IMG/VR virus record: IMGVR_UViG_2778261280_000005
Location: 1 to 40,563 of that record
DNA from: a virus
Lineage: Duplodnaviria > Heunggongvirae > Uroviricota > Caudoviricetes
Reading direction: 5' to 3' (one strand)
Length of the DNA stretch: 40,563 bases
Shown: piece after piece, positions 1 through 40,563 of the stretch
How positions within the stretch are numbered: position 1 is the first letter of the stretch
Layout: each line of letters starts with the position of its first letter
Program-made: the position numbers and the translations under genes
The notes under the pieces: generated by a model
Seen by the model: only the letters and a program-made list of their open reading frames with translations
What the model was told of the DNA's origin: nothing
The model's database searches: none

Positions 1-1248
1 ATGGCACTGAATATTCCATTCAGAAATGCGTACTATCGTTTTGCATCCAGTTACTCATTTCTCTTTTTTATTTCCTGGTCGCTGTGGTGGTCGTTATACG
101 CTATTTGGCTGAAAGGACATCTAGGGTTGACAGGGACGGAATTAGGTACACTTTATTCGGTCAACCAGTTTACCAGCATTCTATTTATGATGTTCTACGG
201 CATCGTTCAGGATAAACTCGGTCTGAAGAAACCGCTCATCTGGTGTATGAGTTTCATCCTGGTCTTGACCGGACCGTTTATGATTTACGTTTATGAACCG
301 TTACTGCAAAGCAATTTTTCTGTAGGTCTAATTCTGGGGGCGCTATTTTTTGGCTTGGGGTATCTGGCGGGATGCGGTTTGCTTGATAGCTTCACCGAAA
401 AAATGGCGCGAAATTTTCATTTCGAATATGGAACAGCGCGCGCCTGGGGATCTTTTGGCTATGCTATTGGCGCGTTCTTTGCCGGCATATTTTTTAGTAT
501 CAGTCCCCATATCAACTTCTGGTTGGTCTCGCTATTTGGCGCTGTATTTATGATGATCAACATGCGTTTTAAAGATAAGGATCACCAGTGCGTAGCGGCA
601 GATGCGGGAGGGGTAAAAAAAGAGGATTTTATCGCAGTTTTCAAGGATCGAAACTTCTGGGTTTTCGTCATATTTATTGTGGGGACGTGGTCTTTCTATA
701 ACATTTTTGATCAACAACTTTTTCCTGTCTTTTATGCAGGTTTATTCGAATCACACGATGTAGGAACGCGCCTGTATGGTTATCTCAACTCATTCCAGGT
801 GGTACTCGAAGCGCTGTGCATGGCGATTATTCCTTTCTTTGTGAATCGGGTAGGGCCAAAAAATGCATTACTTATCGGAGTTGTGATTATGGCGTTGCGT
901 ATCCTTTCCTGCGCGCTGTTCGTTAACCCCTGGATTATTTCATTAGTGAAGTTGTTACATGCCATTGAGGTTCCACTTTGTGTCATATCCGTCTTCAAAT
1001 ACAGCGTGGCAAACTTTGATAAGCGCCTGTCGTCGACGATCTTTCTGATTGGTTTTCAAATTGCCAGTTCGCTTGGGATTGTGCTGCTTTCAACGCCGAC
1101 TGGGATACTCTTTGACCACGCAGGCTACCAGACAGTTTTCTTCGCAATTTCGGGTATTGTCTGCCTGATGTTGCTATTTGGCATTTTCTTCTTGAGTAAA
1201 AAACGCGAGCAAATAGTTATGGAAACGCCTGTACCTTCAGCAATATAG
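1..1248 (+). CDS. cscB: Sucrose:H+ symporter, LacY-family MFS permease (host gene)
   Basis: 415-aa ORF with ATG at nt 1; strongly hydrophobic multi-TM protein; N-terminus MALNIPFRNAYYRF... matches my recollection of E. coli CscB; not database-verified. Confidence 0.75.
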   Translation: MALNIPFRNAYYRFASSYSFLFFISWSLWWSLYAIWLKGHLGLTGTELGTLYSVNQFTSILFMMFYGIVQDKLGLKKPLIWCMSFILVLTGPFMIYVYEPLLQSNFSVGLILGALFFGLGYLAGCGLLDSFTEKMARNFHFEYGTARAWGSFGYAIGAFFAGIFFSISPHINFWLVSLFGAVFMMINMRFKDKDHQCVAADAGGVKKEDFIAVFKDRNFWVFVIFIVGTWSFYNIFDQQLFPVFYAGLFESHDVGTRLYGYLNSFQVVLEALCMAIIPFFVNRVGPKNALLIGVVIMALRILSCALFVNPWIISLVKLLHAIEVPLCVISVFKYSVANFDKRLSSTIFLIGFQIASSLGIVLLSTPTGILFDHAGYQTVFFAISGIVCLMLLFGIFFLSKKREQIVMETPVPSAI

Positions 1249-1689
1249 ACGTAAACTTTTTCCGGTTGTTGTCGATAGCTCTATATCCCTCAACCGGAAA
1301 ATAATAATAGTAAAATGCTTAGCCCTGCTAATAATCGCCTAATCCAAACGCCTCATTCATGTTCTGGTACAGTCGCTCAAATGTACTTCAGATGCGCGGT
1401 TCGCTGATTTCCAGGACATTGTCGTCATTCAGTGACCTGTCCCGTGTATCACGGTCCTGCGAATTCATCAAGGAATGCATTGCGGAGTGAAGTATCGAGT
1501 CACGCCATATTTCGCTATCAGGATTCTGTGTGATGGTTACATCGCCCGGCCCAGGGCTGTTTAGTCATCAGCGCTTTCTGACAGTGCTGAGATTTCAACC
1601 TGTTGCAGTAAAAATGAGTAGATATAAGGCAAGTGTGCTGCCAAACCCATCTTTTACGGGGTGAAGGTAGATTTCGTTTGAAGGGTATC

Positions 1690-1704
1690 TGGTGTCCCCT
1701 GCAG
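1690..1704 (-). other. Putative att core: 15 bp identical to 3' end of tRNA-Arg (argW) including CCA
   Basis: tggtgtcccctgcag is the reverse complement of CTGCAGGGGACACCA, the argW 3' end as I recall it; sits at the host/phage transition between cscB flank and xis. Confidence 0.5.
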
Positions 1705-1777
1705 ACATCTACTTGGCGCGGCAGGGGATTGATTGGAATGGTATTTTTTAGATGTGAAAAATATTTTACCCGCTATT

Positions 1778-1978
1778 TTACCCATTCGCGCGGCTTAAGA
1801 GCTTATTTTTGAATTCACAATGGTCACGATATAACCATCTTGCTCGACCGTGGATAACTTTGGCTTTTGGCAGGTCGCCGGACTTAATCCGGTCGTAGAT
1901 GAAGGTTTTACCAAAGCCAGTATCGGCCATGATGAATTTCAAATCAACCAGTGAATCAGGCTGTAGTTCGTGTTGCAT
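1778..1978 (-). CDS. AlpA-family excisionase / HTH DNA-binding protein
   Basis: 66-aa ORF, ATG at 1978 with GGAG RBS; small basic HTH protein with ...GRARWLYRD... pattern typical of AlpA/Xis; first gene inside the att junction. Confidence 0.6.
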   Translation of the reverse strand: MQHELQPDSLVDLKFIMADTGFGKTFIYDRIKSGDLPKAKVIHGRARWLYRDHCEFKNKLLSRANG

Positions 1979-2022
1979 GAGTGCTATCTCCGAATAGGGA
2001 ATCGAACCTGCAAATCAGGCAA

Positions 2023-2043
2023 TAAAAAACCGCATTGATGCGG
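2023..2043 (-). terminator. Rho-independent terminator (minus strand)
   Basis: Hairpin ccgcattgatgcgg (2030-2043) preceded on + strand by aaaaaa (T-run on minus), downstream of the 114-aa gene. Confidence 0.5.
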
Positions 2044-2102
2044 CGATGGTAGGCCTTGATATCTTGAGAAATGAACAGGCCTCATCGAGTGTGAGGCTGT
2101 AG

Positions 2103-2447
2103 TTAGTCCTTGCGTAGCTCGCTAATTCTTCTGTAAGTCTCTGGTGCTTTGTTTCCGTGTATCTTCATTTCAGACTTCAACAGAGCAACGAGGGAATCCC
2201 ATTCGTTGAGGATTCCTTTGAATGCCGGAACGCGCTTTGCAACCTTGTCGAATGAATCTCTGATTTCTGGAATCTGCTCAACAAGTGCAACGCATCGCCG
2301 GAAATCGGCTGCGTCATGTGGAGCGCCGAAGTGATGACCATAGATATTCTTTTTCAGTCCACATGCGATTGAGGCAAGAGTTGCGCTACTGATGCCGACA
2401 TCGCCAGTCGATTGCCATTTCAAAACCTTCATAGCCAAATCTGACAT
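2103..2447 (-). CDS. Hypothetical protein (114 aa)
   Basis: ATG at 2447 with GGAGA RBS; no family recognised. Confidence 0.55.
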   Translation of the reverse strand: MSDLAMKVLKWQSTGDVGISSATLASIACGLKKNIYGHHFGAPHDAADFRRCVALVEQIPEIRDSFDKVAKRVPAFKGILNEWDSLVALLKSEMKIHGNKAPETYRRISELRKD

Positions 2448-2504
2448 TTCTTGTCTCCATAAAACAAAACCCGCCGTAGCGAGTTCAGATAAAAGAAATC
2501 CGCA

Positions 2505-3305
2505 TTAAGCGGCGTCGGTGAATTCAAATAAAAAACCGGCTTGCGCCGGCTCTCTCATCTTTCTGTCTACCCATGCTGATATCGATGGCGGGTGCACCTT
2601 TTCAATAGCAGCGCGAAGTACAGCTGTACGTGCCAGTTTGTCGGTAATCTCAGGAAATCGCTTCTCTGTCTTCGGTACGTTAACAGCAACATTAGTAGAA
2701 TCCGCACTGGCGAACGGATACATACCAAGAACTCTCACGTCGAGCATTCGAAGACCATGAATTTTCACTTTCAAATTACGATTGATATAAAGCTCAGTGA
2801 AAACTTCATCCATTCTCTGTTCCCACCATTTAGAGCGTATGTGCCTGTGTGGTCCGCAGCATCCAATCGCCACCCATTCAAATTTGCCAGAAAGGCGTAA
2901 AAGACGTTCAATTGATTCGTCGGTATGCCAGACCGGAACCGCTTTTGATTTTAGCCAATCAGGAACCAACTCAATCTGCTTGTCGTTTTCTGCCTCTGTC
3001 CCTTCGATAACGTCAGGTATAAGAAACCATTCAATTCTGCTGAACCACTTCCCAACAAAGTCGTAGAATTTTGCTCGTCTCTTACTCCAGTCTACCGGAG
3101 TGCCTTTCTTTAATGCTTTCATCCAGTCGCTAAAAGCGCCGTTATCAAGGCGTATATCACAAGGGAACATGGCAATCTTTTTCATCTGCTCTGGTCTGGC
3201 AAATGAAACAAAAGCCCCACCATCACGGTAAAGGGCTTTAATCAGCATATCTGTAGGGGCATGCTCATCCCCCCATATTGGGCTGCCGTGAAAGTGGATG
3301 GTCAT
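2505..3305 (-). CDS. Hypothetical protein (266 aa), function unknown
   Basis: Long ORF with ATG at 3305; flanked by hairpins on both sides; no motif I can assign with confidence. Confidence 0.7.
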   Translation of the reverse strand: MTIHFHGSPIWGDEHAPTDMLIKALYRDGGAFVSFARPEQMKKIAMFPCDIRLDNGAFSDWMKALKKGTPVDWSKRRAKFYDFVGKWFSRIEWFLIPDVIEGTEAENDKQIELVPDWLKSKAVPVWHTDESIERLLRLSGKFEWVAIGCCGPHRHIRSKWWEQRMDEVFTELYINRNLKVKIHGLRMLDVRVLGMYPFASADSTNVAVNVPKTEKRFPEITDKLARTAVLRAAIEKVHPPSISAWVDRKMREPAQAGFLFEFTDAA

Positions 3306-3347
3306 ATTATCCCCATATAAAAGAAATCCCCGCGAGTGCGAGGATTG

Positions 3348-3437
3348 TTATTGTCTTTTCTTCGTGCATTTGTCGCACTTTCGGCACCATCCAGATAGGC
3401 ACATCCGTCCGCAATTAACACATATAGGCCACATCAT
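3348..3437 (-). CDS. Small Cys-rich ORF (29 aa), possible zinc-ribbon peptide
   Basis: MMWPICVNCGRMCLSGWCRKCDKCTKKRQ; ATG overlaps the TGA of the upstream gene (TGATG) and follows GAGGA; below the 60-aa ORF-track threshold. Confidence 0.3.
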   Translation of the reverse strand: MMWPICVNCGRMCLSGWCRKCDKCTKKRQ

Positions 3438-3712
3438 TTTTCCTCTTTTGGTTTATGAATCTGAATGGTCATGCCGCTTTGAGTGGTGACTACAACGACA
3501 GAACCAGGCTGAAGACTGTTAAGATTGAATGCTTCGTAAAACGAATCCAAGGCCAGCGCTTTTTTATTCTTTCGGTTCCACCAACGCCATCCCTTGCTAC
3601 AGGCTACACTGACAATCCACTGTCCACTCCTGTAAGCCATATAAAACCAGATGAGCAAAACCTGAAGGAAGGCTATCCAGTCAATGATCGTATATTTCGC
3701 GAAGGAGTCCAT
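3434..3712 (-). CDS. Small membrane protein (92 aa)
   Basis: Internal ATG at 3712 preceded by AGGAGG and overlapping the upstream stop (TGATG); the track's longer version starts at TTG; hydrophobic segment IIDWIAFLQVLLIWFYMAY. Confidence 0.5.
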   Translation of the reverse strand: MDSFAKYTIIDWIAFLQVLLIWFYMAYRSGQWIVSVACSKGWRWWNRKNKKALALDSFYEAFNLNSLQPGSVVVVTTQSGMTIQIHKPKEEK

Positions 3713-3924
3713 CACTTCACCTCCTGCGCCGTTTTGATGATTGCTGCCAGACAATTCTTGCAAGGAACAAGCAGCGTTCCCTGCTCAATGCTCAACAGCG
3801 CGTGCTGAGCATCCTGAAACAACCAGTCTGAAAATTGTGGCGCATGTCCGCACCACGTTTCTATTTCATGCTTTGCAAGTTTAACTCCCTCTCGATAGTC
3901 ATATTTGATGATGTGCTTGCTCAC
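3712..3924 (-). CDS. Hypothetical protein (70 aa), GTG start
   Basis: ORF begins GTG overlapping the upstream stop (GTGA); contains C/H residues (WCGH...CKNC); weak support. Confidence 0.35.
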   Translation of the reverse strand: MSKHIIKYDYREGVKLAKHEIETWCGHAPQFSDWLFQDAQHALLSIEQGTLLVPCKNCLAAIIKTAQEVK

Positions 3925-4709
3925 GACTTAACCTCCTGTTTCGGCGCTGCTGGCATTTCACGCCAGTGCGTAACTGAGTGCGGATCCGGATATTCGGTGC
4001 CATCATCCCAGCGATTGCCATTCCACATTGCAGACCACATCTCACCGTCTTCATACATGACCATTACCGGAATTAACTTATCCGGCATTCTCTTACTACA
4101 GCTTATCCAACCATCCGGAGTTACCGGATAGTTGCCAGCCTGAACAGTAGGCATATCAGGACCTTTGCGAATCGCCCTGGCAAGATCGATTGGGTCGTCG
4201 TACAACCAGTCACCTGTTTGCGGATGATTGGCTTCTGCCAATTGTGCAGCCCACTCCAGGCCGTCTTTGTGTCCTTGCAGATAGTCCAGCGGTAACTCAT
4301 CACTATTACTTACAGGTTCGGCCTGAAGCATGGCGGCGCGGCAGGCGTTCCAGCCAGCTGTTCGCCCAAGCGCGTAAACTTCAGATGGCTCAAGATAATC
4401 AATGTCATGCCCGTCCTCATCGTCGTTCTCAGGTAATGCAGCAGGTACTACCGGTACTGGCGGAGCGGCGTAGACCTCAATAATTCCATTATCAATAGGC
4501 CATTCTCCATCCTTTAGGTAGTCACTTGTGCCGTCAACTTGCTGTTCTGCAATGTGGAATGCACCTATTGGTTTTGCTTCCAGCGATGCCAGAGCAATTC
4601 GTGCCAGTTCTTCCGCTTCTTCTGCTGGCAGTACAACGTTGCTACCAGGTCCGTATATTTCGCGCCACTGCTTGATTGTCAGCAGTCGCTCTTTGGTAAT
4701 AGTGGTCAT
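3921..4709 (-). CDS. Hypothetical protein with DUF551-like C-terminal domain
   Basis: 262-aa ORF, ATG at 4709; Trp/Asp-rich C-terminus resembling the DUF551 domain common in lambdoid early regions (recollection). Confidence 0.6.
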   Translation of the reverse strand: MTTITKERLLTIKQWREIYGPGSNVVLPAEEAEELARIALASLEAKPIGAFHIAEQQVDGTSDYLKDGEWPIDNGIIEVYAAPPVPVVPAALPENDDEDGHDIDYLEPSEVYALGRTAGWNACRAAMLQAEPVSNSDELPLDYLQGHKDGLEWAAQLAEANHPQTGDWLYDDPIDLARAIRKGPDMPTVQAGNYPVTPDGWISCSKRMPDKLIPVMVMYEDGEMWSAMWNGNRWDDGTEYPDPHSVTHWREMPAAPKQEVKS

Positions 4710-4711
4710 AG

Positions 4712-4903
4712 CTATTTCACCTTAATCTCAACATTTCGCAGTTTTAGCTCTACTGGCAGGTCTGACTTTCCGGTTAATGCTAATGCGAGATTTTCTGGAG
4801 TAATTAGAGCAGTTATTGTTTTCCCCATCGCCAGACGAATAATCATTCGTATTTCGCTATCGTCACATGCTCTTGGTCGAACAATTGATATTTGTCCGTT
4901 CAT
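4712..4903 (-). CDS. Hypothetical protein (63 aa)
   Basis: ATG at 4903 preceded by AAGGAG and overlapping the upstream stop; track ORF starts at TTG further upstream. Confidence 0.4.
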   Translation of the reverse strand: MNGQISIVRPRACDDSEIRMIIRLAMGKTITALITPENLALALTGKSDLPVELKLRNVEIKVK

Positions 4904-4904
4904 A

Positions 4905-5801
4905 TCACTCTCCTTTGATGCGAATGCCAGCAAACCAGTTTCTTATGCCGATATATTCAGCGTTCCTGAAACCGCTTTTTACATATATAAAAGGCAAGCG
5001 AAGATTGTGACCATTGACTGCCAAGTAGTCTTTACAACCCTGCTCGGTGAAACAGCAGGTCACGAATTCATCAATATCTTTCACAGCAACGCGCCGCCAT
5101 TTTTCTGGTGGCTCCCGAAAGTTTTCATGAAGTAGTTCGAGACGACGACTTTGGCGTTTATTGGCTTCATTGCCATCTTCGTCAACCCAGACAATCCGGT
5201 CATGGTCATAATCAGCATCAACAACGATTTCGCGCTTTTGATACACACAAAACATGGGATCTGACGTTATTCGATTGTCCTGTGTTCGAATATTTTCACC
5301 GATGATGCCAAACGAATCTGGTGCAGATTTTGTCTGCATCTCTTCGATACGTTCAGCCATCGCAGCACACTCTTCAAAGTTGCTTAATGCTTTTCGCTCC
5401 CATTCGGCGCATTGTTTTCTAAGCTCTGCAATCAGCTTGTCTTTGCCTTCCAGCTCAACACGCAGATTCCCTACCGTTAGCGCAATATCCTCGTTCTCCT
5501 GGTCGCGGCGTTTGATGTATTGCTGGTTTCTTTCCCGTTCATCCAGTAGTGCCAGCACAGTAGCCGGGTTGGCTGCGGCGATGAATTCAGCATTGGCCTG
5601 CTGCTCCATTTGGAAATCTTCATCGAAGCCGCTTTCAGGATGCGCTCCTTCAATTCTGCAAATGGGAAGATATCCAACAACGTCACGATGAATTAGCGCA
5701 TCATCACAATCAAATCGGCCCTCTCCATATTCGAGCGACCACTCGCCACACGTTGCTTTTTCTGCCTTAGCACGCAGTGCCTGGTAGTCAATTTCGCTCA
5801 C
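4905..5801 (-). CDS. Ead/Ea22-like protein
   Basis: 298-aa ORF, GTG start at 5801 with AAGGAG RBS; N-terminus MSEIDYQALRAKAEKAT... resembles Ea22-like lambdoid early proteins (recollection). Confidence 0.6.
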   Translation of the reverse strand: MSEIDYQALRAKAEKATCGEWSLEYGEGRFDCDDALIHRDVVGYLPICRIEGAHPESGFDEDFQMEQQANAEFIAAANPATVLALLDERERNQQYIKRRDQENEDIALTVGNLRVELEGKDKLIAELRKQCAEWERKALSNFEECAAMAERIEEMQTKSAPDSFGIIGENIRTQDNRITSDPMFCVYQKREIVVDADYDHDRIVWVDEDGNEANKRQSRRLELLHENFREPPEKWRRVAVKDIDEFVTCCFTEQGCKDYLAVNGHNLRLPFIYVKSGFRNAEYIGIRNWFAGIRIKGE

Positions 5802-6105
5802 TGGTTGTCTCCTTTGCTGGGCCTTCTAACTTCTGAGTGGTTGTATCAAACTCAAACAACTTAACCACGTCATCAAACAGGACATAATCGCCATCAGAAT
5901 CTTCAGTCATGTCAGCGCCACAATCCTGACCGAACGAGTCACAACCATCCATATCAAGCTCGTATCGCTTGAGTTTTGCGATATTTGATAAATTCAGCGT
6001 CAGTACAGCAAGGTCATAAACCTCTTCGGCGGTATACCCTGCACCATGCCCATACATTTCAATGCGCGATATGATTTCTTCTACTCGTTGTTTTGTGATT
6101 GTCAT
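5788..6105 (-). CDS. Hypothetical protein (105 aa)
   Basis: ATG at 6105; acidic small protein in the leftward early operon. Confidence 0.5.
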   Translation of the reverse strand: MTITKQRVEEIISRIEMYGHGAGYTAEEVYDLAVLTLNLSNIAKLKRYELDMDGCDSFGQDCGADMTEDSDGDYVLFDDVVKLFEFDTTTQKLEGPAKETTSERN

Positions 6106-6536
6106 TTTTGCCCTCCTCCTTTGCGAAGCTGGGCAGCAAAGTCACGGATAGTGCCATCAAGGTCTGGACACAACAGATTGTCAGCAAACATCTCAACCCC
6201 CTGTGCACGAATTTCAGCCAGGAAAGCATCGGTGGCTGGGGTTTCAGTAACATCATCTTCCCATTCGCTAAACTCCTCACGACAAAAGTCATTAAATTCC
6301 TTCTCAGATTGCTTAAGCGAGGTATTTTCAGCAGCCATCTTCGCGCACTTTGCCTCAAGGTTATCAATCGTGATTCCAGCAGAACTACACTCCCGCAACG
6401 CCGTTTCTAGTTTTGATTCAAGTTCACCGAACTTACGGACAAGATATTCAGCGTTTGTTTCGTTAACCTTTAAATCTCGTGGGATGCATTTACCTTTCAG
6501 GAATCCATCCATCTCAATTAGTGACATTTGTTTCAT
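6102..6536 (-). CDS. Hypothetical protein (about 144 aa)
   Basis: Start re-set to ATG at 6536, which overlaps the stop of the upstream small ORF (ATGA); the track start at 6554 is GTG with no RBS. Confidence 0.5.
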
Positions 6537-6697
6537 TTCTTCCCACTCCGCCACATCGCATTCAGATATTTGTTTTGATTCACTGAAGGAAAAGAATTTC
6601 TCTTAAGCAATTCCTCTCTCGATGGCATTGGCTTTACGCGTTGGCGAATAATCATTTCTGCCGGAAGAATGCCGGGATTGTATGCAAGTCCTCTCAT
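6533..6697 (-). CDS. Small ORF (54 aa), translationally coupled
   Basis: ATG at 6697 preceded by AAGAGGA at good spacing; stop overlaps ATG of the next gene; below the ORF-track threshold. Confidence 0.3.
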
Positions 6698-6713
6698 GGT
6701 AAATTCCTCTTTG

Positions 6714-7028
6714 TTAATTTACTCGTATGCCTGCTCTTTCTTCATCGAGTTTTTTTAGCTTGTATCGCATAGCCCTTACTGAATAAATTGAGCGGCAGGT
6801 TGCAATTGCTATTTCTTCTGCGGAGAACTTACCGAAAAGTGATACTTCGGCTCTTGTCCAGCGTCTTCCACGAAGTCGGCTAACAATGTCAGCGCCAATC
6901 CTTGTTGCTTTCGCCATTACTGCTTTTTCAGTCCTTTCCAGTTTTTCTGCGATAACTTCAACTGGCATTGTCGCCGCTACCTCGCGCAAGAAATCGACTT
7001 CCCATTTCTCCCATGGAGTCTTTTTCAT
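6714..7028 (-). CDS. Hypothetical protein (104 aa)
   Basis: ATG at 7028; no family recognised. Confidence 0.5.
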
Positions 7029-7039
7029 AGGCGATACCG

Positions 7040-7528
7040 TTATTTGATAAGAAGTGAAGGTTTCCCAACTTTGAGTTGAGCGCCGGGGATATTTATTCCT
7101 GCTTTTAGTTGGTGTTTGATTGCCAGTTTGTCGGCTTTAATTGTCGTTTCAAACTCAACGTATTCAGGAGGAATGGCGCTTGAGTCGATGATTTCTACAG
7201 TTTCTGACGGTTTGCGGATTGTTACCTGGTGAATACCTGCTCTAATCTTTTTCTTGCCAACCATTTCAAGCGATGAGGCTATATATGCCATAATGCTGTC
7301 AATCTTATTTTGAATTACTGCGGCTCGCTCATTCAGTGACTTTGCCTCTTCCTTGAGGCGTTCAGCATAACCAGATTCATTTTTAATAATGGCAAGAAGT
7401 TGCTCTATTTTATCGGTAAATTCTCCTTCCATGCCTTCTATTGTGTCAGCAATCATCTCTGGTTCTAAATCTGAATCCATCAATTTTGCGTATTCATTGG
7501 CTATTTCATACAGTTTGCTCACTGGCAA
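7040..7528 (-). CDS. Gp157-like protein (recombination-module associated)
   Basis: 162-aa ORF immediately downstream of recT on the same strand; resembles the siphovirus Gp157 family by recollection. Confidence 0.5.
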   Translation of the reverse strand: MPVSKLYEIANEYAKLMDSDLEPEMIADTIEGMEGEFTDKIEQLLAIIKNESGYAERLKEEAKSLNERAAVIQNKIDSIMAYIASSLEMVGKKKIRAGIHQVTIRKPSETVEIIDSSAIPPEYVEFETTIKADKLAIKHQLKAGINIPGAQLKVGKPSLLIK

Positions 7529-8417
7529 CCTCCAGTTTCGCTTTGCATTCTATGTAAATGGCTTGTACGTTCTGCTGCAATTTCATTCCAGATGTCAGGC
7601 GATATGCTTCTGCAAAATATCGCTTCAAATCATCCATGTTTTCTGCCTGAGCCATTTCATCGCAAAGAAGTTGTACTTTATCCATTATTTCCTGCTGGCG
7701 TTTCCGTTCATCTTCGCGGATATCTTCCTCTGATTTGTGCGGCATAACTGGTTCAGTCCATACACCTTCTTCTTCGTTTAGTACGTGAATAGCACTATCA
7801 AGACGTGATGCCTTAGGCCAATACTTGCTTGCACGCTTTACGACCGTCTTTCGCGCCATCTCATTCCAGTGATTTACCCATGGTCCTTTATCGCTGAATG
7901 CTGCCTTGCTTGTTTTCCTTACAGCCTCAATTTCAGCCAGACTCATCTCTTCCGTTAGATAATCACCTGCTGGCGTCTTAACTGTGCAGTAAACGCCAAC
8001 AATATCACCACGATCACCGAAGGCGTTGTATTTATGGGTTGGTGCTTTATCAAGCCCGTTTGACTCATAGGTATCGTTAGCATGAACAAGTTTTGCCTGA
8101 CCCCATGATATAACACCAGACTCCATTGCAATATGGAGCAATCCCATATAACTGATATCAAGGCACACCATGCCGTCGCGCGGAACCAGATAAGCCAGTT
8201 TGCTAGCCGGGTTTAAGGTGATACCGATCGCCGCAACATTGATGATGGCGTTCTGTGCGCTGGTTGGATTTGCCAGTGCTGTTTTAGCCAGGTAATCATT
8301 TTTCTGGAAATACTGAATTGCAAACTGGCTTTCCTTAGCCCATGTCACCGTCTGTTCAGTCAATGCTCCGCAGAATAACTGCTCTTGCTGTTTAACGAAT
8401 TCAACGATATTGCTCAT
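7506..8417 (-). CDS. recT: RecT-family single-strand annealing recombinase
   Basis: 303-aa ORF; GPWVNHWNEMARKTVVKR matches the conserved RecT segment GPWVTHWEEMAKKTAIRR (recollection of Rac RecT). Confidence 0.85.
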   Translation of the reverse strand: MSNIVEFVKQQEQLFCGALTEQTVTWAKESQFAIQYFQKNDYLAKTALANPTSAQNAIINVAAIGITLNPASKLAYLVPRDGMVCLDISYMGLLHIAMESGVISWGQAKLVHANDTYESNGLDKAPTHKYNAFGDRGDIVGVYCTVKTPAGDYLTEEMSLAEIEAVRKTSKAAFSDKGPWVNHWNEMARKTVVKRASKYWPKASRLDSAIHVLNEEEGVWTEPVMPHKSEEDIREDERKRQQEIMDKVQLLCDEMAQAENMDDLKRYFAEAYRLTSGMKLQQNVQAIYIECKAKLEVASEQTV

Positions 8418-8725
8418 GCTGCTTCTCCATAAACGTGTCTGCGTTTGAATATTGCGAAGGCATATTCAGCCTTAACTCTTTCGGTTATTGCATCCCAGAA
8501 CCATTCAGCGGCTTTTTCCTGATAGTTACAGTCATAATCTTCCAGCCAGTCGATAGCGTCCTTAGTGTGTTCATCTGGTTTATATGAGCGAAGCATTTCG
8601 CTTATTGGGTCGAAACGTTTGCAGAGGCGATCAACTTCACTGTTGATTCGTTCGTAATCTTCATCAGTAAAACTTGCGATTATTTGCGATATTTCACGCT
8701 CATCTTTCAGAGTCAGAATCATCAT
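8414..8725 (-). CDS. Hypothetical protein (103 aa)
   Basis: ATG at 8725/8722 preceded by AGGAG; acidic protein. Confidence 0.5.
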   Translation of the reverse strand: MMILTLKDEREISQIIASFTDEDYERINSEVDRLCKRFDPISEMLRSYKPDEHTKDAIDWLEDYDCNYQEKAAEWFWDAITERVKAEYAFAIFKRRHVYGEAA

Positions 8726-8806
8726 CTTTCTCCTGTTCTTTGTGCTGATTGAGCATTTCTTTCATCTGACGAATGAATTCTTCGTCTGACCAGTTATCTG
8801 TAAAAC

Positions 8807-8978
8807 TCATGGACGGCCTTGTTGTTTCAAAATATCCCAAAGCTTTTCGAGCAAACTTTTCATTCTTGGTTGTTTAAAGTCTGCTCCGGTTAAAATATTT
8901 TTTCGTGAATGCTGCACCGATAAAATCGGGTTGAAAGGGCGAACCGATGCCGCCCCTGCAATAGCGAACTGTTGCATA
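8807..8978 (-). CDS. Hypothetical small protein (56 aa)
   Basis: ATG at 8978 with AAGGAG RBS; the track ORF (to 9082) starts at TTG and is probably over-extended. Confidence 0.4.
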
Positions 8979-9195
8979 GGATGCTCCTTCTGTTTGATTG
9001 CATAACGAAAACGCCTCGAGTGAAGCGTTATTGGTATGCATATAAAAAAGCCCTCACACTGGAGGGCAAAGAAGATTTCCAATAATCAGAACAAGTCGGC
9101 TCCTGTTTAGTTACGAGCGACATTGCTCCGTGTATTCACTCGTTGGAATGAATACACAGTGCAGTGTTTATTCTGTTGTTTATGCCAAAATAATT

Positions 9196-9438
9196 TTAAT
9201 CAGCAATAAACTCTTCTGGTAATTTATCAACTATTTGATGACTTATTATCAGCCATTTGCCATCCTTCGTTTCGTATGCATATTTCTGGTCTTTTATCAT
9301 CATGTGTTCAGCTACTGCCTTAACTGCCTGTTCGGTTACATCTTCTTTCTTTCCCACCCACATTCCTTTTTCAGTGTTTAATGTTCCTTGAAAAATACGA
9401 CCACTTAATGGGCTTGCACCCATAGTTTTTACTCTCAT
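9196..9438 (-). CDS. Hypothetical protein (80 aa), first gene downstream of N
   Basis: ATG at 9438 with GAGGA RBS; position corresponds to ral/sieB-type slots in lambda but no sequence recognition. Confidence 0.5.
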   Translation of the reverse strand: MRVKTMGASPLSGRIFQGTLNTEKGMWVGKKEDVTEQAVKAVAEHMMIKDQKYAYETKDGKWLIISHQIVDKLPEEFIAD

Positions 9439-9448
9439 GTATCAGTCC

Positions 9449-9748
9449 TCAAATAAGTGGTTTGCTGCCTAATTTCATTTTCTGGCGACCAACACAAGTC
9501 ACACCCATTTCACTGCGTGGCTTGCGGTAGTAAATACGGTTCTGTTTACTCTCGACTTCTTCTGCCTTCTTGCGGCAAAGGCTTCCGAGTGATGCTGCTT
9601 TATCTGCTCTGACGCAACCAGAGAGCTTTAGCGCAATTTTTCGCGCCAGTCGCTGTTCTTGCATTGCCTGTTCACGTTGAGCCTGTCTGCGTGCTCTGCG
9701 GCGATTTCTGGCGTTATCGTCAGCCAGATATGTAATGACTACTGTCAT
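9449..9748 (-). CDS. N: N-type transcription antiterminator
   Basis: 99-aa protein; arginine-rich N-terminal motif DNARNRRRARRQAQREQA; C-terminus ...GVTCVGRQKMKLGSKPLI matches lambda N ...GITCSGRQKIKGKSIPLI (recollection); nutL lies just upstream. Confidence 0.8.
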   Translation of the reverse strand: MTVVITYLADDNARNRRRARRQAQREQAMQEQRLARKIALKLSGCVRADKAASLGSLCRKKAEEVESKQNRIYYRKPRSEMGVTCVGRQKMKLGSKPLI

Positions 9749-9854
9749 GTTGACCTCCGATGATTGACTTTGGCGGTGACGCGCCGGGTGCTTATCTTCC
9801 GGTTGCCGTCGTGCAGCTGCACTTCACGTCACCCCAAAGCCAACTACTCTTTGG

Positions 9855-9897
9855 TTCCCGCATTTCGGCGGGACAATCCCATCAATGTTAAAGAGCC
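9855..9897 (-). promoter_or_regulatory. nutL: boxA-like (9886-9897) plus boxB hairpin (9855-9874)
   Basis: On minus strand GCTCTTTAAC followed by hairpin CCCGC-CGAAAT-GCGGG; same boxB sequence recurs at nutR. Confidence 0.6.
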
Positions 9898-9945
9898 TGC
9901 CAATCTGTTCCGTTTGGCTACCAGCGTCCTGCTGATGGCTTAAAG

Positions 9946-10028
9946 ATAACTTAGGTTATAGGTGTGGTCAATAACCTAATTTATATTTTATGGTAAATAA
10001 GTTATAAGTGATGGATAACAAAGGTATT
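9946..10028. promoter_or_regulatory. OL operator cluster / pL region
   Basis: ATAACTTAGGTTAT (9946-9959, perfect ATAAC-N4-GTTAT) plus two degenerate copies (9971-9984, 10015-10028) matching the OR operator pattern. Confidence 0.45.
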
Positions 10029-10149
10029 TTATTTTTGTAAATGTTGCTGATTGATTGGTGTTTGAGGGCTTACGTGCGGGGTGAAGGTGTTACCTTTGGC
10101 TTGATGCTTGTCTATGATGAGGATGGTTGATTGGGTGGTGAACGGCAGG

Positions 10150-10183
10150 AAAAGAAAACCCGGCGCTGAGGCCGGGTGTTTTT
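10150..10183 (-). terminator. Rho-independent terminator ending the cI-moron transcript
   Basis: Hairpin cccggc-gctgag-gccggg (10159-10176) flanked by A-run (10150-10158) and T-rich run on +; abuts the stop of the 98-aa gene. Confidence 0.6.
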
Positions 10184-10478
10184 AGTCTTTTCTTTTGCTT
10201 AGCATTTCGTCGATTTCTAAGTCAATACGATATTGATCTATTGCTTTTCTCTCGTTTGGGGTTGGTATTTTATACTGTTCAATTAGATCTGTTGTGTATT
10301 TTATTTCATCTAATGTGATTTTTATATCAGAGAGAATCTCTTTTATATCAATTAGATGCTCTTCTTCTTTTGCGCGATTAGAGCTATGTTCAATCATTTG
10401 AGATAGCTTTTTGCTAATGCTTAGCAAAACAAAAAGAATGATGACCAAAACAACAACAAAAACTATCAGAAATTCCAT
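10182..10478 (-). CDS. Moron at rex position: small membrane-anchored coiled-coil protein (98 aa), function unknown
   Basis: ATG at 10478 with GGAGGG RBS; N-terminal TM helix (EFLIVFVVVLVIILFVLLSI) then highly charged K/E/D/I-rich region; markedly AT-rich relative to neighbours; co-oriented directly downstream of cI. Confidence 0.7.
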   Translation of the reverse strand: MEFLIVFVVVLVIILFVLLSISKKLSQMIEHSSNRAKEEEHLIDIKEILSDIKITLDEIKYTTDLIEQYKIPTPNERKAIDQYRIDLEIDEMLSKRKD

Positions 10479-10518
10479 TATCCCTCCGCACTTCCGTAAG
10501 TCTTCTTCTGATTATCGG

Positions 10519-11226
10519 TTACCAACTATGAGACGACCAGAATACTCTGCCAATAATCCTTACGGTTTCATGAAATTCATCTCTATCCATTACTTCATCC
10601 GGGTACTCTTCGCGATTTATTGATCTGATTATCACCGATGTAGGGGTGGCGATTAATGTTTTTACTCGTAACAAATCAGACTGGCAAATAGCGTAGGTTT
10701 TACCATCTCTGATTGTGGTATCTTGCGTGTTAACACCAACAACATCGCCATCGTGAAGCGTTGGTTCCATGCTTTGCCCTACAACCCTAACTAGCTTGGC
10801 TGATCTTTCTGATACTCCCATCTTTTTCAGATAGTGCTTTCTGAAAACCAAAGAGAACTCCGATGATTCCTCTAGCTCGCAGCTACCGCTTCCAGCTGAA
10901 AGCGAAACGTTAAGAAGAGGCAACGCAACAAACTCGTCATCGTTTCTTTTAATGTCTTCCCATACCACAGCTTTTAAAGATGACTCACGGACATTGGATG
11001 GTTCTTCATGTGCACCATCCCTCATTTCACCAATACCAGAACTAAGCCATTCAGGACGCACTTTTAAAGCATTGGCTAATTCAACCATCTTGCGAGATCC
11101 GTTTGTTTTACCGGACGACATCTTCTGTATGGCTGGCTGAGATATTCCAACCATGTCAGCAAGCTGTGATTGTGATACCCCTGCTGAGCTCATGGCTGCA
11201 TTTAGTCTTTCTGCGAATGTTTTCAT
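10519..11226 (-). CDS. cI: CI-type prophage repressor (HTH plus LexA-like S24 peptidase domain)
   Basis: Start re-set to ATG at 11226 (track start at 11256 is TTG); N-terminal HTH (SQSQLADMVGISQPAIQKM), C-terminal S24-like segment (...VVGQSMEPTLHDGDVV...); divergent from cro with three operators between. Confidence 0.85.
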   Translation of the reverse strand: MKTFAERLNAAMSSAGVSQSQLADMVGISQPAIQKMSSGKTNGSRKMVELANALKVRPEWLSSGIGEMRDGAHEEPSNVRESSLKAVVWEDIKRNDDEFVALPLLNVSLSAGSGSCELEESSEFSLVFRKHYLKKMGVSERSAKLVRVVGQSMEPTLHDGDVVGVNTQDTTIRDGKTYAICQSDLLRVKTLIATPTSVIIRSINREEYPDEVMDRDEFHETVRIIGRVFWSSHSW

Positions 11227-11238
11227 ACCCACAAATCT

Positions 11239-11301
11239 ATAACTACGGTTATCCAAAGTAAAATAACAAAGGTTATTGCTATTTTTTATAACTTGAGTTA
11301 T
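11239..11301. promoter_or_regulatory. OR operators (three ATAAC-N4-GTTAT sites) with pRM/pR
   Basis: ATAACTACGGTTAT (11239-11252), ATAACAAAGGTTAT (11263-11276), ATAACTTGAGTTAT (11288-11301); centre spacing about 24-25 bp, between divergent cI and cro. Confidence 0.6.
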
Positions 11302-11337
11302 CTTTGGTTATAAGTAATGACCACAAGAGGTATGCTC

Positions 11338-11562
11338 ATGAATTTAGTAATTCAACGAGCCTTGAAAATTGTCGGTAGCCAAAAGCGCCTTGCCGACAAG
11401 TGTGGTGTAACGCAGCCAGCAGTACACAAATGGCTGAAAGGCGGGTTGGTCTCTCCAGAGAAAGTTACCGCCATCGTTAACGCCACTGGAGGGCAGATCA
11501 AGGCTTACGAAATTCGCCCCGATTTGCCACACCTGTTTCCAAAACCGAATCAGGCAGCATAA
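11338..11562 (+). CDS. cro: Cro-like repressor
   Basis: 74-aa HTH protein (ATG 11338 with AGAGG RBS) immediately right of OR; the track start at 11317 is also possible. Confidence 0.7.
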   Translation: MNLVIQRALKIVGSQKRLADKCGVTQPAVHKWLKGGLVSPEKVTAIVNATGGQIKAYEIRPDLPHLFPKPNQAA

Positions 11563-11568
11563 GTAACA

Positions 11569-11614
11569 CCGCTCTTTAACAGTCATGGTCCTCATTCCCG
11601 CCGAAATGCGGGAA
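11569..11614 (+). promoter_or_regulatory. nutR: boxA (11569-11580) plus boxB hairpin (11595-11614)
   Basis: CGCTCTTTAAC followed 14 nt later by TTCCCGC-CGAAAT-GCGGGAA, 19/20 identical to the nutL boxB on the opposite strand; located between cro and cII as in lambda. Confidence 0.6.
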
Positions 11615-11671
11615 TACAACGCGCATAAGTTGATGCGCATAACTTCTTATTTGTTAAGGAAATACTTACAT

Positions 11672-11950
11672 ATGGAACTTACAAGTACTCGCAAGAAAGC
11701 GAATGCAATTACAAGCAACATCCTGAATCGAATTGCTGTACGTGGTCAGCGAAAGGTTGCCGACGCGTTAGGGATTAATGAATCGCAAATTTCTCGATGG
11801 AAAGATAGCTTCATCCCAAAAATGGGAATGCTTCTGGCTGTTCTTGAATGGGGTGTTGAAGACGAGGAGTTGGCGGAACTGGCTAAGAAAGTAGCCAGAA
11901 TGCTGACAAAAGAAAAAGCCCCGAAGAACGGCGAATTCTTCGAGGCCTGA
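11672..11950 (+). CDS. cII: CII-type transcriptional activator
   Basis: 92-aa protein from ATG 11672 (AAGGA RBS); ...ESQISRWKDSFIPKMGMLLAVLEWGVEDEE... matches lambda CII ...KSQISRWKRDWIPKFSMLLAVLEWGV... (recollection); the track's N-terminal extension overlaps nutR. Confidence 0.8.
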   Translation: MELTSTRKKANAITSNILNRIAVRGQRKVADALGINESQISRWKDSFIPKMGMLLAVLEWGVEDEELAELAKKVARMLTKEKAPKNGEFFEA

Positions 11951-11984
11951 TGTAGAAAGACTGGATCAATCCACAGGAGTAATT

Positions 11985-12146
11985 ATGACAAAACGTCGTA
12001 AGAAATACCAGGAAAAAGAAGAGATTCGACACCCTGATTCACCTGAGGGATTAGTGGTAGCCGCAGCAAATAACAGGGCGTTCGCAGAGCGCCTTGTTGG
12101 TGTTTACAGACTAGCCAAAGCAGGAGTGAAGCATGGGCGTCGTTAA
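11985..12146 (+). CDS. Small basic ORF (53 aa) between cII and the replication gene
   Basis: ATG 11985 preceded by AGGAG; MTKRRKKYQEKEE...; below the ORF-track threshold. Confidence 0.35.
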   Translation: MTKRRKKYQEKEEIRHPDSPEGLVVAAANNRAFAERLVGVYRLAKAGVKHGRR

Positions 12147-13023
12147 GTTAGCTGATTACAGGCATAACCCTGTACAACATCAGGAGGCATCCAGTATGGG
12201 GTATGTCTCTATACACCGCCAGTTTATGGACAGCAGGCTCTATAAGGACTCTCAGGCAGTACATCTTTGGCTTCACTTAATCCTCAAGGCTAATCACGAA
12301 TCTACTGTCGTCAATACGGATATCGGTCCGATAACTGTTGATCGCGGTCAGATGATAACTGGACGCCCGTCGCTGGTCAGAGAAACATTCATCCCCGACA
12401 ACAAAGTTCGGAGCTTATTACGGACTTTTGAGTCGAAAGGTATGCTTAATATTTGCTCGATGGGGAAGAAATTTAGCCTGTTTACAATCGTTAAATATGA
12501 CGATTTTCAGGCAAAAAATTGTCCAACGGTTGTCCAACGGTTGTCCAACGCAAACACCAGTAATGGCGCGGCTCTCAGCGGAGATTGTCCAACGGTTGTC
12601 CAACGGTTGTCCATAAACAATAATATAAATAATATCTCTAATACTGACGTATTAGAGAGTGCCACAGCAGACAAAAAGTCTGACAAGAAAAAACCTTCCG
12701 TTAGCTGTCAGGATGTTGTCGATGCTTACCACGAAATCCTTCCTGAAGCGCCAAGAATCCGCGCACTGAATGACAAGCGTAAAAACCAGATCCGAACGTT
12801 CTGGCGCAAAGCCGGAGTGATAACCCGCCAGCTTGACGGGCATGGTTTCACGATGCAGGACTGGAGAAATTATTTGAGCTACGTAGGCGAAAATTGCCGA
12901 TGGATGTTCGAAGAGCGCCCAAACCATCAGCGCGGAACCGTCTGGCACAAAAAGGGATTTGATTTCCTGCTTAACGATAATACCTACCTGAAAGTTCGTG
13001 AGGGTGAACACGATGACCGATAA
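12133..13023 (+). CDS. Replication initiator (lambda O-like; ori iterons inside the gene)
   Basis: 296-aa ORF (ATG 12133, AGGAG RBS) in the O position; contains the iteron array and AT-rich tract in its central region, as in lambda O/ori. Confidence 0.75.
   Translation: MGVVKLADYRHNPVQHQEASSMGYVSIHRQFMDSRLYKDSQAVHLWLHLILKANHESTVVNTDIGPITVDRGQMITGRPSLVRETFIPDNKVRSLLRTFESKGMLNICSMGKKFSLFTIVKYDDFQAKNCPTVVQRLSNANTSNGAALSGDCPTVVQRLSINNNINNISNTDVLESATADKKSDKKKPSVSCQDVVDAYHEILPEAPRIRALNDKRKNQIRTFWRKAGVITRQLDGHGFTMQDWRNYLSYVGENCRWMFEERPNHQRGTVWHKKGFDFLLNDNTYLKVREGEHDDR
12519..12650. repeat. Origin of replication: TTGTCCAACGG iterons (3 + 2.7 copies) plus AT-rich tract
   Basis: Direct repeats at 12519-12551 and 12585-12614 separated by a 33-bp spacer, followed by an AT-rich run 12615-12650. 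Confidence 0.7.
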
Positions 13024-14449
13024 TTTTTATGCGCCGCCCCATAGCATCGAGGCAGAGCAGGCGGTGATTGGTGGATTGCTTCTGGATGATGACAGCAGTG
13101 AGCGCGTCCAGAAGGTTCTGGCGATGCTGAAGCCTGACTCATTTTACAGCCGACCACACAAAATCCTTTTCGAAGAAATAACCAGAATGCACCGGGAGCA
13201 AAAGCCAGTAGATGGCCTGACGCTTTTCGATGAACTGGAGCGTAAATCGTTAACGGCGTCTGTTGGCGGTTTTGCTTATATCGCTGAGATCGCAAAGAAC
13301 ACGCCAAGCGCCGCAAACATCGTTGCCTATGCAATGCAGGTTCGTGAAACCGCAATGGAACGCTACGCCATCAACCGCATGACTGAAGCGACGGAATTGC
13401 TCTATTCCCGCAACGGAATGACTGCAACGCAGAAGTACGAAGCTATTCAGGCGATTTTCACGCAACTGACAGACCATGCAAAAACCGGATCGCGTCGCGG
13501 CCTTCGCTCATTTGGCGAGGTCATGGAAGACTGGGTTAGCGACCTTGAGAAGCGATTTGACCCGTCAGGCGAACAGCGAGGAATGAGCACAGGCATCCCA
13601 TCGCTGGACAGGATGCTGTCACCGAAAGGTCTGGTGAAAGGCTCTCTGTTTGTCATTGGCGCTCGCCCTAAGATGGGGAAAACGACGCTATACAGCCAGA
13701 TGGCAATCAACTGCGCAGTGCATGAGAAAAAGCCCGCTCTGATGTTCAGCCTTGAAATGCCAGGTGACCAGATACTGGAAAAACTGGTAGGGCAGAAGTC
13801 AGGTGTTAACCCGAATATTTTTTACCTTCCGGCGACAAATGACTCTGATGACGGCTATCAGGGTGATTACGATGGTGACTTCAACAGGGCGATCGAAACA
13901 GCCAATCGCTTGAGTGAAATCGACCTGCTTTACATCGACGACACGCCGGGATTATCTCTGGCTCAAATCGTCAGCGAAAGCCGTCGAATCAAGCGAGAAA
14001 AAGGATGTGTTGGCATGATTCTGGTCGATTACCTGACACTAATGACCGCTGAGAAGGCCGATCGCAACGACCTTGCTTACGGCATGATCACCAAAGGACT
14101 GAAGAACCTTGCCAAAGAGCTTGATTGCGTTGTTGTGCTTCTGACGCAGCTTAACCGCGCACTGGAAAGCCGAACCAATAAACGCCCATTACCAAGTGAC
14201 TCACGGGATACAGGGCAGATTGAACAGGATTGCGATTATTGGGTCGGGATCCATCGTGAAGGCGCTTTTGATGACAGTGTTCCACCTGGTGAAACTGAAC
14301 TAATCCTTCGTCTCAATCGTCATGGCAATACCGGCACGGTGTATTGCATTCAGGCAAATGGAGCTATTTATGACACAGACCAACAGTCTGCTGAAATGCG
14401 CCGCCGTGAACGCGAGGAACCGCAGTCCAAGAAGAAAGGAGGATTCTGA
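13013..14449 (+). CDS. DnaB-family replicative helicase
   Basis: About 478 aa; N-terminal PHSIEAEQAVIGGLLLD DnaB signature; Walker A GARPKMGKT; start at ATG 13013 overlapping the end of the initiator gene. Confidence 0.85.
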   Translation: MTDNFYAPPHSIEAEQAVIGGLLLDDDSSERVQKVLAMLKPDSFYSRPHKILFEEITRMHREQKPVDGLTLFDELERKSLTASVGGFAYIAEIAKNTPSAANIVAYAMQVRETAMERYAINRMTEATELLYSRNGMTATQKYEAIQAIFTQLTDHAKTGSRRGLRSFGEVMEDWVSDLEKRFDPSGEQRGMSTGIPSLDRMLSPKGLVKGSLFVIGARPKMGKTTLYSQMAINCAVHEKKPALMFSLEMPGDQILEKLVGQKSGVNPNIFYLPATNDSDDGYQGDYDGDFNRAIETANRLSEIDLLYIDDTPGLSLAQIVSESRRIKREKGCVGMILVDYLTLMTAEKADRNDLAYGMITKGLKNLAKELDCVVVLLTQLNRALESRTNKRPLPSDSRDTGQIEQDCDYWVGIHREGAFDDSVPPGETELILRLNRHGNTGTVYCIQANGAIYDTDQQSAEMRRREREEPQSKKKGGF

Positions 14450-14532
14450 TGACCATCTACATCACTGAGCTAATAACAGGCCTGCTAGTAATCGCAGGTC
14501 TTTTTATTTGGGGGAGAGTAAATCGTGGTTGA
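14449..14532 (+). CDS. Small hydrophobic peptide (27 aa)
   Basis: ATG overlaps the helicase stop (TGATG) and follows the strong RBS AAGGAGG; MTIYITELITGLLVIAGLFIWGRVNRG. Confidence 0.25.
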   Translation: MTIYITELITGLLVIAGLFIWGRVNRG

Positions 14533-14731
14533 GTTGATTTTCTATGCATTGAGGCTTCTCGGTGCTCTGTGGATGGTGGCGACGTTCATTGTGGTTGCTG
14601 GCTGTTTTGTCCGGTTGGTAGGCGAAGGTAAAGACCTGGTGGGTGTGCTTTTCGGTAGCATTTTCCTGTGGGTGATTATCGGTGTTATGCCTGTCGCTGT
14701 AGCAAAAATGGCGTGGCGTTTTGTGAGTTGA
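14525..14731 (+). CDS. Small membrane protein (68 aa), GTG start
   Basis: Two predicted TM segments; start codon uncertain (GTG at 14525). Confidence 0.35.
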   Translation: MVELIFYALRLLGALWMVATFIVVAGCFVRLVGEGKDLVGVLFGSIFLWVIIGVMPVAVAKMAWRFVS

Positions 14732-14748
14732 ACTGAGGGTAAGTATCG

Positions 14749-15063
14749 ATGGACGAATCAAGAAAGAAGTTTGAGGAATACGTTGCCAAAAAATTGAAAT
14801 TACCATTCGAGATGATAACCGAGGCAAGAAATGGTGATAGGTACTTTGCATTTTCAAGCATGGATATTCGTCACTCCTTAAATGAGTGGTGGGCTTTATG
14901 GCAGGCATCGCGAGCAGCTATTGAAATAACCGCGCCAAAGTTTATCGACAGCAGAGAAGCATTAGCCAAAGGGTTTACTGTTGATTATTCCAATGGCTTC
15001 GGTGATGCAATGGATGCTTATGAGGAAAACATCCGCGCCGCTGGAATAAAAGTGAAGGAGTGA
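14749..15063 (+). CDS. Hypothetical nin-region protein (104 aa)
   Basis: ATG at 14749; no family recognised. Confidence 0.55.
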   Translation: MDESRKKFEEYVAKKLKLPFEMITEARNGDRYFAFSSMDIRHSLNEWWALWQASRAAIEITAPKFIDSREALAKGFTVDYSNGFGDAMDAYEENIRAAGIKVKE

Positions 15064-15065
15064 GT

Positions 15066-15251
15066 ATGAGTCGACGAAGTAGCTTTTTGGGGTTTGTAAT
15101 ATTCCTGTCCTGCACTGGTTACATCGTAATCTGGTCAATTTCGAACATTGACCGTGGCGGGGAATATCTCATTGTAATGTTCTTTCCTTTGTTTCTTGGG
15201 TGGTACGCCGCAAGGTTGCTGGAAGAATGGGGTTACAGGCATAAAAAATAA
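15066..15251 (+). CDS. Small membrane protein (61 aa)
   Basis: ATG 15066 six nt after AAGGAG; hydrophobic. Confidence 0.4.
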   Translation: MSRRSSFLGFVIFLSCTGYIVIWSISNIDRGGEYLIVMFFPLFLGWYAARLLEEWGYRHKK

Positions 15252-15262
15252 AGGAGTATTCA

Positions 15263-15673
15263 GTGAAGCAAACAATCTTCCTCCGAACTAAGCAACAACA
15301 GCAAGCCGCAATAAATGCCATCCTCGCAACACCACTCGATAAAGACAAGCCAGTCACCATCCGCATTACTGACTACAAGCGAAATCTTGACCAGAACGCA
15401 AAATTTCACGCGATGGTCGCAGATATCGCCAGGCAAGTTCAGTGGCGCGATAAATGGTTAAAACCAGAACAATGGAAGGTTTTGTTGATCAGCGGTCATG
15501 CAGTGGCAACAAAGCAGGAAGCTGATGTTTTGCCCGGGCTTGAAGGCGAATACGTCAACATCCGCGAAAGCAGCGCGCAGATGAGTGTAAAGCGTATGGC
15601 AAGTCTGATTGAGTACACAACAGCGTGGGCTATTGGTCAGGGTGTCAGATTTACCGACAGGAGGTACGAATGA
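15263..15673 (+). CDS. ninB: NinB recombination protein
   Basis: 136-aa ORF, GTG start after AAGGAG; similar to lambda NinB by recollection (...RSLDQN..., ...QVEW...RWL...). Confidence 0.8.
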
Positions 15674-15846
15674 GACGACAGCGACGAAGTTTCACCGACA
15701 TCATCTGCGAAAACTGCAAATACCTTCCAACGAAACGCTCCAGAAATAAACGCAAGCCAATCCCAAAAGAATCTGACGTAAAAACCTTCAATTACACGGC
15801 TCACCTGTGGGATATCCGGTGGCTAAGAAATCGTGCGAGGAAATGA
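15670..15846 (+). CDS. ninE: NinE
   Basis: [58 protein letters not shown], near-identical to lambda NinE as recalled; ATG overlaps ninB stop. Confidence 0.7.
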
Positions 15847-16208
15847 CAATGGATTATTCACAGTTAAGTGATTTTGAAATTAACGTGGCGGTATTCGAAG
15901 CCATTCATAACGGATCACCGGATTACAAAGAAGGTGAGAATGGCGATATGGTGTTTGTCTCATTTGAGGGAGACATTGTAAACGGAGACGCAGTTGAAGT
16001 AGAAGTTGAGCGCGGATCCTTTAACCCATGCGCAAACCCAGCAGACGCATGGCCGATTATTGAAAAATACAGGATTAGCATTATCAATCTCGATGAAGAC
16101 GAGTGGGGTGCACGTGGTGTGGCCTACTGTAAATCTAAGCGAGCTATACATGAAAATCCCCTCCGCGCCGCCATGATTGTCTTTCTCATGATGCAGAGAA
16201 TCCAATAA
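15843..16208 (+). CDS. Nin-region protein (DUF2591/NinX-like)
   Basis: 121-aa ORF starting ATG 15843 overlapping the NinE stop. Confidence 0.5.
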
Positions 16209-16384
16209 TGCTTAGTCCATCCCAATCCCTTCAATACCAGAAAGAAAGCGTCGAGCGGGCTTTAACGTGCGCTAACTGCGGTCAGAAGCTGCATGTGCTG
16301 GAAGTTCATGTGTGTGAGCACTGCTGCGCAGAACTGATGAGCGATCCGAATAGCTCAATGTACGAGGAAGAAGACGATGGCTAA
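16208..16384 (+). CDS. ninF: NinF
   Basis: 58-aa Cys-rich [61 protein letters not shown] matching lambda NinF by recollection; below the track threshold. Confidence 0.65.
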
Positions 16385-16988
16385 ACCAGCGCGAAGACGA
16401 TGTAAAAACGATGAATGTCGGGAATGGTTTCACCCTGCATTCGCTAATCAGTGGTGGTGCTCTCCAGAGTGTGGAACCAAGATAGCACTCGAACGACGAA
16501 GCAAAGAACGCGAAAAAGCGGAAAAAGCAGCAGAGAAGAAACGACGACGAGAGGAGCAGAAACAGAAAGATAAACTGAAGATTCGAAAACTCGCCTTAAA
16601 GCCACGCAGTTACTGGATTAAACAAGCCCAACAAGCCGTAAACGCCTTCATCAGAGAAAGAGACCGCGACTTACCATGTATCTCGTGCGGAACGCTCACG
16701 TCTGCTCAGTGGGATGCCGGACATTACCGGACAACTGCTGCGGCACCTCAACTCCGATTTGATGAACGCAATATTCACAAGCAATGCGTGGTGTGCAACC
16801 AGCATAAAAGCGGAAATCTCGTTCCGTATCGCGTCGAACTTATTAACCGAATCGGGCAGGAAGCAGTAGACGAAATCGAATCAAACCATAACCGCCATCG
16901 CTGGACTATCGAAGAGTGCAAGGCGATCAAGGCAGAGTACCAACAGAAACTCAAAGACCTGCGAAATAGCAGAAGTGAGGCCGCATGA
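16377..16988 (+). CDS. ninG: NinG (Rap-family recombination endonuclease)
   Basis: 203-aa ORF with Cys clusters (CKNDEC...C..C, C..C...C..C) and lysine-rich linker; matches lambda NinG by recollection. Confidence 0.8.
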
Positions 16989-17191
16989 CGTTCTCAGTAA
17001 AAACCATTCCAGACATGCTCGTTGAAGCATACGGAAACCAGACAGAAGTAGCACGCAGACTGAAATGTAGTCGCGGTACGGTCAGAAAATACGTTGATGA
17101 TAAAGACGGGAAAATGCACGCCATCGTCAACGACGTTCTCATGGTTCATCGCGGATGGAGTGAAAGAGATGCGCTATTACGAAAGAATTGA
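16985..17191 (+). CDS. ninH: NinH
   Basis: 68-aa [42 protein letters not shown]... matching lambda NinH by recollection. Confidence 0.7.
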
Positions 17192-17840
17192 TGGCAGCAA
17201 ATACCGAAATATTTGGGTAGTTGGCGATCTGCACGGATGCTACACGAACCTGATGAAAAAACTGGAGACGATAGGATTCGACACCAAAAAAGACCTGCTT
17301 ATCTCAGTGGGCGATTTGGTTGATCGCGGTACAGAGAACGTCGAATGCCTGGAATTAATCACATTCCCCTGGTTCAGATCTGTACGTGGAAACCATGAGC
17401 AAATGATGATTGATGGCTTATCAGAGCGTGGAAACGTTAATCACTGGCAGCTTAATGGCGGTGGCTGGTTCTTTAATCTCGATTACGACAAAGAAATTCT
17501 GGCTAAAGCTCTTGCCCATAAAGCAGATGAACTTCCGCTAATCATCGAACTGGTGAGCAAAGATAAAAAATATGTCATCTGCCACGCCGATTATCCTTGT
17601 GACGAATACGAATTTGGAAAGCCAGTTGATCATCAGCAGGTAATCTGGAACCGCGAACGAATCAGCAACTCACAAGACGGGATCGTGAAAGAAATCAAAG
17701 GAGCGGACACGTTCATCTTTGGTCATACGCCAGCAGTGAAACCACTCAAATTTGCCAACCAGATGTATATCGATACCGGCGCGGTGTTCTGCGGAAACCT
17801 CACATTGATTCAGGTACAGGGAGAAGGCGCATGGGCATAA
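17169..17840 (+). CDS. ninI: NinI Ser/Thr protein phosphatase (metallophosphoesterase)
   Basis: Start re-set to ATG 17169 (MRYYERIDG...); phosphoesterase motifs GDLHGC, GDLVDRG, GNHE present. Confidence 0.8.
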
Positions 17841-18349
17841 GAGAACTAAACCTCACCAAAGAGCAGCACGATTGGCTGAATGGCTGGCTTGAACTGTGGG
17901 GCGCATGGGTTTATTCAGGTCGCCTGGAAAAGCGCATGAGCAGCGTAATAGCGAAGTTCATGGAGAGCGTAGAGCCGGGAAGAGTTATGACAAGGCCAAT
18001 GTGTAATGATGATGATGGAATGTTGATTTCTCAGGTCGTCGATTCCGTCATGTACATTGACAAGAAAGCCTTTGGCATCCTCCTCAGCTACTACGCTCAT
18101 GGTTCATCTAAGCGAGCAATTGCATCCTACTATCACGCGACTGCAAAGCCACGCAAGATGTGTGGACGTGGTGGCGAGGGATGGAGAAAACCTTCACTGG
18201 CAACCTGTAGAAACGAAATTGACGACATCCTGAAGGCGTCATTATTTGTTTTATACCAGCCAATGCAAAATGCTTTCAAAATGCGTAAACGTGTTGAGAA
18301 AGTTAAGCATGTTGCTGTTAAAAACCTTGACATGCAATTAGCCATTTAG
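17831..18349 (+). CDS. Q: Late-gene antiterminator Q (phage 82/933W-type family)
   Basis: 172-aa ORF at the end of nin, upstream of lysis genes; [11 protein letters not shown]...[13 protein letters not shown] pattern resembles 933W-type Q by recollection. Confidence 0.65.
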
Positions 18350-18366
18350 CCATAATTAGAGGGTAA

Positions 18367-18408
18367 GCTGCCGTTAGTGACTCTTAAGTTGCAACGGTGG
18401 CTTTTTTT
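18367..18408 (+). terminator. Rho-independent terminator directly downstream of Q
   Basis: 9-bp stem GCUGCCGUU/AACGGUGGC (two G-U pairs) with 17-nt loop, followed by TTTTTTT (18402-18408). Confidence 0.5.
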
Positions 18409-18412
18409 ATTT

Positions 18413-18487
18413 GGGTCAGTCGTATAAAGGTCATTACGGAAGGCTGTTAACCTTCTTATCGTGGTTCGAGTCCACGCTGTCCCGCCA
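18413..18487 (+). tRNA. tRNA-Asn-like (anticodon GUU), phage-encoded
   Basis: Manual fold: acceptor GGGTCAG/CTGTCCC (one T-T mismatch), D-loop with GG, anticodon arm GAAGG-CTGTTAA-CCTTC, T-arm CGTGG-TTCGAGT-CCACG, 3' GCCA; the imperfect acceptor stem lowers confidence. Confidence 0.55.
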
Positions 18488-18492
18488 AACAT

Positions 18493-18568
18493 GCTGGTTT
18501 AGCTCCAATGGTAGAGCAGTCGCCTTGTAAGCGAATGGGTAGCGGTTCAAGTCCGTTAACCAGCACCA
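18493..18568 (+). tRNA. tRNA-Thr (anticodon UGU), phage-encoded
   Basis: Manual fold: perfect 7-bp acceptor GCTGGTT/AACCAGC, D-arm GCTC-CAATGGTA-GAGC, anticodon loop CTTGTAA, T-arm AGCGG-TTCAAGT-CCGTT, discriminator A plus CCA; 76 nt. Confidence 0.75.
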
Positions 18569-18655
18569 TAACTGAGCCGTAGCCACTGACTGTCCTGAAT
18601 TCATCAGTGATAGTTACGCTGCGGCCTTCTACACATGATCTTCGTGAAAGCGGGT

Positions 18656-18690
18656 GGCAGGAGGTCGCGCTAACAACCTCCTGCCGTTTT
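18656..18690 (+). terminator. Rho-independent terminator (candidate tR') downstream of the tRNAs
   Basis: 9-bp stem GGCAGGAGG/CCTCCTGCC with 12-nt loop, followed by GTTTT. Confidence 0.5.
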
Positions 18691-18810
18691 GCCCGTGCAT
18701 ATCGGTCACGAACAAATCTGATTACTAAACACAGTAGCCTGGATTTGTTCTATCAGTAATCGACCTTATTCCTAATTAAATAGAGCAAATCCCCTTATTG
18801 GGGGTAAGAC

Positions 18811-19134
18811 ATGAAGATGCCAGAAAAACATGACCTGTTAGCCGCCATTCTCGCGGCAAAGGAACAAGGCATCGGGGCAATCCTTGCGTTTGCAATGGCG
18901 TACCTTCGCGGCAGATATAATGGCGGTGCGTTTACAAAAACAGTAATCGACGCAACGATGTGCGCCATTATCGCCTGGTTCATTCGTGACCTTCTCGACT
19001 TCGCCGGACTAAGTAGCAATCTCGCTTATATAACGAGCGTGTTCATCGGCTACATCGGTACTGACTCGATTGGTTCGCTTATCAAACGCTTCGCTGCTAA
19101 AAAAGCCGGAGTAGAAGATGGTGGAAATCAATAA
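18811..19134 (+). CDS. S: Class I holin/antiholin (lambda S type, dual start)
   Basis: 107-aa protein [43 protein letters not shown]... essentially identical to lambda S as recalled; Met-Lys-Met dual start; upstream hairpin CCCC-TTATT-GGGG overlaps the SD. Confidence 0.9.
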
Positions 19135-19594
19135 TCAACGTAAGGCGTTCCTCGATATGCTGGCGTGGTCAGAGGGAACAGATAACGGACGACAGAAAAC
19201 CAGAAATCATGGTTATGACGTCATTGTTGGCGGAGAGCTATTCACTGATTACTCCGATCACCCTCGCAAACTTGTCACGCTAAACCCCAAACTCAAATCA
19301 ACAGCAGCCGGACGTTACCAGCTTCTTTCCCGTTGGTGGGATGCCTATCGTAAGCAGCTTGGCCTGAAAGACTTCTCTCCGAAAAGCCAGGACGCTGTGG
19401 CACTGCAACAGATTAAAGAGCGTGGCGCTTTGCCGATGATTGATCGCGGTGATATCCGTCAGGCAATCGACCGTTGCAGCAATATCTGGGCTTCACTGCC
19501 GGGCGCTGGTTATGGTCAGTTTGAGCATAAGGCTGATAGCCTGATTGCAAAATTCAAAGAAGCAGGCGGAACGGTCAGAGAGATTGAGGTATGA
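19118..19594 (+). CDS. R: Endolysin (lambda R-type lytic transglycosylase)
   Basis: 158-aa protein [39 protein letters not shown]... matches lambda R as recalled. Confidence 0.9.
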
Positions 19595-20028
19595 GCAGAT
19601 TAACCGCGATTATCTCCGCTCTGGTTATCTGCGTCATCGCCTGCCTGTCGTGGGCGGTCAATCATTACCGTGATAACGCCATCGCCTACAAAGAGCAGCG
19701 TGATAAGGCCACATCCATCATCGCTGACATGCAGAAGCGTCAACGTGATGTAGCAGAACTCGACGCCAGATACACAAAGGAGCTTGCTGATGCTAACGCG
19801 ACTATCGAAAGTCTCCGTGCTGATGTTTCTGCTGGTCGTAAGCGCCTGCAAGTCGCCGCCACCTGTGCAAAGTCAACGACCGAAGCCAGCAGCATGGGCG
19901 ATGGAGAAAGCCCAAGACTTACAGCAGATGCTGAACTCAATTATTACCGTCTCCGAAGTGGAATAGACAGGATAACCGCGCAGGTTAACTACCTGCAGGA
20001 ATACATCAGGACGCAATGCCTTCGATGA
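19591..20028 (+). CDS. Rz: Rz inner-membrane spanin
   Basis: 145-aa protein with N-terminal TM ([25 protein letters not shown]) and coiled coil; matches lambda Rz as recalled. Confidence 0.85.
19784..19966 (+). CDS. Rz1: Rz1 outer-membrane lipoprotein spanin (embedded in Rz, +1 frame)
   Basis: Embedded ORF with lipobox-like LLVVSAC followed by a proline-rich segment; exact start uncertain. Confidence 0.65.
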
Positions 20029-20203
20029 TAGCGATAATTTTACTCATCATCCTTCACATCTGGCTCTGTAGACAGGGTGGCGATCACTTCTGGAGTGAAT
20101 CCAGATTAAACATCTCATTGCTGATGCTTGATATTGAGCATCTGGCGCGCGGTAAGGGGCTGCGTTGAGATAAGAGCCAGTCATTACAAATACCAGGATT
20201 TAG

Positions 20204-20227
20204 CCTCGCATTTGCGGGGCTTTTTTA
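20204..20227 (+). terminator. Rho-independent terminator after the lysis cassette
   Basis: Stem GCCTCGC/GCGGGGC (one G-U) with loop ATTT, followed by TTTTTT. Confidence 0.55.
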
Positions 20228-20372
20228 CATCTGCAGTAAACCGCGCATCGCAGCGCGTAACAATCCCGAGTCTTTCAGAAAGCTGAGCCTGAGAACTGCC
20301 GTATATGGTGGCGACCATCTCGGGGCGGCTTTTCTGTGCGAACAGGCTCACTTTCTAAAAGGTAAAGACGCT

Positions 20373-20891
20373 ATGAATCATCAATTGGCTAATCTCGATT
20401 TCCGGGACATGGTGGTTGTTTCTGGTGATCGCGTGATCACAACCTCCCGCAAGGTAGCGGCTTACTTCGACAAGCAGCATCACCACATCATTCAGAAAAT
20501 CGAAAAGCTAGACTGTTCGGATGAATTTCTAACCAGCAACTTTTCGCGGGTTACCTATGAACACAAGGGTAATCAGTATGTTGAATATGAAATTTCCAAA
20601 GACGGCGCGATGTACATCATCATGTCGTTTACCGGCAAAAAAGCTGCCGCCATCAAAGAGGCGTTTATCAAAGCATTTAATTGGATGCGTGACAGGCTGA
20701 TGGAGATGGCTCACTCATACCAAAGAGAGCACAACGAGTTAATGCTGGAGTTCATGAAGGAAAAGGATGTTGCCAGTATGTCAGGACGCTTGCTGAACCG
20801 CTGGGGCAGGATCAAAAAACCGCAACTCATAGCAAGAATCGAAAGGCTTGAGCAGCAGGCGCAAATATCGATCCCCGGACTGCCAAAGTGA
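20373..20891 (+). CDS. rha: Rha-family phage regulatory protein
   Basis: 172-aa ORF located between lysis and terminase genes as P22 rha is; N-terminal region resembles the Rha domain by recollection. Confidence 0.65.
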   Translation: MNHQLANLDFRDMVVVSGDRVITTSRKVAAYFDKQHHHIIQKIEKLDCSDEFLTSNFSRVTYEHKGNQYVEYEISKDGAMYIIMSFTGKKAAAIKEAFIKAFNWMRDRLMEMAHSYQREHNELMLEFMKEKDVASMSGRLLNRWGRIKKPQLIARIERLEQQAQISIPGLPK

Positions 20892-21349
20892 CCATTCCAA
20901 AGCCCATCTACGGGTGGGCTTGATAATGAAACCGTGATTTACATCCCCACAATCCGGGTATGTAAAAGATAGTTCAGGCGAGAACAGATTTAACTAAATC
21001 TGTGCACCACCAGTTACGGCAGTACCACGAAACAACCCAAGCCAGTAAGTGGGGAAATAACACTGGCAGCCACTGAAAGATGAACCTCCTGCCTTATGGC
21101 AAAAAAGATTCTTTGTGGTGGCGGACTGATGGAAAGACATCCTAATTCCAGCCAAACATTGAAGGAGTTGTTATGTCAGCAGAAGGTTTCAATAACCCAT
21201 CAAAATTCCGGGATGAGTGGGATAGCAGCGTAAAGAGTAAGTGATGCCATCACAAAAGCCATTCCCTACAGAGTGGTCTCGACAATGGCTTATACCCTAC
21301 ACGGGATAACTTAACTGATATCCCTTTTAACGGATAAACGGAGCCAACA

Positions 21350-21592
21350 ATGGCAGAGATTATTCCCATGACTGAAGAACAGAAATTCCAGTTAGAGATT
21401 TACAAACTGGTCATGAACCAGAACGCAGCTGCAGAGGAAGCATTTCAGTTCATTGGCACTGACGAACTGAAGCTTGAGCCATTCAAAATTCACTTCCAGT
21501 CAGGCGGCGCTAATTCGGATATCACGACCCGCACTATCGAAGCGGTGCGTAAATCGAAGGAAGCGTTAGACCTGTTCACTACCGGAGCATGA
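21350..21592 (+). CDS. Hypothetical protein (80 aa) upstream of small terminase
   Basis: ATG 21350; same position and size as a small P22 ORF ahead of gene 3 (recollection). Confidence 0.5.
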   Translation: MAEIIPMTEEQKFQLEIYKLVMNQNAAAEEAFQFIGTDELKLEPFKIHFQSGGANSDITTRTIEAVRKSKEALDLFTTGA

Positions 21593-21627
21593 TGCTCAAC
21601 CTGAAATAACAACTAAGTGAGATAAAT

Positions 21628-22116
21628 ATGGCAGCACCAAAGGGCAACCGATTTTGGGAGGCCCGCAGTAGTCATGGGCGAAATCCTAAATTCGAATCGC
21701 CTGAGGCGCTGTGGGCTGCTTGTTGTGAATACTTCGAGTGGGTAGAAGCTAACCCGCTATGGGAGATGAAGGCGTTCTCGTATCAGGGTGAAGTGATACA
21801 AGAGCCTATCGCCAAGATGCGAGCGATGACTATTACAGGCCTCACTCTGTTCATTGATGTGACGCTTGAAACATGGCGCACATATCGCCTGCGAGAAGAT
21901 TTATCTGAAGTCGTTACGCGAGCAGAGCAGGTCATCTACGACCAGAAATTCTCTGGCGCAGCCGCTGACCTTCTCAACGCTAACATCATCGCCCGTGATT
22001 TGGGCCTCAAAGAGCAGTCGCAAGTTGAAGACGTGACACCTGATAAGGGAGATCGCGATAAGCGGCGCTCTCGTATCAAGGAGCTATTCAACCGTGGAAC
22101 TGGACGCGATTCTTGA
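21628..22116 (+). CDS. Terminase small subunit (P22 gp3-type)
   Basis: 162 aa, [43 protein letters not shown]... matches P22 gp3 as recalled; contains the pac-like sequence. Confidence 0.9.
21895..21922 (+). other. Putative pac site for headful packaging (inside small terminase gene)
   Basis: GAAGATTTATCTGAAGTCGTTACGCGAG resembles the P22 pac sequence as I recall it; exact reference sequence not verifiable here. Confidence 0.45.
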
Positions 22117-23593
22117 TAACCTGAGCGACGAAGAGCAAATCGAATTGCTCGAACTACTCGAAGAAGAAGAGAACTACCGGAACACACACCTGCTATATGA
22201 ATTTACGCCATACAGCAAACAGCGTGAGTTCATCGACGCCGGGCATGACTATCCAGAGCGCTGTTTTATGGCTGGTAACCAGCTTGGTAAGTCATTTACT
22301 GGTGCTGCTGAAGTCGCGTTTCACCTTACCGGGCGTTATCCTGGCACAAAAGGCTATCCTGCTGATGGTAAATATGGTGGGGAGTGGAAAGGTAAGCGTT
22401 TCTATGAGCCTGTTGTCTTCTGGATTGGCGGCGAGACAAACGAGACTGTAACCAAAACGACTCAACGCATCCTGTGCGGTCGTATCGAAGAGAATGATGA
22501 GCCAGGCTACGGTTCCATACCTAAAGAAGACATCATTAGCTGGAAGAAGTCTCCTTTCTTTCCGAACCTTGTTGATCATCTTCTGGTTAAGCATCACACA
22601 GCTGATGGCGTTGAAGATGGCATTTCAATCTGCTACTTCAAACCATACTCGCAAGGCCGTGCTCGCTGGCAGGGTGACACAATCCACGGCGTGTGGTTTG
22701 ACGAAGAGCCACCATACAGCATTTATGGCGAAGGGCTTACCCGTACCAACAAATACGGGCAATTCTCAATTCTGACGTTTACCCCGCTGATGGGGATGTC
22801 TGACGTTGTTACCAAGTTCCTGAAGAATCCCAGCAAGTCGCAGAAAGTGGTCAACATGACCATCTATGACGCTGAGCACTACACAGACGAACAGAAAGAG
22901 CAAATCATCGCATCCTATCCCGAGCATGAGAGAGAGGCGCGTGCTCGCGGTATTCCTACGATGGGTAGCGGGCGAATCTTCCAGATACCGGAAGAGACGA
23001 TTAAGTGTCAGCCGTTCGAGTGTCCTGATCACTTCTACGTAATTGGCGGGATGGATTTCGGATGGGATCACCCGCAGGCGCAGGTTCAGCTTTGGTGGGA
23101 TAAGGACGCAGACACAATCTACGTTTCACGCGTGTGGAAGGCGAAAGAAAAAACAGCTGTTCAGGCATGGGGAGCTGTTAAATCATGGGCGCATAAAGTG
23201 CCAACCGCATGGCCTCATGACGGAAACCAGCATGAGAAGGGCGGCGGTGAGCAGCTCAAAGGGCAGTATGCAGACGCTGGATTTATGATGTTACATGAGC
23301 ATGCGACATGGCCTGATGGCGGTAATGCTGTTGAGCCTGGCATCACTGAATTGCGCGACATGATGCTCGATGGTCGCTTCAAAGTATTCAACACCTGTGA
23401 ACCATTCTTTGAGGAATTCCGCCTCTATCACCGTGATGAAAACGGGAAGATAGTCAAGCTTAACGACGACGTGCTATCAGCCGTTCGCTATGCATACATG
23501 ATGCGCCGCTTCGCCAAAATGATGCGCGACATCAAAAAACCAAAAGAGAAAAAGATACCAGCCCCAATCAGGCCCATCGCACGGAGAACTTAA
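22094..23593 (+). CDS. Terminase large subunit (P22 gp2-type)
   Basis: 499 aa (GTG start overlapping gp3 end); [37 protein letters not shown]...; same length as P22 gp2. Confidence 0.9.
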
Positions 23594-25759
23594 ATGGCCG
23601 ACGAAAACAGACTCAATTCCATTCTGTGTAAGTTTGACGCAGACTGGATGGCGAGCGATGAAGCCAGAACCGAGGCGACAAATGACCTGTATTTTAGCCG
23701 AGTGTCGCAATGGGATGACTGGCTATCAAACTACACGACCCTGCAATATCGCGGACAATTCGATGTTGTTCGCCCGGTGGTCAGGAAGCTGGTCGCAGAG
23801 ATGCGCCGTAACCCTATCGACGTTCTCTTCCGACCAAAAGACGGCGCTAATCCTGATGCTGCCGATGTGTTGATGGGAATGTATCGTACTGATATGCGCC
23901 ATAACACGGCAAAGATTGCCGTTAACGTTGGCGTTCGTGAGCAGATAGAGTCCGGCGTTGGTGCATGGCGTCTGGTCACCCAGTACGAAGACAACGACCC
24001 AACAAGCAACAATCAGGTAATCCGACGCCTGCCAATCCATGAAGCCTGCTCACACGTCATATGGGACGCCAACAGCAAGCAGATGGATAAGAGCGACGCT
24101 AAGCACTGCACGGTGATTAACGCTTTGTCACGCAATGGATGGAAAGAGTTCGCAGAGGATTACGGTATTGATCCTGACACCCTGCCATCTTTCCAGAATC
24201 CGAACGATACATGGCTGTTTCCGTGGGTATCGAATGATGTCGTCTACGTCGCTGAGTATTACGAGGTCGAAGAGAAGAAAGAGAAGGTCTTCATCTACCG
24301 CGACCCGCTGACAGGTGAGCCGGTCAGCTATTACCAGCAGGATATCAAAGACGTTATCGACGACCTTGCTAATCGTGGATTCATTAAGGTAGCAGAGCGC
24401 AAGGTGAAGCGTCGGCGTGTGTATAAGTCGATCATCACCTGCACGCAGATACTGAAAGACCGCGAGAAGATAGCTGGAGAGCATATCCCAATCGTTCCAG
24501 TGTATGGCGAATGGTCATTCGCTGGTGACAAGGAGTGCTACGAAGGAGTGGTAAGGCTGACGAAAGACGGTCAACGCCTTCGTAACATGATCATGTCGTT
24601 CAACGCCGATATTGTTGCTCGTTCACCGAAGAAGAAACCGACCTTCTTCCCTGAGCAAATCGAAGGCTACGAATACATGTACGGTGGAAATGATGACTAT
24701 CCGTACTATCTGCAGAACAGGACCGATGAAAACGGTAACGACCTGCCGATTGGTCCAATCTCCTACATGGAAAACCCTGAAGTGCCGCAAGCCAACGCTT
24801 ACATGCTTGAGGCTGCCACCAACGCAGTGAAAGAGGTGGCTAGTCTTGGCGTGGATGCGCAGGCGGCAAACTCTCAGGTCGCTTTCGATACCGTCAATCA
24901 ACTGAACATGCGGGCAGACCTTGAGACATACGTGTTTCAGGATAACCTGGCTACCGCAATGCGACGTGATGGCGAGATTTATGCCTCAATGGTCAACGAT
25001 ATTTATGACGTTCCTCGCCATGTAACGCTGACTCTTGAAGACGGAAGCGAGAAAGACGTTCAACTCTACGCGCAAGTTGTAGATTACCAGTCCGGCAATG
25101 TGGTCACACTCAACGACATTCGCGGTCGCTATGAGTGCTATACAGACGTTGGACCATCCTTCCAGAGTATGAAGGAACAGAACCGCGCAGAGATTCAGGA
25201 GTTACTCACCAAGGTTCCGCAAGGTACTCCAGAGTTCCAGATGCTGATGCTGCAATACTTCACGCTGCTTGACGGTAAAGGCGTTGAGATGATGCGAGAG
25301 TACGCGAACAAGCAACTGGTGATGATGGGGCTGAAGAAACCAGAAACACCTGAAGAGATGGAGATGGTACAGCAGGCACAACAACAGCCGCAGCAGCCAT
25401 CAGCAGAGCAAATTCAGGCGCAGGGTATCCTTCTGCAAGGTCAGGCTGAATTGCTCAAGGCAGAGAACCAACAGGCGCAGATTCAGGTTGAAGCTGCCAA
25501 GGTTGAAGCCCAAAACCAACTCAACGCCGCGAAGATTGCAGAAATCTTCAACAATATGGACCTCGACAAGCAGGCAGAACTGCGTGAGTACCTCAAGCTC
25601 GTAGGTCAATTCCAGCAACAGCGCAGCAAAGATGCTCGTGCTAACGCTGAGCTGCTTCTTAAAGATGCAGACCAGACTCATTCACAACGCATGGATTTCG
25701 CGAATCTTATGCGTCAAGTTCAAATCCCCTCCGGCGGAGTAGCCGAGACACCTCAATAA
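23594..25759 (+). CDS. Portal protein (P22 gp1-type)
   Basis: 721 aa; strong similarity to P22 portal as recalled, including the Q-rich C-terminal barrel region. Confidence 0.9.
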
Positions 25760-25772
25760 GAGAGAGTTAATC

Positions 25773-26684
25773 ATGGAACAAACCACCGACATTCAGGCTT
25801 CTGAAGAATTAACCCTGCCCGGCAATCATGCAGCGGCATCTGCTGATGGCTTAGTTGTCGATAATGCCAACGACAACGCAGGTCAGGAAGAAGGCTTCGA
25901 GATTGTCCTGAAAGACGATGAGAAACCAAAACAAGACCCGGCAACTAATGCTGAATTTGCCCGTCGCCGCATCGAACGCAAACGCCAGCGTGAGCTTGAG
26001 CAGCAGATGGAAGCGGTTAAGCGAGGGGAGTTGCCGGAACACCTGCGGGTGAACCCTGAGTTACCAAAACAACCAGACCCTAACGATTATCTTTCCGAAG
26101 ATGCACTGGCTAAGTACGACTATGACCAGAGCCGCGCACTGGCTGCCTTCCAGCAGGCAAACAGTGAATGGCAGATCAAGGCTATGGACGCACGAAGCCA
26201 GGCTGTCGCCGAGCAGGGTCGCAAAACTCAGGAGTTCACCCAGCAATCAGCGCAATACGTCGAGGCAGCCCGTAAGCACTACGACGCAGCGGAAAAGCTC
26301 AATATCCCTGACTATCAGGAGAAAGAGGATGCATTCATGCAACTGGTGCCGCCAGCAGTCGGTGCCGACATCATGCGCCTCTTCCCGGAGAAATCCGCTG
26401 CTCTCATGTATCACCTTGGTGCTAATCCTGAGAAAACACGCCAGTTGCTGGCGATGGACGGGCAATCCGCGCTGATTGAACTCACTCGACTGTCAGAACG
26501 TTTAACTCTCAAGCCTCGAGCCAAACCTGTTTCAGAAGCCCCGCTACCTGATGAACCCATTCAGGGACACGCTGTTGCTGCAAATATATCTGCGATTGAA
26601 AAGCAGATGGAAGCGGCAGCAAACAAAGGGGATGTAGAGACATACCGCAAGCTCAAGGCGCAACTGAATAAAGGAATTCGATAA
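25773..26684 (+). CDS. Scaffolding protein (P22 gp8-type)
   Basis: 303 aa, acidic helical protein between portal and coat; same size as P22 gp8. Confidence 0.85.
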
Positions 26685-27979
26685 TGGCATTAAATGAAGG
26701 TCAACTGGTCACGTATGCTCTGGATGAAATCATCGAAACCGTCCAGAACCTGACGCCAATGGCGTCCAAAGTGACAAAATACACCCCTCCGGCAGAATCC
26801 ATGCAGCGTTCAAGCAACACCGTGTGGATGCCTGTTGAGCAGGAAGCGCCAACCCAGACTGGCTGGGATTTAACTGGCAACGCAACCGGGATTCTGGAAC
26901 TCTCCGTGAAATGCAACATGGGCGATCCGGATAACGATTTCTTCGAGCTTCGTGCAGATGACCTGCGTGATGAGCGTTCTTACCGTCGCCGCATCCAGGC
27001 ATCCGCCAAAAAACTGGCGAATAACATTGAGTCAGCAATTGCCAAACAGGCAACTGAAATGGGCTCGCTTGTTGTTCACGATACCCGCGCAATTGGTTCA
27101 TCTACTGGCCTGTCTGGCTGGGATTTTGTGTCTGATGCAGAGCGCCTGATGTTCTCCCGTGAGCTAAACCGCGATATGGGCATCAGTTACTTCCTGAACC
27201 CTGACGATTACCGCAAAGCAGGCCGCAACCTGGTAGATGGTGATATCTTCGGTCGCGTTCCTGAAGAAGCGTATCGCAACGGTACTATTCAGCGTCAGAT
27301 TGCTGGCTTTGATGAAATTCTTCGCTCACCGAAACTTCCGGCAGTTACCAAGTCAACCGCTACTGGTGTAACTGTTTCTGGTGCGCAGAAGTTTAAGCCG
27401 CAGGCATACACTCTTGATACCGATGGTAACAAAGAGAACGTCGACAACCGTGTTGCAACGGTGACCGTATCCTCCACCACCGGGTTTAAGCGCGGCGACA
27501 AAATCAGCTTCACTGGTGTGAAATTCCTGTCTCAGATGGCGAAGAACGTGCTGACTGATGATGCTACTTTCTCAATCACCCGTGTGATCGATGGTACTCA
27601 CATCGAAATCACGCCGAAGCCGATTGCACTGGATGACGCGTCACTGACAAAAGAAGAGAAGGCTTACGCTAACGTAAACACCTCTCTTGCTGATACCACT
27701 CCGGTAAACGTTCTGAACGTGGCAACAACCACCGCTAACGTGTTCTGGGCTGATGACTCAATCCGCCTGCTGTCTCAGCCGATCCCGGTAACCCATGAAC
27801 TGTTTGCTGGCATGAAAACGTCTTCCTTCAGCATTCCTGGTATTGGTGTTAACGGCATCTTCGCAACGCAGGGTGATATAAATACTCTGTCTGGTAAGTG
27901 CCGTATTGCTGTGTGGTATTCAGCATGTGCTGTACGACCAGAGGCAATTGGTGTTGGTCTGCCTAACCAGACTGCGTGA
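26684..27979 (+). CDS. Major capsid (coat) protein (P22 gp5-type)
   Basis: 431 aa; [19 protein letters not shown]... and many segments match P22 coat as recalled (divergent, not identical). Confidence 0.9.
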
Positions 27980-27986
27980 TAACCAG

Positions 27987-28009
27987 AGGGAGCTTCGGCT
28001 CCCTTTTTA
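27987..28009 (+). terminator. Rho-independent terminator after coat gene
   Basis: GGGAGC-TTCG-GCTCCC (UUCG tetraloop) followed by TTTTT, 8 nt after the coat stop. Confidence 0.65.
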
Positions 28010-28022
28010 TCTGGAGACAAGC

Positions 28023-28271
28023 ATGACACACATGATCTTTCGTCATGGCGACATGAAGAAATGGAAAGGCGTTGGATACGACTTTGAAATCGTGAAAGCC
28101 GAAGAGCTTCAGGAATATCTGGATGCTGGCTGGTTTGCACATCCCGATGACCTTCTGAAGGATGTTGCAGAGCCAGAGCCAGAGCCAGAGCCAGAGCCAG
28201 AAGAAAAACAGCGTAAAAAGCCTGGTCGAAAACCTAAGGCGGCAGCAGATGAACCTGACAACGAAGGGTGA
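28023..28271 (+). CDS. Small acidic/basic protein with (Glu-Pro)5 repeat (82 aa)
   Basis: ATG 28023 with GGAGA RBS directly after the coat terminator; contains (GAGCCA)5 at 28170-28199 encoding [10 protein letters not shown], then a K/R-rich tail. Confidence 0.5.
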
Positions 28272-28749
28272 TTTAGTTCTTGCGGCATTACGTAAGCTCG
28301 GTGTGGCATCAAATGCCACGTTAACCGATGTCGAACCGCAGTCTATGGAAGACGGCGTCAACGACCTTGAAATGATGATGGCTGAATGGCTTGGCGGTGA
28401 TGCGTCACCTGGTATCAACGTTGGCTACATTTTTGCTGATGCAGATGTTGCTCCGGATCCGGGCGATGAGCACGGTTTATCAAATAACGCTATCAATGCC
28501 GTCATTTTCAACCTTGCCTGCCGAATTGCTCCAGATTATGCGCTGGAAGCGTCTGCAAAACTTATAACCACTGCCAGATACGGGAAAGAGCGACTCGTCA
28601 AACTGTCTGCAATGGACAGAGCAAAAGCCGCTAAATGTAAGTCCGGTTATCCAAACCGTATGCCTGTTGGTAGTGGTAACCAGTTGGCGAAGTGGAACGG
28701 TTGGAATTACTTCCACCGAAAGGAACCTTGCGATAACGGGAGCGAATAA
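28249..28749 (+). CDS. Head-completion / tail-accessory protein (P22 gp4-type)
   Basis: 166 aa from ATG 28249, the same length as P22 gp4; the track's upstream extension reads through the hexanucleotide repeat. Confidence 0.75.
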
Positions 28750-30168
28750 ATGCCGATTCAGCAACTTCCGCTTATGAAAGGTGTCGGCAAAGACTTTCGA
28801 AACGCTGACTATATCGACTATCTGCCAGTGAATATGTTGGCTACACCAAAAGAAATCCTTAACAGCAGCGGATATCTTCGCTCATTCCCGGGCATTGCCA
28901 AACATTCTGATGTGAACGGCGTATCGCGCGGCGTCGAGTACAACATGGCGCAGAGTGCTGTTTATCGCGTGTGTGGTGGCAAGCTGTATAAGGGCGAAAG
29001 TGAAGTCGGTGATGTTGCCGGAAGTGGTCGTGTATCAATGGCGCATGGTCGGACATCTCAGGCTGTAGGCGTTAATGGTCAACTGGTCGAGTATCGCTAT
29101 GATGGCACGGTTAAAACCGTCTCAAACTGGCCTACAGACAGCGGATTCACGCAGTATGAGTTAGGCTCAGTCCGCGACATTACACGCTTACGTGGGCGTT
29201 ATGCGTGGTCAAAAGACGGCACTGATTCATGGTTTATCACTGACCTTGAAGACGAATCGCATCCTGACCGTTACAGCGCACAATATCGCGCAGAATCGCA
29301 GCCGGACGGCATCATCGGCATCGGCACATGGCGAGACTTCATAGTCTGCTTTGGTTCGTCGACGATTGAATATTTCTCCCTGACTGGTGCAACCACTGTT
29401 GGGGCTGCTCTGTATGTCGCACAGCCATCGCTGATGGTGCAGAAAGGCATTGCCGGGACTTACTGCAAAACGCCATTCGCTGATTCTTATGCGTTCATCA
29501 GCAATCCGGCAACAGGTGCGCCGTCTGTATATATCATCGTCTCCGGTCAGGTATCACCAATCGCCAGCGCGAGCATTGAGAAAATACTACGCTCCTACAC
29601 TGCTGATGAACTGGCTGATGGCGTGATGGAATCGTTGCGGTTTGATGCTCATGAGTTGCTGATTATTCACCTGCCGCGCCATGTTCTTGTTTACGACGCA
29701 TCTTCAAGCGCCAATGGTCCGCAATGGTGTGTGCTGAAAACAGGACTGTATGACGATGTGTACCGAGCTATCGACTTCATTTACGAAGGCAATCAGATAA
29801 CGTGCGGCGATAAACTGGAGTCCGTGACCGGGAAATTGCAATTCGACATCAGCAGCCAGTACGACAAGCAACAGGAACATCTGCTGTTTACTCCTCTGTT
29901 CAAAGCGGATAACGCCAGAGTGTTCGACCTTGAGGTGGAATCATCCACTGGCGTAGCTCAGTACGCCGACCGCCTGTTCCTCTCTGCAACCACTGACGGC
30001 ATCAATTACGGGCGTGAGCAGATGATTGAGCAGAATGAACCGTTCGTTTATGACAAACGTGTTTTGTGGAAGCGAGTCGGGCGCATCAGGAAAAATGTCG
30101 GCTTCAAATTGCGCGTTATCACGAAGTCACCTGTCACTCTGTCTGGCTGCCAGATAAGGATCGAGTAA
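28750..30168 (+). CDS. Tail accessory protein (P22 gp10-type)
   Basis: 472 aa, same size and position as P22 gp10. Confidence 0.85.
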
Positions 30169-31016
30169 TGGCGGATTCGAATCTCAATGTGCCGGTAATC
30201 ATTCAGGCTACACGGCTCGACACATCAGTCCTTCCACGCAATATCTTCTCGCAGTCGTATCTGCTTTACGTTATCGCACAGGGCACTGATGTTGGTAACG
30301 TGGCTAACAAGGCCAACGAGGCTGGACAGGGCGCTTATGATGCACAGGTCAGGAACGATGAGCAGGATGTGATTCTCGCTGACCATGAGCAGCGAATTTC
30401 TGCTGCGGAAGCAACGCTTGTTAATCATGAGGAGCGAATCAGCCAGGCAGAATCAACTCTTCAGGAACATGAAACGCGAATCGCTCAGAATGAAAGCGAT
30501 ATTGCGTCGCTTGATACCAGAGTTCAGTCGCTGGAATCGCAGGTTTCAGACCATGAAACGCGCATTGATGCTCTGGAGTATGCCACTACTCGCAAGAAGT
30601 CAGAGGTTGTTTACTCTGGCGTATCTGTAACCATCCCGACAGCGCCGACCAACCTTGTTAGCCTGCTGAAAACGCTCACGCCGTCATCCGGCACGTTGGC
30701 ACCATTCTTCGACACCGTTAACAACAAGATGGTTGTGTTCAACGAGAACAAAACCTTGTTCTTCAAGCTGTCTATTGTCGGGACGTGGCCCAGCGGAACC
30801 ACCAACAGGTCAATGCAGCTAACATTTTCCGGCTCTGTTCCTGACACGTTGGTCAGCAGTCGTAATGCGGCGACAACAACCGACAACATCCTGTTAGCTA
30901 CGTTCTTCAGCGTGGATAAAGACGGCTTTCTTGCCACAAATGGCAGCACGTTAACCATTCAGTCGAATGGTGCGGCGTTTACTGCCACAACCATCAAGAT
31001 AATCGCGGAGCAGTGA
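30168..31016 (+). CDS. Tail needle (P22 gp26-type) with extended C-terminal domain
   Basis: 282 aa from ATG 30168 (overlaps gp10 stop); N-terminus [25 protein letters not shown]... and heptad repeats match gp26; C-terminal ~110 aa differ from P22 (Sf6-like knob by recollection). Confidence 0.85.
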
Positions 31017-31471
31017 TGATTCAGTTCAAACCAACGCGAAACATCGACCTGATCGAAGCAGTCGGAAATCACCCTGACATTATTGCCGGAAGCAACAACG
31101 GTGATGGATACGACTACAAGCCTGAATGCCGTTACTTTGAGGTTAACGTGTACGGTCAGTTTGGCGGCATTGTTTACTATCAGGAGATTCAGCCGCTGAC
31201 ATTCGATTGCCACGCCATGTACCTGCCAGAGGTTCGTGGATTCAGCAAGGAAATCGGGCTGGCGTTCTGGCGATACATTCTGACTAACACCACCGTTCAG
31301 TGCGTCACATCGTTCGCCGCACGCAAATTCCGCCACGGGCAGATTTACTGCGCAATGATTGGCCTTAAGCGTGTCGGAACCATCAAGAAATACTTTAAAG
31401 GCGTGGATGACGTGACTTTTTACAGCGCCACACGCGAAGAACTAATCGACTTCCTGAATCACGGGAGATAG
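31016..31471 (+). CDS. P22 gp14-type protein
   Basis: About 151 aa from ATG 31016 overlapping the gp26 stop; positional and recollected similarity. Confidence 0.7.
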   Translation: MIQFKPTRNIDLIEAVGNHPDIIAGSNNGDGYDYKPECRYFEVNVYGQFGGIVYYQEIQPLTFDCHAMYLPEVRGFSKEIGLAFWRYILTNTTVQCVTSFAARKFRHGQIYCAMIGLKRVGTIKKYFKGVDDVTFYSATREELIDFLNHGR

Positions 31472-31473
31472 CC

Positions 31474-32166
31474 ATGTTATATGCATTTAAGCTGGGCAGA
31501 AAACTGCGCGGCGAGGAACCTTATTGCCCTGAAAAAGGCGGGAAAGGTGGCAGTTCTGATAAAAGCGCAAAGTATGCAGCAGAAGCTCAGAAGTATGCCG
31601 CAGACCTGCAAAATCAGCAGTGGCAGACGATCATGAAAAACCTTGCTCCGTTCACGCCTCTTGCGGAGCAGTATGTTAACCAGCTTCAGAACCTTTCCAG
31701 TCTAGAAGGTCAGGGGCAGGCACTTAATCAGTATTACAACTCTCAGCAGTATAAAGACCTTGCAGGTCAGGCTCGTTACCAGAGTCTTGCTGCTGCGGAG
31801 GCGACTGGCGGACTTGGTTCGACAGCCACAAGCAATCAACTGGCTACGATTGCTCCGACTCTCGGTCAGTCGTGGTTATCAAACCAGATGAGCAATTACA
31901 ACAATCTGGCAAACGTTGGGCTTGGTGCGCTGCAAGGTCAGGCAAACGCTGGGCAGACATACGCCAACAACATGAGCAGCATTGCACAGCAAAGTGCAGC
32001 ACTTGCCGCTGCTAATGCCAATAAACCATCAAGTCTTCAGACTGCAATTAGCGGTGGCACGTCTGGTGCGATTGCCGGTGCAGGTCTTGCCAGTCTTTTG
32101 GGAACATCAACGCCTTGGGGCGCTGGCATTGGTGCTGGTATCGGATTGCTTGGCTCGTTGTTTTAA
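31474..32166 (+). CDS. Ejection (E) protein, P22 gp7-type
   Basis: 230 aa, Q/A/G-rich, position after gp14. Confidence 0.8.
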   Translation: MLYAFKLGRKLRGEEPYCPEKGGKGGSSDKSAKYAAEAQKYAADLQNQQWQTIMKNLAPFTPLAEQYVNQLQNLSSLEGQGQALNQYYNSQQYKDLAGQARYQSLAAAEATGGLGSTATSNQLATIAPTLGQSWLSNQMSNYNNLANVGLGALQGQANAGQTYANNMSSIAQQSAALAAANANKPSSLQTAISGGTSGAIAGAGLASLLGTSTPWGAGIGAGIGLLGSLF

Positions 32167-32175
32167 GGGGTAATC

Positions 32176-33564
32176 ATGGCTACTTGGCAAGGAACAAACG
32201 GCGGATTGTTGGCTGGTATCGGCGGCGTCAACTCAAACGCTCCGAGCGTAAATGACATCGGCAATACGCTTCAGCTTATCAGGCAGAACAATGATATTGA
32301 GCGTTCAGGCGCTAACAATGTTGGGCTGACTGCTTTGCAAGGCCTTTCAGGTATTGCGGGGGTGTTTCAGCAGGAAAAGCAGGCTCAGCGGCAGAAAGAA
32401 TTTCAGCAGGCATACGCTAATGCTTATGCGTCTGGTGATCGCGGTGCTTTGCGTCAGTTGGCTACTCAATATCCAGACCAGATTGAATCCGTTCGTAAAG
32501 GCATGGGATTCATTGATGAAGAGCAGCGTAATTCTATCGGCACCTTAGCGGCTGGCGCACGCCTTGCGGCCTCGTCTCCAGAAGCAATGCAATCATGGCT
32601 GCAAAACAACGCCAAGGAACTGACTCGCGTCGGTGTTGACCCTAATAACGTTGCTCAGATGTATCAGCAGAATCCTTCAGGATTTGGTGAGTTTGTTGAT
32701 CACCTTGGAATGGCCGCGCTTGGTCCGATTGATTACTTCAATGTTCAGGACAAGATGGCTGGTCGTGAGATTGATCGCGGAAAACTTGCAGAGACAATCC
32801 GCAGCAATCAGGCTGGCGAGGCGCTAACAGCACGAGGCCAGAACATCACGATGCGCGGTCAGGACTTATCTGCTTCTACTGCGCGACGAGGTCAGGATTT
32901 GGCAATGCAGCGAGCGTCAACAAGAGGAATCGCTGGGAATGATGAGCGTACAGTTCAGTTATCAGATGGCAGAACTGTAACGGTAGGCGGGAAGCTTCAT
33001 GGCGCTGGGGCTAATGCGTTCTACGAAGGTATCGACAACGAGGGGAATATGGTTCGCGTTCCTGCCAGTTCAATCGCAGCGCCTGCAACATCGTCTGCAT
33101 CAGCACAAAACTATGCCATGAAGAAGGATATCGACGCGATCGCAAATGCAGACGCTTCTGCTCTCGATTTCATGACAGGAATGACCGGCGGCGCAGGTAA
33201 CCCGGCAATTGGTGCTGATGTTCGCAGCCGATTAACAGGAAAAGAGCAGCGCCAGTTATATAACTCAGCACAACGCATTCAGGGCAGAATGCAGAATCAG
33301 GGTGTGGCGGCAGCAAGGGACATGGGGGCCAGTGGTATTAACACCGTTGCAGAAGCGAAGATGTATTTTCAGGGGATGCCGCAGGTTGACTATTCAAGCC
33401 CGGAGGCTATGCAGCAGTCGATTCGTGAAATTCAGGAATACACCAACAATTACAACCAACAATATAACGTTAATGTTGGTAAATCTCAGCGGAAGCAATC
33501 TCAACCTGCACAGGTATCACAGCCAGCAGCCAGCAGTAACTTTTCTTCACTATGGGGTGATTAA
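32176..33564 (+). CDS. Ejection protein, P22 gp20-type
   Basis: 462 aa, position and composition. Confidence 0.8.
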
Positions 33565-35561
33565 TGGCTAAAGCATGGAAAGATGTTATCGCCTCTCCAC
33601 AGTATCAGGCGTTAGCACCAGAACAAAAAGCGCAGGCTCAGGAGCAATACTTCAATGAAGTCGTGGCCCCGCAAGCCGGAGAAAATGCAGAGCAGGCTAA
33701 GCAAGCTTTCTATGCTGCCTATCCATTGCCATCTGTGCAGCCAGTGGAGACACAACAACCATTAGCACAGCAACAACCACAGCAAAGTGGATTTATGTCT
33801 GATCTTGGCGAAGCAGTAAGAGAGACTGGTCGCGGACTGGTGCAGGCTGGCGTGAACGTGGCAAACATACCTGCATCAGTTGCCGATGCTGTAACAAGTG
33901 CGGCGGCATGGGCCGGCGGTAAACTCGGTATTGGCGATGGAACATACCAACCAGCGCCACGAGTAACAACGCAGGGATTGGAGCAGGACTTTGGCCTTCA
34001 GCAAGGTGCGCTGACTCCACAAACGACAGAGGGAAGGGTATTTGCTGAAGCATTGCCTTACCTCACTCCTGCTGGCGTTGAGAGAGCGGCAGCACAGGCA
34101 CCAACACTTGCTGGTCGAATTGCTCAGGGGGCAACTCGCCTTCTCGCTGAAAACGCAGTTGGATCACTTGCTGCAAATAGTGCGAAAGATGATGCGGAAG
34201 CACTCGCCACCGATTTAGGCGTTGGTGTACTTGCTGGCGGTGCTATTAACGCTGCTGGACGTGGATTAGGTGCTGCTTATCGTGGCGTTCGTGGTGCTAT
34301 CACGCCAGAAGCGCAGCAGGCTATCAGATTTGCAGAGCGTGAAGGAGTTCCTCTGCACACCACAGACCTGTTACAACCCACTTCCCGCGTCGGAAAAATG
34401 GCGCAGACTACAGCAGAAAATATCCCTCTGGCTGGCACAAGCGGAATGAGAGCAACGCAACAGGAAGCGAGAAGCCAGTTGGTGCAGAGATTTGCCGATA
34501 AATTCGGTGAGTATGATCCAGCGGTTATTATTGACAGCCTTAAAGCGAAAACATCAGGAATTCGTCGTGCCGCCGGTAATCGACTGGAGCAGGTTCAGAA
34601 TGCTATGGCGGGAGTCAATATCCAGCCTGCGCGAGCAATTCAGCAGATTGATACTGAGATATCTAATCTGCAGAAGCTTGGTAAGGTAGCTGATAACGAG
34701 ACAATTTCAAAACTTCAGTCATATCGTGATGAGCTTGTTCGCAATGCTGGCCCTGATGGTCCGGTAAATCTGGATTTGAAGCAATTAAGCGACCTGCGCA
34801 GCCAGTTCAGAATGGACGTGAAGGGTGAGCGACCAGTGTTACCAAACCGTTCAGATGCTGCCATTCAGCGCGTTTACAAGGCAATGACTGACGATATCAA
34901 TGGTGCCATTGGTCAGAATCTTGGCAACGATACTCTCCGTAAATATCAGCAGGCCAATGCCGTCTATGCTGACGAAGCTGCGAAACTAAAGAATACCAGG
35001 CTGAAGAATGTTCTCATGAAAGGCGATCTGACGCCGGAAGTTGTCAACAACATGCTATTCAGCAAGAACAAATCGGAAATTAAGACTCTGTATAACTCAG
35101 TTGGTCGTGTTGGCAGGGCGCAAATGCGCAATGGCATCATTGGAAAGGCGATGGAGAAATCAGGTGGTTCCCCTGACCAGTTCCTTCGGCAGCTTAACAT
35201 CCTGCAAAACCAGACTGGCATCACATTTAAAGGTCAGGAAGCCGCTTATCTGAAAGGATTGAAAAACTACCTGCAATCCACGCAGCAGGCTGCAAAAGCG
35301 GCAGTAACAACACCAACAGGGCAGCAAACCATCCCGTTCATTATCGGGTATGGGACGGCAATGAACCCGGCGACAACTGGCGCAGCGGTAAGCTACGGAC
35401 TTCTTACTCGCGCCTATGAGAGCGAGCCATTCAGAAATGCAATGCTCCGAATGGCAAACACCCCACGCGGATCAACAGCGTTTGAGAAAGCCATGCAGCA
35501 GGCGCAAAAGGCCATTAACGCCCTGACTCAAGGTGCCAAGTCTGATGCGTTGTCAGAATAG
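33564..35561 (+). CDS. Ejection protein, P22 gp16-type
   Basis: 665 aa, position and composition. Confidence 0.8.
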   Translation: MAKAWKDVIASPQYQALAPEQKAQAQEQYFNEVVAPQAGENAEQAKQAFYAAYPLPSVQPVETQQPLAQQQPQQSGFMSDLGEAVRETGRGLVQAGVNVANIPASVADAVTSAAAWAGGKLGIGDGTYQPAPRVTTQGLEQDFGLQQGALTPQTTEGRVFAEALPYLTPAGVERAAAQAPTLAGRIAQGATRLLAENAVGSLAANSAKDDAEALATDLGVGVLAGGAINAAGRGLGAAYRGVRGAITPEAQQAIRFAEREGVPLHTTDLLQPTSRVGKMAQTTAENIPLAGTSGMRATQQEARSQLVQRFADKFGEYDPAVIIDSLKAKTSGIRRAAGNRLEQVQNAMAGVNIQPARAIQQIDTEISNLQKLGKVADNETISKLQSYRDELVRNAGPDGPVNLDLKQLSDLRSQFRMDVKGERPVLPNRSDAAIQRVYKAMTDDINGAIGQNLGNDTLRKYQQANAVYADEAAKLKNTRLKNVLMKGDLTPEVVNNMLFSKNKSEIKTLYNSVGRVGRAQMRNGIIGKAMEKSGGSPDQFLRQLNILQNQTGITFKGQEAAYLKGLKNYLQSTQQAAKAAVTTPTGQQTIPFIIGYGTAMNPATTGAAVSYGLLTRAYESEPFRNAMLRMANTPRGSTAFEKAMQQAQKAINALTQGAKSDALSE

Positions 35562-35630
35562 CTTCGCAAACACCAGGAACGTGCAAAAACCAAATATGTA
35601 GAACGCAATATTCAGCATGTCTCTTTGCAT
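35553..35630 (-). CDS. Small hydrophobic peptide (25 aa) downstream of mnt
   Basis: MQRDMLNIAFYIFGFCTFLVFAKLF; ATG 35630 seven nt after GGAGGA; 3' end overlaps the gp16 stop region; speculative. Confidence 0.25.
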   Translation of the reverse strand: MQRDMLNIAFYIFGFCTFLVFAKLF

Positions 35631-35650
35631 AAATCCTCCGTAACTGATAG

Positions 35651-35944
35651 TTAGCTGCTGTCTTTTTTATATAGCTCTTTGAGCGTATCAAAGACAATTT
35701 TCTTAACCATATCAGATTGTTGTTCTGCCATACGCTCTGCATCGTCAATGTAAACTGATGCAGAGCTTTGTTTAGCCAATGATTCTTCAATCGCTGCAAT
35801 TATCTCTGAGTTCAGAGACCTGTTATTCATCTTCGCACGCTGTTTAATTTTCGCGTGGAGTTCATGCGGAAGTCTCAAGTGAAACTGCGCCTCGTCGTAT
35901 TTGCTGTACATCCTTGATGCCTCACCAGTTGGGTGGAATGGCAT
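35651..35944 (-). CDS. mnt: Mnt-like ribbon-helix-helix repressor
   Basis: C-terminal ...DAERMAEQQSDMVKKIVFDTLKELYKK matches P22 Mnt ...DAERLADEQSELVKKMVFDTLKDLYKK (recollection); start may be ATG 35944 or 35911. Confidence 0.7.
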   Translation of the reverse strand: MPFHPTGEASRMYSKYDEAQFHLRLPHELHAKIKQRAKMNNRSLNSEIIAAIEESLAKQSSASVYIDDAERMAEQQSDMVKKIVFDTLKELYKKDSS

Positions 35945-36032
35945 CGTAACCTACTGGATAAATACTCAATAGTACCATTTCGGTATGCAATCACATCATG
36001 GTTGCATCATATCATTCGTCTGGAGCAATGAA

Positions 36033-37961
36033 ATGTCAGATATCACCGCAAATGTTGTGGTAAGCATGCCTTCGCAACTCTTCACTATGGCTCGTTCTTT
36101 TAAAGCCGTAGCCAATGGCAAAATTTATATCGGTAAAATTGACACGGACCCTGTAAATCCTGAAAACCAGATTCAGGTTTATGTGGAGAACGAAGACGGT
36201 TCTCACGTTCCTGTTGCACAGCCAATCATCATTAACTCTGCTGGATATCCTGTATATAACGGACAGATTGCCAAATTCGTAACTGTGCAAGGCCATTCTA
36301 TGGCTGTGTACGATGCGTACGGTGCGCAGCAGTTTTATTTTCCAAATGTGCTGAAGTATGACCCTGATCAGTTACGGAATGATTTATCCAGCGGATCAAA
36401 TAATCTCGGTGACAACCTTGTTGCTGTAAAGCAGCCATTCCCTCTGGTGATGCAAAGAACGCAACATGATTTCAACGCAGATTATATAAATGTCAAGGAT
36501 TGGGGTGCAAAAGGGGACGGTGTAACAGATGACACCAATGCCATCGACGCCGCGTGTGCAGCATTAACAGGAACTAGTTTAGTCACTAACTTCCGTAGAC
36601 TGTACTTACCGCATGGTACATATATCTACAATGGGGCGGGTATCACTCTGCCGAGTGGGACCACTATTTGCGGGGAAGATTTATTCACAATAATCGACGC
36701 CTCGAATAATGCCAACTCAGGATATTTAGTAACCCTGGTAGGATTTGGAGCGCGACTAGAAACACTACGCTTAAAAGGGAATGCAAGTAATGCTAACCTT
36801 AAGGGGATTTCTAGCGCGTATAACTCGGATAATGGCGGTGTTGTAGACGCAATACTTGAAGACTTCCACTACGGTATGGATATTGATAAATGTTGGTACT
36901 CTGTGTACCAAAATATCCGTTTCCGTCGTAGTGGCTCATCTGTGGTGCTAACAGGATCACATATCCGAATTGGCTACAATCAGCCAACAAAGGAAGTCAA
37001 CAACGTTAACTTCTCAAATATATGGATGACAGGGCAGCAAGCACATTCAGTGACCGTACATTGCAAAACTCAAACTCTTACATGGAATGAGTGCTCGTTC
37101 GAAACTAAAGGTCAGTCACGCATATACTTTGCTACTGCAGAATCAGTAAACACGTTTACCCTCAACTCTTGTTATATCGAGGGGGATGTAGAATCCTCGT
37201 CTTACCCATATTTGGTAGAGGGGCAGACTGTAAATCAGGTAATAACCTGTAACGATTGCATGTTCCGTTTAGGAAACACAGCTAGCTCACTTGGTAAGAA
37301 CATCACTATCAATTTAAACGGCGGTTGGTCCAATAGCCCTGACGTATCTTTACAGTCTAATAATACCAAAGTTTGGATGACTAACTATCTTTACTTAGGC
37401 GCATTCTCTGACGCCCCTAATTACAGTCAGTCTGGCGATTACGACGGCTCAGCTATGCACAGTGCTTCGGTGATGATGTCTCCAAGACCAATGGATATAA
37501 GGGATTGGAATTCAGTGATACCTCATTACGTAAATTACAAGACACACCAATCGACCTCACCAGTTGATATATTCAAGATTTACATTCCAACCGGATCAAA
37601 TCCGAGACAAATGCTTCTAAATATAAAAGCATTAACAAAAAGCACAAGTGAAACATATATTCAGGGAGTTGAGGAATATATGTTAGCGATAACATTGCCA
37701 GAAACTTCAACTCCAGGAACTGGGACATACGTAGCAAAATTACACTCTTCATCAAAAGATAACGCAACATTGCTTTCTGATATGGCGTTTAGTATCACAT
37801 CAAATGGTTATGACAGCACAACTGATGCTTACGAATACACTATTTCTCATAGCGTTTCTAATAGCACCAGGCTTGGAACTACTACATATGTTATGAATGG
37901 AGTATTCACGTTAAATGGTTTATCTACAACAACACCTAAATGGAGAATTCGTCGATTGTAA
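36033..37961 (+). CDS. Tailspike: P22-type head-binding N-domain plus divergent beta-helix receptor-binding domain
   Basis: 642 aa from ATG 36033 (GGAG RBS); N-terminus [68 protein letters not shown]... matches the P22/Sf6 tailspike head-binding domain; remainder unlike P22, with a pectate-lyase-like motif [19 protein letters not shown]. Confidence 0.85.
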
Positions 37962-37998
37962 AAAGACTTTCGCCCTCTTAAGAGGGCGAAAGTCTTTT
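37961..37998. terminator. Bidirectional rho-independent terminator between convergent tailspike and acetylase genes
   Basis: Perfect 17-bp inverted repeat aaaagactttcgccctc / gagggcgaaagtctttt with 4-nt loop, with A-run and T-run on the two arms. Confidence 0.75.
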
Positions 37999-38995
37999 AA
38001 CAGAAGTATCGTACTAAAGGGATTCTTTTCAAAATATACGAAACACATAAAGAGGCAATAAACATAAAAATACACACCATTGGTAAGAAGTAAGTCATGG
38101 AATTTGTCCAACTTAGTTGCCATACATGCTGTTTTAATGGGATTAATAATGCTGGGTGAATGCAATAAATAGCAAATGTATATTTGCTTATATTGTGAGA
38201 TATTTTGTTTAAATAAATGGAATTAATTTTTGTACATAAAAGTAGCAGTGAACATGCAGCAATTAATGTATTTAATGCATAGTTATCTAGAAATGCTTGG
38301 CTAGGTTTTCCTATAAAATGTGAATAAAAACTATTCATTAATGCTGTGAATATAATTGCCAGCATGAATACCGATAATAATAAAAATCTGTTGTTAAATT
38401 TATCTTTTATATCATAGATATACTTTCCAATAAACATATACCAACTAAGTGTTGTCATTGAGTCTAGATTGAACTTAGATTGTAAATTAATACCTGTTAG
38501 TGATTTAAATACATTTAATTGAAAGAGTAATGCCAATGAAATTAATAGTAATATTTTCTGTTTCTCACTCATACTATAGTATGTGAAAGATATTACAGGG
38601 GTTATTGCATACATTCCTAGTAGGAAGTACAAATACCAAAGGTGGTACATGGCTTGCCCATTAAATACTTTGCTAATAAATCCTGTAAATGTAGGGTCAT
38701 TATTATATGCGATATAGTAAAAAGCAGACCATGCAAATAATACCGCTGTGGCTTTTGGTAATTTTTTCTTGTAAAACTTAAATGGTTTAATATTCTCCTT
38801 TAGCAAAAGGATGCCTGATATCATAATGAAAATAGGAACTGCGCATCTTGATAAAGAGTTATAAAAGTTAACTACTTCCCATACTGGTTGGAATTTATAA
38901 TTCCAGTATGCGGTAACGTGCGTCATTACTACAAGGAAGCAAGACACTGTTCTTGCAAGATCTATATCGTAAATACGTCCTGCTACGTTACTCAT
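37997..38995 (-). CDS. oac: O-antigen acetyltransferase (acyltransferase-3 family integral membrane protein)
   Basis: 332-aa multi-TM protein in the tailspike-oac-int arrangement described for Shigella phage Sf6 (recollection); AT-rich. Confidence 0.75.
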   Translation of the reverse strand: MSNVAGRIYDIDLARTVSCFLVVMTHVTAYWNYKFQPVWEVVNFYNSLSRCAVPIFIMISGILLLKENIKPFKFYKKKLPKATAVLFAWSAFYYIAYNNDPTFTGFISKVFNGQAMYHLWYLYFLLGMYAITPVISFTYYSMSEKQKILLLISLALLFQLNVFKSLTGINLQSKFNLDSMTTLSWYMFIGKYIYDIKDKFNNRFLLLSVFMLAIIFTALMNSFYSHFIGKPSQAFLDNYALNTLIAACSLLLLCTKINSIYLNKISHNISKYTFAIYCIHPALLIPLKQHVWQLSWTNSMTYFLPMVCIFMFIASLCVSYILKRIPLVRYFC

Positions 38996-39405
38996 TATAT
39001 GATAATCCTTAATGTTAAAAATTGTATAAAACAGTCAATTTTAAAAGTCATGTAGTTTATCATTACTGCGAAACTTGATCGACCATCATGTTTAAACATA
39101 CTGCATCAAAAGAAAAATGAATGGTAGAGTATAACGTTTGCACTTACAGAGAAACTTTATGATTAAGCGCCATGGTTCATACCATCAAAGAATCCTGATA
39201 ATATGAAAATGAAAAGATGGAGATGCTGTCAGATAACAAATCTCTGATGCGTATCTGGCGGCATTCTTAGTGATAGTTTGTATTATCAAAGATAATATCT
39301 CTAGTGAGTTTGATGATGATTATATCATGCAAGGCAAAATTGATGCACACAAAGCTTTTCACTGGATTGCTAGGCTTTGTGCTCTTTGGTAGTGGTTAAG
39401 GCGGA

Positions 39406-40563
39406 TCACTCCACCTTTTCATCAAGCCAATCTGCCCACCACTGCATCATTTCTCTGCGCTTATCGAGATACTGAGCATGGTTGTAAATTCCACGCACAG
39501 ATCCGCCGTTGGCATGTGCCAGTTGCACTTCAATAGCGTCAGCAGGCCATTCGTGCTCGTTCATAATCGTGCTGAATTCATGCCTGAATCCGTGACCGCT
39601 TTCCAGACCTTCATAGCCGATTTGTTTGATCACAAGTAGCACCGCGTTCTCGCAGATTGGCTTCTTCTTATCGTTGCGCCCGGCAAAAACAAACTCTGAT
39701 ACTGGTTTGGTGATTGAGCTTAGCGTAGTGAGAAGTTCAACCACCTGGTCTGACATCGGGACCACATGAATCTTTCGGCCCTTCATCACACTGGCGTCGA
39801 TGGTGATAATCCTGTTTTCAAAATCGACGTTCTTCCATAGCATGGAACGAAGCTCTTTTGTTCTTAGGGCTGTGTAGCGTAAAACTTTGGTCGCAATGAG
39901 CGATACGATACTTCCTGAAAATGTTGCCAGTGCTTTGTTGAATGCAGGCATCTGGTCTGCTGGAAGGAACGGGAAGTTCTTCTTGCGGTATCCTTTCATG
40001 GCGTCTGCAAGGTCAGGTGCCGGGTTATATTTAGCCCTTCCGGTGACAATAGCGTAACGAAAAACCTCGCCGCATCTTCTGCGGGCTTTGTTGGCTCGCT
40101 CCATTGCACCGCGATCTTCAAATCTGCGGATTACTTCCAGCAGTTGCATCGGCTCAATATCCTGAATTTCAAGGCCGCCGATGATAGGTAAAATGTCGTC
40201 ATCAAACATTTTTGCAAGTTCAGTCGCATACCCTACAGACCAGACTTGCTTCTTGTGCTCGTACCATTCCTTGTAAATCGCACTAAATGAATTGTTGTTA
40301 GACGAAGCTTTTTTCGCCTTTACCGGATCGATGCCAACCGAGATGTCTTTCCTCGCAGTCCATGCCTTATCCCTTGCCTCCTGCAAAGTCATTAGCGGAT
40401 ATTTTCCTACGGTCAGGATTTTCTCCTTACCGTCAATCTTGTAGCGAAGCTGCCATACCTTTTTCCCGGATACAGGGACATAAAGGTACAGGCCATTACC
40501 ATCGAGAAGGCGGTATGGTTTTTCTTTCGGCTTTGCTGCTTCAATCTGCTTAACGGTGAGCAT
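39406..40563 (-). CDS. int: Tyrosine integrase (P4/IntS-type, tRNA-targeting)
   Basis: 385 aa; start codon is the last 3 nt of the window; C-terminal catalytic region with ...HGFRHEF... and ...RGIYNHAQY... (R/H-x-x-R/Y motifs). Confidence 0.9.
   Translation of the reverse strand: MLTVKQIEAAKPKEKPYRLLDGNGLYLYVPVSGKKVWQLRYKIDGKEKILTVGKYPLMTLQEARDKAWTARKDISVGIDPVKAKKASSNNNSFSAIYKEWYEHKKQVWSVGYATELAKMFDDDILPIIGGLEIQDIEPMQLLEVIRRFEDRGAMERANKARRRCGEVFRYAIVTGRAKYNPAPDLADAMKGYRKKNFPFLPADQMPAFNKALATFSGSIVSLIATKVLRYTALRTKELRSMLWKNVDFENRIITIDASVMKGRKIHVVPMSDQVVELLTTLSSITKPVSEFVFAGRNDKKKPICENAVLLVIKQIGYEGLESGHGFRHEFSTIMNEHEWPADAIEVQLAHANGGSVRGIYNHAQYLDKRREMMQWWADWLDEKVE

Follow-up and report, generated by a model that had tools for sequence, protein, structure and literature searches.

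A copy of the argW T-loop in the excisionase gene leader of a P22-like prophage beside the Escherichia coli sucrose locus

The closest described counterparts of the locus analysed here are the prophage KplE1 (CPS-53) of E. coli K-12 and the phages HK620 and Sf6, which have in common a recombination module directed at the tRNA gene argW, with a duplicated core of 16 nt (PMC2951348, PMC3509656, PMC8787464); the core has been published as the 16-mer CTGCAGGGGACACCAT. Excision that depends on both TorI, the recombination directionality factor (RDF), and the integrase IntS has been demonstrated for KplE1 (PMC2951348, PMC3509656), and in argW phages with the gene order xis–attP–int the xis and int genes end up at opposite ends of the prophage (PMC8787464). 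IntS arm-type sites have a TAAA core, whereas TorI sites have a GTTCG, GATCG or GTCCG core and lie on attL; TorI represses PintS, and PtorI is uncharacterised (PMC2951348). It has been argued in print that excision is controlled through the expression of torI.

The module resembles the Int/Xis system of phage lambda in its tyrosine integrase with separate arm-type and core-type binding, in an RDF that directs excision and in the identical core found in attL and attR (PMC2951348). It differs from lambda in that the RDF and int genes flank attP instead of lying side by side, the RDF sites, located on the int-proximal arm, overlap the promoter of int, the integrase is subject to autoregulation and the target is the 3′ end of a tRNA gene.

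Here we compare with these systems a prophage that borders the sucrose-utilisation (csc) genes of an E. coli host, in a window (the whole stretch of DNA that was analysed) of 40,563 nt. The features of the window on which the comparison turns are these:

1–1248, plus strand: host cscB-type sucrose permease of the LacY family, the last csc gene (Pfam LacY_symp, E = 1e-193)
1249–1689, no strand assigned: host cscB–argW spacer, the B′ side of attB (100% identity to empty-site genomes)
1690–1704, minus strand: att core CTGCAGGGGACACCA of attR, which is the original argW 3′ end after its displacement and corresponds to K-12 pawZ (exact match and alignment)
1705–1777, minus strand: P arm of attR (identical to the left arm of Sf6 attP)
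1778–1978, minus strand: torI, recombination directionality factor (excisionase) of 66 aa (66/66 identical to K-12 TorI)
1984–1995, minus strand: Shine-Dalgarno region of torI, ATTCGGAGATAG (sequence coordinates)
1998–2013, minus strand: the 16-mer, part of the torI leader, whose core in TorI lineages is CAGGTTCGATTCC (1998–2010), with GTTCG at 2003–2007
2019–2044, minus strand: intrinsic terminator (stem 2044–2029 plus T-run) that closes the upstream operon and directly precedes the T-loop copy (sequence scan)
39406–40563, minus strand: intS, the final gene of the window, for a tyrosine integrase with an arm-binding domain (384/385 identical to K-12 IntS)

The attachment core and the host junction

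The sequence CTGCAGGGGACACCA, which reads tggtgtcccctgcag on the plus strand and occurs once in the window, equals nt 61–75 of argW in the annotation of E. coli K-12 (tRNA at L003:810–884), the final 15 nt of the gene, in agreement with the initial annotation of this DNA. Allowing even two mismatches, 0.03 matches to CTGCAGGGGACACCA are expected in the window, and for any 15-mer of argW the expectation of an exact match is 0.0046. In an exhaustive comparison of both strands, the longest exact argW matches in the window measure 16 nt and 15 nt and are followed by 11-mers.

That the 15-mer marks an att core, as had been proposed, is borne out by the breakpoints of a four-way alignment. Homology to the phages Sf6, Kapi1 and HK633 stops exactly at 1690, homology to the host stops at 1704, and the attR of the window is composed of the left arm of Sf6 attP, the core and the right flank of attB from an empty site. 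The initial annotation had further placed the prophage against the sucrose locus and suggested aligning the csc flank with csc-positive genomes; this alignment puts the prophage in direct contact with the cscB–argW spacer, with positions 1200–1704 being 100% identical to csc-positive genomes with an empty site, where argW follows directly. The empty site of strain 120899 reads cscB–441 bp–argW–yfdC, and in many other csc-positive genomes the transporter and a tRNA-Arg lie together under the match. The counterpart of 1–1248 in the matching genomes is annotated as an oligosaccharide MFS transporter or cscB. A search of complete E. coli genomes with an 852-bp query, made up of the csc flank and the torI region, found 372 genomes with one place covering at least 80% of the query.

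In prophage-free csc-positive genomes, an intact argW occupies the position held by the core in the window, between the cscB spacer and yfdC. Occurrence of the 15-mer in prophage-free csc flanks had been named as a finding that would speak against an att core; the 15-mer is found there, yet the test was ill-posed because at such a flank it is the 3′ end of an intact argW, that is, attB itself. In strain G3, which has a junction 99.1% identical to this one, yfdC–argW–intS lie approximately 41 kb away and the 15-mer forms a direct repeat. This repeat is seen only in near-identical genomes, attL and argW of the present prophage lying outside the window. The flanking base after CCA is G in the window, so that the identity of the repeat extends over 15 nt and not 16. 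The K-12 annotation lists the same 15-mer as the pseudogene pawZ at the end of CPS-53. Judged by sequence, the 15-mer is the core of attR in an IntS–TorI recombination module of the KplE1/HK620/Sf6 type and, since the torI-side junction is attR by the convention of the field, the earlier label of ‘left junction’ was wrong. The att junction itself belongs to a known system, with the K-12 KplE1/pawZ arrangement, and there is nothing new in it.

Two observations concern other events at argW. In the cscB–argW spacer, at around 1391–1480 on the minus strand, lies a fragment annotated in strain N385 as a DUF4942 pseudogene, which is probably the remnant of an older element once integrated at argW. 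Separately, at some attR junctions (L009, from Escherichia sp. E1V33, L012 and L019, as well as L245, L266, L296 and L305) the argW match ends after CTGCAGGGGACA or earlier and another flank follows, which suggests secondary-site integration or later rearrangement in those cases.

The recombination genes and the prophage

On the phage side, a degenerate T-loop-like C site, CAAGTAGATGT, adjoins the core at about 1705–1715. The P arm also contains a pair of IntS arm-type repeats, GGGTAAAA, at 1764–1771 and 1776–1783, which have the TAAA core; the second of them overlaps the stop codon of torI. A conserved CCCCTGC is found at 1721–1727 on the minus strand. This element (CAATCCCCTGC) is kept in the P arm of every lineage and in the second RDF family described below, and it is an inverted repeat of GCAGGGG in the core, about 18 nt apart.

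The gene at 1778–1978 is annotated as torI in RefSeq matches and falls in PHROG 66 (excisionase). It is thus a TorI-family RDF gene at the end of the prophage away from int and reads toward the core. An IntS-type integrase gene lies at the opposite end and is transcribed away from argW; its product is 99.7% identical to the K-12 protein and has the Pfam domains Arm-DNA-bind_3, Phage_int_M and Phage_integrase (arm-binding, central and catalytic, respectively). The window stops at the ATG of int, 40563 being its last base. Because argW lies 161–162 bp upstream of intS in the same orientation in K-12, T28R and G3, the P′ arm and an intact argW are expected just past 40563, the tRNA gene about 160 bp beyond the window end. 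The int-proximal arm of the module holds five TorI sites (GTTCG/GATCG/GTCCG) and PintS, and these sites are present in K-12, Sf6 and two Erwinia phages; the Hafnia locus has an integrase gene downstream of xis without a canonical P′ arm.

The best overall explanation, in which as a whole we have high confidence, is a complete P22-like prophage (Lederbergvirus) of approximately 39 kb, integrated at the 3′ end of argW. It encodes a P22-type tailspike head-binding domain (Pfam Head_binding, E = 8e-67) along with a collinear module of portal, terminase, coat and ejection-protein genes. The backbone is a P22-like mosaic with IME10, Sf6 and Huey as the nearest phages. IME10, the nearest overall, covers 48% of the prophage in its first half and 75% in its second, the latter figure being the part of 21000–40563 that matches IME10, at 95.8% identity. 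In the proposed course of integration, IntS recombined the 15–16-nt core of attP, CTGCAGGGGACACCA, with its identical counterpart at the 3′ end of argW; just past the int end of the window, argW is now completed by the core copy from the phage, and the original 3′ end was displaced by about 39 kb to 1690–1704, beside the cscB–argW spacer. Excision would need TorI, the gene of which reads toward the core.

The nearest known arrangement, the attR/pawZ/torI end of KplE1, has the 15-nt core, TorI (66/66), IntS (384/385), the GGGTAAAA arm repeats and a 16-mer located 19 nt before the torI ATG in common with the window. KplE1 is, however, a 10-kb remnant and not a full-length phage of about 39 kb, its host flank is dsdC rather than the csc spacer, and its repeat is 16 nt rather than the 15 nt that result here from the G after CCA. 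In the case of Sf6, the P arm, core, torI and leader of the window match at about 96% as far as the final base of the core. By contrast with the window, Sf6, HK620 and Kapi1 are free phage genomes, with mosaic early and late regions that are unlike those seen here.

Several other genes of the prophage were seen along the way. An Acyl_transf_3 protein encoded at 37997–38995 (minus strand), between the tailspike gene (35985–37961) and int, has the position of the Sf6 O-antigen acetylase and is likely to be serotype-converting. Genes for tRNA-Asn(GTT) at 18413–18487 and tRNA-Thr(TGT) at 18493–18568, both on the plus strand, are 5 nt apart. Two genes from torI, a 266-aa open reading frame at 2505–3305 (minus strand) matches PHROG 887, ‘queuine tRNA-ribosyltransferase’ (E = 2.5e-102), and no Pfam family at 1e-3; we take its product to be DpdA/Tgt-like and presume it to be a candidate 7-deazaguanine DNA-modification (anti-restriction) moron.

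A T-loop copy upstream of torI

The initial annotation had pointed to a second argW match, of 16 nt from the T-arm, at 1998–2013 on the minus strand, some 290 bp inside the phage by xis. The match is as described: TTGCAGGTTCGATTCC is identical to argW nt 46–61 and occurs once in the window, in which 0.0011 exact matches to any argW 16-mer are expected; it lies about 293 bp from the core; and the xis in question is torI, whose 66 codons stand between the two argW matches. In argW the 16-mer and the 15-mer share one base, and together they spell its last 30 nt.

The 16-mer of KplE1 mentioned above is the same sequence, and it is also identical in Sf6. More widely, at least ten enterobacterial lineages have retained the core GTTCGATT(C/T)CC, at a distance of about 28 nt upstream of the excisionase start. 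We aligned ten (E. coli, Enterobacter, Citrobacter, Serratia, two Pantoea, Edwardsiella, Hafnia, a MAG and Erwinia phage Midgardsormr38); since they share descent, the counts are not independent. All of them have GGTTCGATT(C/T)C without exception, in an alignment with an overall column identity of 48%, and eight of the ten have GTTCG at −28 or −29 from the ATG. The motif occurs twice in tandem in Midgardsormr38, and in Serratia the flanks on both sides are unlike those of the other lineages. The leader is ordered as terminator, GTTCGATTCCC, Shine-Dalgarno sequence and ATG, and among E. coli prophages the same torI leader is preceded by three different terminator hairpins. In the Shine-Dalgarno region, a relaxed second TorI-type pentamer, ATTCG, lies 12 bp downstream of GTTCG; at that place Enterobacter and P. 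stewartii have GTTCG, Edwardsiella has GTCCG and Hafnia GTACG.

Every relative that was found targets argW. The motif is absent from about 13 related lineages, including Klebsiella, Rahnella, Cronobacter, Dryocola and Erwinia phage 49, and is thus dispensable; within E. coli it is no less polymorphic than its neighbours. In a motif scan of IMG/VR, 49 of the 71 matches listed without a TorI-like gene after them lie in or beside tRNA genes (ARAGORN), and most of the others among the matches listed still show a complete T-arm. We found no mention of the motif in this context in the searchable literature.

Leader and attachment site recur in a second argW-specific RDF family, which the motif scan brought to light in IMG/VR prophages (L240–L319; for example L141:1380–1760, minus strand), whose RDF is 39% identical to TorI and whose leader core, GTTCGATTCCC...CGGAGAT...ATG, is as in TorI lineages. 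Like the module described here, this second one has the argW core, the CCCCTGC element, the T-loop-like C site and the GTTCGATTCCC...CGGAGAT leader. It differs in its arm repeats, GCGGGCATAA (GGGCATA) as opposed to GGGTAAAA, and in that the CAGG of the T-stem is often absent, which reduces the conserved unit to the T-loop plus CC(C).

The 16-mer forms neither the cloverleaf nor the complete T-arm hairpin of a tRNA gene or structured pseudogene. The 3′ strand of the T-stem is missing after it, ARAGORN finds only the phage tRNA-Asn and tRNA-Thr genes in the window, and Rfam gives no tRNA match in 1500–2300 even at E ≤ 10. A T-arm hairpin in RNA was rejected as well, the 3′ strand of the stem not being conserved across lineages and Rfam and ARAGORN finding nothing, as was a conserved upstream open reading frame, since the reading frames differ between E. 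coli and Edwardsiella. From its conservation across lineages, we conclude that the 16-mer is a conserved piece of the excisionase gene leader, not a chance match and probably not a decaying relic.

Readings of the leader motif

Both explanations offered by the initial annotation fare poorly against these data. Coincidental similarity to the generic T-loop consensus might be entertained because GGTTCGAWTCC is common in many tRNAs, and with three mismatches 0.49 matches are expected; but an exact 16/16 match, at an expectation of 0.0011, located 300 bp away from the att core that belongs to the matched tRNA and recurring in many genera, makes chance exceedingly improbable, and we consider this reading refuted. 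The other explanation, a relic of an earlier att site or tRNA fragment, can be put as an ancestral attP that had the last ~30 nt of argW as one block and was split by insertion of torI and the P arm, leaving a non-functional remnant. Such a history would fit the adjacency of the two pieces in argW, where they share 1 nt, and a distant relative, L111 (RDF 51% identical), does have a contiguous CCCAGGTTCGATTCCTGTAGGGGACACCA block after its xis. However, a degenerate T-loop is already present to the left of the core at the homologous position in every lineage—GAGTTCGATGTa in Serratia, TTAGATGT in Klebsiella and the second RDF family, CAAGTAGATGT in E. coli—so the upstream motif is a second copy, not the missing half, and we rejected the splitting of an ancestral tRNA block by torI. 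Further, flanks that can no longer be aligned surround a motif that is unchanged from E. coli to Hafnia and Edwardsiella, which is not what a neutral remnant would show. With the motif constant between diverging flanks and a T-loop homologue already beside the core, a relic is unlikely.

Two more readings can point to entries in the Sf6 record. By homology to HK620, that record (AF547987) carries the entry ‘pI; possible integrase expression promoter’ over tgcctgatttgcaggttcgattccctat, and a promoter driving xis and int from this place would suit the uncharacterised state of PtorI. A scan of 1600–2500 nevertheless gave no sigma-70-like site, the −35-like TTGCCT is kept only in E. coli, Citrobacter and Enterobacter lineages, in contrast to GTTCGATTCC, which is kept beyond them, and transcription starting past the proposed −10 would hardly leave room for a leader ahead of the Shine-Dalgarno sequence. 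The consensus spacing of cII boxes is N6, which TTGC-N5-TTGC does not fit; inspected by eye, cII/C1 box and sigma-54 patterns were both rejected for wrong spacing (TTGC-N5-TTGC; no GG-N10-GC). We give the promoter a low probability. Sf6 also has a boundary sequence, bsq2, annotated here, in keeping with the idea that the motif is microhomology at which phages swap the recombination module, kept by the joining and without function. The homology of lambdoid and P22 phages does end just upstream of the motif, the same leader is found behind different terminators and upstream genes, and it is joined to two unrelated-looking RDF genes. Yet neither the start of the shared block in E. coli, which is in the T-run of the terminator, nor the join to the second RDF family, which is at the ATG, coincides with the motif, and 11–13 bp is very short for homologous exchange. 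A mosaic boundary, too, appears quite improbable.

What the motif probably represents, on the comparative evidence, is a regulatory element of the excisionase gene. The form of regulation that we prefer, tentatively, is a DNA site for the module’s own proteins: a GTTCG-type operator for TorI, or an IntS core-type half-site copying the argW T-loop. Besides containing GGTTCGA, the motif exactly reproduces the T-loop side of attB, a sequence that IntS has to recognise, and TTCGAT may, to judge by the T-loop-like C sites, be part of the core recognition by IntS. A hairpin in the mRNA, with UUCC pairing to GGAG of the Shine-Dalgarno sequence, is possible but doubtful; both estimates are shares of the probability given to a regulatory leader. 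The hairpin, with an outer GGUU:AACC stem around UUCC:GGAG, would occlude the Shine-Dalgarno sequence. The two pairings can form in 89% of alignment cells and RNAalifold proposes the inner stem; the helix has 0 compensatory changes, its consensus energy is a negligible −0.69 kcal/mol and the z-scores are not significant.

Against a DNA site it counts that all TorI sites described to date lie on attL. In vitro recombination also proceeds with a 135-bp attR that does not contain the motif, which shows that excision chemistry can do without it. In K-12 attL (L003:860–980), the GTTCG of the argW T-loop is 30 bp from TorI site I1, which is itself 20 bp from I2, spacings that put the argW GTTCG, I1 and I2 on one face of the helix, so that a contact of TorI with the tRNA gene in attL is conceivable as well.

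A short element that is shared across genera, that equals the T-loop of the target tRNA and that sits 28 nt before the torI start is an obvious candidate for the control of torI. Somewhat more speculatively than the DNA site as such, the argW T-loop copy may be a control element of excision, an operator mimicking an attB half-site or a TorI site, through which IntS and/or TorI would set the level of the excisionase, and which argW phages would have kept across two RDF families.

Follow-up and report, generated by a model that had tools for sequence, protein, structure and literature searches.

Among the closest described systems are the DpdA proteins of phages 9g and CAjan, which are validated preQ0 transglycosylases of the DpdA1 subfamily; FolE, QueD, QueE and QueC are encoded alongside them (plus Gat-QueC in 9g), and 25–32% of G is replaced. 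When 9g dpdA was expressed alone in E. coli, with no phage helper, preQ0 was inserted in DNA at 0.3% of G (PMC6884629). Phages that carry dpdA alone give two further reference points: the DNA of Salmonella phage 7-11, a virulent 90-kb DpdA-only phage, contains dADG at 50 per 10^6 nt, or 0.02% of G, and the DNA of Mycobacterium phage Orion, a singleton dpdA carrier, is without modification. In addition, gp29 of phage HK106 (YP_007151699) has been given as DpdA in a phage without other deazaguanine genes (Hutinet et al. 2019, PMC6884629, Supplementary Data 1). The bacterial enzyme of S. Montevideo (PDB 7UI4) is a 413-aa protein with a large Ins8 insertion that depends on the ATPase DpdB and acts together with DpdC and restriction genes. 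Our literature searches found no functional studies on ORF114, on DpdA in prophages or temperate phages, or on HK106 together with DpdA.

In this study, we analyzed a viral DNA of 40,563 nucleotides (IMG/VR record IMGVR_UViG_2778261280_000005; hereafter, the window), in which an earlier note had described a 266-aa gene, a 114-aa gene and a Cys-rich mini-ORF as one terminator-bounded cargo cassette of unknown function next to xis and att. We conclude that the 266-aa gene is probably a singleton phage dpdA, whose product, a TIM-barrel member of the TGT superfamily, would act on double-stranded DNA by exchange with a host-derived 7-deazaguanine.

Location of the region within the prophage

The window starts with the sucrose permease gene cscB (positions 1–1248), after which a lambdoid prophage begins, and the integrase gene (39406–40563) lies at the opposite end. 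All prophage genes from approximately 10.5 kb down to 1.8 kb are on the minus strand. This block contains, upstream of the 266-aa gene and on the same strand, a cI-like repressor gene (10519–11256), an N-like antiterminator gene (9449..9748, minus strand; phrog_271, E = 9.2e-36) and recT (7506–8417), followed by Ea22/DUF551-type genes and a gene for a 109-aa DUF4752 protein (3434..3763, minus strand; PF15944, E = 5.7e-36). The three ORFs of the earlier note were found on the minus strand at its coordinates, namely 3348..3437 (29 aa), 2505..3305 (266 aa) and 2103..2447 (114 aa), and the order along this strand is DUF4752, the 29-aa Cys peptide, the terminator tL4, the 266-aa gene, the 114-aa gene, the terminator t'I and torI (xis). 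The last of these, a 66-aa torI-type excisionase gene at the prophage end (1778..1978, minus strand; phrog_66), occupies the position annotated as torI in E. coli MS14384, and the placement of the region next to xis and att therefore holds. The region forms the distal end of this lambdoid prophage's early-left operon, which is under N antitermination.

A terminator scan of positions 1250–4800 yielded 8 terminator-like sites, compared with 3.5 ± 2.2 in shuffled sequences, and for five hairpins the folding energies (ΔG) ranged from –8.3 to –16.8 kcal/mol, with z values of –2.0 to –5.2 against shuffled controls. Two of them were identified by alignment to the phage 434 record M60848, in which int, xis, t'I, ORF114, ORF55 and tL4 are annotated: the hairpin at 3325..3346 (minus strand; ΔG = –13.1 kcal/mol, z = –3.9), directly upstream of the 266-aa gene, aligns to tL4, and the hairpin with a T-run at 2029..2044 (minus strand; ΔG = –8.3 kcal/mol, z = –2.0), downstream of the 114-aa gene, aligns to t'I. 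These correspond to the hairpin region (3306–3347) and the terminator (2023–2043) that had been noted before. A further hairpin lies at 2079–2097 (ΔG = –9.8 kcal/mol, z = –3.6). As for the additional hairpins previously assigned to the interval 2448–2560, the one at 2467..2486 (minus strand; ΔG = –11.0 kcal/mol, z = –3.1) is indeed intergenic, between the 266-aa and 114-aa genes, and its counterpart in 434 and mEp213 directly follows tL4; the strongest, at 2530..2555 (minus strand; ΔG = –16.8 kcal/mol, z = –5.2), instead falls within the coding sequence of the 266-aa gene, in its last ~17 codons, where it overlaps the low-confidence C-terminal tail of the predicted structure (pLDDT < 50, residues 256–266).

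The 266-aa protein belongs to the DpdA family

The 266-aa protein matched phrog_887, labeled 'queuine tRNA-ribosyltransferase', over residues 1–265 with an E value of 2.5e-102, and the validated 9g DpdA matched the same PHROG with an E value of 2e-98. We compared a family profile of 36 homologues with 9g DpdA using hhalign, and obtained a probability of 92.9% (E = 3.7e-7) with the motif pairs LDNGAFS/LDSGAFS, VPVWH/LPCFH, KIHGL/KVHGF and SADST/SCDSS; the 9g-type motifs D-x-G-A-F, W/F-H, K-[IV]-H-G and D-S are thus all present in the 266-aa protein. None of the 36 homologues, the most distant at 45% identity, differs at D54, D98, H127, H183 or D202. Of these, D54 (LDNGAF) and D202 (ADS) align to D72 and D215 of 9g and are the predicted catalytic pair, because the published mechanism of S. 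Montevideo DpdA assigns the equivalent roles to Asp95 (general acid/base, in D-x-G-x-F) and Asp256 (nucleophile, in D-S) (PMC10164549). H183 (KIHGL) aligns with H196 of 9g (KVHGF), the conserved His that separates DpdA from DpdA2, which lacks it (PMC6884629); the 266-aa protein is accordingly a DpdA1-type enzyme. The AlphaFold model (pLDDT 91.6) has a TGT-like (β/α)8 barrel fold, and the nearest solved fold is that of the DNA enzyme DpdA.

Comparison with individual phages gave the same picture. The protein is 98.5% identical to HK106 gp29, which likewise lies behind DUF4752, the 29-aa ORF and tL4 in a genome with no preQ0 genes; downstream, HK106 differs in having ORF55 and a lambda-type xis-int, in place of the ORF114 and torI of the window. 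It is 58% identical to the DpdA of phage 7-11 (gp032), with which it shares the catalytic motifs and which is its closest relative for which phage DNA has been analysed. Unlike the dpdA genes of 9g and CAjan, that of the window stands alone, is about 50 aa shorter and belongs to a temperate phage, and the Ins8 insertion of the bacterial enzyme is absent here, as are dpdB, dpdC and the restriction genes. With HK106 gp29, the gene has already been published as a predicted singleton DpdA.

No match to the 266-aa protein was found in Pfam (up to E = 0.1), NCBIfam, PADLOC or PDB sequence and profile searches, and scans of the 114-aa and 29-aa proteins against Pfam, NCBIfam and PADLOC gave nothing relevant. 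This silence is weak counter-evidence, because the validated 9g DpdA also has no Pfam match. It explains why a transglycosylase-like assignment had been judged insupportable in the earlier note, which had itself called for Pfam and PADLOC searches, and it is consistent with the label 'hypothetical protein' in 30/30 sampled NCBI records from the 82 E. coli genomes that carry the gene. The PHROG and hhalign matches, the fold, the identity to the HK106 and 7-11 proteins and the genomic context described below support exactly the assignment that had been set aside. The broader suggestion of att-proximal, early-left accessory cargo, possibly for DNA modification, fits the 266-aa gene.

Genomic partners of dpdA and selection on the gene

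We examined the neighborhoods of 79 IMG/VR loci with dpdA relatives, grouped by identity to the protein of the window. In 21 of the 79, the gene immediately upstream of dpdA, which has the same orientation and runs up to the dpdA start, encodes a PF02592 (VUT/YhhQ-like) membrane protein, and this is the sole neighbor family that was found across identity classes. The pairing was present in 8/8 loci of 83–87% identity, 2/5 of 69–78%, 10/12 of 57–66% and 1/25 of 40–48%, whereas it was absent from all 29 loci of the ≥98% E. coli clade. It is also annotated in Vibrio phage PS25B.1 and coliphage Phleasolo, and one locus (L047) has the order VUT-dpdA-ORF114-torI at the same site as in the window. 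YhhQ is a preQ0 transporter, as cited by Hutinet et al. (PMC6884629). A dpdA homologue of 76% identity, with VUT upstream, encodes a 460-aa fusion with a phage N6-adenine DNA methylase (Dam), which points to DNA as the substrate. In the window itself, tblastn with 9g FolE, QueD, Gat-QueC and QueE found none of these genes, and dpdA is therefore a singleton; the link to 7-deazaguanine precursor supply is made by the VUT genes beside orthologues of 57–87% identity, with no Que or VUT gene in the window.

This distribution raises the possibility that dpdA persists in E. coli as a functionally silent remnant after the loss of a YhhQ-like partner. The complete loss of VUT from the ≥98% clade, compared with its retention throughout the 83–87% clade, would agree with such a fate, as would the existence of truncated copies (L068, L069 and 154-aa clusters), the presence of dpdA in only 82/5426 complete E. 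coli genomes and the unmodified DNA of the singleton carrier Orion. However, the catalytic residues are intact, and dN/dS is well below 1 even in the VUT-less E. coli clade (about 0.05–0.5; 0.02–0.07 in comparison with the 83–87% alleles), which indicates that the gene is maintained by selection. Moreover, preQ0 synthesis and a yhhQ gene are native to E. coli, and 9g DpdA needs no partner for insertion of preQ0 in this host. We consequently regard the remnant explanation as unlikely.

We also considered the possibility that the protein is a tRNA-guanine transglycosylase that acts on host or phage tRNA, in a queuosine- or archaeosine-like manner, rather than on DNA. TGTs bind zinc via a C-terminal Cys cluster (a CxCxxC...H subdomain). 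The 266-aa protein has only three Cys residues (49, 149 and 150), with no conserved cluster, and ends 64 residues after D202. The Pfam TGT model (PF01702) was unmatched up to E = 0.1, and no signal was obtained when the family profile was aligned to one E. coli Tgt sequence with hhalign (probability 0.6%). In addition, the nearest solved fold and the nearest validated sequence relative, 9g DpdA, are both those of DNA modifiers, and the methylase fused to the 76% homologue is a DNA enzyme. A tRNA target is thus improbable, and a DNA-acting DpdA remains the preferred reading.

Other uses of the TGT fold, among them deazaguanylation of proteins (the activity of CBASS Cap10), a DNA glycosylase activity or the exclusion of incoming modified phages, are very improbable: no QueC homologue of the kind expected for a type IV CBASS context (QueC-like Cap9) was found in the window or in the neighbor clusters, nor were a CD-NTase or a restriction partner found nearby; PADLOC gave no match; dpdA lies behind terminators in a repressed early-left operon, so that expression in a lysogen is unlikely; and a gene linked to both a preQ0 transporter and a Dam domain more probably serves to insert bases in DNA. 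As for the bacterial Dpd restriction-modification system, dpdB, dpdC and dpdD–K are not among the neighbors, which are ordinary lambdoid early-left genes.

Modular structure of the region

We compared the modules of the region with HK106, 434, mEp213, Gally and E. coli MS14384 by BLAST and junction alignment. The next hairpin and ORF55 directly follow the tL4 hairpin and its T-tract (…GGGGATTTCTTTTAT) in 434, mEp213 and Gally. Compared with these phages, the dpdA unit of the window is an insertion of ~0.83 kb exactly behind the tL4 T-tract, which comprises a Shine-Dalgarno sequence (GGGGA), the 266-aa ORF and, at its end, a second copy of GGATTTCTTTTAT. As shown by alignment with mEp213 and 434, the insertion is bounded by this 13-bp direct repeat, whose upstream copy (3317..3329, minus strand) is the T-tract of tL4 and whose downstream copy lies at 2489..2501 (minus strand). 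HK106 carries the same dpdA insertion without ORF114; phages 434, mEp213 and Gally carry ORF114 without the insertion. The lambdap35 homologue ORF55 is missing from the window, present in HK106, 434 and mEp213, and a pseudogene in MS14384.

Judged from these alignments, the region is an ordinary phage mosaic of three independent modules and not a new cassette. The 266-aa and 114-aa genes had been taken for a compact unit, with the mini-ORF as a coupled third member, and yet each of the two occurs alone. That their products act jointly as a two-component system is highly unlikely: they are same-strand neighbors in the window and in L047, and ORF114 lies within ~0.6 kb downstream of dpdA in 10/29 IMG/VR loci of ≥98% identity, but HK106 has dpdA without ORF114, relatives of ORF114 occur without dpdA in Stx phages, P22-like phages, PY54 and Vibrio phages as well as in 434, mEp213 and Gally, the ORF55 pseudogene sits between the two genes in MS14384, and two hairpins separate them in the window.

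The 114-aa protein and the 29-aa peptide

The 114-aa protein belongs to the phage 434 ORF114 family (phrog_1229, E = 7e-52), and its gene is a module independent of dpdA. It shares 94.6% DNA identity and the same flanking terminators with 434 ORF114, and like 434 ORF114 and HK022 p30 (~94% DNA identity) it lies between tL4/ORF55 and t'I-xis, with no notable difference. The family comprises about 2800 clusters, is widespread irrespective of dpdA, and has no Pfam model and no solved fold. One relative was found on ~57-kb contigs, and we therefore considered a link between ORF114 and deazaguanine phages; this was rejected, since members of the family occur across many phages that are unrelated to one another.

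The 29-aa ORF is translationally coupled to DUF4752, with whose stop codon it overlaps (ATGA at 3434–3437). Its coding pattern was matched at 76 IMG/VR loci, 62 of them lambdoid-type; in these 62, it follows DUF4752 without exception, while dpdA is downstream in only two. The coupling proposed in the earlier note is therefore real with respect to DUF4752 and does not extend to dpdA, from which the peptide is separated by tL4. The 20 peptide variants in IMG/VR retain the core MWPICxxCGRMCxxxWCxKCDK, and divergent copies occur in the unrelated virulent phages C1, KFS-SE2 and Citrobacter Tr1, where an overlap with the stop codon of the preceding gene is likewise seen; a terminator follows the ORF in C1 and KFS-SE2. 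Five of its Cys residues are conserved and the sixth is not, and the copy in phage JEP4 is without three of these. The 29-aa peptide is the product of a real, conserved gene. The idea that it might supply the short DpdA with a zinc subdomain in trans was rejected: its constant partner in the lambdoid-type loci is DUF4752, it is present in mEp213, Gally, C1, KFS-SE2 and Tr1 with no dpdA nearby, and the validated 9g DpdA also has no Cys cluster.

Proposed mechanism

The family membership, catalytic motifs, fold, gene context, insertion boundaries and purifying selection described above rest on the analyses themselves, whereas the base used, DNA as the target in this host, the time of expression and a protective role are proposals. 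A scan found no promoter-like site near dpdA, which has its own Shine-Dalgarno sequence. Because the gene lies directly behind tL4, its expression would depend on active N antitermination and would be confined to infection or induction, and during lytic growth the PL transcript would read through tL4 into dpdA. By homology, base exchange would take place in duplex DNA through an Asp/Asp double displacement. In analogy with the DpdA proteins of phage 9g and Salmonella, D202 would attack C1' of the target deoxyguanosine with D54 as general acid/base; guanine would then leave, and a free 7-deazaguanine base, either preQ0 or possibly preQ1 or a derivative, would enter. As the window has neither preQ0-synthesis genes nor a YhhQ-like importer, the enzyme would draw this base (preQ0 or a different intermediate of queuosine synthesis) from the host pool, whether produced by the queuosine pathway of E. 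coli or taken up by the host YhhQ. With the host as the only supply, sparse modification, below about 1% of G, would be expected, in line with the values for 9g dpdA alone in E. coli (0.3% of G) and for phage 7-11 DNA (0.02% of G). The dpdA product may thereby mark replicating phage DNA against restriction.

Implications

A more far-reaching proposal is that DpdA, without its transporter, draws on a small host preQ0/preQ1 pool and writes sparse and motif-specific 7-deazaguanine marks on the DNA of a temperate coliphage, and possibly on host DNA after induction, and that, separately, ORF114 represents an uncharacterised host-takeover or anti-defence family; we hold this proposal only tentatively and consider it unlikely. 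If it is true, sparse marks would be enough to alter the outcome against particular restriction systems or deazaguanine-sensing glycosylases, and the prophage would provide the first demonstration of hypermodified guanine in a lambdoid coliphage. Naming the gene correctly as dpdA would flag prophages that may release 7-deazaguanine-bearing DNA. Hutinet et al. (2019) raised the question of whether DpdA-only temperate phages modify DNA from host precursors alone, and the lambdoid prophage described here, together with phage HK106, would offer a genetically easy test system for DpdA-only modification. The answer would matter for restriction evasion, for defences that rely on Dag-type glycosylases, and for artefacts in sequencing at modified G.

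Coding extent of dpdA and its association with transporter and methylase genes

The final ~17 codons of dpdA (window positions 2505–2555), which encodes the predicted DNA guanine transglycosylase, cross a strong terminator hairpin (ΔG of –16.8 kcal/mol). Because the C-terminal tail of DpdA is poorly conserved and is predicted with a pLDDT of <50, functional DpdA is likely to terminate at around residue 250. A homologue with 76% identity to the window DpdA is fused to Dam, a phage N6-adenine methylase, in a protein of 460 aa, and the 'EPAQAGFL' linker of this fusion matches the terminator-encoded tail of the window DpdA. At the fusion loci (L013:5540–7383 and L051:5001–6383), a VUT (YhhQ-like, preQ0-transporter family) gene lies upstream of the fusion gene and overlaps it.

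A two-gene VUT–dpdA module was found in 21 of 79 IMG/VR loci (among L043–L067; for example, L047:4540–5798), and the transporter is lost or lacking in the E. coli clade whose DpdA is ≥98% identical to that of the window, the window included. Some E. coli dpdA copies (clusters P0020 and P0021; L068:5384–5797 and L069:4432–4845) are cut down to the C-terminal or N-terminal half, with products of 154 aa; therefore, dpdA is not intact in every prophage.

Gene content around dpdA

The torI-type excisionase gene (1778–1978) and the integrase gene (39406–40563) lie at opposing ends of the prophage, as in KplE1/CPS-53. Genes for tRNA-Asn(GTT) and tRNA-Thr(TGT) are located within the prophage (18413–18568).

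The ORF114 family, represented in the window at 2103–2447, is a large one, with 2814 clusters when grouped at 50% identity (E ≤ 0.001), yet it has no model in Pfam or NCBIfam and no solved fold. An ORF114-like C-terminal domain was also observed in P0288, which is 558 aa long, carries the domains of a CCA-adding enzyme (PolyA_pol head, RNA-binding and HD) and is known from one 1.9-kb contig. In HK106, 434, mEp213 and Gally, ORF55 (a lambdap35 homologue) sits between dpdA or tL4, the terminator upstream of dpdA, and ORF114/xis, whereas it is not present in the window (2445–2504); in E. coli MS14384, it is a pseudogene. A 27-bp stretch of the window (2445–2471) matches both flanks of mEp213 ORF55, which suggests that ORF55 was lost by deletion between repeats.

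The 29-aa Cys-rich peptide (3348–3437; L007, L008 and L009:1501–1578; L010:1501–1590) retains the core MWPICxxCGRMCxxxWCxKCDK among lambdoid phages, and is also conserved in virulent phages unrelated to these (Deseoctovirus C1, Skatevirus KFS-SE2 and Citrobacter phage Tr1). Its ORF overlaps the stop codon of the preceding gene in every case; the JEP4 copy is missing three cysteines.

Upstream of tL4, the window carries DUF4752 and this mini-ORF, whereas an ASCH-domain gene is annotated alongside dpdA in E. coli W (NC_017664.1) and several other strains. If positioned upstream of tL4, the ASCH-domain gene would be a further sign that this terminator marks a mosaic junction.

Follow-up and report, generated by a model that had tools for sequence, protein, structure and literature searches.

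Within the 40,563-nt stretch of viral DNA analyzed here (the window), a small AT-rich gene, ORF98, is best explained as an accessory gene carried within the repressor operon of a P22/Sf6-like lambdoid prophage. ORF98 is a real gene under purifying selection, and our combined analyses suggest that it is a good candidate for a new single-gene phage-exclusion protein.

An earlier, sequence-only reading had described a 98-aa open reading frame on the cI strand, just after cI and with a strong ribosome-binding site of its own. Both are present at the following locations.

10182-10478, minus strand: ORF98 (98 aa), from ATG to TAA, identified as an open reading frame with its translation and assigned to phrog_18389.
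10482-10487, minus strand: Shine-Dalgarno motif GGAGGG, 4 nt ahead of the ORF98 ATG, read from the sequence.
10479-10518, minus strand: spacer of 40 nt from the cI stop codon to the ORF98 start, with no terminator inside.
10519-11226, minus strand: gene for a cI-like repressor (HTH_3 and Peptidase_S24; Pfam E 1.4e-17, and PHROG), upstream of ORF98.

The RefSeq annotation has the same 708-nt coding sequence for the repressor, and Shine-Dalgarno-like motifs occur at the equivalent place in loci with ORF98 homologues. The striking AT-richness noted relative to cI and N is confirmed by the G + C content of ORF98, which is 30.3% (GC3 27%), whereas cI has 43.4%, N has 48.7% and the window as a whole has 46.9%; no more than 1.3% of 297-nt segments reach this AT-richness. 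Its annotation as merely a ‘hypothetical protein’ might suggest a chance open reading frame or a decaying remnant with no function, as might the result of a tblastn search of 50,697 phage records, where the single record carrying ORF98 leaves it unannotated. However, comparisons with orthologues give dN/dS values of 0.12-0.25 at dS of 0.8-1.7, and because of these values ORF98 is considered real rather than a product of chance. Furthermore, length has been kept across the family (94-126 aa in 14 of 14 clusters), the start, ribosome-binding site and position are all conserved, and the identical ORF98 sequence is found on 739 contigs. A lack of function is effectively refuted by these data on selection and conservation, and its probability is negligible.

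ORF98 aligns with the phrog_18389 profile over its full length (E 5.2e-62; residues 1-98 on positions 1-98 of 98), and 17 of 17 aligned relatives match this PHROG and no other. The PHROG is annotated as unknown function. An exhaustive HMM search of 1.84 billion protein representatives recovered only ~100-aa proteins of ORF98's own family, which form 14 clusters at 50% identity. No characterized family had been recognized from the letters, and this was upheld by searches of Pfam, NCBIfam, PADLOC, PDB sequences and folds. In Pfam and NCBIfam, ORF98 gave only sub-threshold matches driven by its membrane helix (DUF5385, DUF3784 and MscL), and a Pfam scan of 17 family members identified no family in common. 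The sole match in PADLOC-DB 2.0 was to ZorB (E 0.0089, 13.5 bits), again over the membrane helix, while a profile search of PDB sequences returned designed coiled coils only, a compositional effect, and Foldseek of ORF98 against viral structures gave 0 matches. A literature search using protein accessions and the PHROG identifier found nothing. Over positions 9000-12000, Rfam contained nothing meaningful (one match, E 0.96), and a lead to the svsR sRNA (PMC12803456) was set aside, since it belongs to the 3' end of a different cI.

The ORF98 gene is present in 99 of 5426 complete E. coli genomes (~2%), with carriers that include O26:H11 (in strain 11368 as locus ECO26_RS17585), other STEC strains and a Stx1a-converting phage. 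A locus search of IMG/VR, seeded with the close alignment, yielded 30 near-identical loci and one false positive (L056), where the match to the seed motif falls within a large open reading frame that is unrelated. All 30 close loci have the same cI, the 40-nt spacer and the immunity-operon terminator, tIMM. Beyond these, ten diverged lineages of homologues (35-77% identical) are located 0-54 nt after an S24 repressor, sharing its strand and preceding N. The homologues follow about ten repressor types, lambda-type cI among them, and their divergence does not track that of their cI. For example, between the window and Citrobacter the cI proteins are 22% identical and the ORFs 77% identical. The idea that ORF98 is tied to one repressor specificity was rejected on these identities. 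No recognizable repressor adjoins the three most distant family members, and no partner gene conserved beside ORF98 homologues was found in the loci compared.

The surroundings of ORF98 had been likened to the rex position of lambda. The order in the window (oR - cI - ORF98 - tIMM - oL/pL - nutL - N) matches that of lambda (oR - cI - rexA - rexB - tIMM - oL/pL - nutL - N), and a 77%-identical homologue replaces rexAB behind a cI of the lambda type, which has 78% identity with that of lambda itself. The other features of the region are as follows.

11239-11252, 11263-11276 and 11288-11301, between cI and cro: oR, three ATAAC-N4-GTTAT operators, from a pattern search.
10179-10516, minus strand: exchangeable cargo segment, the sole part replaced in relative L018, whose cI is 98.9% identical.
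10149-10181, minus strand: immunity-operon terminator (tIMM equivalent), with a stem-loop at 10158-10177 and a T tract at 10149-10157.
9971 to 9943 (element 9943-9984), minus strand: pL-like promoter TTGACC-17-TATCTT, from a promoter scan and the operator search.
9946-9959 and 9971-9984: oL1 and oL2, overlapping the pL-like promoter, from the pattern search.
9449-9748, minus strand: N-like antiterminator gene (phrog_271, E 9e-36; weak Pfam N_peptide match).

The operator pattern has 7 matches compared with 1.08 expected, and 5 of the 7 are clustered at oL and oR; the promoter pRM is presumed to lie at oR (11239-11301). The leftward early operon begins at the pL-like promoter, which lies downstream of tIMM, and the N-like gene forms the left boundary of the cI-N interval, downstream of ORF98.

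The terminator had been thought dedicated to ORF98, a view that the comparisons overturn. It consists of a 7-bp GC-rich stem followed by UUUCUUUU on the minus strand, with a folding free energy of -13.7 kcal/mol and a modest z-score of -1.6, and is also terminator-like on the plus strand. The hairpin sequence, CCCGGCCTCAGCGCCGGG+TTTTCTTT, is exactly that of the Timm annotated in HK244 and, base for base, that of lambda tIMM; because of the identity with lambda tIMM, a private terminator is rejected. The same hairpin is kept in L018, which has different cargo. It is therefore the common terminator of the immunity operon, used with other cargoes too. Across the family, a hairpin plus T-run follows the gene in 7 of 8 distinct loci whose downstream sequence was read.

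No promoter private to ORF98 stands out from a scan of the region. The sole candidate near the gene is a 9/12 sigma-70-like site (10553 to 10525) inside the 3' end of cI, and there are 3 sigma-70-like sites in the region compared with a shuffle mean of 4.6, which is fewer than expected. A private promoter common to the homologues also seems unlikely, because some spacers are only 0-15 nt and the cI sequences upstream are unrelated. We infer that the cI-like repressor and ORF98 form one transcription unit, and co-transcription is proposed because there is neither a terminator nor a convincing promoter between the two genes. From this operon geometry, ORF98 would be expressed in lysogens. These observations also bear on the description of ORF98 as a moron. 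A G + C content unlike that of its neighbors (30% compared with 43% and 49%) and its status as an addition relative to relatives both fit, but the terminator is not its own. In the strict sense of the term, with a promoter and a terminator of its own (PMC3594210), the description is not supported, as tIMM is shared and no promoter stands out. Judged from its sequence context, ORF98 is cargo within the cI operon and no textbook moron.

The cI-N interval was compared across related prophages, a check that had been put forward with the sequence-only reading, and cargo is indeed replaced in relatives with the same cI. Pairwise blastn of the window with L018 detects homology at 9854-10178 and 10517-11400 only, and with the Citrobacter locus L002 and with L007 at 10155-10488 only. 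The ORF98 gene is absent from L005, L016 and L018; L016 and L017, with cI 92-94% identical, have other cargo in the slot. In relatives with the same cI, one cargo comprises DUF3024 (PADLOC candidate PDC-S43, E 6e-41) and two ORFs, and a second comprises an SDH Clp-fold protease and a 56-aa ORF. In HK244, the slot between cI and tIMM contains genes HK24405 and HK24404. The analysis shows that the slot has two fixed junctions at its edges, one being the stop codon of cI and the other a hairpin that equals lambda tIMM. The proposal that this slot is a cargo hotspot is thus supported by unrelated cargoes behind the same cI, and the literature agrees: the slot behind the repressor has been described as a hotspot, and its occupant in prophage BTP1 is the abortive-infection gene bstA (PMC8585504).

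Exchange of cargo is relevant to the possibility that ORF98 serves the lysogen in a role other than defense. It might influence some activity at the inner membrane of the host, for example that of the FtsH/HflKC protease or a transporter, cell division or the envelope-stress response. Alternatively, co-expressed with cI from pRE and pRM, it might tune the lysis-lysogeny decision or induction of its own prophage. Such lysogeny-linked housekeeping would be consistent with the tight co-expression inferred for ORF98 and cI across some ten immunity groups. However, ORF98 is dispensable for the immunity type, with about 12% of same-cI E. coli prophages having other cargo, and a sister cI type has no cargo in the slot. 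Furthermore, the phylogenies of the ORF and cI do not track one another, and a cIII-like ORF is already present in the window (8807-8977).

ORF98 comprises an anchor (residues 3-21), a variable stalk (~23-44), helix A (45-68), a turn (69-74) and helix B (75-97), the turn having the motif Y-K-[IL]-P-x-P between the two conserved helices. The single N-terminal transmembrane helix recognized earlier corresponds to the hydrophobic helix at residues 3-21, which has a mean Kyte-Doolittle hydropathy of 3.67. A highly charged, probable coiled coil had been described after it. The segment after the anchor is rich in I/L/E/K/D and predicted to be helical (AlphaFold2 pLDDT 80-81); the coiled coil itself is suggested only by the AlphaFold2 helices and by compositional matches to designed coiled coils. 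Within the family alignment, conservation is centred on a C-terminal domain of ~55 aa with the motif L-x-E-I-K-Y-T-T-D-x-I-E-K-Y-K-L-P-x3-E-R-x2-I-D-Q-I-R-I-D-x-E-I-D, and the anchor is conserved solely in its hydrophobicity. Conserved residues named within the motif are Y69, P72, D81 and E88. The net charge of the C-terminal domain ranges from -2 to -9 in 17 family members. None of the 17 has K or R before the hydrophobic helix, and there are 1-4 K/R in the 15 residues that follow it. On the positive-inside rule, the sole basis for this orientation, the membrane anchor is predicted to be N-out/C-in, with the acidic two-helix domain in the cytoplasm. By eye, the C-terminal tail looked similar to the C-terminal peptide of FtsZ, but this likeness was dropped because the tail lacks the proline that is conserved in the FtsZ peptide.

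An N-out anchor with cytoplasmic helices is also found in the host regulators PspB, YhcB and ZipA, and many small single-pass membrane proteins regulate membrane complexes, which would suit a non-defense role. Against this, the Pfam scan gave no similarity to PspB, YhcB, ZipA or cIII, and taken together with the exchange of cargo we consider such a role rather unlikely. The architecture also recalls lysis proteins: an N-terminal membrane helix, two helices and a proline-containing hinge are reminiscent of the i-spanin Rz, and the gene is small, hydrophobic and AT-rich. ORF98 might then be a lysis-type or membrane-toxic protein (i-spanin-, holin-, antiholin- or type-I-toxin-like) located beside cI by chance. 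Yet it lies in the immunity operon, outside the lysis cassette, and Pfam and PHROGs contain no Rz, holin or spanin match at E<=1. The charge distribution predicts a topology opposite to that of Rz (N-out/C-in compared with N-in/C-out), an o-spanin partner is absent, whether embedded or adjacent, and a toxin with no antitoxin would be lethal if it were made constitutively along with cI. ORF98 as a spanin, holin or toxin was rejected on location, topology and the lack of a family match, and is highly improbable.

The function that we favor is superinfection exclusion. ORF98 would share the cI transcript that starts at pRM and, during establishment, the one that starts at pRE, and translation from its own strong ribosome-binding site would lead to continuous production in the lysogen. 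The N-terminal hydrophobic helix would insert into the inner membrane, with the N-terminus outside and the remainder cytoplasmic, and the variable-length stalk would hold the conserved acidic two-helix domain (~55 aa) at the cytoplasmic face. There, the domain may bind a conserved partner at the membrane and so guard the lysogen from heteroimmune superinfecting phages. The partner might belong to the DNA-entry machinery of the incoming phage or be an inner-membrane factor of the host on which the phage relies, and the most probable mode would be a block to DNA entry or to an early step at the inner membrane.

The position of ORF98 in the slot suggests a function in exclusion or defense, to which we assign a little less than an even chance; slot position is guilt by association, and hotspot cargo need not be defensive. 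It counts in favor of exclusion that the prophage has no sieA-like or sieB-like ORF in the usual places: the interval from the ejection-protein genes (ejection proteins are encoded at 31474-35561) to the tailspike contains none of the former, and the region left of N contains none of the latter. It counts against exclusion that ORF98 has no homology to any Sie, Abi or defense family. For example, SieA, SieB, Imm and YebO/gp15 are not among the Pfam and PHROG matches at E<=1, and the RexA and RexB families are not among the Pfam, PHROG and PADLOC matches at the same threshold. The very small size of the family also counts against exclusion, as do its three most distant members, which have no recognizable neighboring repressor. 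In addition, several known Sie proteins have exclusion domains thought to be periplasmic, whereas the conserved domain of ORF98 is predicted to be cytoplasmic. A cytoplasmic domain would suit the sensing of intracellular phage products, and points to abortive infection as another explanation. In that case, the tethered domain would sense a phage product after DNA entry and trigger growth arrest or death of the infected lysogen, acting by itself or through a membrane protein or protease of the host that it activates, with an outcome similar to that of RexAB or BstA rather than a block to entry. The two best-studied occupants of the slot, rexAB and bstA (PMC8585504), are both abortive-infection systems, and the alternative cargo DUF3024/PDC-S43 is a defense candidate. 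However, the membrane helix looks like an anchor rather than a pore, because its hydrophobicity is uniform, neither a polar nor a charged face being present, and its sequence is poorly conserved. There is also no enzymatic or effector domain in the 98 aa, no conserved partner gene adjoining and no PADLOC match, and abortive infection appears distinctly unlikely.

Returning to exclusion, we tentatively suggest a more specific proposal. ORF98 may found a new family of single-gene prophage exclusion proteins of <100 aa, encoded on the repressor transcript of at least 10 enterobacterial lambdoid immunity groups and acting at the cytoplasmic face of the inner membrane through an acidic two-helix domain (KYTTD...YKLP...ER..ID..RID.EID), in a mode that would have no homologue among catalogued systems. 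If ORF98 does exclude phages, the defense repertoire would gain a single-gene system of very small size, the conserved motif residues together with easy genetics would make it tractable, and it could affect phage therapy or phage typing of carrier strains. Irrespective of mechanism, ORF98 is a compact gene under purifying selection that has no homologue of known function. The slot from cI to tIMM ranks with the most highly transcribed regions of a lysogen and has already been the source of RexAB and BstA. Its two fixed junctions provide a simple rule for mining further cargo genes in genome data.

Several known systems provide points of comparison with ORF98. The sieA gene sits in the immI/late region. 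P22 SieA is a prophage-expressed inner-membrane protein that prevents the injection of DNA, and a cytoplasmic location is predicted for its most conserved motif (PMC10883804). This is also predicted for the most conserved part of ORF98, and the source prophage of ORF98 is P22/Sf6-like. However, SieA has 162-164 aa and three predicted membrane helices (PMC10883804) compared with the single anchor of ORF98, and the two have no sequence similarity. The moron product gp15 of HK97, a small exclusion protein of the inner membrane, is expressed from the prophage and bars heteroimmune phages at DNA entry (PMC3594210); it resembles ORF98 in its small size and in a G + C content unlike that of neighboring genes. 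In contrast to ORF98, which is in the cI operon with no evident promoter of its own and no YebO match in Pfam, gp15 is located in the tail operon, has its own promoter and terminator, and originates from the host YebO family (PMC3594210).

BstA of the Salmonella prophage BTP1 is, like ORF98, encoded by a single accessory gene directly after the prophage repressor (PMC8585504). The repressor promoter is presumably shared, a Rho-independent terminator is present, BstA is highly expressed in lysogens, and the synteny of bstA with the repressor is conserved across diverse prophages (PMC8585504). BstA is described as localizing to the sites where phage DNA replicates, and a DNA element, aba, provides self-immunity (PMC8585504), whereas ORF98, with no detected similarity to it, is small and predicted to be membrane-anchored. 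Closer to the window, HK24405/HK24404, DUF3024/PDC-S43 and the SDH-protease cassette occupy the exact cI-tIMM segment in the same or a related immunity, but these alternative cargoes are proteins unrelated to ORF98, and DUF3024 alone has a candidate-defense label.

The rexAB genes of lambda differ from ORF98 in being two (279 and 144 aa as annotated) rather than one of 98 aa, and no sequence similarity was found. RexB is polytopic, in contrast to the one predicted membrane helix of ORF98. Nevertheless, RexB is an inner-membrane protein, as predicted for ORF98, and rexAB, like ORF98, fills the interval from the stop codon of cI to tIMM, with oL/pL-nutL-N further downstream and an identical terminator hairpin.

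The immunity region of this P22/Sf6/IME10-like prophage, which has its integrase at the right end of the window, carries ORF98 as exchangeable cargo in the slot that runs from the cI stop codon to the immunity terminator tIMM. The features concerned are as follows.

10182-10478, minus strand: ORF98, ATG to TAA, 98 aa, read from the sequence
10482-10487, minus strand: Shine-Dalgarno GGAGGG of ORF98, 4 nt ahead of the ATG
10158-10177, minus strand: terminator stem-loop behind ORF98, a 7-bp GC-rich stem, then UUUCUUUU, directly after the TAA
10519-11226, minus strand: cI-like repressor, HTH_3 and Peptidase_S24 (Pfam E 1.4e-17; phrog_4)
11239-11301: oR operator cluster, ATAAC-N4-GTTAT matches
9946-9984: oL operator cluster, ATAAC-N4-GTTAT matches
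9971 to 9943, minus strand: pL-like promoter, overlapping the oL operators
9449-9748, minus strand: N-like gene (phrog_271, E 9e-36)

The operator motif has seven matches against 1.08 expected, five of them within the oL and oR clusters. These positions give the order oR - cI - ORF98 - terminator - oL/pL - nutL - N, the same layout as annotated for lambda (oR - cI - rexA - rexB - oL/pL - nutL - N), with ORF98 in place of rexA-rexB. The sequence-only reading had placed the gene in the rex position between cI and N/pL, behind cI on the same strand and with its own ribosome-binding site, and all of this holds, with 40 nt between the cI stop codon and the ORF98 start.

Its claim of a dedicated terminator does not. 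The hairpin reads CCCGGCCTCAGCGCCGGG, then TTTTCTTT, and its folding energy is -13.7 kcal/mol (z-score -1.6, which is modest). It is base-for-base the sequence just downstream of rexB in lambda (locus L019, NC_001416, 985-1030), and phage HK244 has the identical sequence as its annotated 'Timm' (locus L020, EF120457, 2532-2557). The ORF98 terminator is therefore the conserved immunity-operon terminator. The moron label of the sequence-only reading was rejected in its strict sense, since the terminator is shared and a private promoter is not evident. The cargo slot has two fixed edges, the cI stop codon and the tIMM hairpin, and the hairpin may act as a junction for recombination.

Other features of the region were noted. 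Between oL and tIMM (10020-10150) the plus strand is strongly G-rich, with GC skew up to +0.39; this is kept in relatives L018 (E. coli 98192) and L001 irrespective of cargo, and neither an ORF nor an Rfam family was found there. An Rfam search of the ORF98 region likewise found nothing. In close relatives, 251 bp are inserted between the nutL-like hairpin and the start of N (L001 5464-5714, L018 744-994), with neither an Rfam match nor a convincing ORF; the window lacks the insertion, and the site would be 9853/9854. A cIII-like reading frame (8807-8977, minus; MQQFAIAG...SLLEKLWDILKQQGRP), recognised by eye only and apparently shorter than lambda cIII, lies inside a mechanically called 91-aa ORF (8807-9082).

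ORF98 is a real gene under purifying selection. Its dN/dS is 0.16-0.25 against orthologues at dS 0.8-1.0, the comparison with a nearly identical copy from E. coli gives 0.12, and other orthologues give 0.13-0.18 among themselves; a spurious ORF is very unlikely. The AT-richness first noticed by eye is borne out, with 30.3% GC (GC3 27%) against 43.4% in cI, 48.7% in N and 46.9% in the window, a level equalled in only 1.3% of 297-nt windows. The lowest-GC stretch (297 nt from 38261, 24% GC) lies elsewhere, within an ORF at 37997-38995 (minus) encoding a 332-aa multi-pass membrane protein, acyltransferase-like by eye, between tailspike (35985-37961) and integrase (39406-40563). This interval is the classic position of O-antigen-modifying conversion genes, for example Sf6 oac.

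The exchangeable unit was delimited by pairwise blastn. L018, whose cI is 98.9% identical, is homologous to the window over 9854-10178, terminator included, and over 10517-11400, from the cI stop codon, so that the difference is confined to 10179-10516. In place of ORF98 it carries an SDH-type Clp-fold serine protease and a 56-aa ORF (L018 1327-2400). In two further loci, L016 and L017 (cI 92-94% identical), the cargo is a DUF3024 protein, matching PADLOC defence candidate PDC-S43 (E 6e-41), with 177-aa and 44-aa ORFs (1091-2463). The interval comparison called for by the sequence-only reading thus finds cargo replaced behind nearly the same cI. These alternative cargoes are uncharacterised proteins. 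In a sister cI type (79% nucleotide identity) the slot lacks a co-directional gene, and HK244, of lambda immunity, has two other hypothetical genes ahead of Timm. Conversely, the homology of Citrobacter locus L002 and of locus L007 to the window is confined to 10155-10488, a stretch that covers terminator, ORF and ribosome-binding site and lies in these loci behind unrelated repressors. Between N and the ORF98 homologue, L002 (6324-6530), L007 (5324-5548) and a further locus, L008 (2402-2611), each have a short ORF (68-74 aa, minus strand) in convergent orientation; that of L008 is a DUF2767 protein, and the window has no counterpart.

The position of ORF98 is kept behind about ten unrelated repressors. 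In ten homologue lineages (L002/L003, L007, L008, L009, L010/L011, L012/L013, L014/L015, L022/L023, L024 and the window itself), with 35-77% identity to ORF98, the gene follows a co-directional S24 repressor gene at a distance of 0-54 nt and precedes N. Window and Citrobacter cI are 22% identical and their ORFs 77%, whereas L007 and L008 have 86% identical cI and only 63% identical ORFs; gene and repressor therefore recombine independently, with the arrangement always kept. Lambda cI and the Citrobacter repressor share 78% identity, so that the ORF98 homologue behind the latter stands exactly at the lambda rexAB position. A hairpin and T-run follow the gene in seven of eight distinct loci with downstream sequence read; no recognisable repressor adjoins the three most distant members (26-35% identical). 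Of 5426 complete E. coli genomes, 99 have the gene and 113 carry the window cI at ≥90% identity, so roughly 88% of this immunity type has ORF98. It adjoins an 'XRE family transcriptional regulator' in 30/30 of the E. coli matches listed, and cI (≥98.7% amino acid identity), the 40-nt spacer and the terminator are the same across all 30 close IMG/VR loci. The exact protein sequence is on 739 contigs, labelled hypothetical protein in every source. Only one deposited phage genome carries the gene, unannotated: Stx1a-converting phage Stx1a_10051.

By sequence, ORF98 is assigned to phrog_18389, annotated as of unknown function and the sole match of 17/17 aligned members. A word-indexed search of 5.8 billion proteins gave 11 E. 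coli and Citrobacter clusters; when 1.84 billion representatives were searched exhaustively with a profile (E≤1e-3), 14 clusters were retrieved, all 94-126 aa. As first suspected, no characterised family applies: Pfam, NCBIfam and PADLOC scans had no match above cut-offs, a PDB sequence search returned designed coiled coils only, Foldseek against viral structures gave 0 matches, and a literature search for the protein accessions found no mention. The predicted N-terminal transmembrane helix was recovered at residues 3-21 (mean Kyte-Doolittle hydropathy 3.67); across the family it is kept in character, not in sequence, and the following linker varies in length and sequence. The conserved C-terminal part (L-x-E-I-K-Y-[TV]-T-D-x-I-E-K-Y-K-L-P-x3-E-R-x2-I-D-Q-I-R-I-D-x-E-I-D; Y69, P72, D81 and E88 invariant) is acidic overall (net charge -2 to -9). 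The AlphaFold2 prediction (pLDDT 80-81, pTM about 0.3) is of helices interrupted at 69-73 (YKIPT), and its confidence is low over the linker (30-44). No member of 17 has K/R ahead of the helix, and all have 1-4 in the 15 residues past it; the positive-inside rule suggests an outside N-terminus and a cytoplasmic remainder.

ORF98 is very probably co-transcribed with cI, and so made in lysogens, as a single-pass inner-membrane protein. With moderate confidence, we suggest that its conserved acidic domain, predicted to be cytoplasmic, would bind a partner at the membrane, protecting the lysogen from other phages. Such a protein might instead have a non-defence role, in the physiology of the host membrane or the control of lysogeny, which is the main rival and unlikely; a lysis or toxin role is very unlikely. 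For protection, exclusion at or near DNA entry is the leading mode, put forward tentatively at a little under even chances, and abortive infection is improbable. A DNA-entry block is compatible with a membrane protein whose conserved motif faces the cytoplasm, given the precedents of P22 SieA (PMC10883804) and HK97 gp15 (PMC3594210); SieA sits in the inner membrane, with its conserved motif predicted on the cytoplasmic side. In the window, sieA-like and sieB-like ORFs are absent at their usual places: none sieA-like lies between the three ejection-protein genes and tailspike (31474-35944), where the only ORF (35651-35944, minus, 97 aa) is Arc/Mnt-like by eye, and none SieB-like lies left of N (8400-9440), where a DUF7446 gene (9196-9438) stands instead.

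According to the BstA paper (PMC8585504), the interval from cI to N is a recognised hotspot for mosaic diversity, and rexAB and bstA have this synteny in common. The location would not surprise a specialist, since the hotspot is well known; ORF98 offers a clean, tiny and directly testable candidate, widespread in pathogenic E. coli. It is rated as accessory cargo of the repressor operon and as a candidate exclusion protein. Tests for homology were negative, which places it outside rexAB, bstA, SieA, SieB, Imm, YebO and every PADLOC family; in slot position and operon logic it is an analogue of rexAB and bstA.

Follow-up and report, generated by a model that had tools for sequence, protein, structure and literature searches.

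We find that the late operon of the phage studied here begins with two tandem tRNA genes, tRNA-Asn(GUU) followed by tRNA-Thr(UGU), which appear as the last part of a phage-21/Sf6-type late-control module with the order Q, PR', qut, tR', tRNA-Asn, tRNA-Thr. The whole stretch of DNA that was analyzed (IMG/VR virus record IMGVR_UViG_2778261280_000005; 40,563 nt, hereafter the window) belongs overall to a P22-like phage (genus Lederbergvirus), with IME10, several vB_EcoP phages, and Sf6 as its closest records. The pair at the start of the late operon is a correct finding that has already been known and annotated for years, and as it stands it adds nothing to phage biology. Its value is that it correctly annotates the window and marks both the phage-21/Sf6-type late module and the joint of that module with lambda-type lysis genes.

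The late-control module and its tRNA genes

The region from Q to the lysis genes contains the following features.

17831-18349, plus strand: late antiterminator of the Q family (172 aa), of the Sf6/L subtype of phage 21 Q (Pfam PF06530, E = 1.3e-25)
18327-18356, plus strand: late promoter PR' (TTGACA, 18-nt spacer, CATAAT), in overlap with the 3' end of Q; 11/12 consensus match in a promoter scan
18365-18409, plus strand: tR'-type intrinsic terminator that closes the short late leader; bulged hairpin of 17 bp followed by U7, corresponding to Sf6 tR'
18413-18487, plus strand: tRNA-Asn(GUU), found by ARAGORN and Rfam; CCA encoded; U4·U69 and U13·U22 mismatches
18488-18492, plus strand: inter-tRNA spacer AACAT, 5 nt, read directly from the sequence
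18493-18568, plus strand: tRNA-Thr(UGU), found by ARAGORN and Rfam; CCA encoded; C14 instead of the usual A14
18566-18810, plus strand: lambda-type spacer with hairpins at 18576-18625 and 18656-18691; 98.1% identity to lambda from 44942 onward
18811-20028, plus strand: lambda-type lysis cassette S, R, Rz (holin, endolysin, and Rz; Pfam Phage_holin_3_1 and Phage_lysis), with which the protein-coding part of the late operon begins

Run on the whole 40.5-kb window, ARAGORN calls exactly two tRNAs, Asn(gtt) and Thr(tgt), both on the plus strand. Both match the Rfam model RF00005 over positions 1 to 71 of 71, with scores (tRNA-Asn, 55.3 bits, E = 2e-9; tRNA-Thr, 61.5 bits, E = 4e-11) far above the gathering score of 29. 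An initial annotation, made from the sequence alone, had described two tandem tRNA genes with these anticodons, 5 nt apart, in the interval between Q and the lysis cassette and with hairpins on either side; ARAGORN, Rfam, and folding all agree with this description, and the distance is that of the AACAT spacer. The two anticodon loops are 7 nt long with U33 and A37 (CUGUUAA in tRNA-Asn, CUUGUAA in tRNA-Thr), the T-loops are of the GTTCRA type (GGTTCGAGTCC and GGTTCAAGTCC in the two tRNAs), and CCA stands at both 3' ends. In E. coli, the identity set for Asn consists of G34 U35 U36 and G73, and that for Thr of G1-C72, C2-G71, G35, and U36. With anticodon GUU and discriminator base G73 in tRNA-Asn, and with GC at the start, GC at the end (G1-C72, C2-G71), anticodon UGU, and discriminator base A in tRNA-Thr, both genes fit the E. 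coli-type Asn and Thr sets at the sequence level. Position 14 of tRNA-Thr (18506) is C in the window and T in six IMG/VR loci; A14 is almost universal and is present in the tRNA-Thr of P1, N4, and E. coli thrU.

With respect to the control elements, Q of the window is 82% identical to phage 21 Q, with a divergent C-terminal half, and its Sf6 homologue is annotated as "similar to phage 21 Q". PR' aligns with the annotated PR' of Sf6, which the Sf6 record calls "nearly identical to phage 21 late promoter", and with the phage 21 pQ promoter. Over the stretch that runs from the -35 hexamer to where the leader begins (promoter plus Q-binding region), however, the sequence is of the Sf6/L type, unlike that of phage 21, and the Q-binding element is thus not the same as that of phage 21. 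As the Q-binding region follows Sf6 and L rather than phage 21, the module is, judged by this region, the Sf6/L subtype of the phage-21-type late-control module. When window positions 18290-18365 are compared with phage 21 (locus L004), Q and the promoter/Q-binding region differ, and the terminator and tRNAs downstream are identical. Such divergence of Q and promoter beside an identical terminator and identical tRNAs would fit a co-varying swap of Q/QBE specificity inside a shared module, and a different Q/QBE specificity has been argued for the L-type region (PMC8022706).

A terminator had also been proposed between Q and the tRNAs, and one is indeed found at 18365-18409, as a stable hairpin (18365-18403) followed by U7 (18402-18408) with a folding energy of -21.1 kcal/mol (z = -4.5), a stability that none of 200 shuffled sequences reaches. 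Its sequence is identical to that of the phage 21 terminator, and the annotated 50-nt terminated "aRNA" of phage 21 maps to about 18363-18412 of the window, ending at the first base of tRNA-Asn. The U-tract ends 3 to 4 nt before tRNA-Asn. A promoter of the tRNAs' own was rejected, since the promoter scan found none and there is no room for one between the U-tract and tRNA-Asn; the sole promoter-like plus-strand site just upstream of the tRNAs is PR'. Given the lack of promoter space between tR' and the tRNAs, and with PR' as the sole upstream promoter, the tRNAs should need the Q-antiterminated transcript, and we infer that their transcription is Q dependent and takes place at the onset of late expression.

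Downstream of the pair, a second hairpin (GGCAGGAGGT/ACCTCCTGCC, 18656-18685) is followed by GTTTTG, and the 132-nt segment around it has a z-score of -5.7. It is weaker than tR', and a simple terminator scan called neither hairpin under its loop and U-tract rules, for which reason folding against shuffled controls was used instead. Given a U-tract of just four U's and the lack of a call in the terminator scan, we grade the second hairpin (18656-18691), where the initial annotation had placed a second terminator, as terminator-like only. The stem carries a mismatch in Sf6 and BTP1. Identity to lambda from 18566 onward means that this hairpin is lambda-derived DNA, and a literature search on additional lambda late terminators found nothing. 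The same 132-nt segment of lambda-derived DNA includes a strong extra hairpin (18576-18625), conserved with lambda, which separates tRNA-Thr from the terminator-like one.

Identity to phage 21 stops and identity to lambda (98%) starts at 18566-18571, exactly at the 3' end of tRNA-Thr. Judged by this switch, the end of tRNA-Thr is a mosaic joint between the 21-type control module and lambda-type lysis genes. The region as a whole runs from an Sf6/L-type promoter/Q-binding region through a segment identical to phage 21 (tR' to tRNA-Thr) to lambda-type sequence from 18566. The Sf6 homologues of the lysis cassette are annotated as lambda S107/S105, R, and Rz.

Distribution of the pair and related tRNA arrangements

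The pair is widespread among enterobacterial phages and prophages. Full-length matches to a 461-nt segment, at no less than 96% identity, come from 28 phage records, most of which have tRNA-Asn and tRNA-Thr annotated, and 163 nt spanning both tRNAs are 100% identical to phage 21. The pair is 98 to 100% identical in Sf6, SfI, and BTP1. Taken singly, tRNA-Asn is 100% identical to the copies of phage 21, Sf6, and L, and tRNA-Thr is 100% identical to those of phage 21 and Sf6, 83% to that of N4, 76% to that of P1, and 66% to E. coli thrU. We observe the pair, annotated there as tRNAs, in 369 of 5,426 complete E. coli genomes. The RefSeq annotation of Sf6 lists PR', qut, tR', tRNA-Asn, and tRNA-Thr ("similar to phage 21"), followed by lambda-like S, R, and Rz; the window has the same element order and spacing, and the layout of BTP1 is the same as that of Sf6. 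Papers on SfI (PMC3636060), phage L (PMC8022706), and epsilon34 describe such tRNAs at this place in Sf6, ST64T, PS3, phage 21, and Salmonella prophages. The placement had been described as not a P22 feature, which is right for P22 itself, a phage with no tRNA genes (PMC8022706), and for the many P22-like phages that lack the pair, but not for Sf6, BTP1, SPN9CC, L/ST64T, and many prophages, which have tRNAs here.

A plain 21-mer scan of IMG/VR with the D-arm of tRNA-Asn yielded 119 loci. In 104 of these, tRNA-Asn is followed by tRNA-Thr. In seven it is followed by tRNA-Gly(UCC), with a chimeric tRNA-Thr in between that is not called, in one by both the chimeric tRNA-Thr and tRNA-Gly, in one by tRNA-Phe, and in four by nothing further (Asn only); two loci have no tRNA called at all. 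The spacer, obtained for 113 of the 119 loci, is AACAT in 50, AATAT in 50, and different in the other 13. Rfam matches to the small RNAs STnc100 and rydB occur a few hundred bases upstream of tRNA-Asn in two related prophage loci (L110, 441-1014; L040, 258-435), and the window has no match to either.

The chimeric tRNA-Thr genes occur in eight loci (L107, at about 1279-1509; L040; L018; L080; L089; and three others), where they follow the same tRNA-Asn. Their first 26 nt are phage type; the remaining 50 nt match E. coli thrU exactly in L107 and closely in the other seven (e.g., L040), and a glyT-like tRNA-Gly(UCC) follows 3 nt after tRNA-Thr. Such a composition shows that the phage tRNA gene has recombined with the host thrU-tyrU-glyT operon. 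A different variant is seen in the L/ST64T lineage (phage L, locus L005, 886-957; PS3; ST-87; ST160), where the second tRNA is annotated as Leu(UAA). It keeps the acceptor, D, and T arms of tRNA-Thr and has a different anticodon arm; the copy of phage L receives no ARAGORN call and only 42 bits from Rfam. Such a gene may reflect either an identity switch or decay.

The lysis genes that follow the pair also vary, being lambda type in the window and Sf6 and 21 type in the DE3 prophage of E. coli Origami2-DE3 (L132, 1926-3951). This prophage carries a 100% identical pair after a Q21-type gene and before 21-type lysis genes, so Origami2-DE3, a laboratory expression strain that is among the 369 genomes with the pair, has one additional tRNA gene each for Thr(UGU) and Asn(GUU).

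Several other phages offer comparable arrangements. Phage 21 has a terminator and two tRNAs 100% identical to those of the window, and differs in the promoter/Q-binding region and in the C-terminal half of Q. Shiga-toxin phages of the 933W type carry the late-leader tRNA genes ileZ-argN-argO. These occupy the same position, after Q, PR', and tR' and before the first late genes, and have the same proposed role of supplying tRNAs for host-rare codons; they encode Ile and Arg rather than Asn and Thr isoacceptors, and it is by isoacceptor, not by alignment, that we set them apart as unrelated sequences. The P1 pair, with genes 2 nt apart, and the Asn-Ser-Thr cluster of N4 have the same two anticodons in the same order as the window. 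Their Thr genes are 76 to 83% identical to that of the window, but their Asn genes only 56 to 59%, which points to a different lineage, and the P1 pair lies downstream of C1-controlled ban promoters, not in a Q-controlled late leader.

Codon supply and counter-defense as possible roles

We consider it fairly probable that these tRNAs, made late and dependent on Q, add decoding capacity for ACA and for AAC/AAU. RNA polymerase starting at PR' would reach the tRNA genes only once Q has made it terminator resistant, which would time their synthesis to the start of the late phase. Release of the tRNAs from the 5' end of the late transcript, with CCA already encoded, would then fall to host RNase P and 3' trimming, and the host enzymes AsnRS and ThrRS would charge them. 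The pair would thereby add capacity for ACA, a host-rare codon that is twice as frequent in the phage, during bulk synthesis of virion and lysis proteins, and at the same late time for AAC/AAU, the structural proteins being Asn rich. The same conclusion was reached in analyses of SfI (PMC3636060), L (PMC8022706), and Sf6 (PMC13015707).

Codon frequencies were compared with a host sample of 46 annotated E. coli K-12 genes.

Window late genes: ACA, 18.2 per 1000 codons; Asn codons, 54.6 per 1000
Window early genes: ACA, 13.9 per 1000 codons; Asn codons, 39.7 per 1000
Host sample: ACA, 8.6 per 1000 codons; Asn codons, 40.6 per 1000

The suggestion in the initial annotation that the genes could supply codons enriched in late genes finds support for ACA in late genes versus the host sample (odds ratio, 2.1; P = 3e-8); for Asn codons, the support is modest (P = 2e-5). 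Within the phage, ACA makes up 31% of Thr codons in early genes and 29% in late genes, and early genes, which are about as ACA rich, would be translated before the tRNAs appear, which counts against supply. A further weakness is that the coat gene, whose product is made in the greatest amount, uses ACA sparingly (3 of 42 Thr codons); among its Asn codons, AAC accounts for 21 of 24. Since E. coli has four tRNA-Asn genes, the supply of this tRNA is unlikely to be limiting. The authors of the SfI study saw no Asn codon bias and left the tRNA-Asn gene without explanation (PMC3636060). Moreover, P22 and many of its relatives manage without these tRNAs, which also counts against a supply benefit. 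A literature search for tRNA expression in BTP1 returned only unrelated mitochondrial genome papers.

A second reading, tentative and on balance rather unlikely, is that the phage tRNAs, differing from those of the host at a nuclease cleavage site, would escape cutting and keep late translation going. The PARIS nuclease AriB has three main targets, among them host Thr(UGU) and Asn(GUU) (PMC12409363), and AriB cleavage is abolished by U39->A and reduced by A41->C and U16->C (Belukhina et al.; PMC12409363). The pair thus consists of AriB-target isoacceptors, and both are substituted at cleavage-site positions 39 to 41 relative to the host tRNAs: in this region, tRNA-Thr of the window has UAAGCG together with A16, versus UAAUCA and U16 in host thrU, and tRNA-Asn has UAACCU versus UAAUCC in host asnT. 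G39 is present in all Thr(UGU) genes of P1, N4, T5, and Mulock. In addition, Asn and Thr genes are adjacent or nearly so in three unrelated groups (21-like lambdoids, P1, and N4), although the Asn genes are only 56 to 59% identical, and this co-occurrence looks like convergent assembly. That protection from PARIS-like nucleases is the main reason for retention of the pair of the 21/Sf6-type lambdoids, independently assembled in P1 and N4, nevertheless seems to us unlikely. Diverged tRNAs usually differ at stem positions 39 and 41 anyway, which makes the substitutions weak evidence, the tRNA-Asn of P1 has a host-like optimal site (UAAUCA), and the eight natural chimeras carry a host-type Thr anticodon arm. 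The tRNAs would also be made late, not early, and to our knowledge no PARIS trigger is known for P22-like phages.

T5 provides the closest comparison. Its Lys, Thr, and Asn variants jointly neutralize PARIS (PMC12409363), and the tRNA-Lys variant was necessary for escape (PMC11464382, PMC12409363). As in the window, Thr(UGU) and Asn(GUU) of T5 are substituted at AriB-site positions 39 and 41, but ARAGORN finds no tRNA-Lys(UUU) in the window, the window genes are only 57 to 61% identical to those of T5, and the window is from a temperate phage with predicted late expression. A literature search found no paper linking lambdoid tRNAs to PARIS. If a shield against such nucleases were the role of the pair, many temperate enterobacterial prophages, including the DE3 of Origami2-DE3, would carry a tRNA-based counter-defense, and the tRNA-Asn gene, which codon supply alone explains poorly, would be accounted for as well. 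The lead that remains here is the retention of exactly these two isoacceptors, Asn(GUU) and Thr(UGU), now known as PARIS targets, by so many coliphages that are unrelated to one another.

Recombination and the integrity of the two genes

It is also conceivable, but improbable, that the tRNAs bring little benefit and persist through their physical tie to the Q/PR'/tR' module, their sequence serving mainly as a joint at which phage modules, and host tRNA operons, recombine. This reading draws on the position of the pair, with lambda-type DNA starting exactly at the 3' end of tRNA-Thr and the same tRNAs standing ahead of lambda-type, 21-type, and P22-type lysis cassettes, and on its absence from many P22-like phages. 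It also draws on the variants of the pair, namely, the eight loci in which a phage/host thrU chimera is followed by a glyT-like gene and the second tRNA of phage L, with its rewritten anticodon arm and lower score. The chimeras lend some substance to the idea of a recombination joint, though not as att sites. What is kept speaks against this reading: compensatory changes preserve both cloverleaves, including those of a 91 to 92% identical copy in a Klebsiella phage; in more than 100 loci, hardly any variation is seen in the anticodon loops, T-loops, and CCA ends; and even the chimeras retain every acceptor pair by means of G·U wobbles.

The compensatory changes were scored on alignments of distinct variants, which for tRNA-Asn numbered 14, including the 91% identical copy of Klebsiella phage Mulock. 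For tRNA-Asn, compensatory double changes are seen at five stem pairs (the covariation tool counts six, since it includes the mostly unpaired 4:69), and for tRNA-Thr, compensatory changes are seen at ten pairs; for neither tRNA does any of 500 shuffles attain the covariation score that was observed. Sliding the pairing partners by 1 to 3 columns leaves 20 to 54% paired cells, versus 90 to 96% for the true structure, across the two tRNAs.

These data also bear on the T-T mismatch that had been noticed in the acceptor stem of the first tRNA. The mismatch is real and corresponds to U4·U69; a further one, U13·U22, is present in the D stem. U4·U69 is unpaired in 12 of the 14 distinct tRNA-Asn variants, and rare variants regain a wobble pair at 4:69. 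Because U4·U69 is kept while five other pairs covary, it is a conserved trait and not decay, and tRNA-Asn is a maintained gene. That the mismatch makes tRNA-Asn a pseudo-tRNA or a tRNA of changed identity, or that the pair serves as secondary attachment sites for integrases, as the initial annotation had proposed, is very improbable: although both mismatches exist and rare variants restore a wobble, the 55-bit score, the conservation, the covariation of neighboring pairs, and the GUU anticodon with G73 speak against the former, and an identity of only 59 to 66% to host asnT and thrU speaks against the latter, even though tRNA-Thr does recombine with thrU. The integrase, moreover, is encoded at the window's far end (39406-40563, minus strand), where ARAGORN finds no tRNA-like attP, and no third tRNA-like site is found in the window.

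At the left edge of the window, an open reading frame on the plus strand (1-1248) reaches the end of the sequence; its product is a membrane protein of the LacY/sucrose-permease-like kind. In related phage records the gene bears the label "sucrose permease, major facilitator superfamily", and it is probably a prophage cargo gene or adjacent host DNA.

Follow-up and report, generated by a model that had tools for sequence, protein, structure and literature searches.

In phage P22 the immI region lies between gene 16 and gene 9, with mnt oriented leftward, and the same placement is found for the smaller 'ant morons' of related phages, of which mnt-only forms have been described for ST64T, ST104 and Para1 (PMC2629481) and for phage L (PMC8022706). 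A second system of P22 occupies the adjoining position: the gene that directly follows gene 16, and is read from the other strand, encodes SieA, an inner-membrane superinfection-exclusion protein of 162-164 amino acids with three transmembrane segments (Leavitt et al. 2024, PMC10883804). In the Salmonella prophage BTP1 the region antisense to the 3'-end of gene 16 gives rise to STnc6030, published as a non-coding antisense RNA; a clone of this region excludes superinfecting BTP1 while leaving prophage induction unaffected, and all four of the escape SNPs recovered (4/4) are non-synonymous in gp16 (Owen et al. 2020, PMC7067206).

We report an analysis of the homologous position in a 40,563-nucleotide stretch of viral DNA, referred to throughout as the window. 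Gene 16 (33564-35561, + strand) encodes a DNA ejection protein of 665 amino acids of the Sf6/L/BTP1 type, whose homologues are annotated by PGAP as 'P22-gp16 family phage DNA ejection protein', and the tailspike gene (36033-37961, + strand) encodes a P22-type head-binding domain (Pfam Head_binding, 7.5e-67) followed by a pectate-lyase-like beta-helix. Two genes lie between them on the opposite strand, mnt and an ORF of 25 codons. The explanation that we put forward, to which we assign a probability of roughly one half, is that the locus is a minimal 'ant moron' of the P22-like phages beside a small gene of the gene 16 module, and that this small gene is co-transcribed with mnt and encodes a micropeptide acting as a miniature SieA.

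A 25-codon gene at the end of gene 16

A reading of the sequence alone had remarked on a 25-residue hydrophobic ORF with a GGAGGA ribosome-binding site downstream of mnt, and such an ORF is present at 35553-35630 (- strand), with the Shine-Dalgarno sequence at 35634-35639, 3 nt before the ATG. The predicted product, MQRDMLNIAFYIFGFCTFLVFAKLF, begins with polar residues and continues into a single membrane-spanning hydrophobic stretch. The final 9 nt of gene 16 overlap the ORF, which always abuts the stop codon of a gene 16 of the Sf6/L/BTP1 type, on the opposite strand, whether mnt is present or not.

The evidence that this ORF is a gene is comparative. It is intact without exception (159/159) in two sets of loci selected solely through the neighbouring gene 16, one of the window type (79 loci) and one of the BTP1 type (80 loci), which span four unrelated upstream contexts. 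Its pN/pS is 0.36 and 0.26 in the two sets, respectively, against 0.7-2.3 in the other frames, save for the antisense frame paired through the wobble positions, where a value of 0.36-0.39 is obtained but stop codons interrupt the reading. Variation is scarcer than expected at second codon positions (P 0.0045; Fisher 1e-4), the diversity at the three codon positions being 0.23/0.12/0.49 as compared with 0.10/0.03/0.45 for gene 16, and between the subtypes there are synonymous codon swaps at R (CGT versus AGA) and L (TTA versus CTG). The Shine-Dalgarno sequence, in the geometry GGAGG-N4-ATG, is found in 77 of the 80 BTP1-type loci and is weak in the Sf6-type and lipoprotein-type contexts; the window subtype taken by itself yields modest coding statistics (synonymous excess P 0.04-0.07). 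The selection statistics do not include a pattern-based IMG/VR set, because it is biased towards intact core peptides, while a pattern scan of genome contigs was too degenerate, with 4 of its 44 matches belonging to the true family.

By these measures the ORF is a real, conserved protein-coding gene and represents an unannotated family of 23-25 amino acids with one predicted hydrophobic helix. Members occur beside one gene 16 type in prophages of Escherichia, Shigella, Salmonella, Kluyvera, Pseudescherichia and Erwinia, and the fact that they are strictly linked to the gene of a virion ejection protein suggests a function between phages. Neither phage nor RefSeq annotations include the family, none of 17 variants was present by exact look-up in a collection of 15 billion proteins, and the searchable literature yielded neither an earlier description of the ORF nor a re-interpretation of STnc6030. 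Two other assignments were tried and rejected: an extension of gp16 by in-frame read-through of its TAG stop, which is ruled out by pN/pS values of 1.83 and 1.08, and kinship with P22 orf25, also of 25 amino acids, whose sequence is unrelated. In size (about 19-35 amino acids), in its single hydrophobic helix and in being wholly overlapped by an antisense transcript, here the late mRNA, the micropeptide ORF resembles the type I toxins and small membrane proteins of the enterobacteria, such as Ibs, ShoB and TisB, from which it differs in that neither a relation in sequence nor, in Rfam, a dedicated antitoxin RNA was found.

The best-placed alternative is that the conserved stretch after gene 16 acts as RNA, pairing with the late mRNA in the manner proposed for STnc6030, and that the ORF within it is incidental. 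An antisense mechanism is the one preferred in the BTP1 study: lysogens contain the transcript in abundance, exclusion affects BTP1 and not P22, and the escape SNPs fall within the annotated 786-nt transcript (PMC7067206), a view repeated in a 2025 review. It is also in keeping with an RNA function that third codon positions vary less in the core of the window-type ORF than in gene 16 (0.043 versus 0.121). Against it stand the codon periodicity of the substitutions, the conservation of the ATG and Shine-Dalgarno sequence across unrelated upstream contexts and the multi-base nature of the synonymous swaps. Furthermore, no significant fold was detected on either strand of the region (z-scores -0.01 and 0.00), and a search of Rfam returned no match to it at E<=1. 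Antisense action should survive one mismatched base in a duplex longer than 480 bp, and the RNAs detected are too short to extend to the SNP site: the Northern bands of 480-500 nt would end at the stop codon of the ORF, leaving 172 nt between it and the antisense 'seed' that has been proposed. The absence of any effect of the STnc6030 clone on prophage induction likewise speaks against this model. We consider a function as RNA unlikely.

Mnt, its operator and the tailspike gene

The full mnt ORF extends over 35651-35944 (- strand) and matches the Pfam families Arc (PF03869, 1e-14) and Repressor_Mnt (PF11423, 3.3e-14). Translation probably begins at the second ATG, at 35911, giving a gene at 35651-35911 and a protein of 86 amino acids, because a GAGG ribosome-binding site (35920-35923) lies 8 nt upstream, the product so defined aligns to the N-terminus of P22 Mnt, and PGAP gives the same 261-nt form; the first ATG falls within the hexamer predicted as the -10 element of Pmnt. 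The product is 49% identical to P22 Mnt and shares its two-domain architecture, with an N-terminal ribbon-helix-helix DNA-binding domain (PDB 1MNT, E 3.4e-19, residues 6-79) and a C-terminal coiled-coil tetramerisation helix (1QEY, E 1.7e-8). Of 43 related loci of this mnt type, 42 have the gene intact and one (L012) carries a nonsense codon; pN/pS is 0.15 and the N-terminal domain is nearly invariant. Judged by homology and these statistics, the protein is an intact Mnt-family tetrameric ribbon-helix-helix repressor under purifying selection, and its gene is, as had been described, divergent from the tailspike gene starting at 36033.

The earlier observation that mnt stands here without arc or ant holds for the whole window: tblastn found no homologue of Arc, Ant, SieA or orf59a across the 40.5 kb, and Pfam, applied to 36 ORFs, detected no antirepressor domain apart from a Rha-family match. 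Pant, arc, sar and ant, which in a functional immI are under Mnt control, are absent from the window. The only protein related to an antirepressor, the Rha-family protein at 20373-20891, has a counterpart in P22. Such an orphan is not unusual: mnt-only 'ant morons' are already published, and the arrangement also occurs in IME10, Sf101, VSe13, JEP4, ST160 and one Proteus phage. Among 5426 genomes of E. coli, no fewer than 141 contain it. ST64T and L have, like the window, lost arc and ant, but they carry an extra lipoprotein-like gene of the orf62 type, whereas the moron of the window consists of mnt alone; it differs from those of P22, ST64T and L also in that mnt lies directly 5' of the micropeptide gene.

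The palindromic operator for which a search between 35945 and 36032 had been suggested has a candidate in the 17-bp sequence AGTACCATTTCGGTATG (35971-35987), with the dyad TACC-N5-GGTA, which is positionally homologous to Omnt of P22 (14828-14844) beside the -35 element of the leftward mnt promoter. It is the sole TACC-N5-GGTA in non-coding DNA of the window; one match with three mismatches and one TACC-N5-GGTA inside the coat gene appear to be chance occurrences. The dyad is conserved in VSe13 and JEP4 although the flanking sequences diverge, and across three specificity types it is preserved while co-varying with the DNA-reading strand of Mnt. Thus the Mnt of P22 (HFNFRM) is paired with AGGTCCAC-G-GTGGACCT, in which the arms are of 8 bp and longer than those in the window, the Mnt of ST160 and 720R6 (QFNLR) with AGACCAC-N-GTGGTCT, and that of the window (QFHLRL), VSe13 and JEP4 (QFHLR) with GTACC-NTTTN-GGTAT. 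This co-variation may date back to ancestors in which immI was complete. A scan of IMG/VR with the operator 17-mer placed 101 of 119 occurrences, among the matches listed, between mnt and a tailspike gene, and 17 of the 119 were chance matches in unrelated coding DNA.

The predicted leftward Pmnt (-35 TTGAGT, 35969-35964; -10 TACGAT, 35948-35943) corresponds in position to Pmnt of P22, as the operator does to that of immI, and a homologue is kept in all orphan types, reading TTGTTG-17-TACGAT or TTGTGG-17-TATGAT in relatives. The promoter calls in the window are matrix predictions whose scores do not exceed those of shuffled sequence, and the 15-bp spacer of Pmnt in the window is poor. The putative operator is centred at about -43 relative to the predicted start and so falls outside the core promoter. 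An alternative candidate, the extended -10 sequence TGaTATGAT (36006-36014, - strand), scores 7.9, again not above shuffled sequence; were it used, the operator would lie at about +13 to +29, which would imply negative autoregulation. An inverted repeat, ATGCAATCA/TGGTTGCAT (35985-36007), overlaps the edge of the operator and sits 5' of the tailspike ribosome-binding site, with a fold z-score of only -0.84. Sequence homology to phages lacking mnt restarts at about 36000.

What might such an orphan repressor do? One possibility is that it serves in trans as an immunity factor, repressing the ant promoter of superinfecting P22-like phages with the same operator and so protecting the prophage from induction by their antirepressor. 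In its favour are the purifying selection on mnt without a target gene in cis and the existence of several operator and recognition-strand specificities, the latter being what an immunity function would lead one to expect, and heterologous repressors are targets of P22 Ant (PMC7380047). However, arc and ant adjoin none of the 119 operator occurrences among the IMG/VR matches listed (0/119), and the orphan-mnt phage L has been shown genetically to have no functional secondary immunity (PMC8022706). We therefore regard this role as improbable.

Equally improbable, in our estimation, is the proposal of the sequence-only reading that the orphan Mnt is a regulator of the tailspike, its operator controlling a tailspike-proximal promoter or throttling late read-through. 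Late transcription passes over the operator, which lies 46 bp 5' of the start codon of the tailspike gene; transcripts from Pant of P22 reach gene 9, and a possible influence of Mnt and Arc on read-through was noted by Villafane et al. (PMC2629481). Additional transcription starts have also been located around the tailspike gene in BTP1 lysogens, but the internal promoter of BTP1 is not conserved in the window, where its -10 hexamer TTCAAT reads TTCAGC. P22 immI has Pant, which the window lacks: neither a tool scan nor our own matrix found a tailspike-directed promoter above background, the best rightward site scoring 6.5 as compared with 15.5 for Pant and a median best score of 8.2 in shuffled sequence, and five other orphan-mnt types are likewise without a recognisable rightward, sigma-70-like promoter. 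Control by Mnt of a promoter close to the tailspike gene is consequently without support in the sequence. Mnt may exert a roadblock effect on late read-through into the gene, but Q-modified polymerase usually ignores such obstacles.

Module boundaries between mnt and the micropeptide gene

The micropeptide ORF begins 20 nt past the mnt stop codon and no terminator was found between the two, so that they are very probably co-transcribed and the coupling of the small ORF to mnt that had been suggested is borne out at this level. The two genes nevertheless belong to separate mosaic modules, each of which occurs without the other. Sf6 shares 35480-35631 of the window and has no mnt, Sf101 shares the window from 35643 onwards and has no micropeptide ORF, and matches in E. 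coli genomes break at the same points, many of them beginning at 35643 or 35679, which places the boundary at 35631/35643. The micropeptide ORF without any mnt is found in Sf6, in BTP1 and in at least 10 of 79 loci, and in some relatives a lipoprotein gene lies between the two.

That mnt and the peptide gene are merely the decaying, functionless remnants of a deleted immI, a possibility raised by Zaworski et al. for phage L and one that the nonsense codon in L012 would suit, is contradicted by the selection statistics already given for mnt and for the uniformly intact peptide, as well as by the preservation of the operator dyad in three specificity types, and we hold it to be very improbable. 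Least credible of all is the suggestion that the pair is toxin-antitoxin-like: the genes are neighbours with a shared orientation, many antitoxins are ribbon-helix-helix proteins (Pfam gives side matches to HicB and FitA) and small hydrophobic peptides can be toxic, but the obligate co-occurrence of a type II pair is found neither across phages nor among the E. coli matches, a lipoprotein gene may intervene, and the repressor is a complete Mnt that includes the tetramerisation domain and whose operator is placed as in P22.

A possible miniature counterpart of SieA

The function that we propose for the micropeptide follows from its resemblance to SieA in position and from the properties of STnc6030. 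Like sieA, the micropeptide gene directly follows gene 16 and is read in the opposite direction, and its hydrophobic product would be expressed from the prophage; with the STnc6030 transcript of BTP1, as with SieA, self-type phage is excluded and induction is unaffected. The micropeptide ORF of BTP1 (14011-14082, - strand), which has a GGAGG site, lies inside the cloned STnc6030 fragment (13703-14488). The STnc6030-escape SNPs map to residues 583-595 of BTP1 gp16, the most hydrophobic stretch of that protein, and this segment aligns with residues 540-552 of P22 gp16, which contain the SieA-escape residue P546. Escape from the two systems thus involves the same C-terminal hydrophobic segment, represented in the gp16 of the window by residues 593-605 (IIGYGTAMNPATT).

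The differences are equally clear. The micropeptide has no sequence similarity to SieA (tblastn and Pfam were negative), and it has neither the FxRYPxEAxxFNK motif nor the 3-4 transmembrane segments of SieA types A-C; it comprises 23-25 amino acids and one helix as against some 163 amino acids and three helices, it is associated with another gp16 type, and its role in exclusion is deduced by analogy. The peptides of the window and of BTP1 are only about 50% identical and the DNA of the two regions is too dissimilar for a megablast match. Furthermore, the promoter of STnc6030 lies inside the tailspike gene and is not conserved in the window, where transcription would be supplied by the mnt promoter.

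In the mechanism that we envisage, Mnt would bind 35971-35987 and autoregulate a promoter active in the lysogen, and the tailspike gene would be transcribed by read-through from the late operon, independently of any Mnt-controlled promoter. The mnt transcript, meeting no terminator, would continue into the 25-codon gene, whose product would insert into the inner membrane of the lysogen and block DNA delivery by incoming related phages by way of the hydrophobic C-terminal segment of gp16. By analogy with SieA, the probable role of the micropeptide family is to prevent related phages from injecting their DNA, and the BTP1 member may be the true, active product of the transcript published as an antisense RNA. 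More tentatively, and at somewhat less than even odds, the micropeptides would be the smallest known superinfection-exclusion proteins, single-helix peptides of the inner membrane that jam the gp16 portion of the trans-envelope conduit for incoming phage DNA, with STnc6030 as their mRNA and, in the window, the Mnt cassette retained as the autoregulated, lysogen-active promoter of the peptide.

There is nothing out of the ordinary in the orphan Mnt, which the literature already describes; it is the small ORF that is new. Should the micropeptide prove to be the effector of STnc6030-type exclusion, the published non-coding-RNA mechanism would need to be corrected, and phages without sieA, namely L, ST64T, Sf6 and BTP1, would turn out to have its functional analogue in the same place. 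A tool of 25 residues would then be available for probing the passage of gp16 across the inner membrane, and the persistence of a lone mnt would be explained as that of a promoter cassette for lysogenic-conversion genes.

The prophage and its orphan mnt gene

The prophage that makes up the window is P22-like (Lederbergvirus), and its main genes were assigned from gene order and Pfam matches: an S24/HTH repressor (10519-11256), Cro and CII homologues, nin genes, Q and a lysis cassette, a Rha-family protein (20373-20891), terminase, portal, scaffold and coat genes, three ejection-protein genes, the last being the gene-16 homologue (33564-35561(+)), the tailspike gene (36033-37961), and an O-antigen acyltransferase and integrase. 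Q is separated from the holin gene by two tRNA genes, tRNA-Asn(GTT) and tRNA-Thr(TGT), at 18413-18568, as in the P22-like prophage BTP1. A LacY-family sugar permease gene (1-1248(+); Pfam LacY_symp, 1e-193) adjoins the early-left prophage end and a P4-type integrase (39406-40563(-)) lies beside the acyltransferase at the opposite end; the attachment site must therefore be upstream of int, whereas in Sf6 and P22 it lies in the acyltransferase-int interval.

Gene 16 and the tailspike gene are separated by 471 bp, which hold mnt and most of a small ORF. The sequence-only reading had described an Mnt-like gene divergent from the tailspike gene and lacking arc and ant, and both points hold. A complete Mnt homologue is encoded at 35651-35944(-) (Pfam Arc 1e-14, Repressor_Mnt 3.3e-14); its PDB matches are 1MNT (E 3.4e-19) and, for the tetramerisation domain, 1QEY (1.7e-8). 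Its start is likely the second ATG, at 35911, giving 86 aa, because a GAGG is well spaced from it, the P22 N-terminus aligns there and PGAP annotates the 86-aa form; the first ATG overlaps the -10 element predicted for this gene. Within the window, tblastn found no homologue of P22 Arc, Ant, orf59a or the superinfection-exclusion protein SieA, and Pfam found no antirepressor domain among 36 window ORFs besides that of Rha, a family which P22 carries as well. RefSeq calls P22 mnt (NC_002371 14519-14770) and its Sf101 homologue (NC_027398 14284-14577) 'partition protein ATPase', which is a propagated misannotation.

Orphan mnt is an already documented and common variant. In ST64T, ST104 and Para1 the moron comprises mnt and one unknown gene only, and Sf6 has no moron (Villafane et al., PMC2629481). 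IME10 and Sf101 share the layout of the window at 95-97% identity, and remoter mnt types adjoin the tailspike gene directly in VSe13, JEP4, vB_EcoP-720R6, ST160/SE1 and Proteus phage Brookers. The interval 35480-36060 is matched in part by 441 of 5426 complete E. coli genomes and covered to at least 80% in 141 of them. The gene is under purifying selection (42 of 43 loci intact, pN/pS 0.15), with a nearly invariant N-terminal domain. Though orphan mnt is otherwise conserved, one IMG/VR relative (L012) carries a nonsense mutation at codon 32, and loss is therefore tolerated at least now and then.

Operator and promoters

When the intergenic sequences next to mnt were aligned across seven phages, a dyad was found at the position of P22 Omnt that varies jointly with the residues of the DNA-reading beta-strand. 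P22 pairs the recognition strand HFNFR with AGGTCCAC-G-GTGGACCT; ST160 and 720R6 pair QFNLR with AGACCAC-N-GTGGTCT; the window, VSe13 and JEP4 pair QFHLR with GTACC-NTTTN-GGTAT. The palindromic operator that had been anticipated within 35945-36032 is thus represented by a putative site at 35971-35987, kept in VSe13 and JEP4 despite differing flanks, and TACC-N5-GGTA has a single further copy in the window, within the coat gene. An inverted repeat at 35985-36007 (ATGCAATCA/TGGTTGCAT; fold z-score just -0.84) overlaps its right edge, and Sf6 and other phages have differing hairpins around a common GGTTGCAT immediately upstream of the tailspike RBS. Some relatives (L010, 2342-2884) hold a 180-aa HNH/AP2-type homing-endonuclease gene between the operator region and the tailspike start, as does, by its annotation, the E. 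coli match H37.

Promoters were predicted with a simple sigma-70 matrix, which scores P22 Pant at 15.5 and Pmnt at 13.4. A leftward site at the Pmnt position is kept in all orphan types (7.4-11.3). The proposal that the operator controls the tailspike gene finds no backing in the sequence, as no rightward promoter in any orphan type exceeds the shuffled median best of 8.2, the best in the window scoring 6.5. The operator abuts the predicted Pmnt -35, with its centre near -43, where P22 has it too; were a candidate extended -10 lying further upstream the one used, the site would fall at +13 to +29. A perfect 10-bp inverted repeat in the mnt linker codons (35734-35766; GCTCTGCATC/GATGCAGAGC), followed by TTTGTTT on the + strand, could terminate non-antiterminated rightward transcripts ahead of the tailspike gene; in 40 kb, chance alone should produce some 1.5 repeats of this kind.

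Orphan Mnt might also serve as a guard against ant-carrying relatives. This is improbable, since a scan of IMG/VR with the operator 17-mer yielded no ant-linked partner: among the 119 matches listed, 101 occupy the mnt-tailspike interval, 17 are chance matches in unrelated coding DNA and none stands beside arc or ant.

A predicted micropeptide gene beside gene 16

The 25-codon hydrophobic ORF that had been noted after mnt is present at 35553-35630(-), with GGAGGA three bases upstream; it starts 20 nt past the mnt stop with no terminator between. The suggestion that the two form a toxin-antitoxin-like pair is wrong, since each occurs without the other: Sf6, which has no mnt, shares 35480-35631 and with it the entire small ORF, whereas Sf101, with mnt but another gene 16, has sequence in common only from 35643 on. 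E. coli matches end at these same two points. In 79 IMG/VR loci fetched by the window-type gene-16 C-terminus alone the ORF is always intact; next to it in these loci come, variously, this mnt, a lipoprotein gene and then mnt, a pair of lipoprotein genes with an ST160-type mnt, a cluster of the VSe13 type, or immediately the tailspike gene. With at least four unrelated sequences upstream of its conserved ATG, the small ORF is outside the mnt module. Lipoprotein-like genes (a signal peptide, then Cys) lie between mnt and the small ORF in the relatives L007 (1951-2472), L022 (1951-2466 and 2571-2990) and L291 (1761-2063), and it seems that genes for envelope proteins accumulate in the leftward moron unit.

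The window subtype by itself lends modest support to coding. Its pN/pS is 0.36 (35 distinct sequences, unbiased set) against 0.7-1.8 in other frames, save for 0.39 in the wobble-paired antisense frame, a frame closed by stops. Diversity in the hydrophobic core is 0.021/0.005/0.043 by codon position, compared with 0.121 at gene-16 third positions, and second positions account for just 1 of the 15 polymorphic sites (P 0.0045). Read-through of gp16 (35562-35653(+), open for 30 codons in frame past the TAG) was rejected at pN/pS 1.83.

The decisive evidence lies in 80 loci of greater divergence, retrieved via the BTP1-type gene-16 C-terminus (77-100% identity). A 23-codon homologue (consensus MERDLLNFAFLIFGLVVGKLLFA; 42 distinct sequences) is intact in all 80 and has an SD motif in 77; pS is 0.66 and pN 0.175 (ratio 0.26), with 13/8/19 of 19 sites polymorphic by codon position (Fisher 1e-4, third vs second). 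Between subtypes, Arg is CGT vs AGA and Leu TTA vs CTG. Neither strand folds better than shuffled sequence at the ORF, and Rfam gave no match. By these comparative criteria the small ORF is a micropeptide gene, widespread and so far unannotated; it occurs also in ST64T/L, likewise without annotation, and in Kluyvera, Pseudescherichia, Ca. Erwinia dacicola and Escherichia sp. genomes; exact look-up of 17 peptide variants in a 15-billion-protein collection found none.

STnc6030 and a candidate role in exclusion

In BTP1, STnc6030 is an abundant lysogenic transcript, classed as non-coding because it has no ORF of more than 60 aa (Owen et al. 2020, PMC7067206). Its plasmid clone gives complete exclusion of BTP1 and not of P22, leaves prophage induction unaffected, and is escaped by four SNPs within 36 bp, all non-synonymous in gene 16 (PMC7067206). 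We mapped these features onto the BTP1 genome from the coordinates and primers of that paper. The clone (13703-14488(-), from the published primers) contains the BTP1 member of the micropeptide family, at 14011-14082, which has a GGAGGG site. A distance of 172 nt separates this ORF from the SNP cluster beyond it, and the 480-500-nt Northern species has predicted ends at 13989-14009, just after the ORF stop and not reaching the SNPs. The cluster corresponds to gp16 residues 583-595 (ILGIGTVTNPALV), where the protein is at its most hydrophobic, and these residues align with P22 gp16 540-552 when the C-termini are compared; the changes that escape SieA in P22 gp16 are at G532 and P546 (Leavitt et al. 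2024, PMC10883804). P22 sieA occupies the same locus as the small ORF, directly past gene 16 on the opposite strand.

A protein-level block of DNA entry would fit these published data better than antisense pairing, because one substituted base suffices to overcome a long antisense RNA, because the clone leaves induction unaffected and because escape maps to the SieA-target segment of gp16. STnc6030 is still given as an asRNA in a 2025 review, and BTP1 is absent from the SieA paper (Leavitt et al. 2024, PMC10883804). A long ORF antisense to the tailspike head-binding domain (window 36036-36296(-), BTP1 14181-14351(-), ST64T L291 1183-1449) is open in several phages and in BTP1 falls within STnc6030; constraint on the sense frame may account for it as an artefact, and it is the other ORF to be ruled out in work on STnc6030.

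With gene identities, selection on both genes, module structure, and operator position and co-variation established by comparison, the most likely working scheme for the window lysogen is as follows. The mnt promoter would fire leftward, Mnt would bind its one operator and set its own level, and we infer that the transcript runs on through the 25-codon gene. The promoter that BTP1 has within its tailspike gene is not conserved in the window. The peptide would then insert in the inner membrane and halt DNA delivery by related phages. During lytic growth, Q-modified late transcription would pass antisense through mnt and the small ORF, on into the tailspike gene.

For Mnt, the sequence-only reading is correct and describes a documented variant, with no sequence support for its tailspike control; the small hydrophobic ORF, a side issue in that reading, is the valuable part. 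Its candidate function is specific and cheaply testable and, if true, would revise a published mechanism, that of STnc6030 as an asRNA.

Follow-up and report, generated by a model that had tools for sequence, protein, structure and literature searches.

A putative serotype-conversion cassette, pairing a tailspike receptor-binding module with a convergent acyltransferase-3 gene, at the integrase end of an Sf6-like Escherichia coli prophage

Organization of the locus

The integrase-proximal end of the window (the whole 40,563-nt stretch of DNA analyzed here) carries a tailspike gene facing a gene for a membrane acyltransferase of the acyltransferase-3 (AT3) family, which raises the question of whether the two products act on one and the same surface polysaccharide or are linked by position only. 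The sequence is that of an E. coli prophage of the Sf6/P22 kind inserted at argW, the end concerned being in all probability its serotype-conversion and host-range end. Integration at argW was seen in E. coli assemblies, and the compared stretch 35500-40563 is 100% identical in GCA_002225585.1. Other carriers of the cassette include GCA_054489945.1, GCA_028140105.1, GCA_046517385.1 and CP165188.1, and there are carriers among E. albertii and E. fergusonii as well. The features of this end are as follows:

35651..35944, minus strand: Mnt-like ribbon-helix-helix repressor (Pfam Arc and Repressor_Mnt), just upstream of the tailspike gene and outside the swapped cassette
36033..36371, plus strand: head-binding (particle-attachment) domain of the tailspike, aa 1-113 (Pfam Head_binding PF09008, E 7.5e-67)
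36372..37961, plus strand: receptor-binding module (RBD) of the tailspike, aa 114-642, consisting of a right-handed beta-helix and, C-terminal to it, a beta-rich domain; presumed glycan-binding/depolymerase part
37961..37998, no strand assigned: palindromic hairpin with a 17-bp perfect stem and a TTAA loop, presumed bidirectional intrinsic terminator
37997..38995, minus strand: AT3-only membrane acyltransferase of 332 aa, "group A" (Pfam PF01757), presumed O-antigen O-acetyltransferase
39015..39106, minus strand: conserved segment ahead of the AT3 start, probably containing the promoter (blastn identity of 71-77% to loci L015 and L016)
39107..39329, no strand assigned: AT-rich spacer of foreign origin according to its alignment to E. 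hormaechei, with no ORF of note
39406..40563, minus strand: P4-type tyrosine integrase IntS, 385 aa (Pfam Arm-DNA-bind_3, Phage_int_M and Phage_integrase)

The order tailspike (+), terminator-like hairpin, AT3 gene (-) and int (-) is that of Sf6, and the genes called ahead of the tailspike in loci L001-L003 code for the ejection proteins P22_gp7, Inj_translocase and Phage_P22_gp16. This order, the integration at argW and an integrase sharing 380 of 384 residues (99%) with Sf6 Int bear out the Sf6-like architecture proposed in the initial annotation. The AT3 gene had also been placed next to int, which is correct as to the order, with 410 nt of AT-rich spacer lying in between.

The GC content is about 50% in the phage body, 42% in the tailspike gene and 30% in the AT3 gene. 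A segment of ~2.9 kb, roughly 36372-39300, is likely to be an imported cassette situated between the head-binding domain and the integrase, with the backbone conserved on both sides; compared to an Sf6-type backbone, only the RBD and the AT3 gene are swapped. No Rfam families were found within 35500-40563.

Tailspike gene

The tailspike ORF occupies positions 35985..37961 on the plus strand. The gene itself likely starts at the ATG at 36033 (36033-37961, 642 aa), since GGAG is located 8 nt upstream of this codon and the Head_binding profile aligns from its position 1 when translation begins at that Met. The start at 35985 given previously is an upstream in-frame ATG, and it is the start at 36033 that yields the 642 aa cited along with it.

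The P22-type head-binding domain, described before as comprising about residues 1-110, is covered by all 113 of the 113 profile positions (1-113), and the N-domains of P22 and Sf6 in the PDB match it with E values from 1e-44 to 1e-50. This region is 87-96% identical at the nucleotide level to many P22-like phages of E. coli and Shigella, with the homology ending at window positions 36370-36391, and in the CUS-3 record a "bsq1 boundary sequence" is annotated beneath the head-binding match. On these alignments, the 3' edge of the head-binding domain is recognized as the left recombination boundary.

The remainder of the protein is indeed unrelated to P22 and pectate-lyase-like, as had been suggested: the match to the P22 tailspike chains in the PDB is confined to aa 2-115, Pect-lyase_RHGA_epim spans aa 151-381 (Pfam, E 9e-13), the RBD conforms to a right-handed parallel beta-helix fold, and the alignment of the RBD family contains invariant acidic residues. 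In the PDB sequence search, matches were confined to the head-binding domain and a weakly similar segment of Sf6, and no characterized or solved relative of the RBD was found, so that the identity to a characterized tailspike considered in the initial annotation does not apply. Fold searches with the RBD gave generic beta-helix matches only, a scan of species-representative genomes for RBD relatives gave one irrelevant weak match, and NCBIfam was uninformative for both the tailspike and AT3.

Hairpin between the convergent genes

The hairpin, AAAAGACTTTCGCCCTC-ttaa-GAGGGCGAAAGTCTTTT, overlaps the stop codons of both the tailspike and AT3 genes. It has a predicted dG of -30.9 kcal/mol (z -7.9), and 0 of 200 shuffled sequences folded equally well. 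As both stem and loop are self-complementary, an identical hairpin would be formed in both transcripts; its A4/T4 runs are the stem ends, the palindrome reading alike on both strands, and a simple terminator scan missed it owing to the location of the T-run inside the stem. What had been called a perfect 17-bp bidirectional terminator is certainly a perfect 17-bp palindrome, for which termination is presumed, and it is probable that this single hairpin ends both transcripts. GC-rich hairpins of other sequence are found at the equivalent position in Hafnia and E. hormaechei, in the loci described below, and terminators are annotated at the equivalent place in the records of Sf6 and of the P22-like Salmonella phage g341c.

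Acyltransferase-3 gene and its upstream region

The convergent AT-rich acyltransferase-3 gene reported earlier corresponds to the 332-aa ORF, whose product matches 324 of the 326 positions of the Acyl_transf_3 profile (1-324, E 4.9e-35), the domain being full length, and belongs to PHROG 3333 (O-acetyltransferase). Its nearest characterized relative is phiV10 Oac with 30% identity over 96% of the length, a value too low for the acceptor sugar to be deduced from that enzyme. Orthology to Sf6 Oac was ruled out (BLASTP 24% over 206 aa, E 0.09), and Sf6 was not returned by a tblastn search of AT3 against phages.

In Sf6 Oac, the RxxR motif is essential. The corresponding position in the first cytoplasmic loop is occupied here by K78-L-P-K81 (KxxK), which retains the basic character but not the Arg. 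R15 and H26 of the R-X10-H motif are invariant in the AT3 alignment, including phiV10 Oac and Sf6 Oac; the R/K-X10-H motif is known to sit in TM1 of AT3 acetylases (PMC9558356).

The promoter scan upstream of AT3 found weak promoter-like hexamers and no convincing sigma-70 promoter. The stretch 39015-39106 is shared with the intergenic region of E. hormaechei prophages that precedes either AT3 or gtrA. Phase variation of the gtr-like Dam/OxyR kind was rejected for AT3, as paired GATC sites are absent and there is a single GATC in 38996-39405 (at 39077).

The KxxK in place of RxxR and the weakness of the hexamers would suit an AT3 that is enzymatically dead or silent cargo, which we nevertheless regard as highly improbable. 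KxxK is common to all group A orthologues, which come from four genera, the orthologues appear to be under purifying selection with dN/dS of about 0.11, the Pfam match is full length, and the upstream stretch is conserved. The ORF is also intact in decayed prophages, namely in CP165188.1, where int and the intact AT3 gene are followed by a truncated tailspike gene and IS1, and in E. cloacae, where the intact AT3 gene accompanies a 300-nt tailspike stub. The full length, the preserved R-X10-H motif and the selection on the orthologues likewise speak against the pseudogenization that the initial annotation had allowed for.

The first ~60 nt of the spacer (39107-39170) align as a decayed copy of an E. 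hormaechei LexA-box and the start of a 79-aa gene, and this piece can be recognized as a remnant left by the donor's backbone. The sequence becomes homologous to ordinary E. coli intS loci again at about 39300-39330, the right boundary of the cassette, as E. coli matches begin at query positions 401-433 of 38900-40563.

Comparison with known systems

The layout as such is already known: Sf6 has the whole order, and g341c and phiV10 share the part from the tailspike to the convergent acetylase. In Sf6 (gp14 - oac - int), as here, a gp16-like gene, the tailspike gene (+), a terminator, an AT3-only acetylase gene (-) and intS (-) are arranged beside argW, the head-binding domain is 88% identical at the nucleotide level, and the acetylase contains 333 aa compared to 332 aa. 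The differences are the RBD, where similarity to Sf6 is weak and local (aa 119-250, E 2.8e-10), the oac-int spacer of about 155 nt as opposed to 410 nt, and the Mnt-like gene before the tailspike, which Sf6 lacks at the equivalent position. Acetylation of the O-antigen is reported to hinder Sf6's own endorhamnosidase (review PMC9558356).

In phiV10, an epsilon15-like phage of E. coli O157, oac is convergent with the tail-fibre/tailspike gene, and according to its record Oac acetylates the O-antigen and confers superinfection immunity. The phage type and the tailspike are different, however, and its Oac has R..R where AT3 has K..K. The tailspike of g341c possesses the head-binding domain and is 40% identical over aa 1-398, its RBD diverging beyond about aa 400, and terminators are annotated on either strand where the tailspike and acetylase genes converge. 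Its acetylase, which is followed by gtrA, contains 640 aa, about twice the length of AT3 here, which together with the record's note suggests a fused AT3-SGNH type. A modifier at the tailspike/int end is also a feature of P22/SfV-type gtrABC phages and of Kapi1; gtrABC is responsible for glucosylation, whereas acylation is predicted here. Kapi1, an E. coli phage, integrates at argW and both uses and modifies the O-antigen (PMC8787464). Literature searches found nothing on the tailspike specificity of vB_kpnM_D1 or g341c, and nothing on the host O-serotype when the assembly accession was used.

Recurrence of the RBD and AT3 pair

Accessory genes generally settle at the end of the late operon, so adjacency alone is weak evidence for a functional connection. 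What is new is that the same RBD clade and an orthologous AT3 recur together in short- and long-tailed prophages of different genera. Long-tailed Hafnia prophages (L008/L009) encode an RBD and an AT3 that are 64% and 68% identical to those described here, and for long-tailed E. hormaechei prophages (L014/L015) these identities amount to 65% and 71%. The convergent layout of the E. coli prophage is present in both, and in E. hormaechei the DNA homology extends unbroken from the 3' end of the RBD across the hairpin and the AT3 gene, as far as 110 nt upstream of the latter. These prophages differ in the N-terminal adaptor, which is Tail_spike_N instead of Head_binding, in having tape-measure and long-tail genes, and in lacking an int gene alongside, and the Hafnia ones possess two additional AT3 genes.

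RBDs of 51-57% identity are accompanied in the equivalent slot by unrelated AT3 groups in C. dublinensis, L020, L031 and L035, and by gtrABC in L016, L026-L030 and L032. This AT3 has no relative in L013, which belongs to the Guernseyvirinae, and the genes downstream in L034 are replication genes; both look lytic, as no integrase was seen in the stretches read, and no modification gene was seen in these stretches either.

It could be argued that the linkage is positional only, the slot being a generic landing site and AT3 modifying for the host some other glycan that has no tie to the RBD, such as ECA, colanic acid, capsule or an O-antigen unused by the tailspike. The slot does hold varied cargo (three or more AT3 groups as well as gtrABC), AT3 persists without a working phage, and WecH, the ECA acetylase, is likewise AT3-only. 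The occurrence of related RBDs in at least five genera might point to a glycan that is widely shared. The trees of the two proteins disagree as well: the RBDs of Hafnia and E. hormaechei are 85% identical and their AT3s only 64%, so the histories are not strictly congruent and the pair is not a frozen unit. Against this, one RBD clade and one AT3 orthogroup occur together in three independent backbones and genera, other RBD clades are found with other modifiers, and the DNA homology covers both genes. Furthermore, the gtrABC genes that can fill the equivalent slot are classic modifiers of the O-antigen, and the cassette was present in none of the 5,426 complete E. coli genomes searched, which is more in keeping with a rare serotype than with a glycan as universal as ECA. 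We therefore find a purely positional linkage unlikely.

Proposed recognition and masking of the O-antigen

The reading we consider the likeliest, and a probable one, is that the phage recognizes and then masks one O-antigen type. This was already proposed in the initial annotation and would still be deduced from sequence comparison, now strengthened by the recurrence of the RBD with AT3 across phage types and genera. In the virion, the RBD, fused in frame after residue 113 of the P22-type anchor, would enable the trimeric tailspike to bind and probably cleave a single kind of surface polysaccharide, most likely an O-antigen type that few E. coli possess. Lysogens would express AT3 as a moron from its own upstream region, and the enzyme would transfer an acyl group, in all likelihood acetyl, through the inner membrane to the polysaccharide used by the tailspike. 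The acylated sugar would be a poor substrate for the phage's own tailspike and its relatives, leading to superinfection exclusion, no waste of virions on lysogens and a change of serotype. The RBD and the matching mask may be expected to travel together between phages.

Some phage receptor-binding proteins, such as that of phage G7C, require O-acetylated O-antigen, so AT3 might instead create the receptor, with the tailspike preferring the acylated glycan, or mainly block competitor phages and leave the phage's own adsorption unchanged. Defense against several phage types would suit the three AT3 genes stacked beside one tailspike gene in Hafnia and the B-A tandem of AT3 genes in a chromosomal islet of C. 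dublinensis. In both Sf6 and phiV10, however, the modification counters the phage's own adsorption, and making a receptor in an already lysogenized cell offers the phage no evident gain, which renders either variant quite improbable.

Recognition followed by masking could be part of a broader pattern, which we put forward tentatively: the RBD and the modifier may form a portable pair kept together by selection and moving between temperate phages with short and with long tails in at least four genera (Escherichia, Enterobacter, Hafnia and Cronobacter). AT3 orthogroups A, B and C and gtrABC might then be alternative or stacked masks tracking RBD clades, examples being the three AT3 genes of Hafnia and, in C. 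dublinensis, the chromosomal B-A tandem alongside a clade III RBD with AT3-C, and hosts might domesticate the mask after prophage decay. In that case, the modifier next to an RBD could be used to predict the acetyl or glucosyl group by which a given tailspike is blocked.

The pair thus represents an uncharacterized specificity that recurs jointly across tail types and genera, with a mask gene that outlasts prophage decay. It is of relevance to host-range prediction for temperate phages, to accounting for acetylation variants of the O-antigen (serotype factors) among E. coli, E. fergusonii, E. albertii, Enterobacter, Hafnia and Cronobacter, and to the choice of typing or therapy tailspikes unaffected by acetylation.

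Attachment sites and the other prophage end

The argW gene with the Sf6 att core is located 161 nt past the window end in locus L002. An attP between the AT3 gene and int was ruled out, as int, AT3 and the tailspike gene stay adjacent beside argW in the integrated state; the att site must accordingly lie beyond int, which is also its position in Sf6. One more feature marks the opposite end:

1690..1704, no strand assigned: attR core of the other prophage end, a 15-nt exact match to the argW/attL core

Phage homology begins at 1690, and window positions 1-1689 are host DNA including a gene for a CscB-like permease (LacY_symp, E 1e-193).

Gene content and layout of the cassette

The cassette comprises the receptor-binding module (RBD) of the tailspike and a convergent acyltransferase-3 (AT3) gene, and lies between the head-binding domain and the integrase gene:

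35985–37961, + strand: tailspike ORF
37961–37998, both strands: hairpin AAAAGACTTTCGCCCTC-TTAA-GAGGGCGAAAGTCTTTT, between the two stop codons
37997–38995, − strand: AT3, 332 aa, Acyl_transf_3 match over almost the whole profile (E = 4.9e-35)
39406–40563, − strand: P4-type integrase (profile match)

The tailspike ORF of the initial annotation is present, but its start is most likely the ATG at 36033 and not 35985, judging from the GGAG 8 nt upstream and from the resulting 642-aa product, which meets the Pfam Head_binding profile at position 1 (aa 1–113, E = 7.5e-67); the P22-type head-binding domain is thus kept, as had been claimed. At about 50%, the GC content of the virion genes exceeds that of the tailspike (42%), and values for the AT3 gene and the spacer beyond it are lower still (25–30%), in agreement with the AT-rich convergent acyltransferase gene described initially. 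That gene had also been placed next to int, which is right as to order, with 410 nt lying between the two.

The hairpin has the perfect 17-bp stem reported earlier and, its loop being self-complementary too, the same structure is formed by both transcripts. Its folding energy is −30.9 kcal/mol (z = −7.9), a stability that 200 shuffled versions all failed to reach. Transcription probably terminates here in both directions; a simple scan gave no terminator call for the cassette.

The architecture is already known, in full from Sf6 and in its tailspike–acetylase part from phiV10 and g341c; the content is what differs. Sf6 has an identical order (gp16-like gene, tailspike, terminator, oac (−), IntS (−), attP), as the initial annotation proposed, with 380/384 integrase residues identical to Sf6 Int and 88% nucleotide identity in the head-binding segment. 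As to the mosaic boundaries, there is no DNA similarity to Sf6 between positions 36374 and 39412, and homology to ordinary E. coli intS loci picks up again at about 39300–39330. Neither the RBD nor AT3 was found at the megablast level in 5,426 complete E. coli genomes. AT3 was rejected as an orthologue of Oac(Sf6) (24% over 206 aa, E = 0.09), its nearest characterised relative being phiV10 Oac (30% over 96% of its length), the gene for which is likewise convergent with the phiV10 tail-fibre gene and is annotated in the phage record as acetylating the O157 antigen for superinfection immunity. The P22-like g341c carries a tailspike, terminators annotated on both strands, an O-antigen acetylase and gtrA.

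Receptor-binding module

The fusion point follows ...YDPDQ (aa 113) and precedes a conserved LRxxL...G.GD.L..VKQP linker. The remainder of the tailspike is unlike P22, as had been suspected: in a PDB sequence search the P22 match is confined to aa 2–115, Sf6 tailspike is weakly matched over aa 119–250 (E = 2.8e-10), and Pfam detects Pect-lyase_RHGA_epim at aa 151–381 (E = 9e-13). An AlphaFold model (26 homologues as input, pLDDT 83), a check suggested by the initial annotation, has a beta-helix and, C-terminal to it, a beta-rich domain.

In a large protein database the RBD family sits behind several N-terminal adaptors, including Head_binding, Tail_spike_N and a T7-tail-type domain, and some N-termini match no Pfam adaptor. 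The hosts named are E. coli, E. albertii, Enterobacter, Cronobacter and Citrobacter, to which the locus look-ups added Hafnia. The sole deposited phage sharing the RBD (76% aa) is vB_kpnM_D1, an unannotated Guernseyvirinae record (PP107912.1, "Klebsiella phage") flagged UNVERIFIED_ORG. The Klebsiella host that it gives may not be reliable.

Pairing of the RBD with modification genes

For RBD and AT3 homologues, the surrounding genes were looked up. Group A denotes the orthologues of the window AT3, and groups B and C are other AT3 groups found beside more distant RBDs.

Modification genes beside RBD homologues (RBD identity relative to the window)
L014/L015, L025: E. hormaechei long-tailed prophage; RBD 65%; orthologous AT3, 71% (L025 is an IMG/VR contig, identical pair)
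L008/L009, L024: Hafnia long-tailed prophage; RBD 64%; orthologous AT3, 68%, and two further AT3 genes (L024 is an IMG/VR contig, identical pair)
L016, L026–L030, L032: E. hormaechei (L016) and IMG/VR contigs (the rest); RBD 53–57%; gtrABC
L020, L031: P22-like (L020) and IMG/VR contig (L031); RBD 56–57%; group B AT3
L018, L035: C. dublinensis P22-like (L018) and IMG/VR contig (L035, pair 99% identical); RBD 51%; group C AT3
L013: Guernseyvirinae phage (vB_kpnM_D1); RBD 76%; no modifier, window-type AT3 absent
L034: IMG/VR contig; RBD 51%; no modifier, replication genes after the tailspike

The modifier takes the same convergent position in all loci that have one; L013 and L034 are presumably lytic. 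The E. hormaechei and Hafnia prophages possess tape-measure genes and a Tail_spike_N adaptor, and their AT3 is directly convergent with the tailspike; a GC-rich hairpin occupies the corresponding site. The module belongs to a well-known kind; what is new is that an RBD and its putative mask recur together across phage morphotypes and genera.

Nucleotide homology with E. hormaechei is unbroken over 37526–39106, a span that takes in the 3′ end of the RBD, the hairpin, AT3 and 110 nt of its upstream region. The next ~60 nt (39107–39170) are a decayed copy of E. hormaechei sequence, namely its LexA-box promoter and the first part of the adjacent gene, a scar that suggests an E. hormaechei-type prophage as the source of the entire block. 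In E. hormaechei the LexA box (TACTGTATATGTATACAGT) precedes a 79-aa gene beside the modification cassette (L015 8095–8140, L016 9800–9845); it is destroyed in the window. A single GATC at 39077 lies within the block AACTTGATCGACC, which is conserved upstream of both AT3 and gtrA cassettes in E. hormaechei; no gtr-style Dam signature was found.

The pair is not frozen: between Hafnia and E. hormaechei, identity is 85% for the RBDs but only 64% for the AT3s, so recombination takes place within the cassette and the partners nevertheless stay together. A purely positional linkage, with AT3 targeting another glycan, seems unlikely. Groups B and A stand in tandem in Hafnia, where three tandem AT3 genes adjoin one tailspike (L009 7760–10987), and in the same B-then-A order in a C. 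dublinensis chromosomal islet (L006 8988–10990), near which no phage genes were called.

Proposed function and state of the acyltransferase

Taken with its parallels in Sf6 and phiV10, the cassette quite likely works at two stages. In the virion the tailspike would recognise, and probably cleave, one O-antigen type; in the lysogen AT3 would acylate, presumably acetylate, the same glycan, which would block this and related tailspikes and alter the serotype. The description and interpretation offered by the initial annotation hold. That the modification instead creates a receptor or targets competitor phages is improbable, the annotated role of phiV10 Oac being superinfection immunity.

An inactive enzyme is the least probable alternative: AT3 is full length, retains the R-X10-H motif (R15, H26), and its orthologues are under purifying selection (dN/dS ~0.11). 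Of the R-X10-H and RxxR motifs of AT3 acetylases, the latter is essential in Sf6 Oac (PMC9558356); at its position all group A orthologues have KxxK (within residues 76–81, KKKLPK), which may simply reflect the base composition of the gene (30% GC) or be a genuine difference in mechanism.

The putative mask also outlives the prophage, AT3 being intact where the prophage is lost, in CP165188.1 and in E. cloacae. The CP165188.1 remnant (L039, 7433–12045), in which AT3 is apparently domesticated, has kept only int, AT3 and a C-terminal piece of the tailspike (423 aa), and abuts IS1, then host frc/oxc genes. In E. cloacae (L010/L011, 9572–11332) all that is left is AT3, now an orphan (72% aa), and ~300 nt from the 3′ end of the tailspike gene; a 48-aa Arc-domain gene lies upstream, and chromosomal genes surround the remnant. 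Consecutive protein accessions place the AT3–tailspike pair in at least six more Escherichia assemblies, including E. fergusonii. Simple scans gave no convincing promoter for the cassette, any AT3 promoter position being putative, and no Rfam family was found.

Integration site and prophage ends

In E. coli assemblies with the exact AT3 sequence the order is fadI-fadL-mlaA-yfdC-[argW]-int-AT3-tailspike-P22-like ejection genes, and the stretch compared, 35500–40563, is 100% identical to GCA_002225585.1. Past the window end, after 161 nt, comes tRNA-Arg(CCT), which carries the Sf6 attachment core, and the matching attR core is at 1690–1704, where phage homology starts, positions 1–1689 being host DNA. 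The 410-nt spacer was ruled out as attP because int, AT3 and the tailspike are still adjacent in the integrated state.

The host flank (left 1.7 kb) encodes a 415-aa CscB-like sucrose/LacY-family permease (1–1248). Two genomes deposited as phages, vB_EcoP-683R2 and vB_EcoP-611R6, also align from position 1 and have a sucrose permease among their annotated genes; host flank may therefore be part of these records. The gp16-like gene and the tailspike are separated by a lone gene for a Mnt-like repressor (Arc and Repressor_Mnt domains; 35651–35944, −), with neither arc nor ant, and another carrier of the same cassette (L038) has a full immI region (arc, Bro-N/P22_AR_C antirepressor, SieA).
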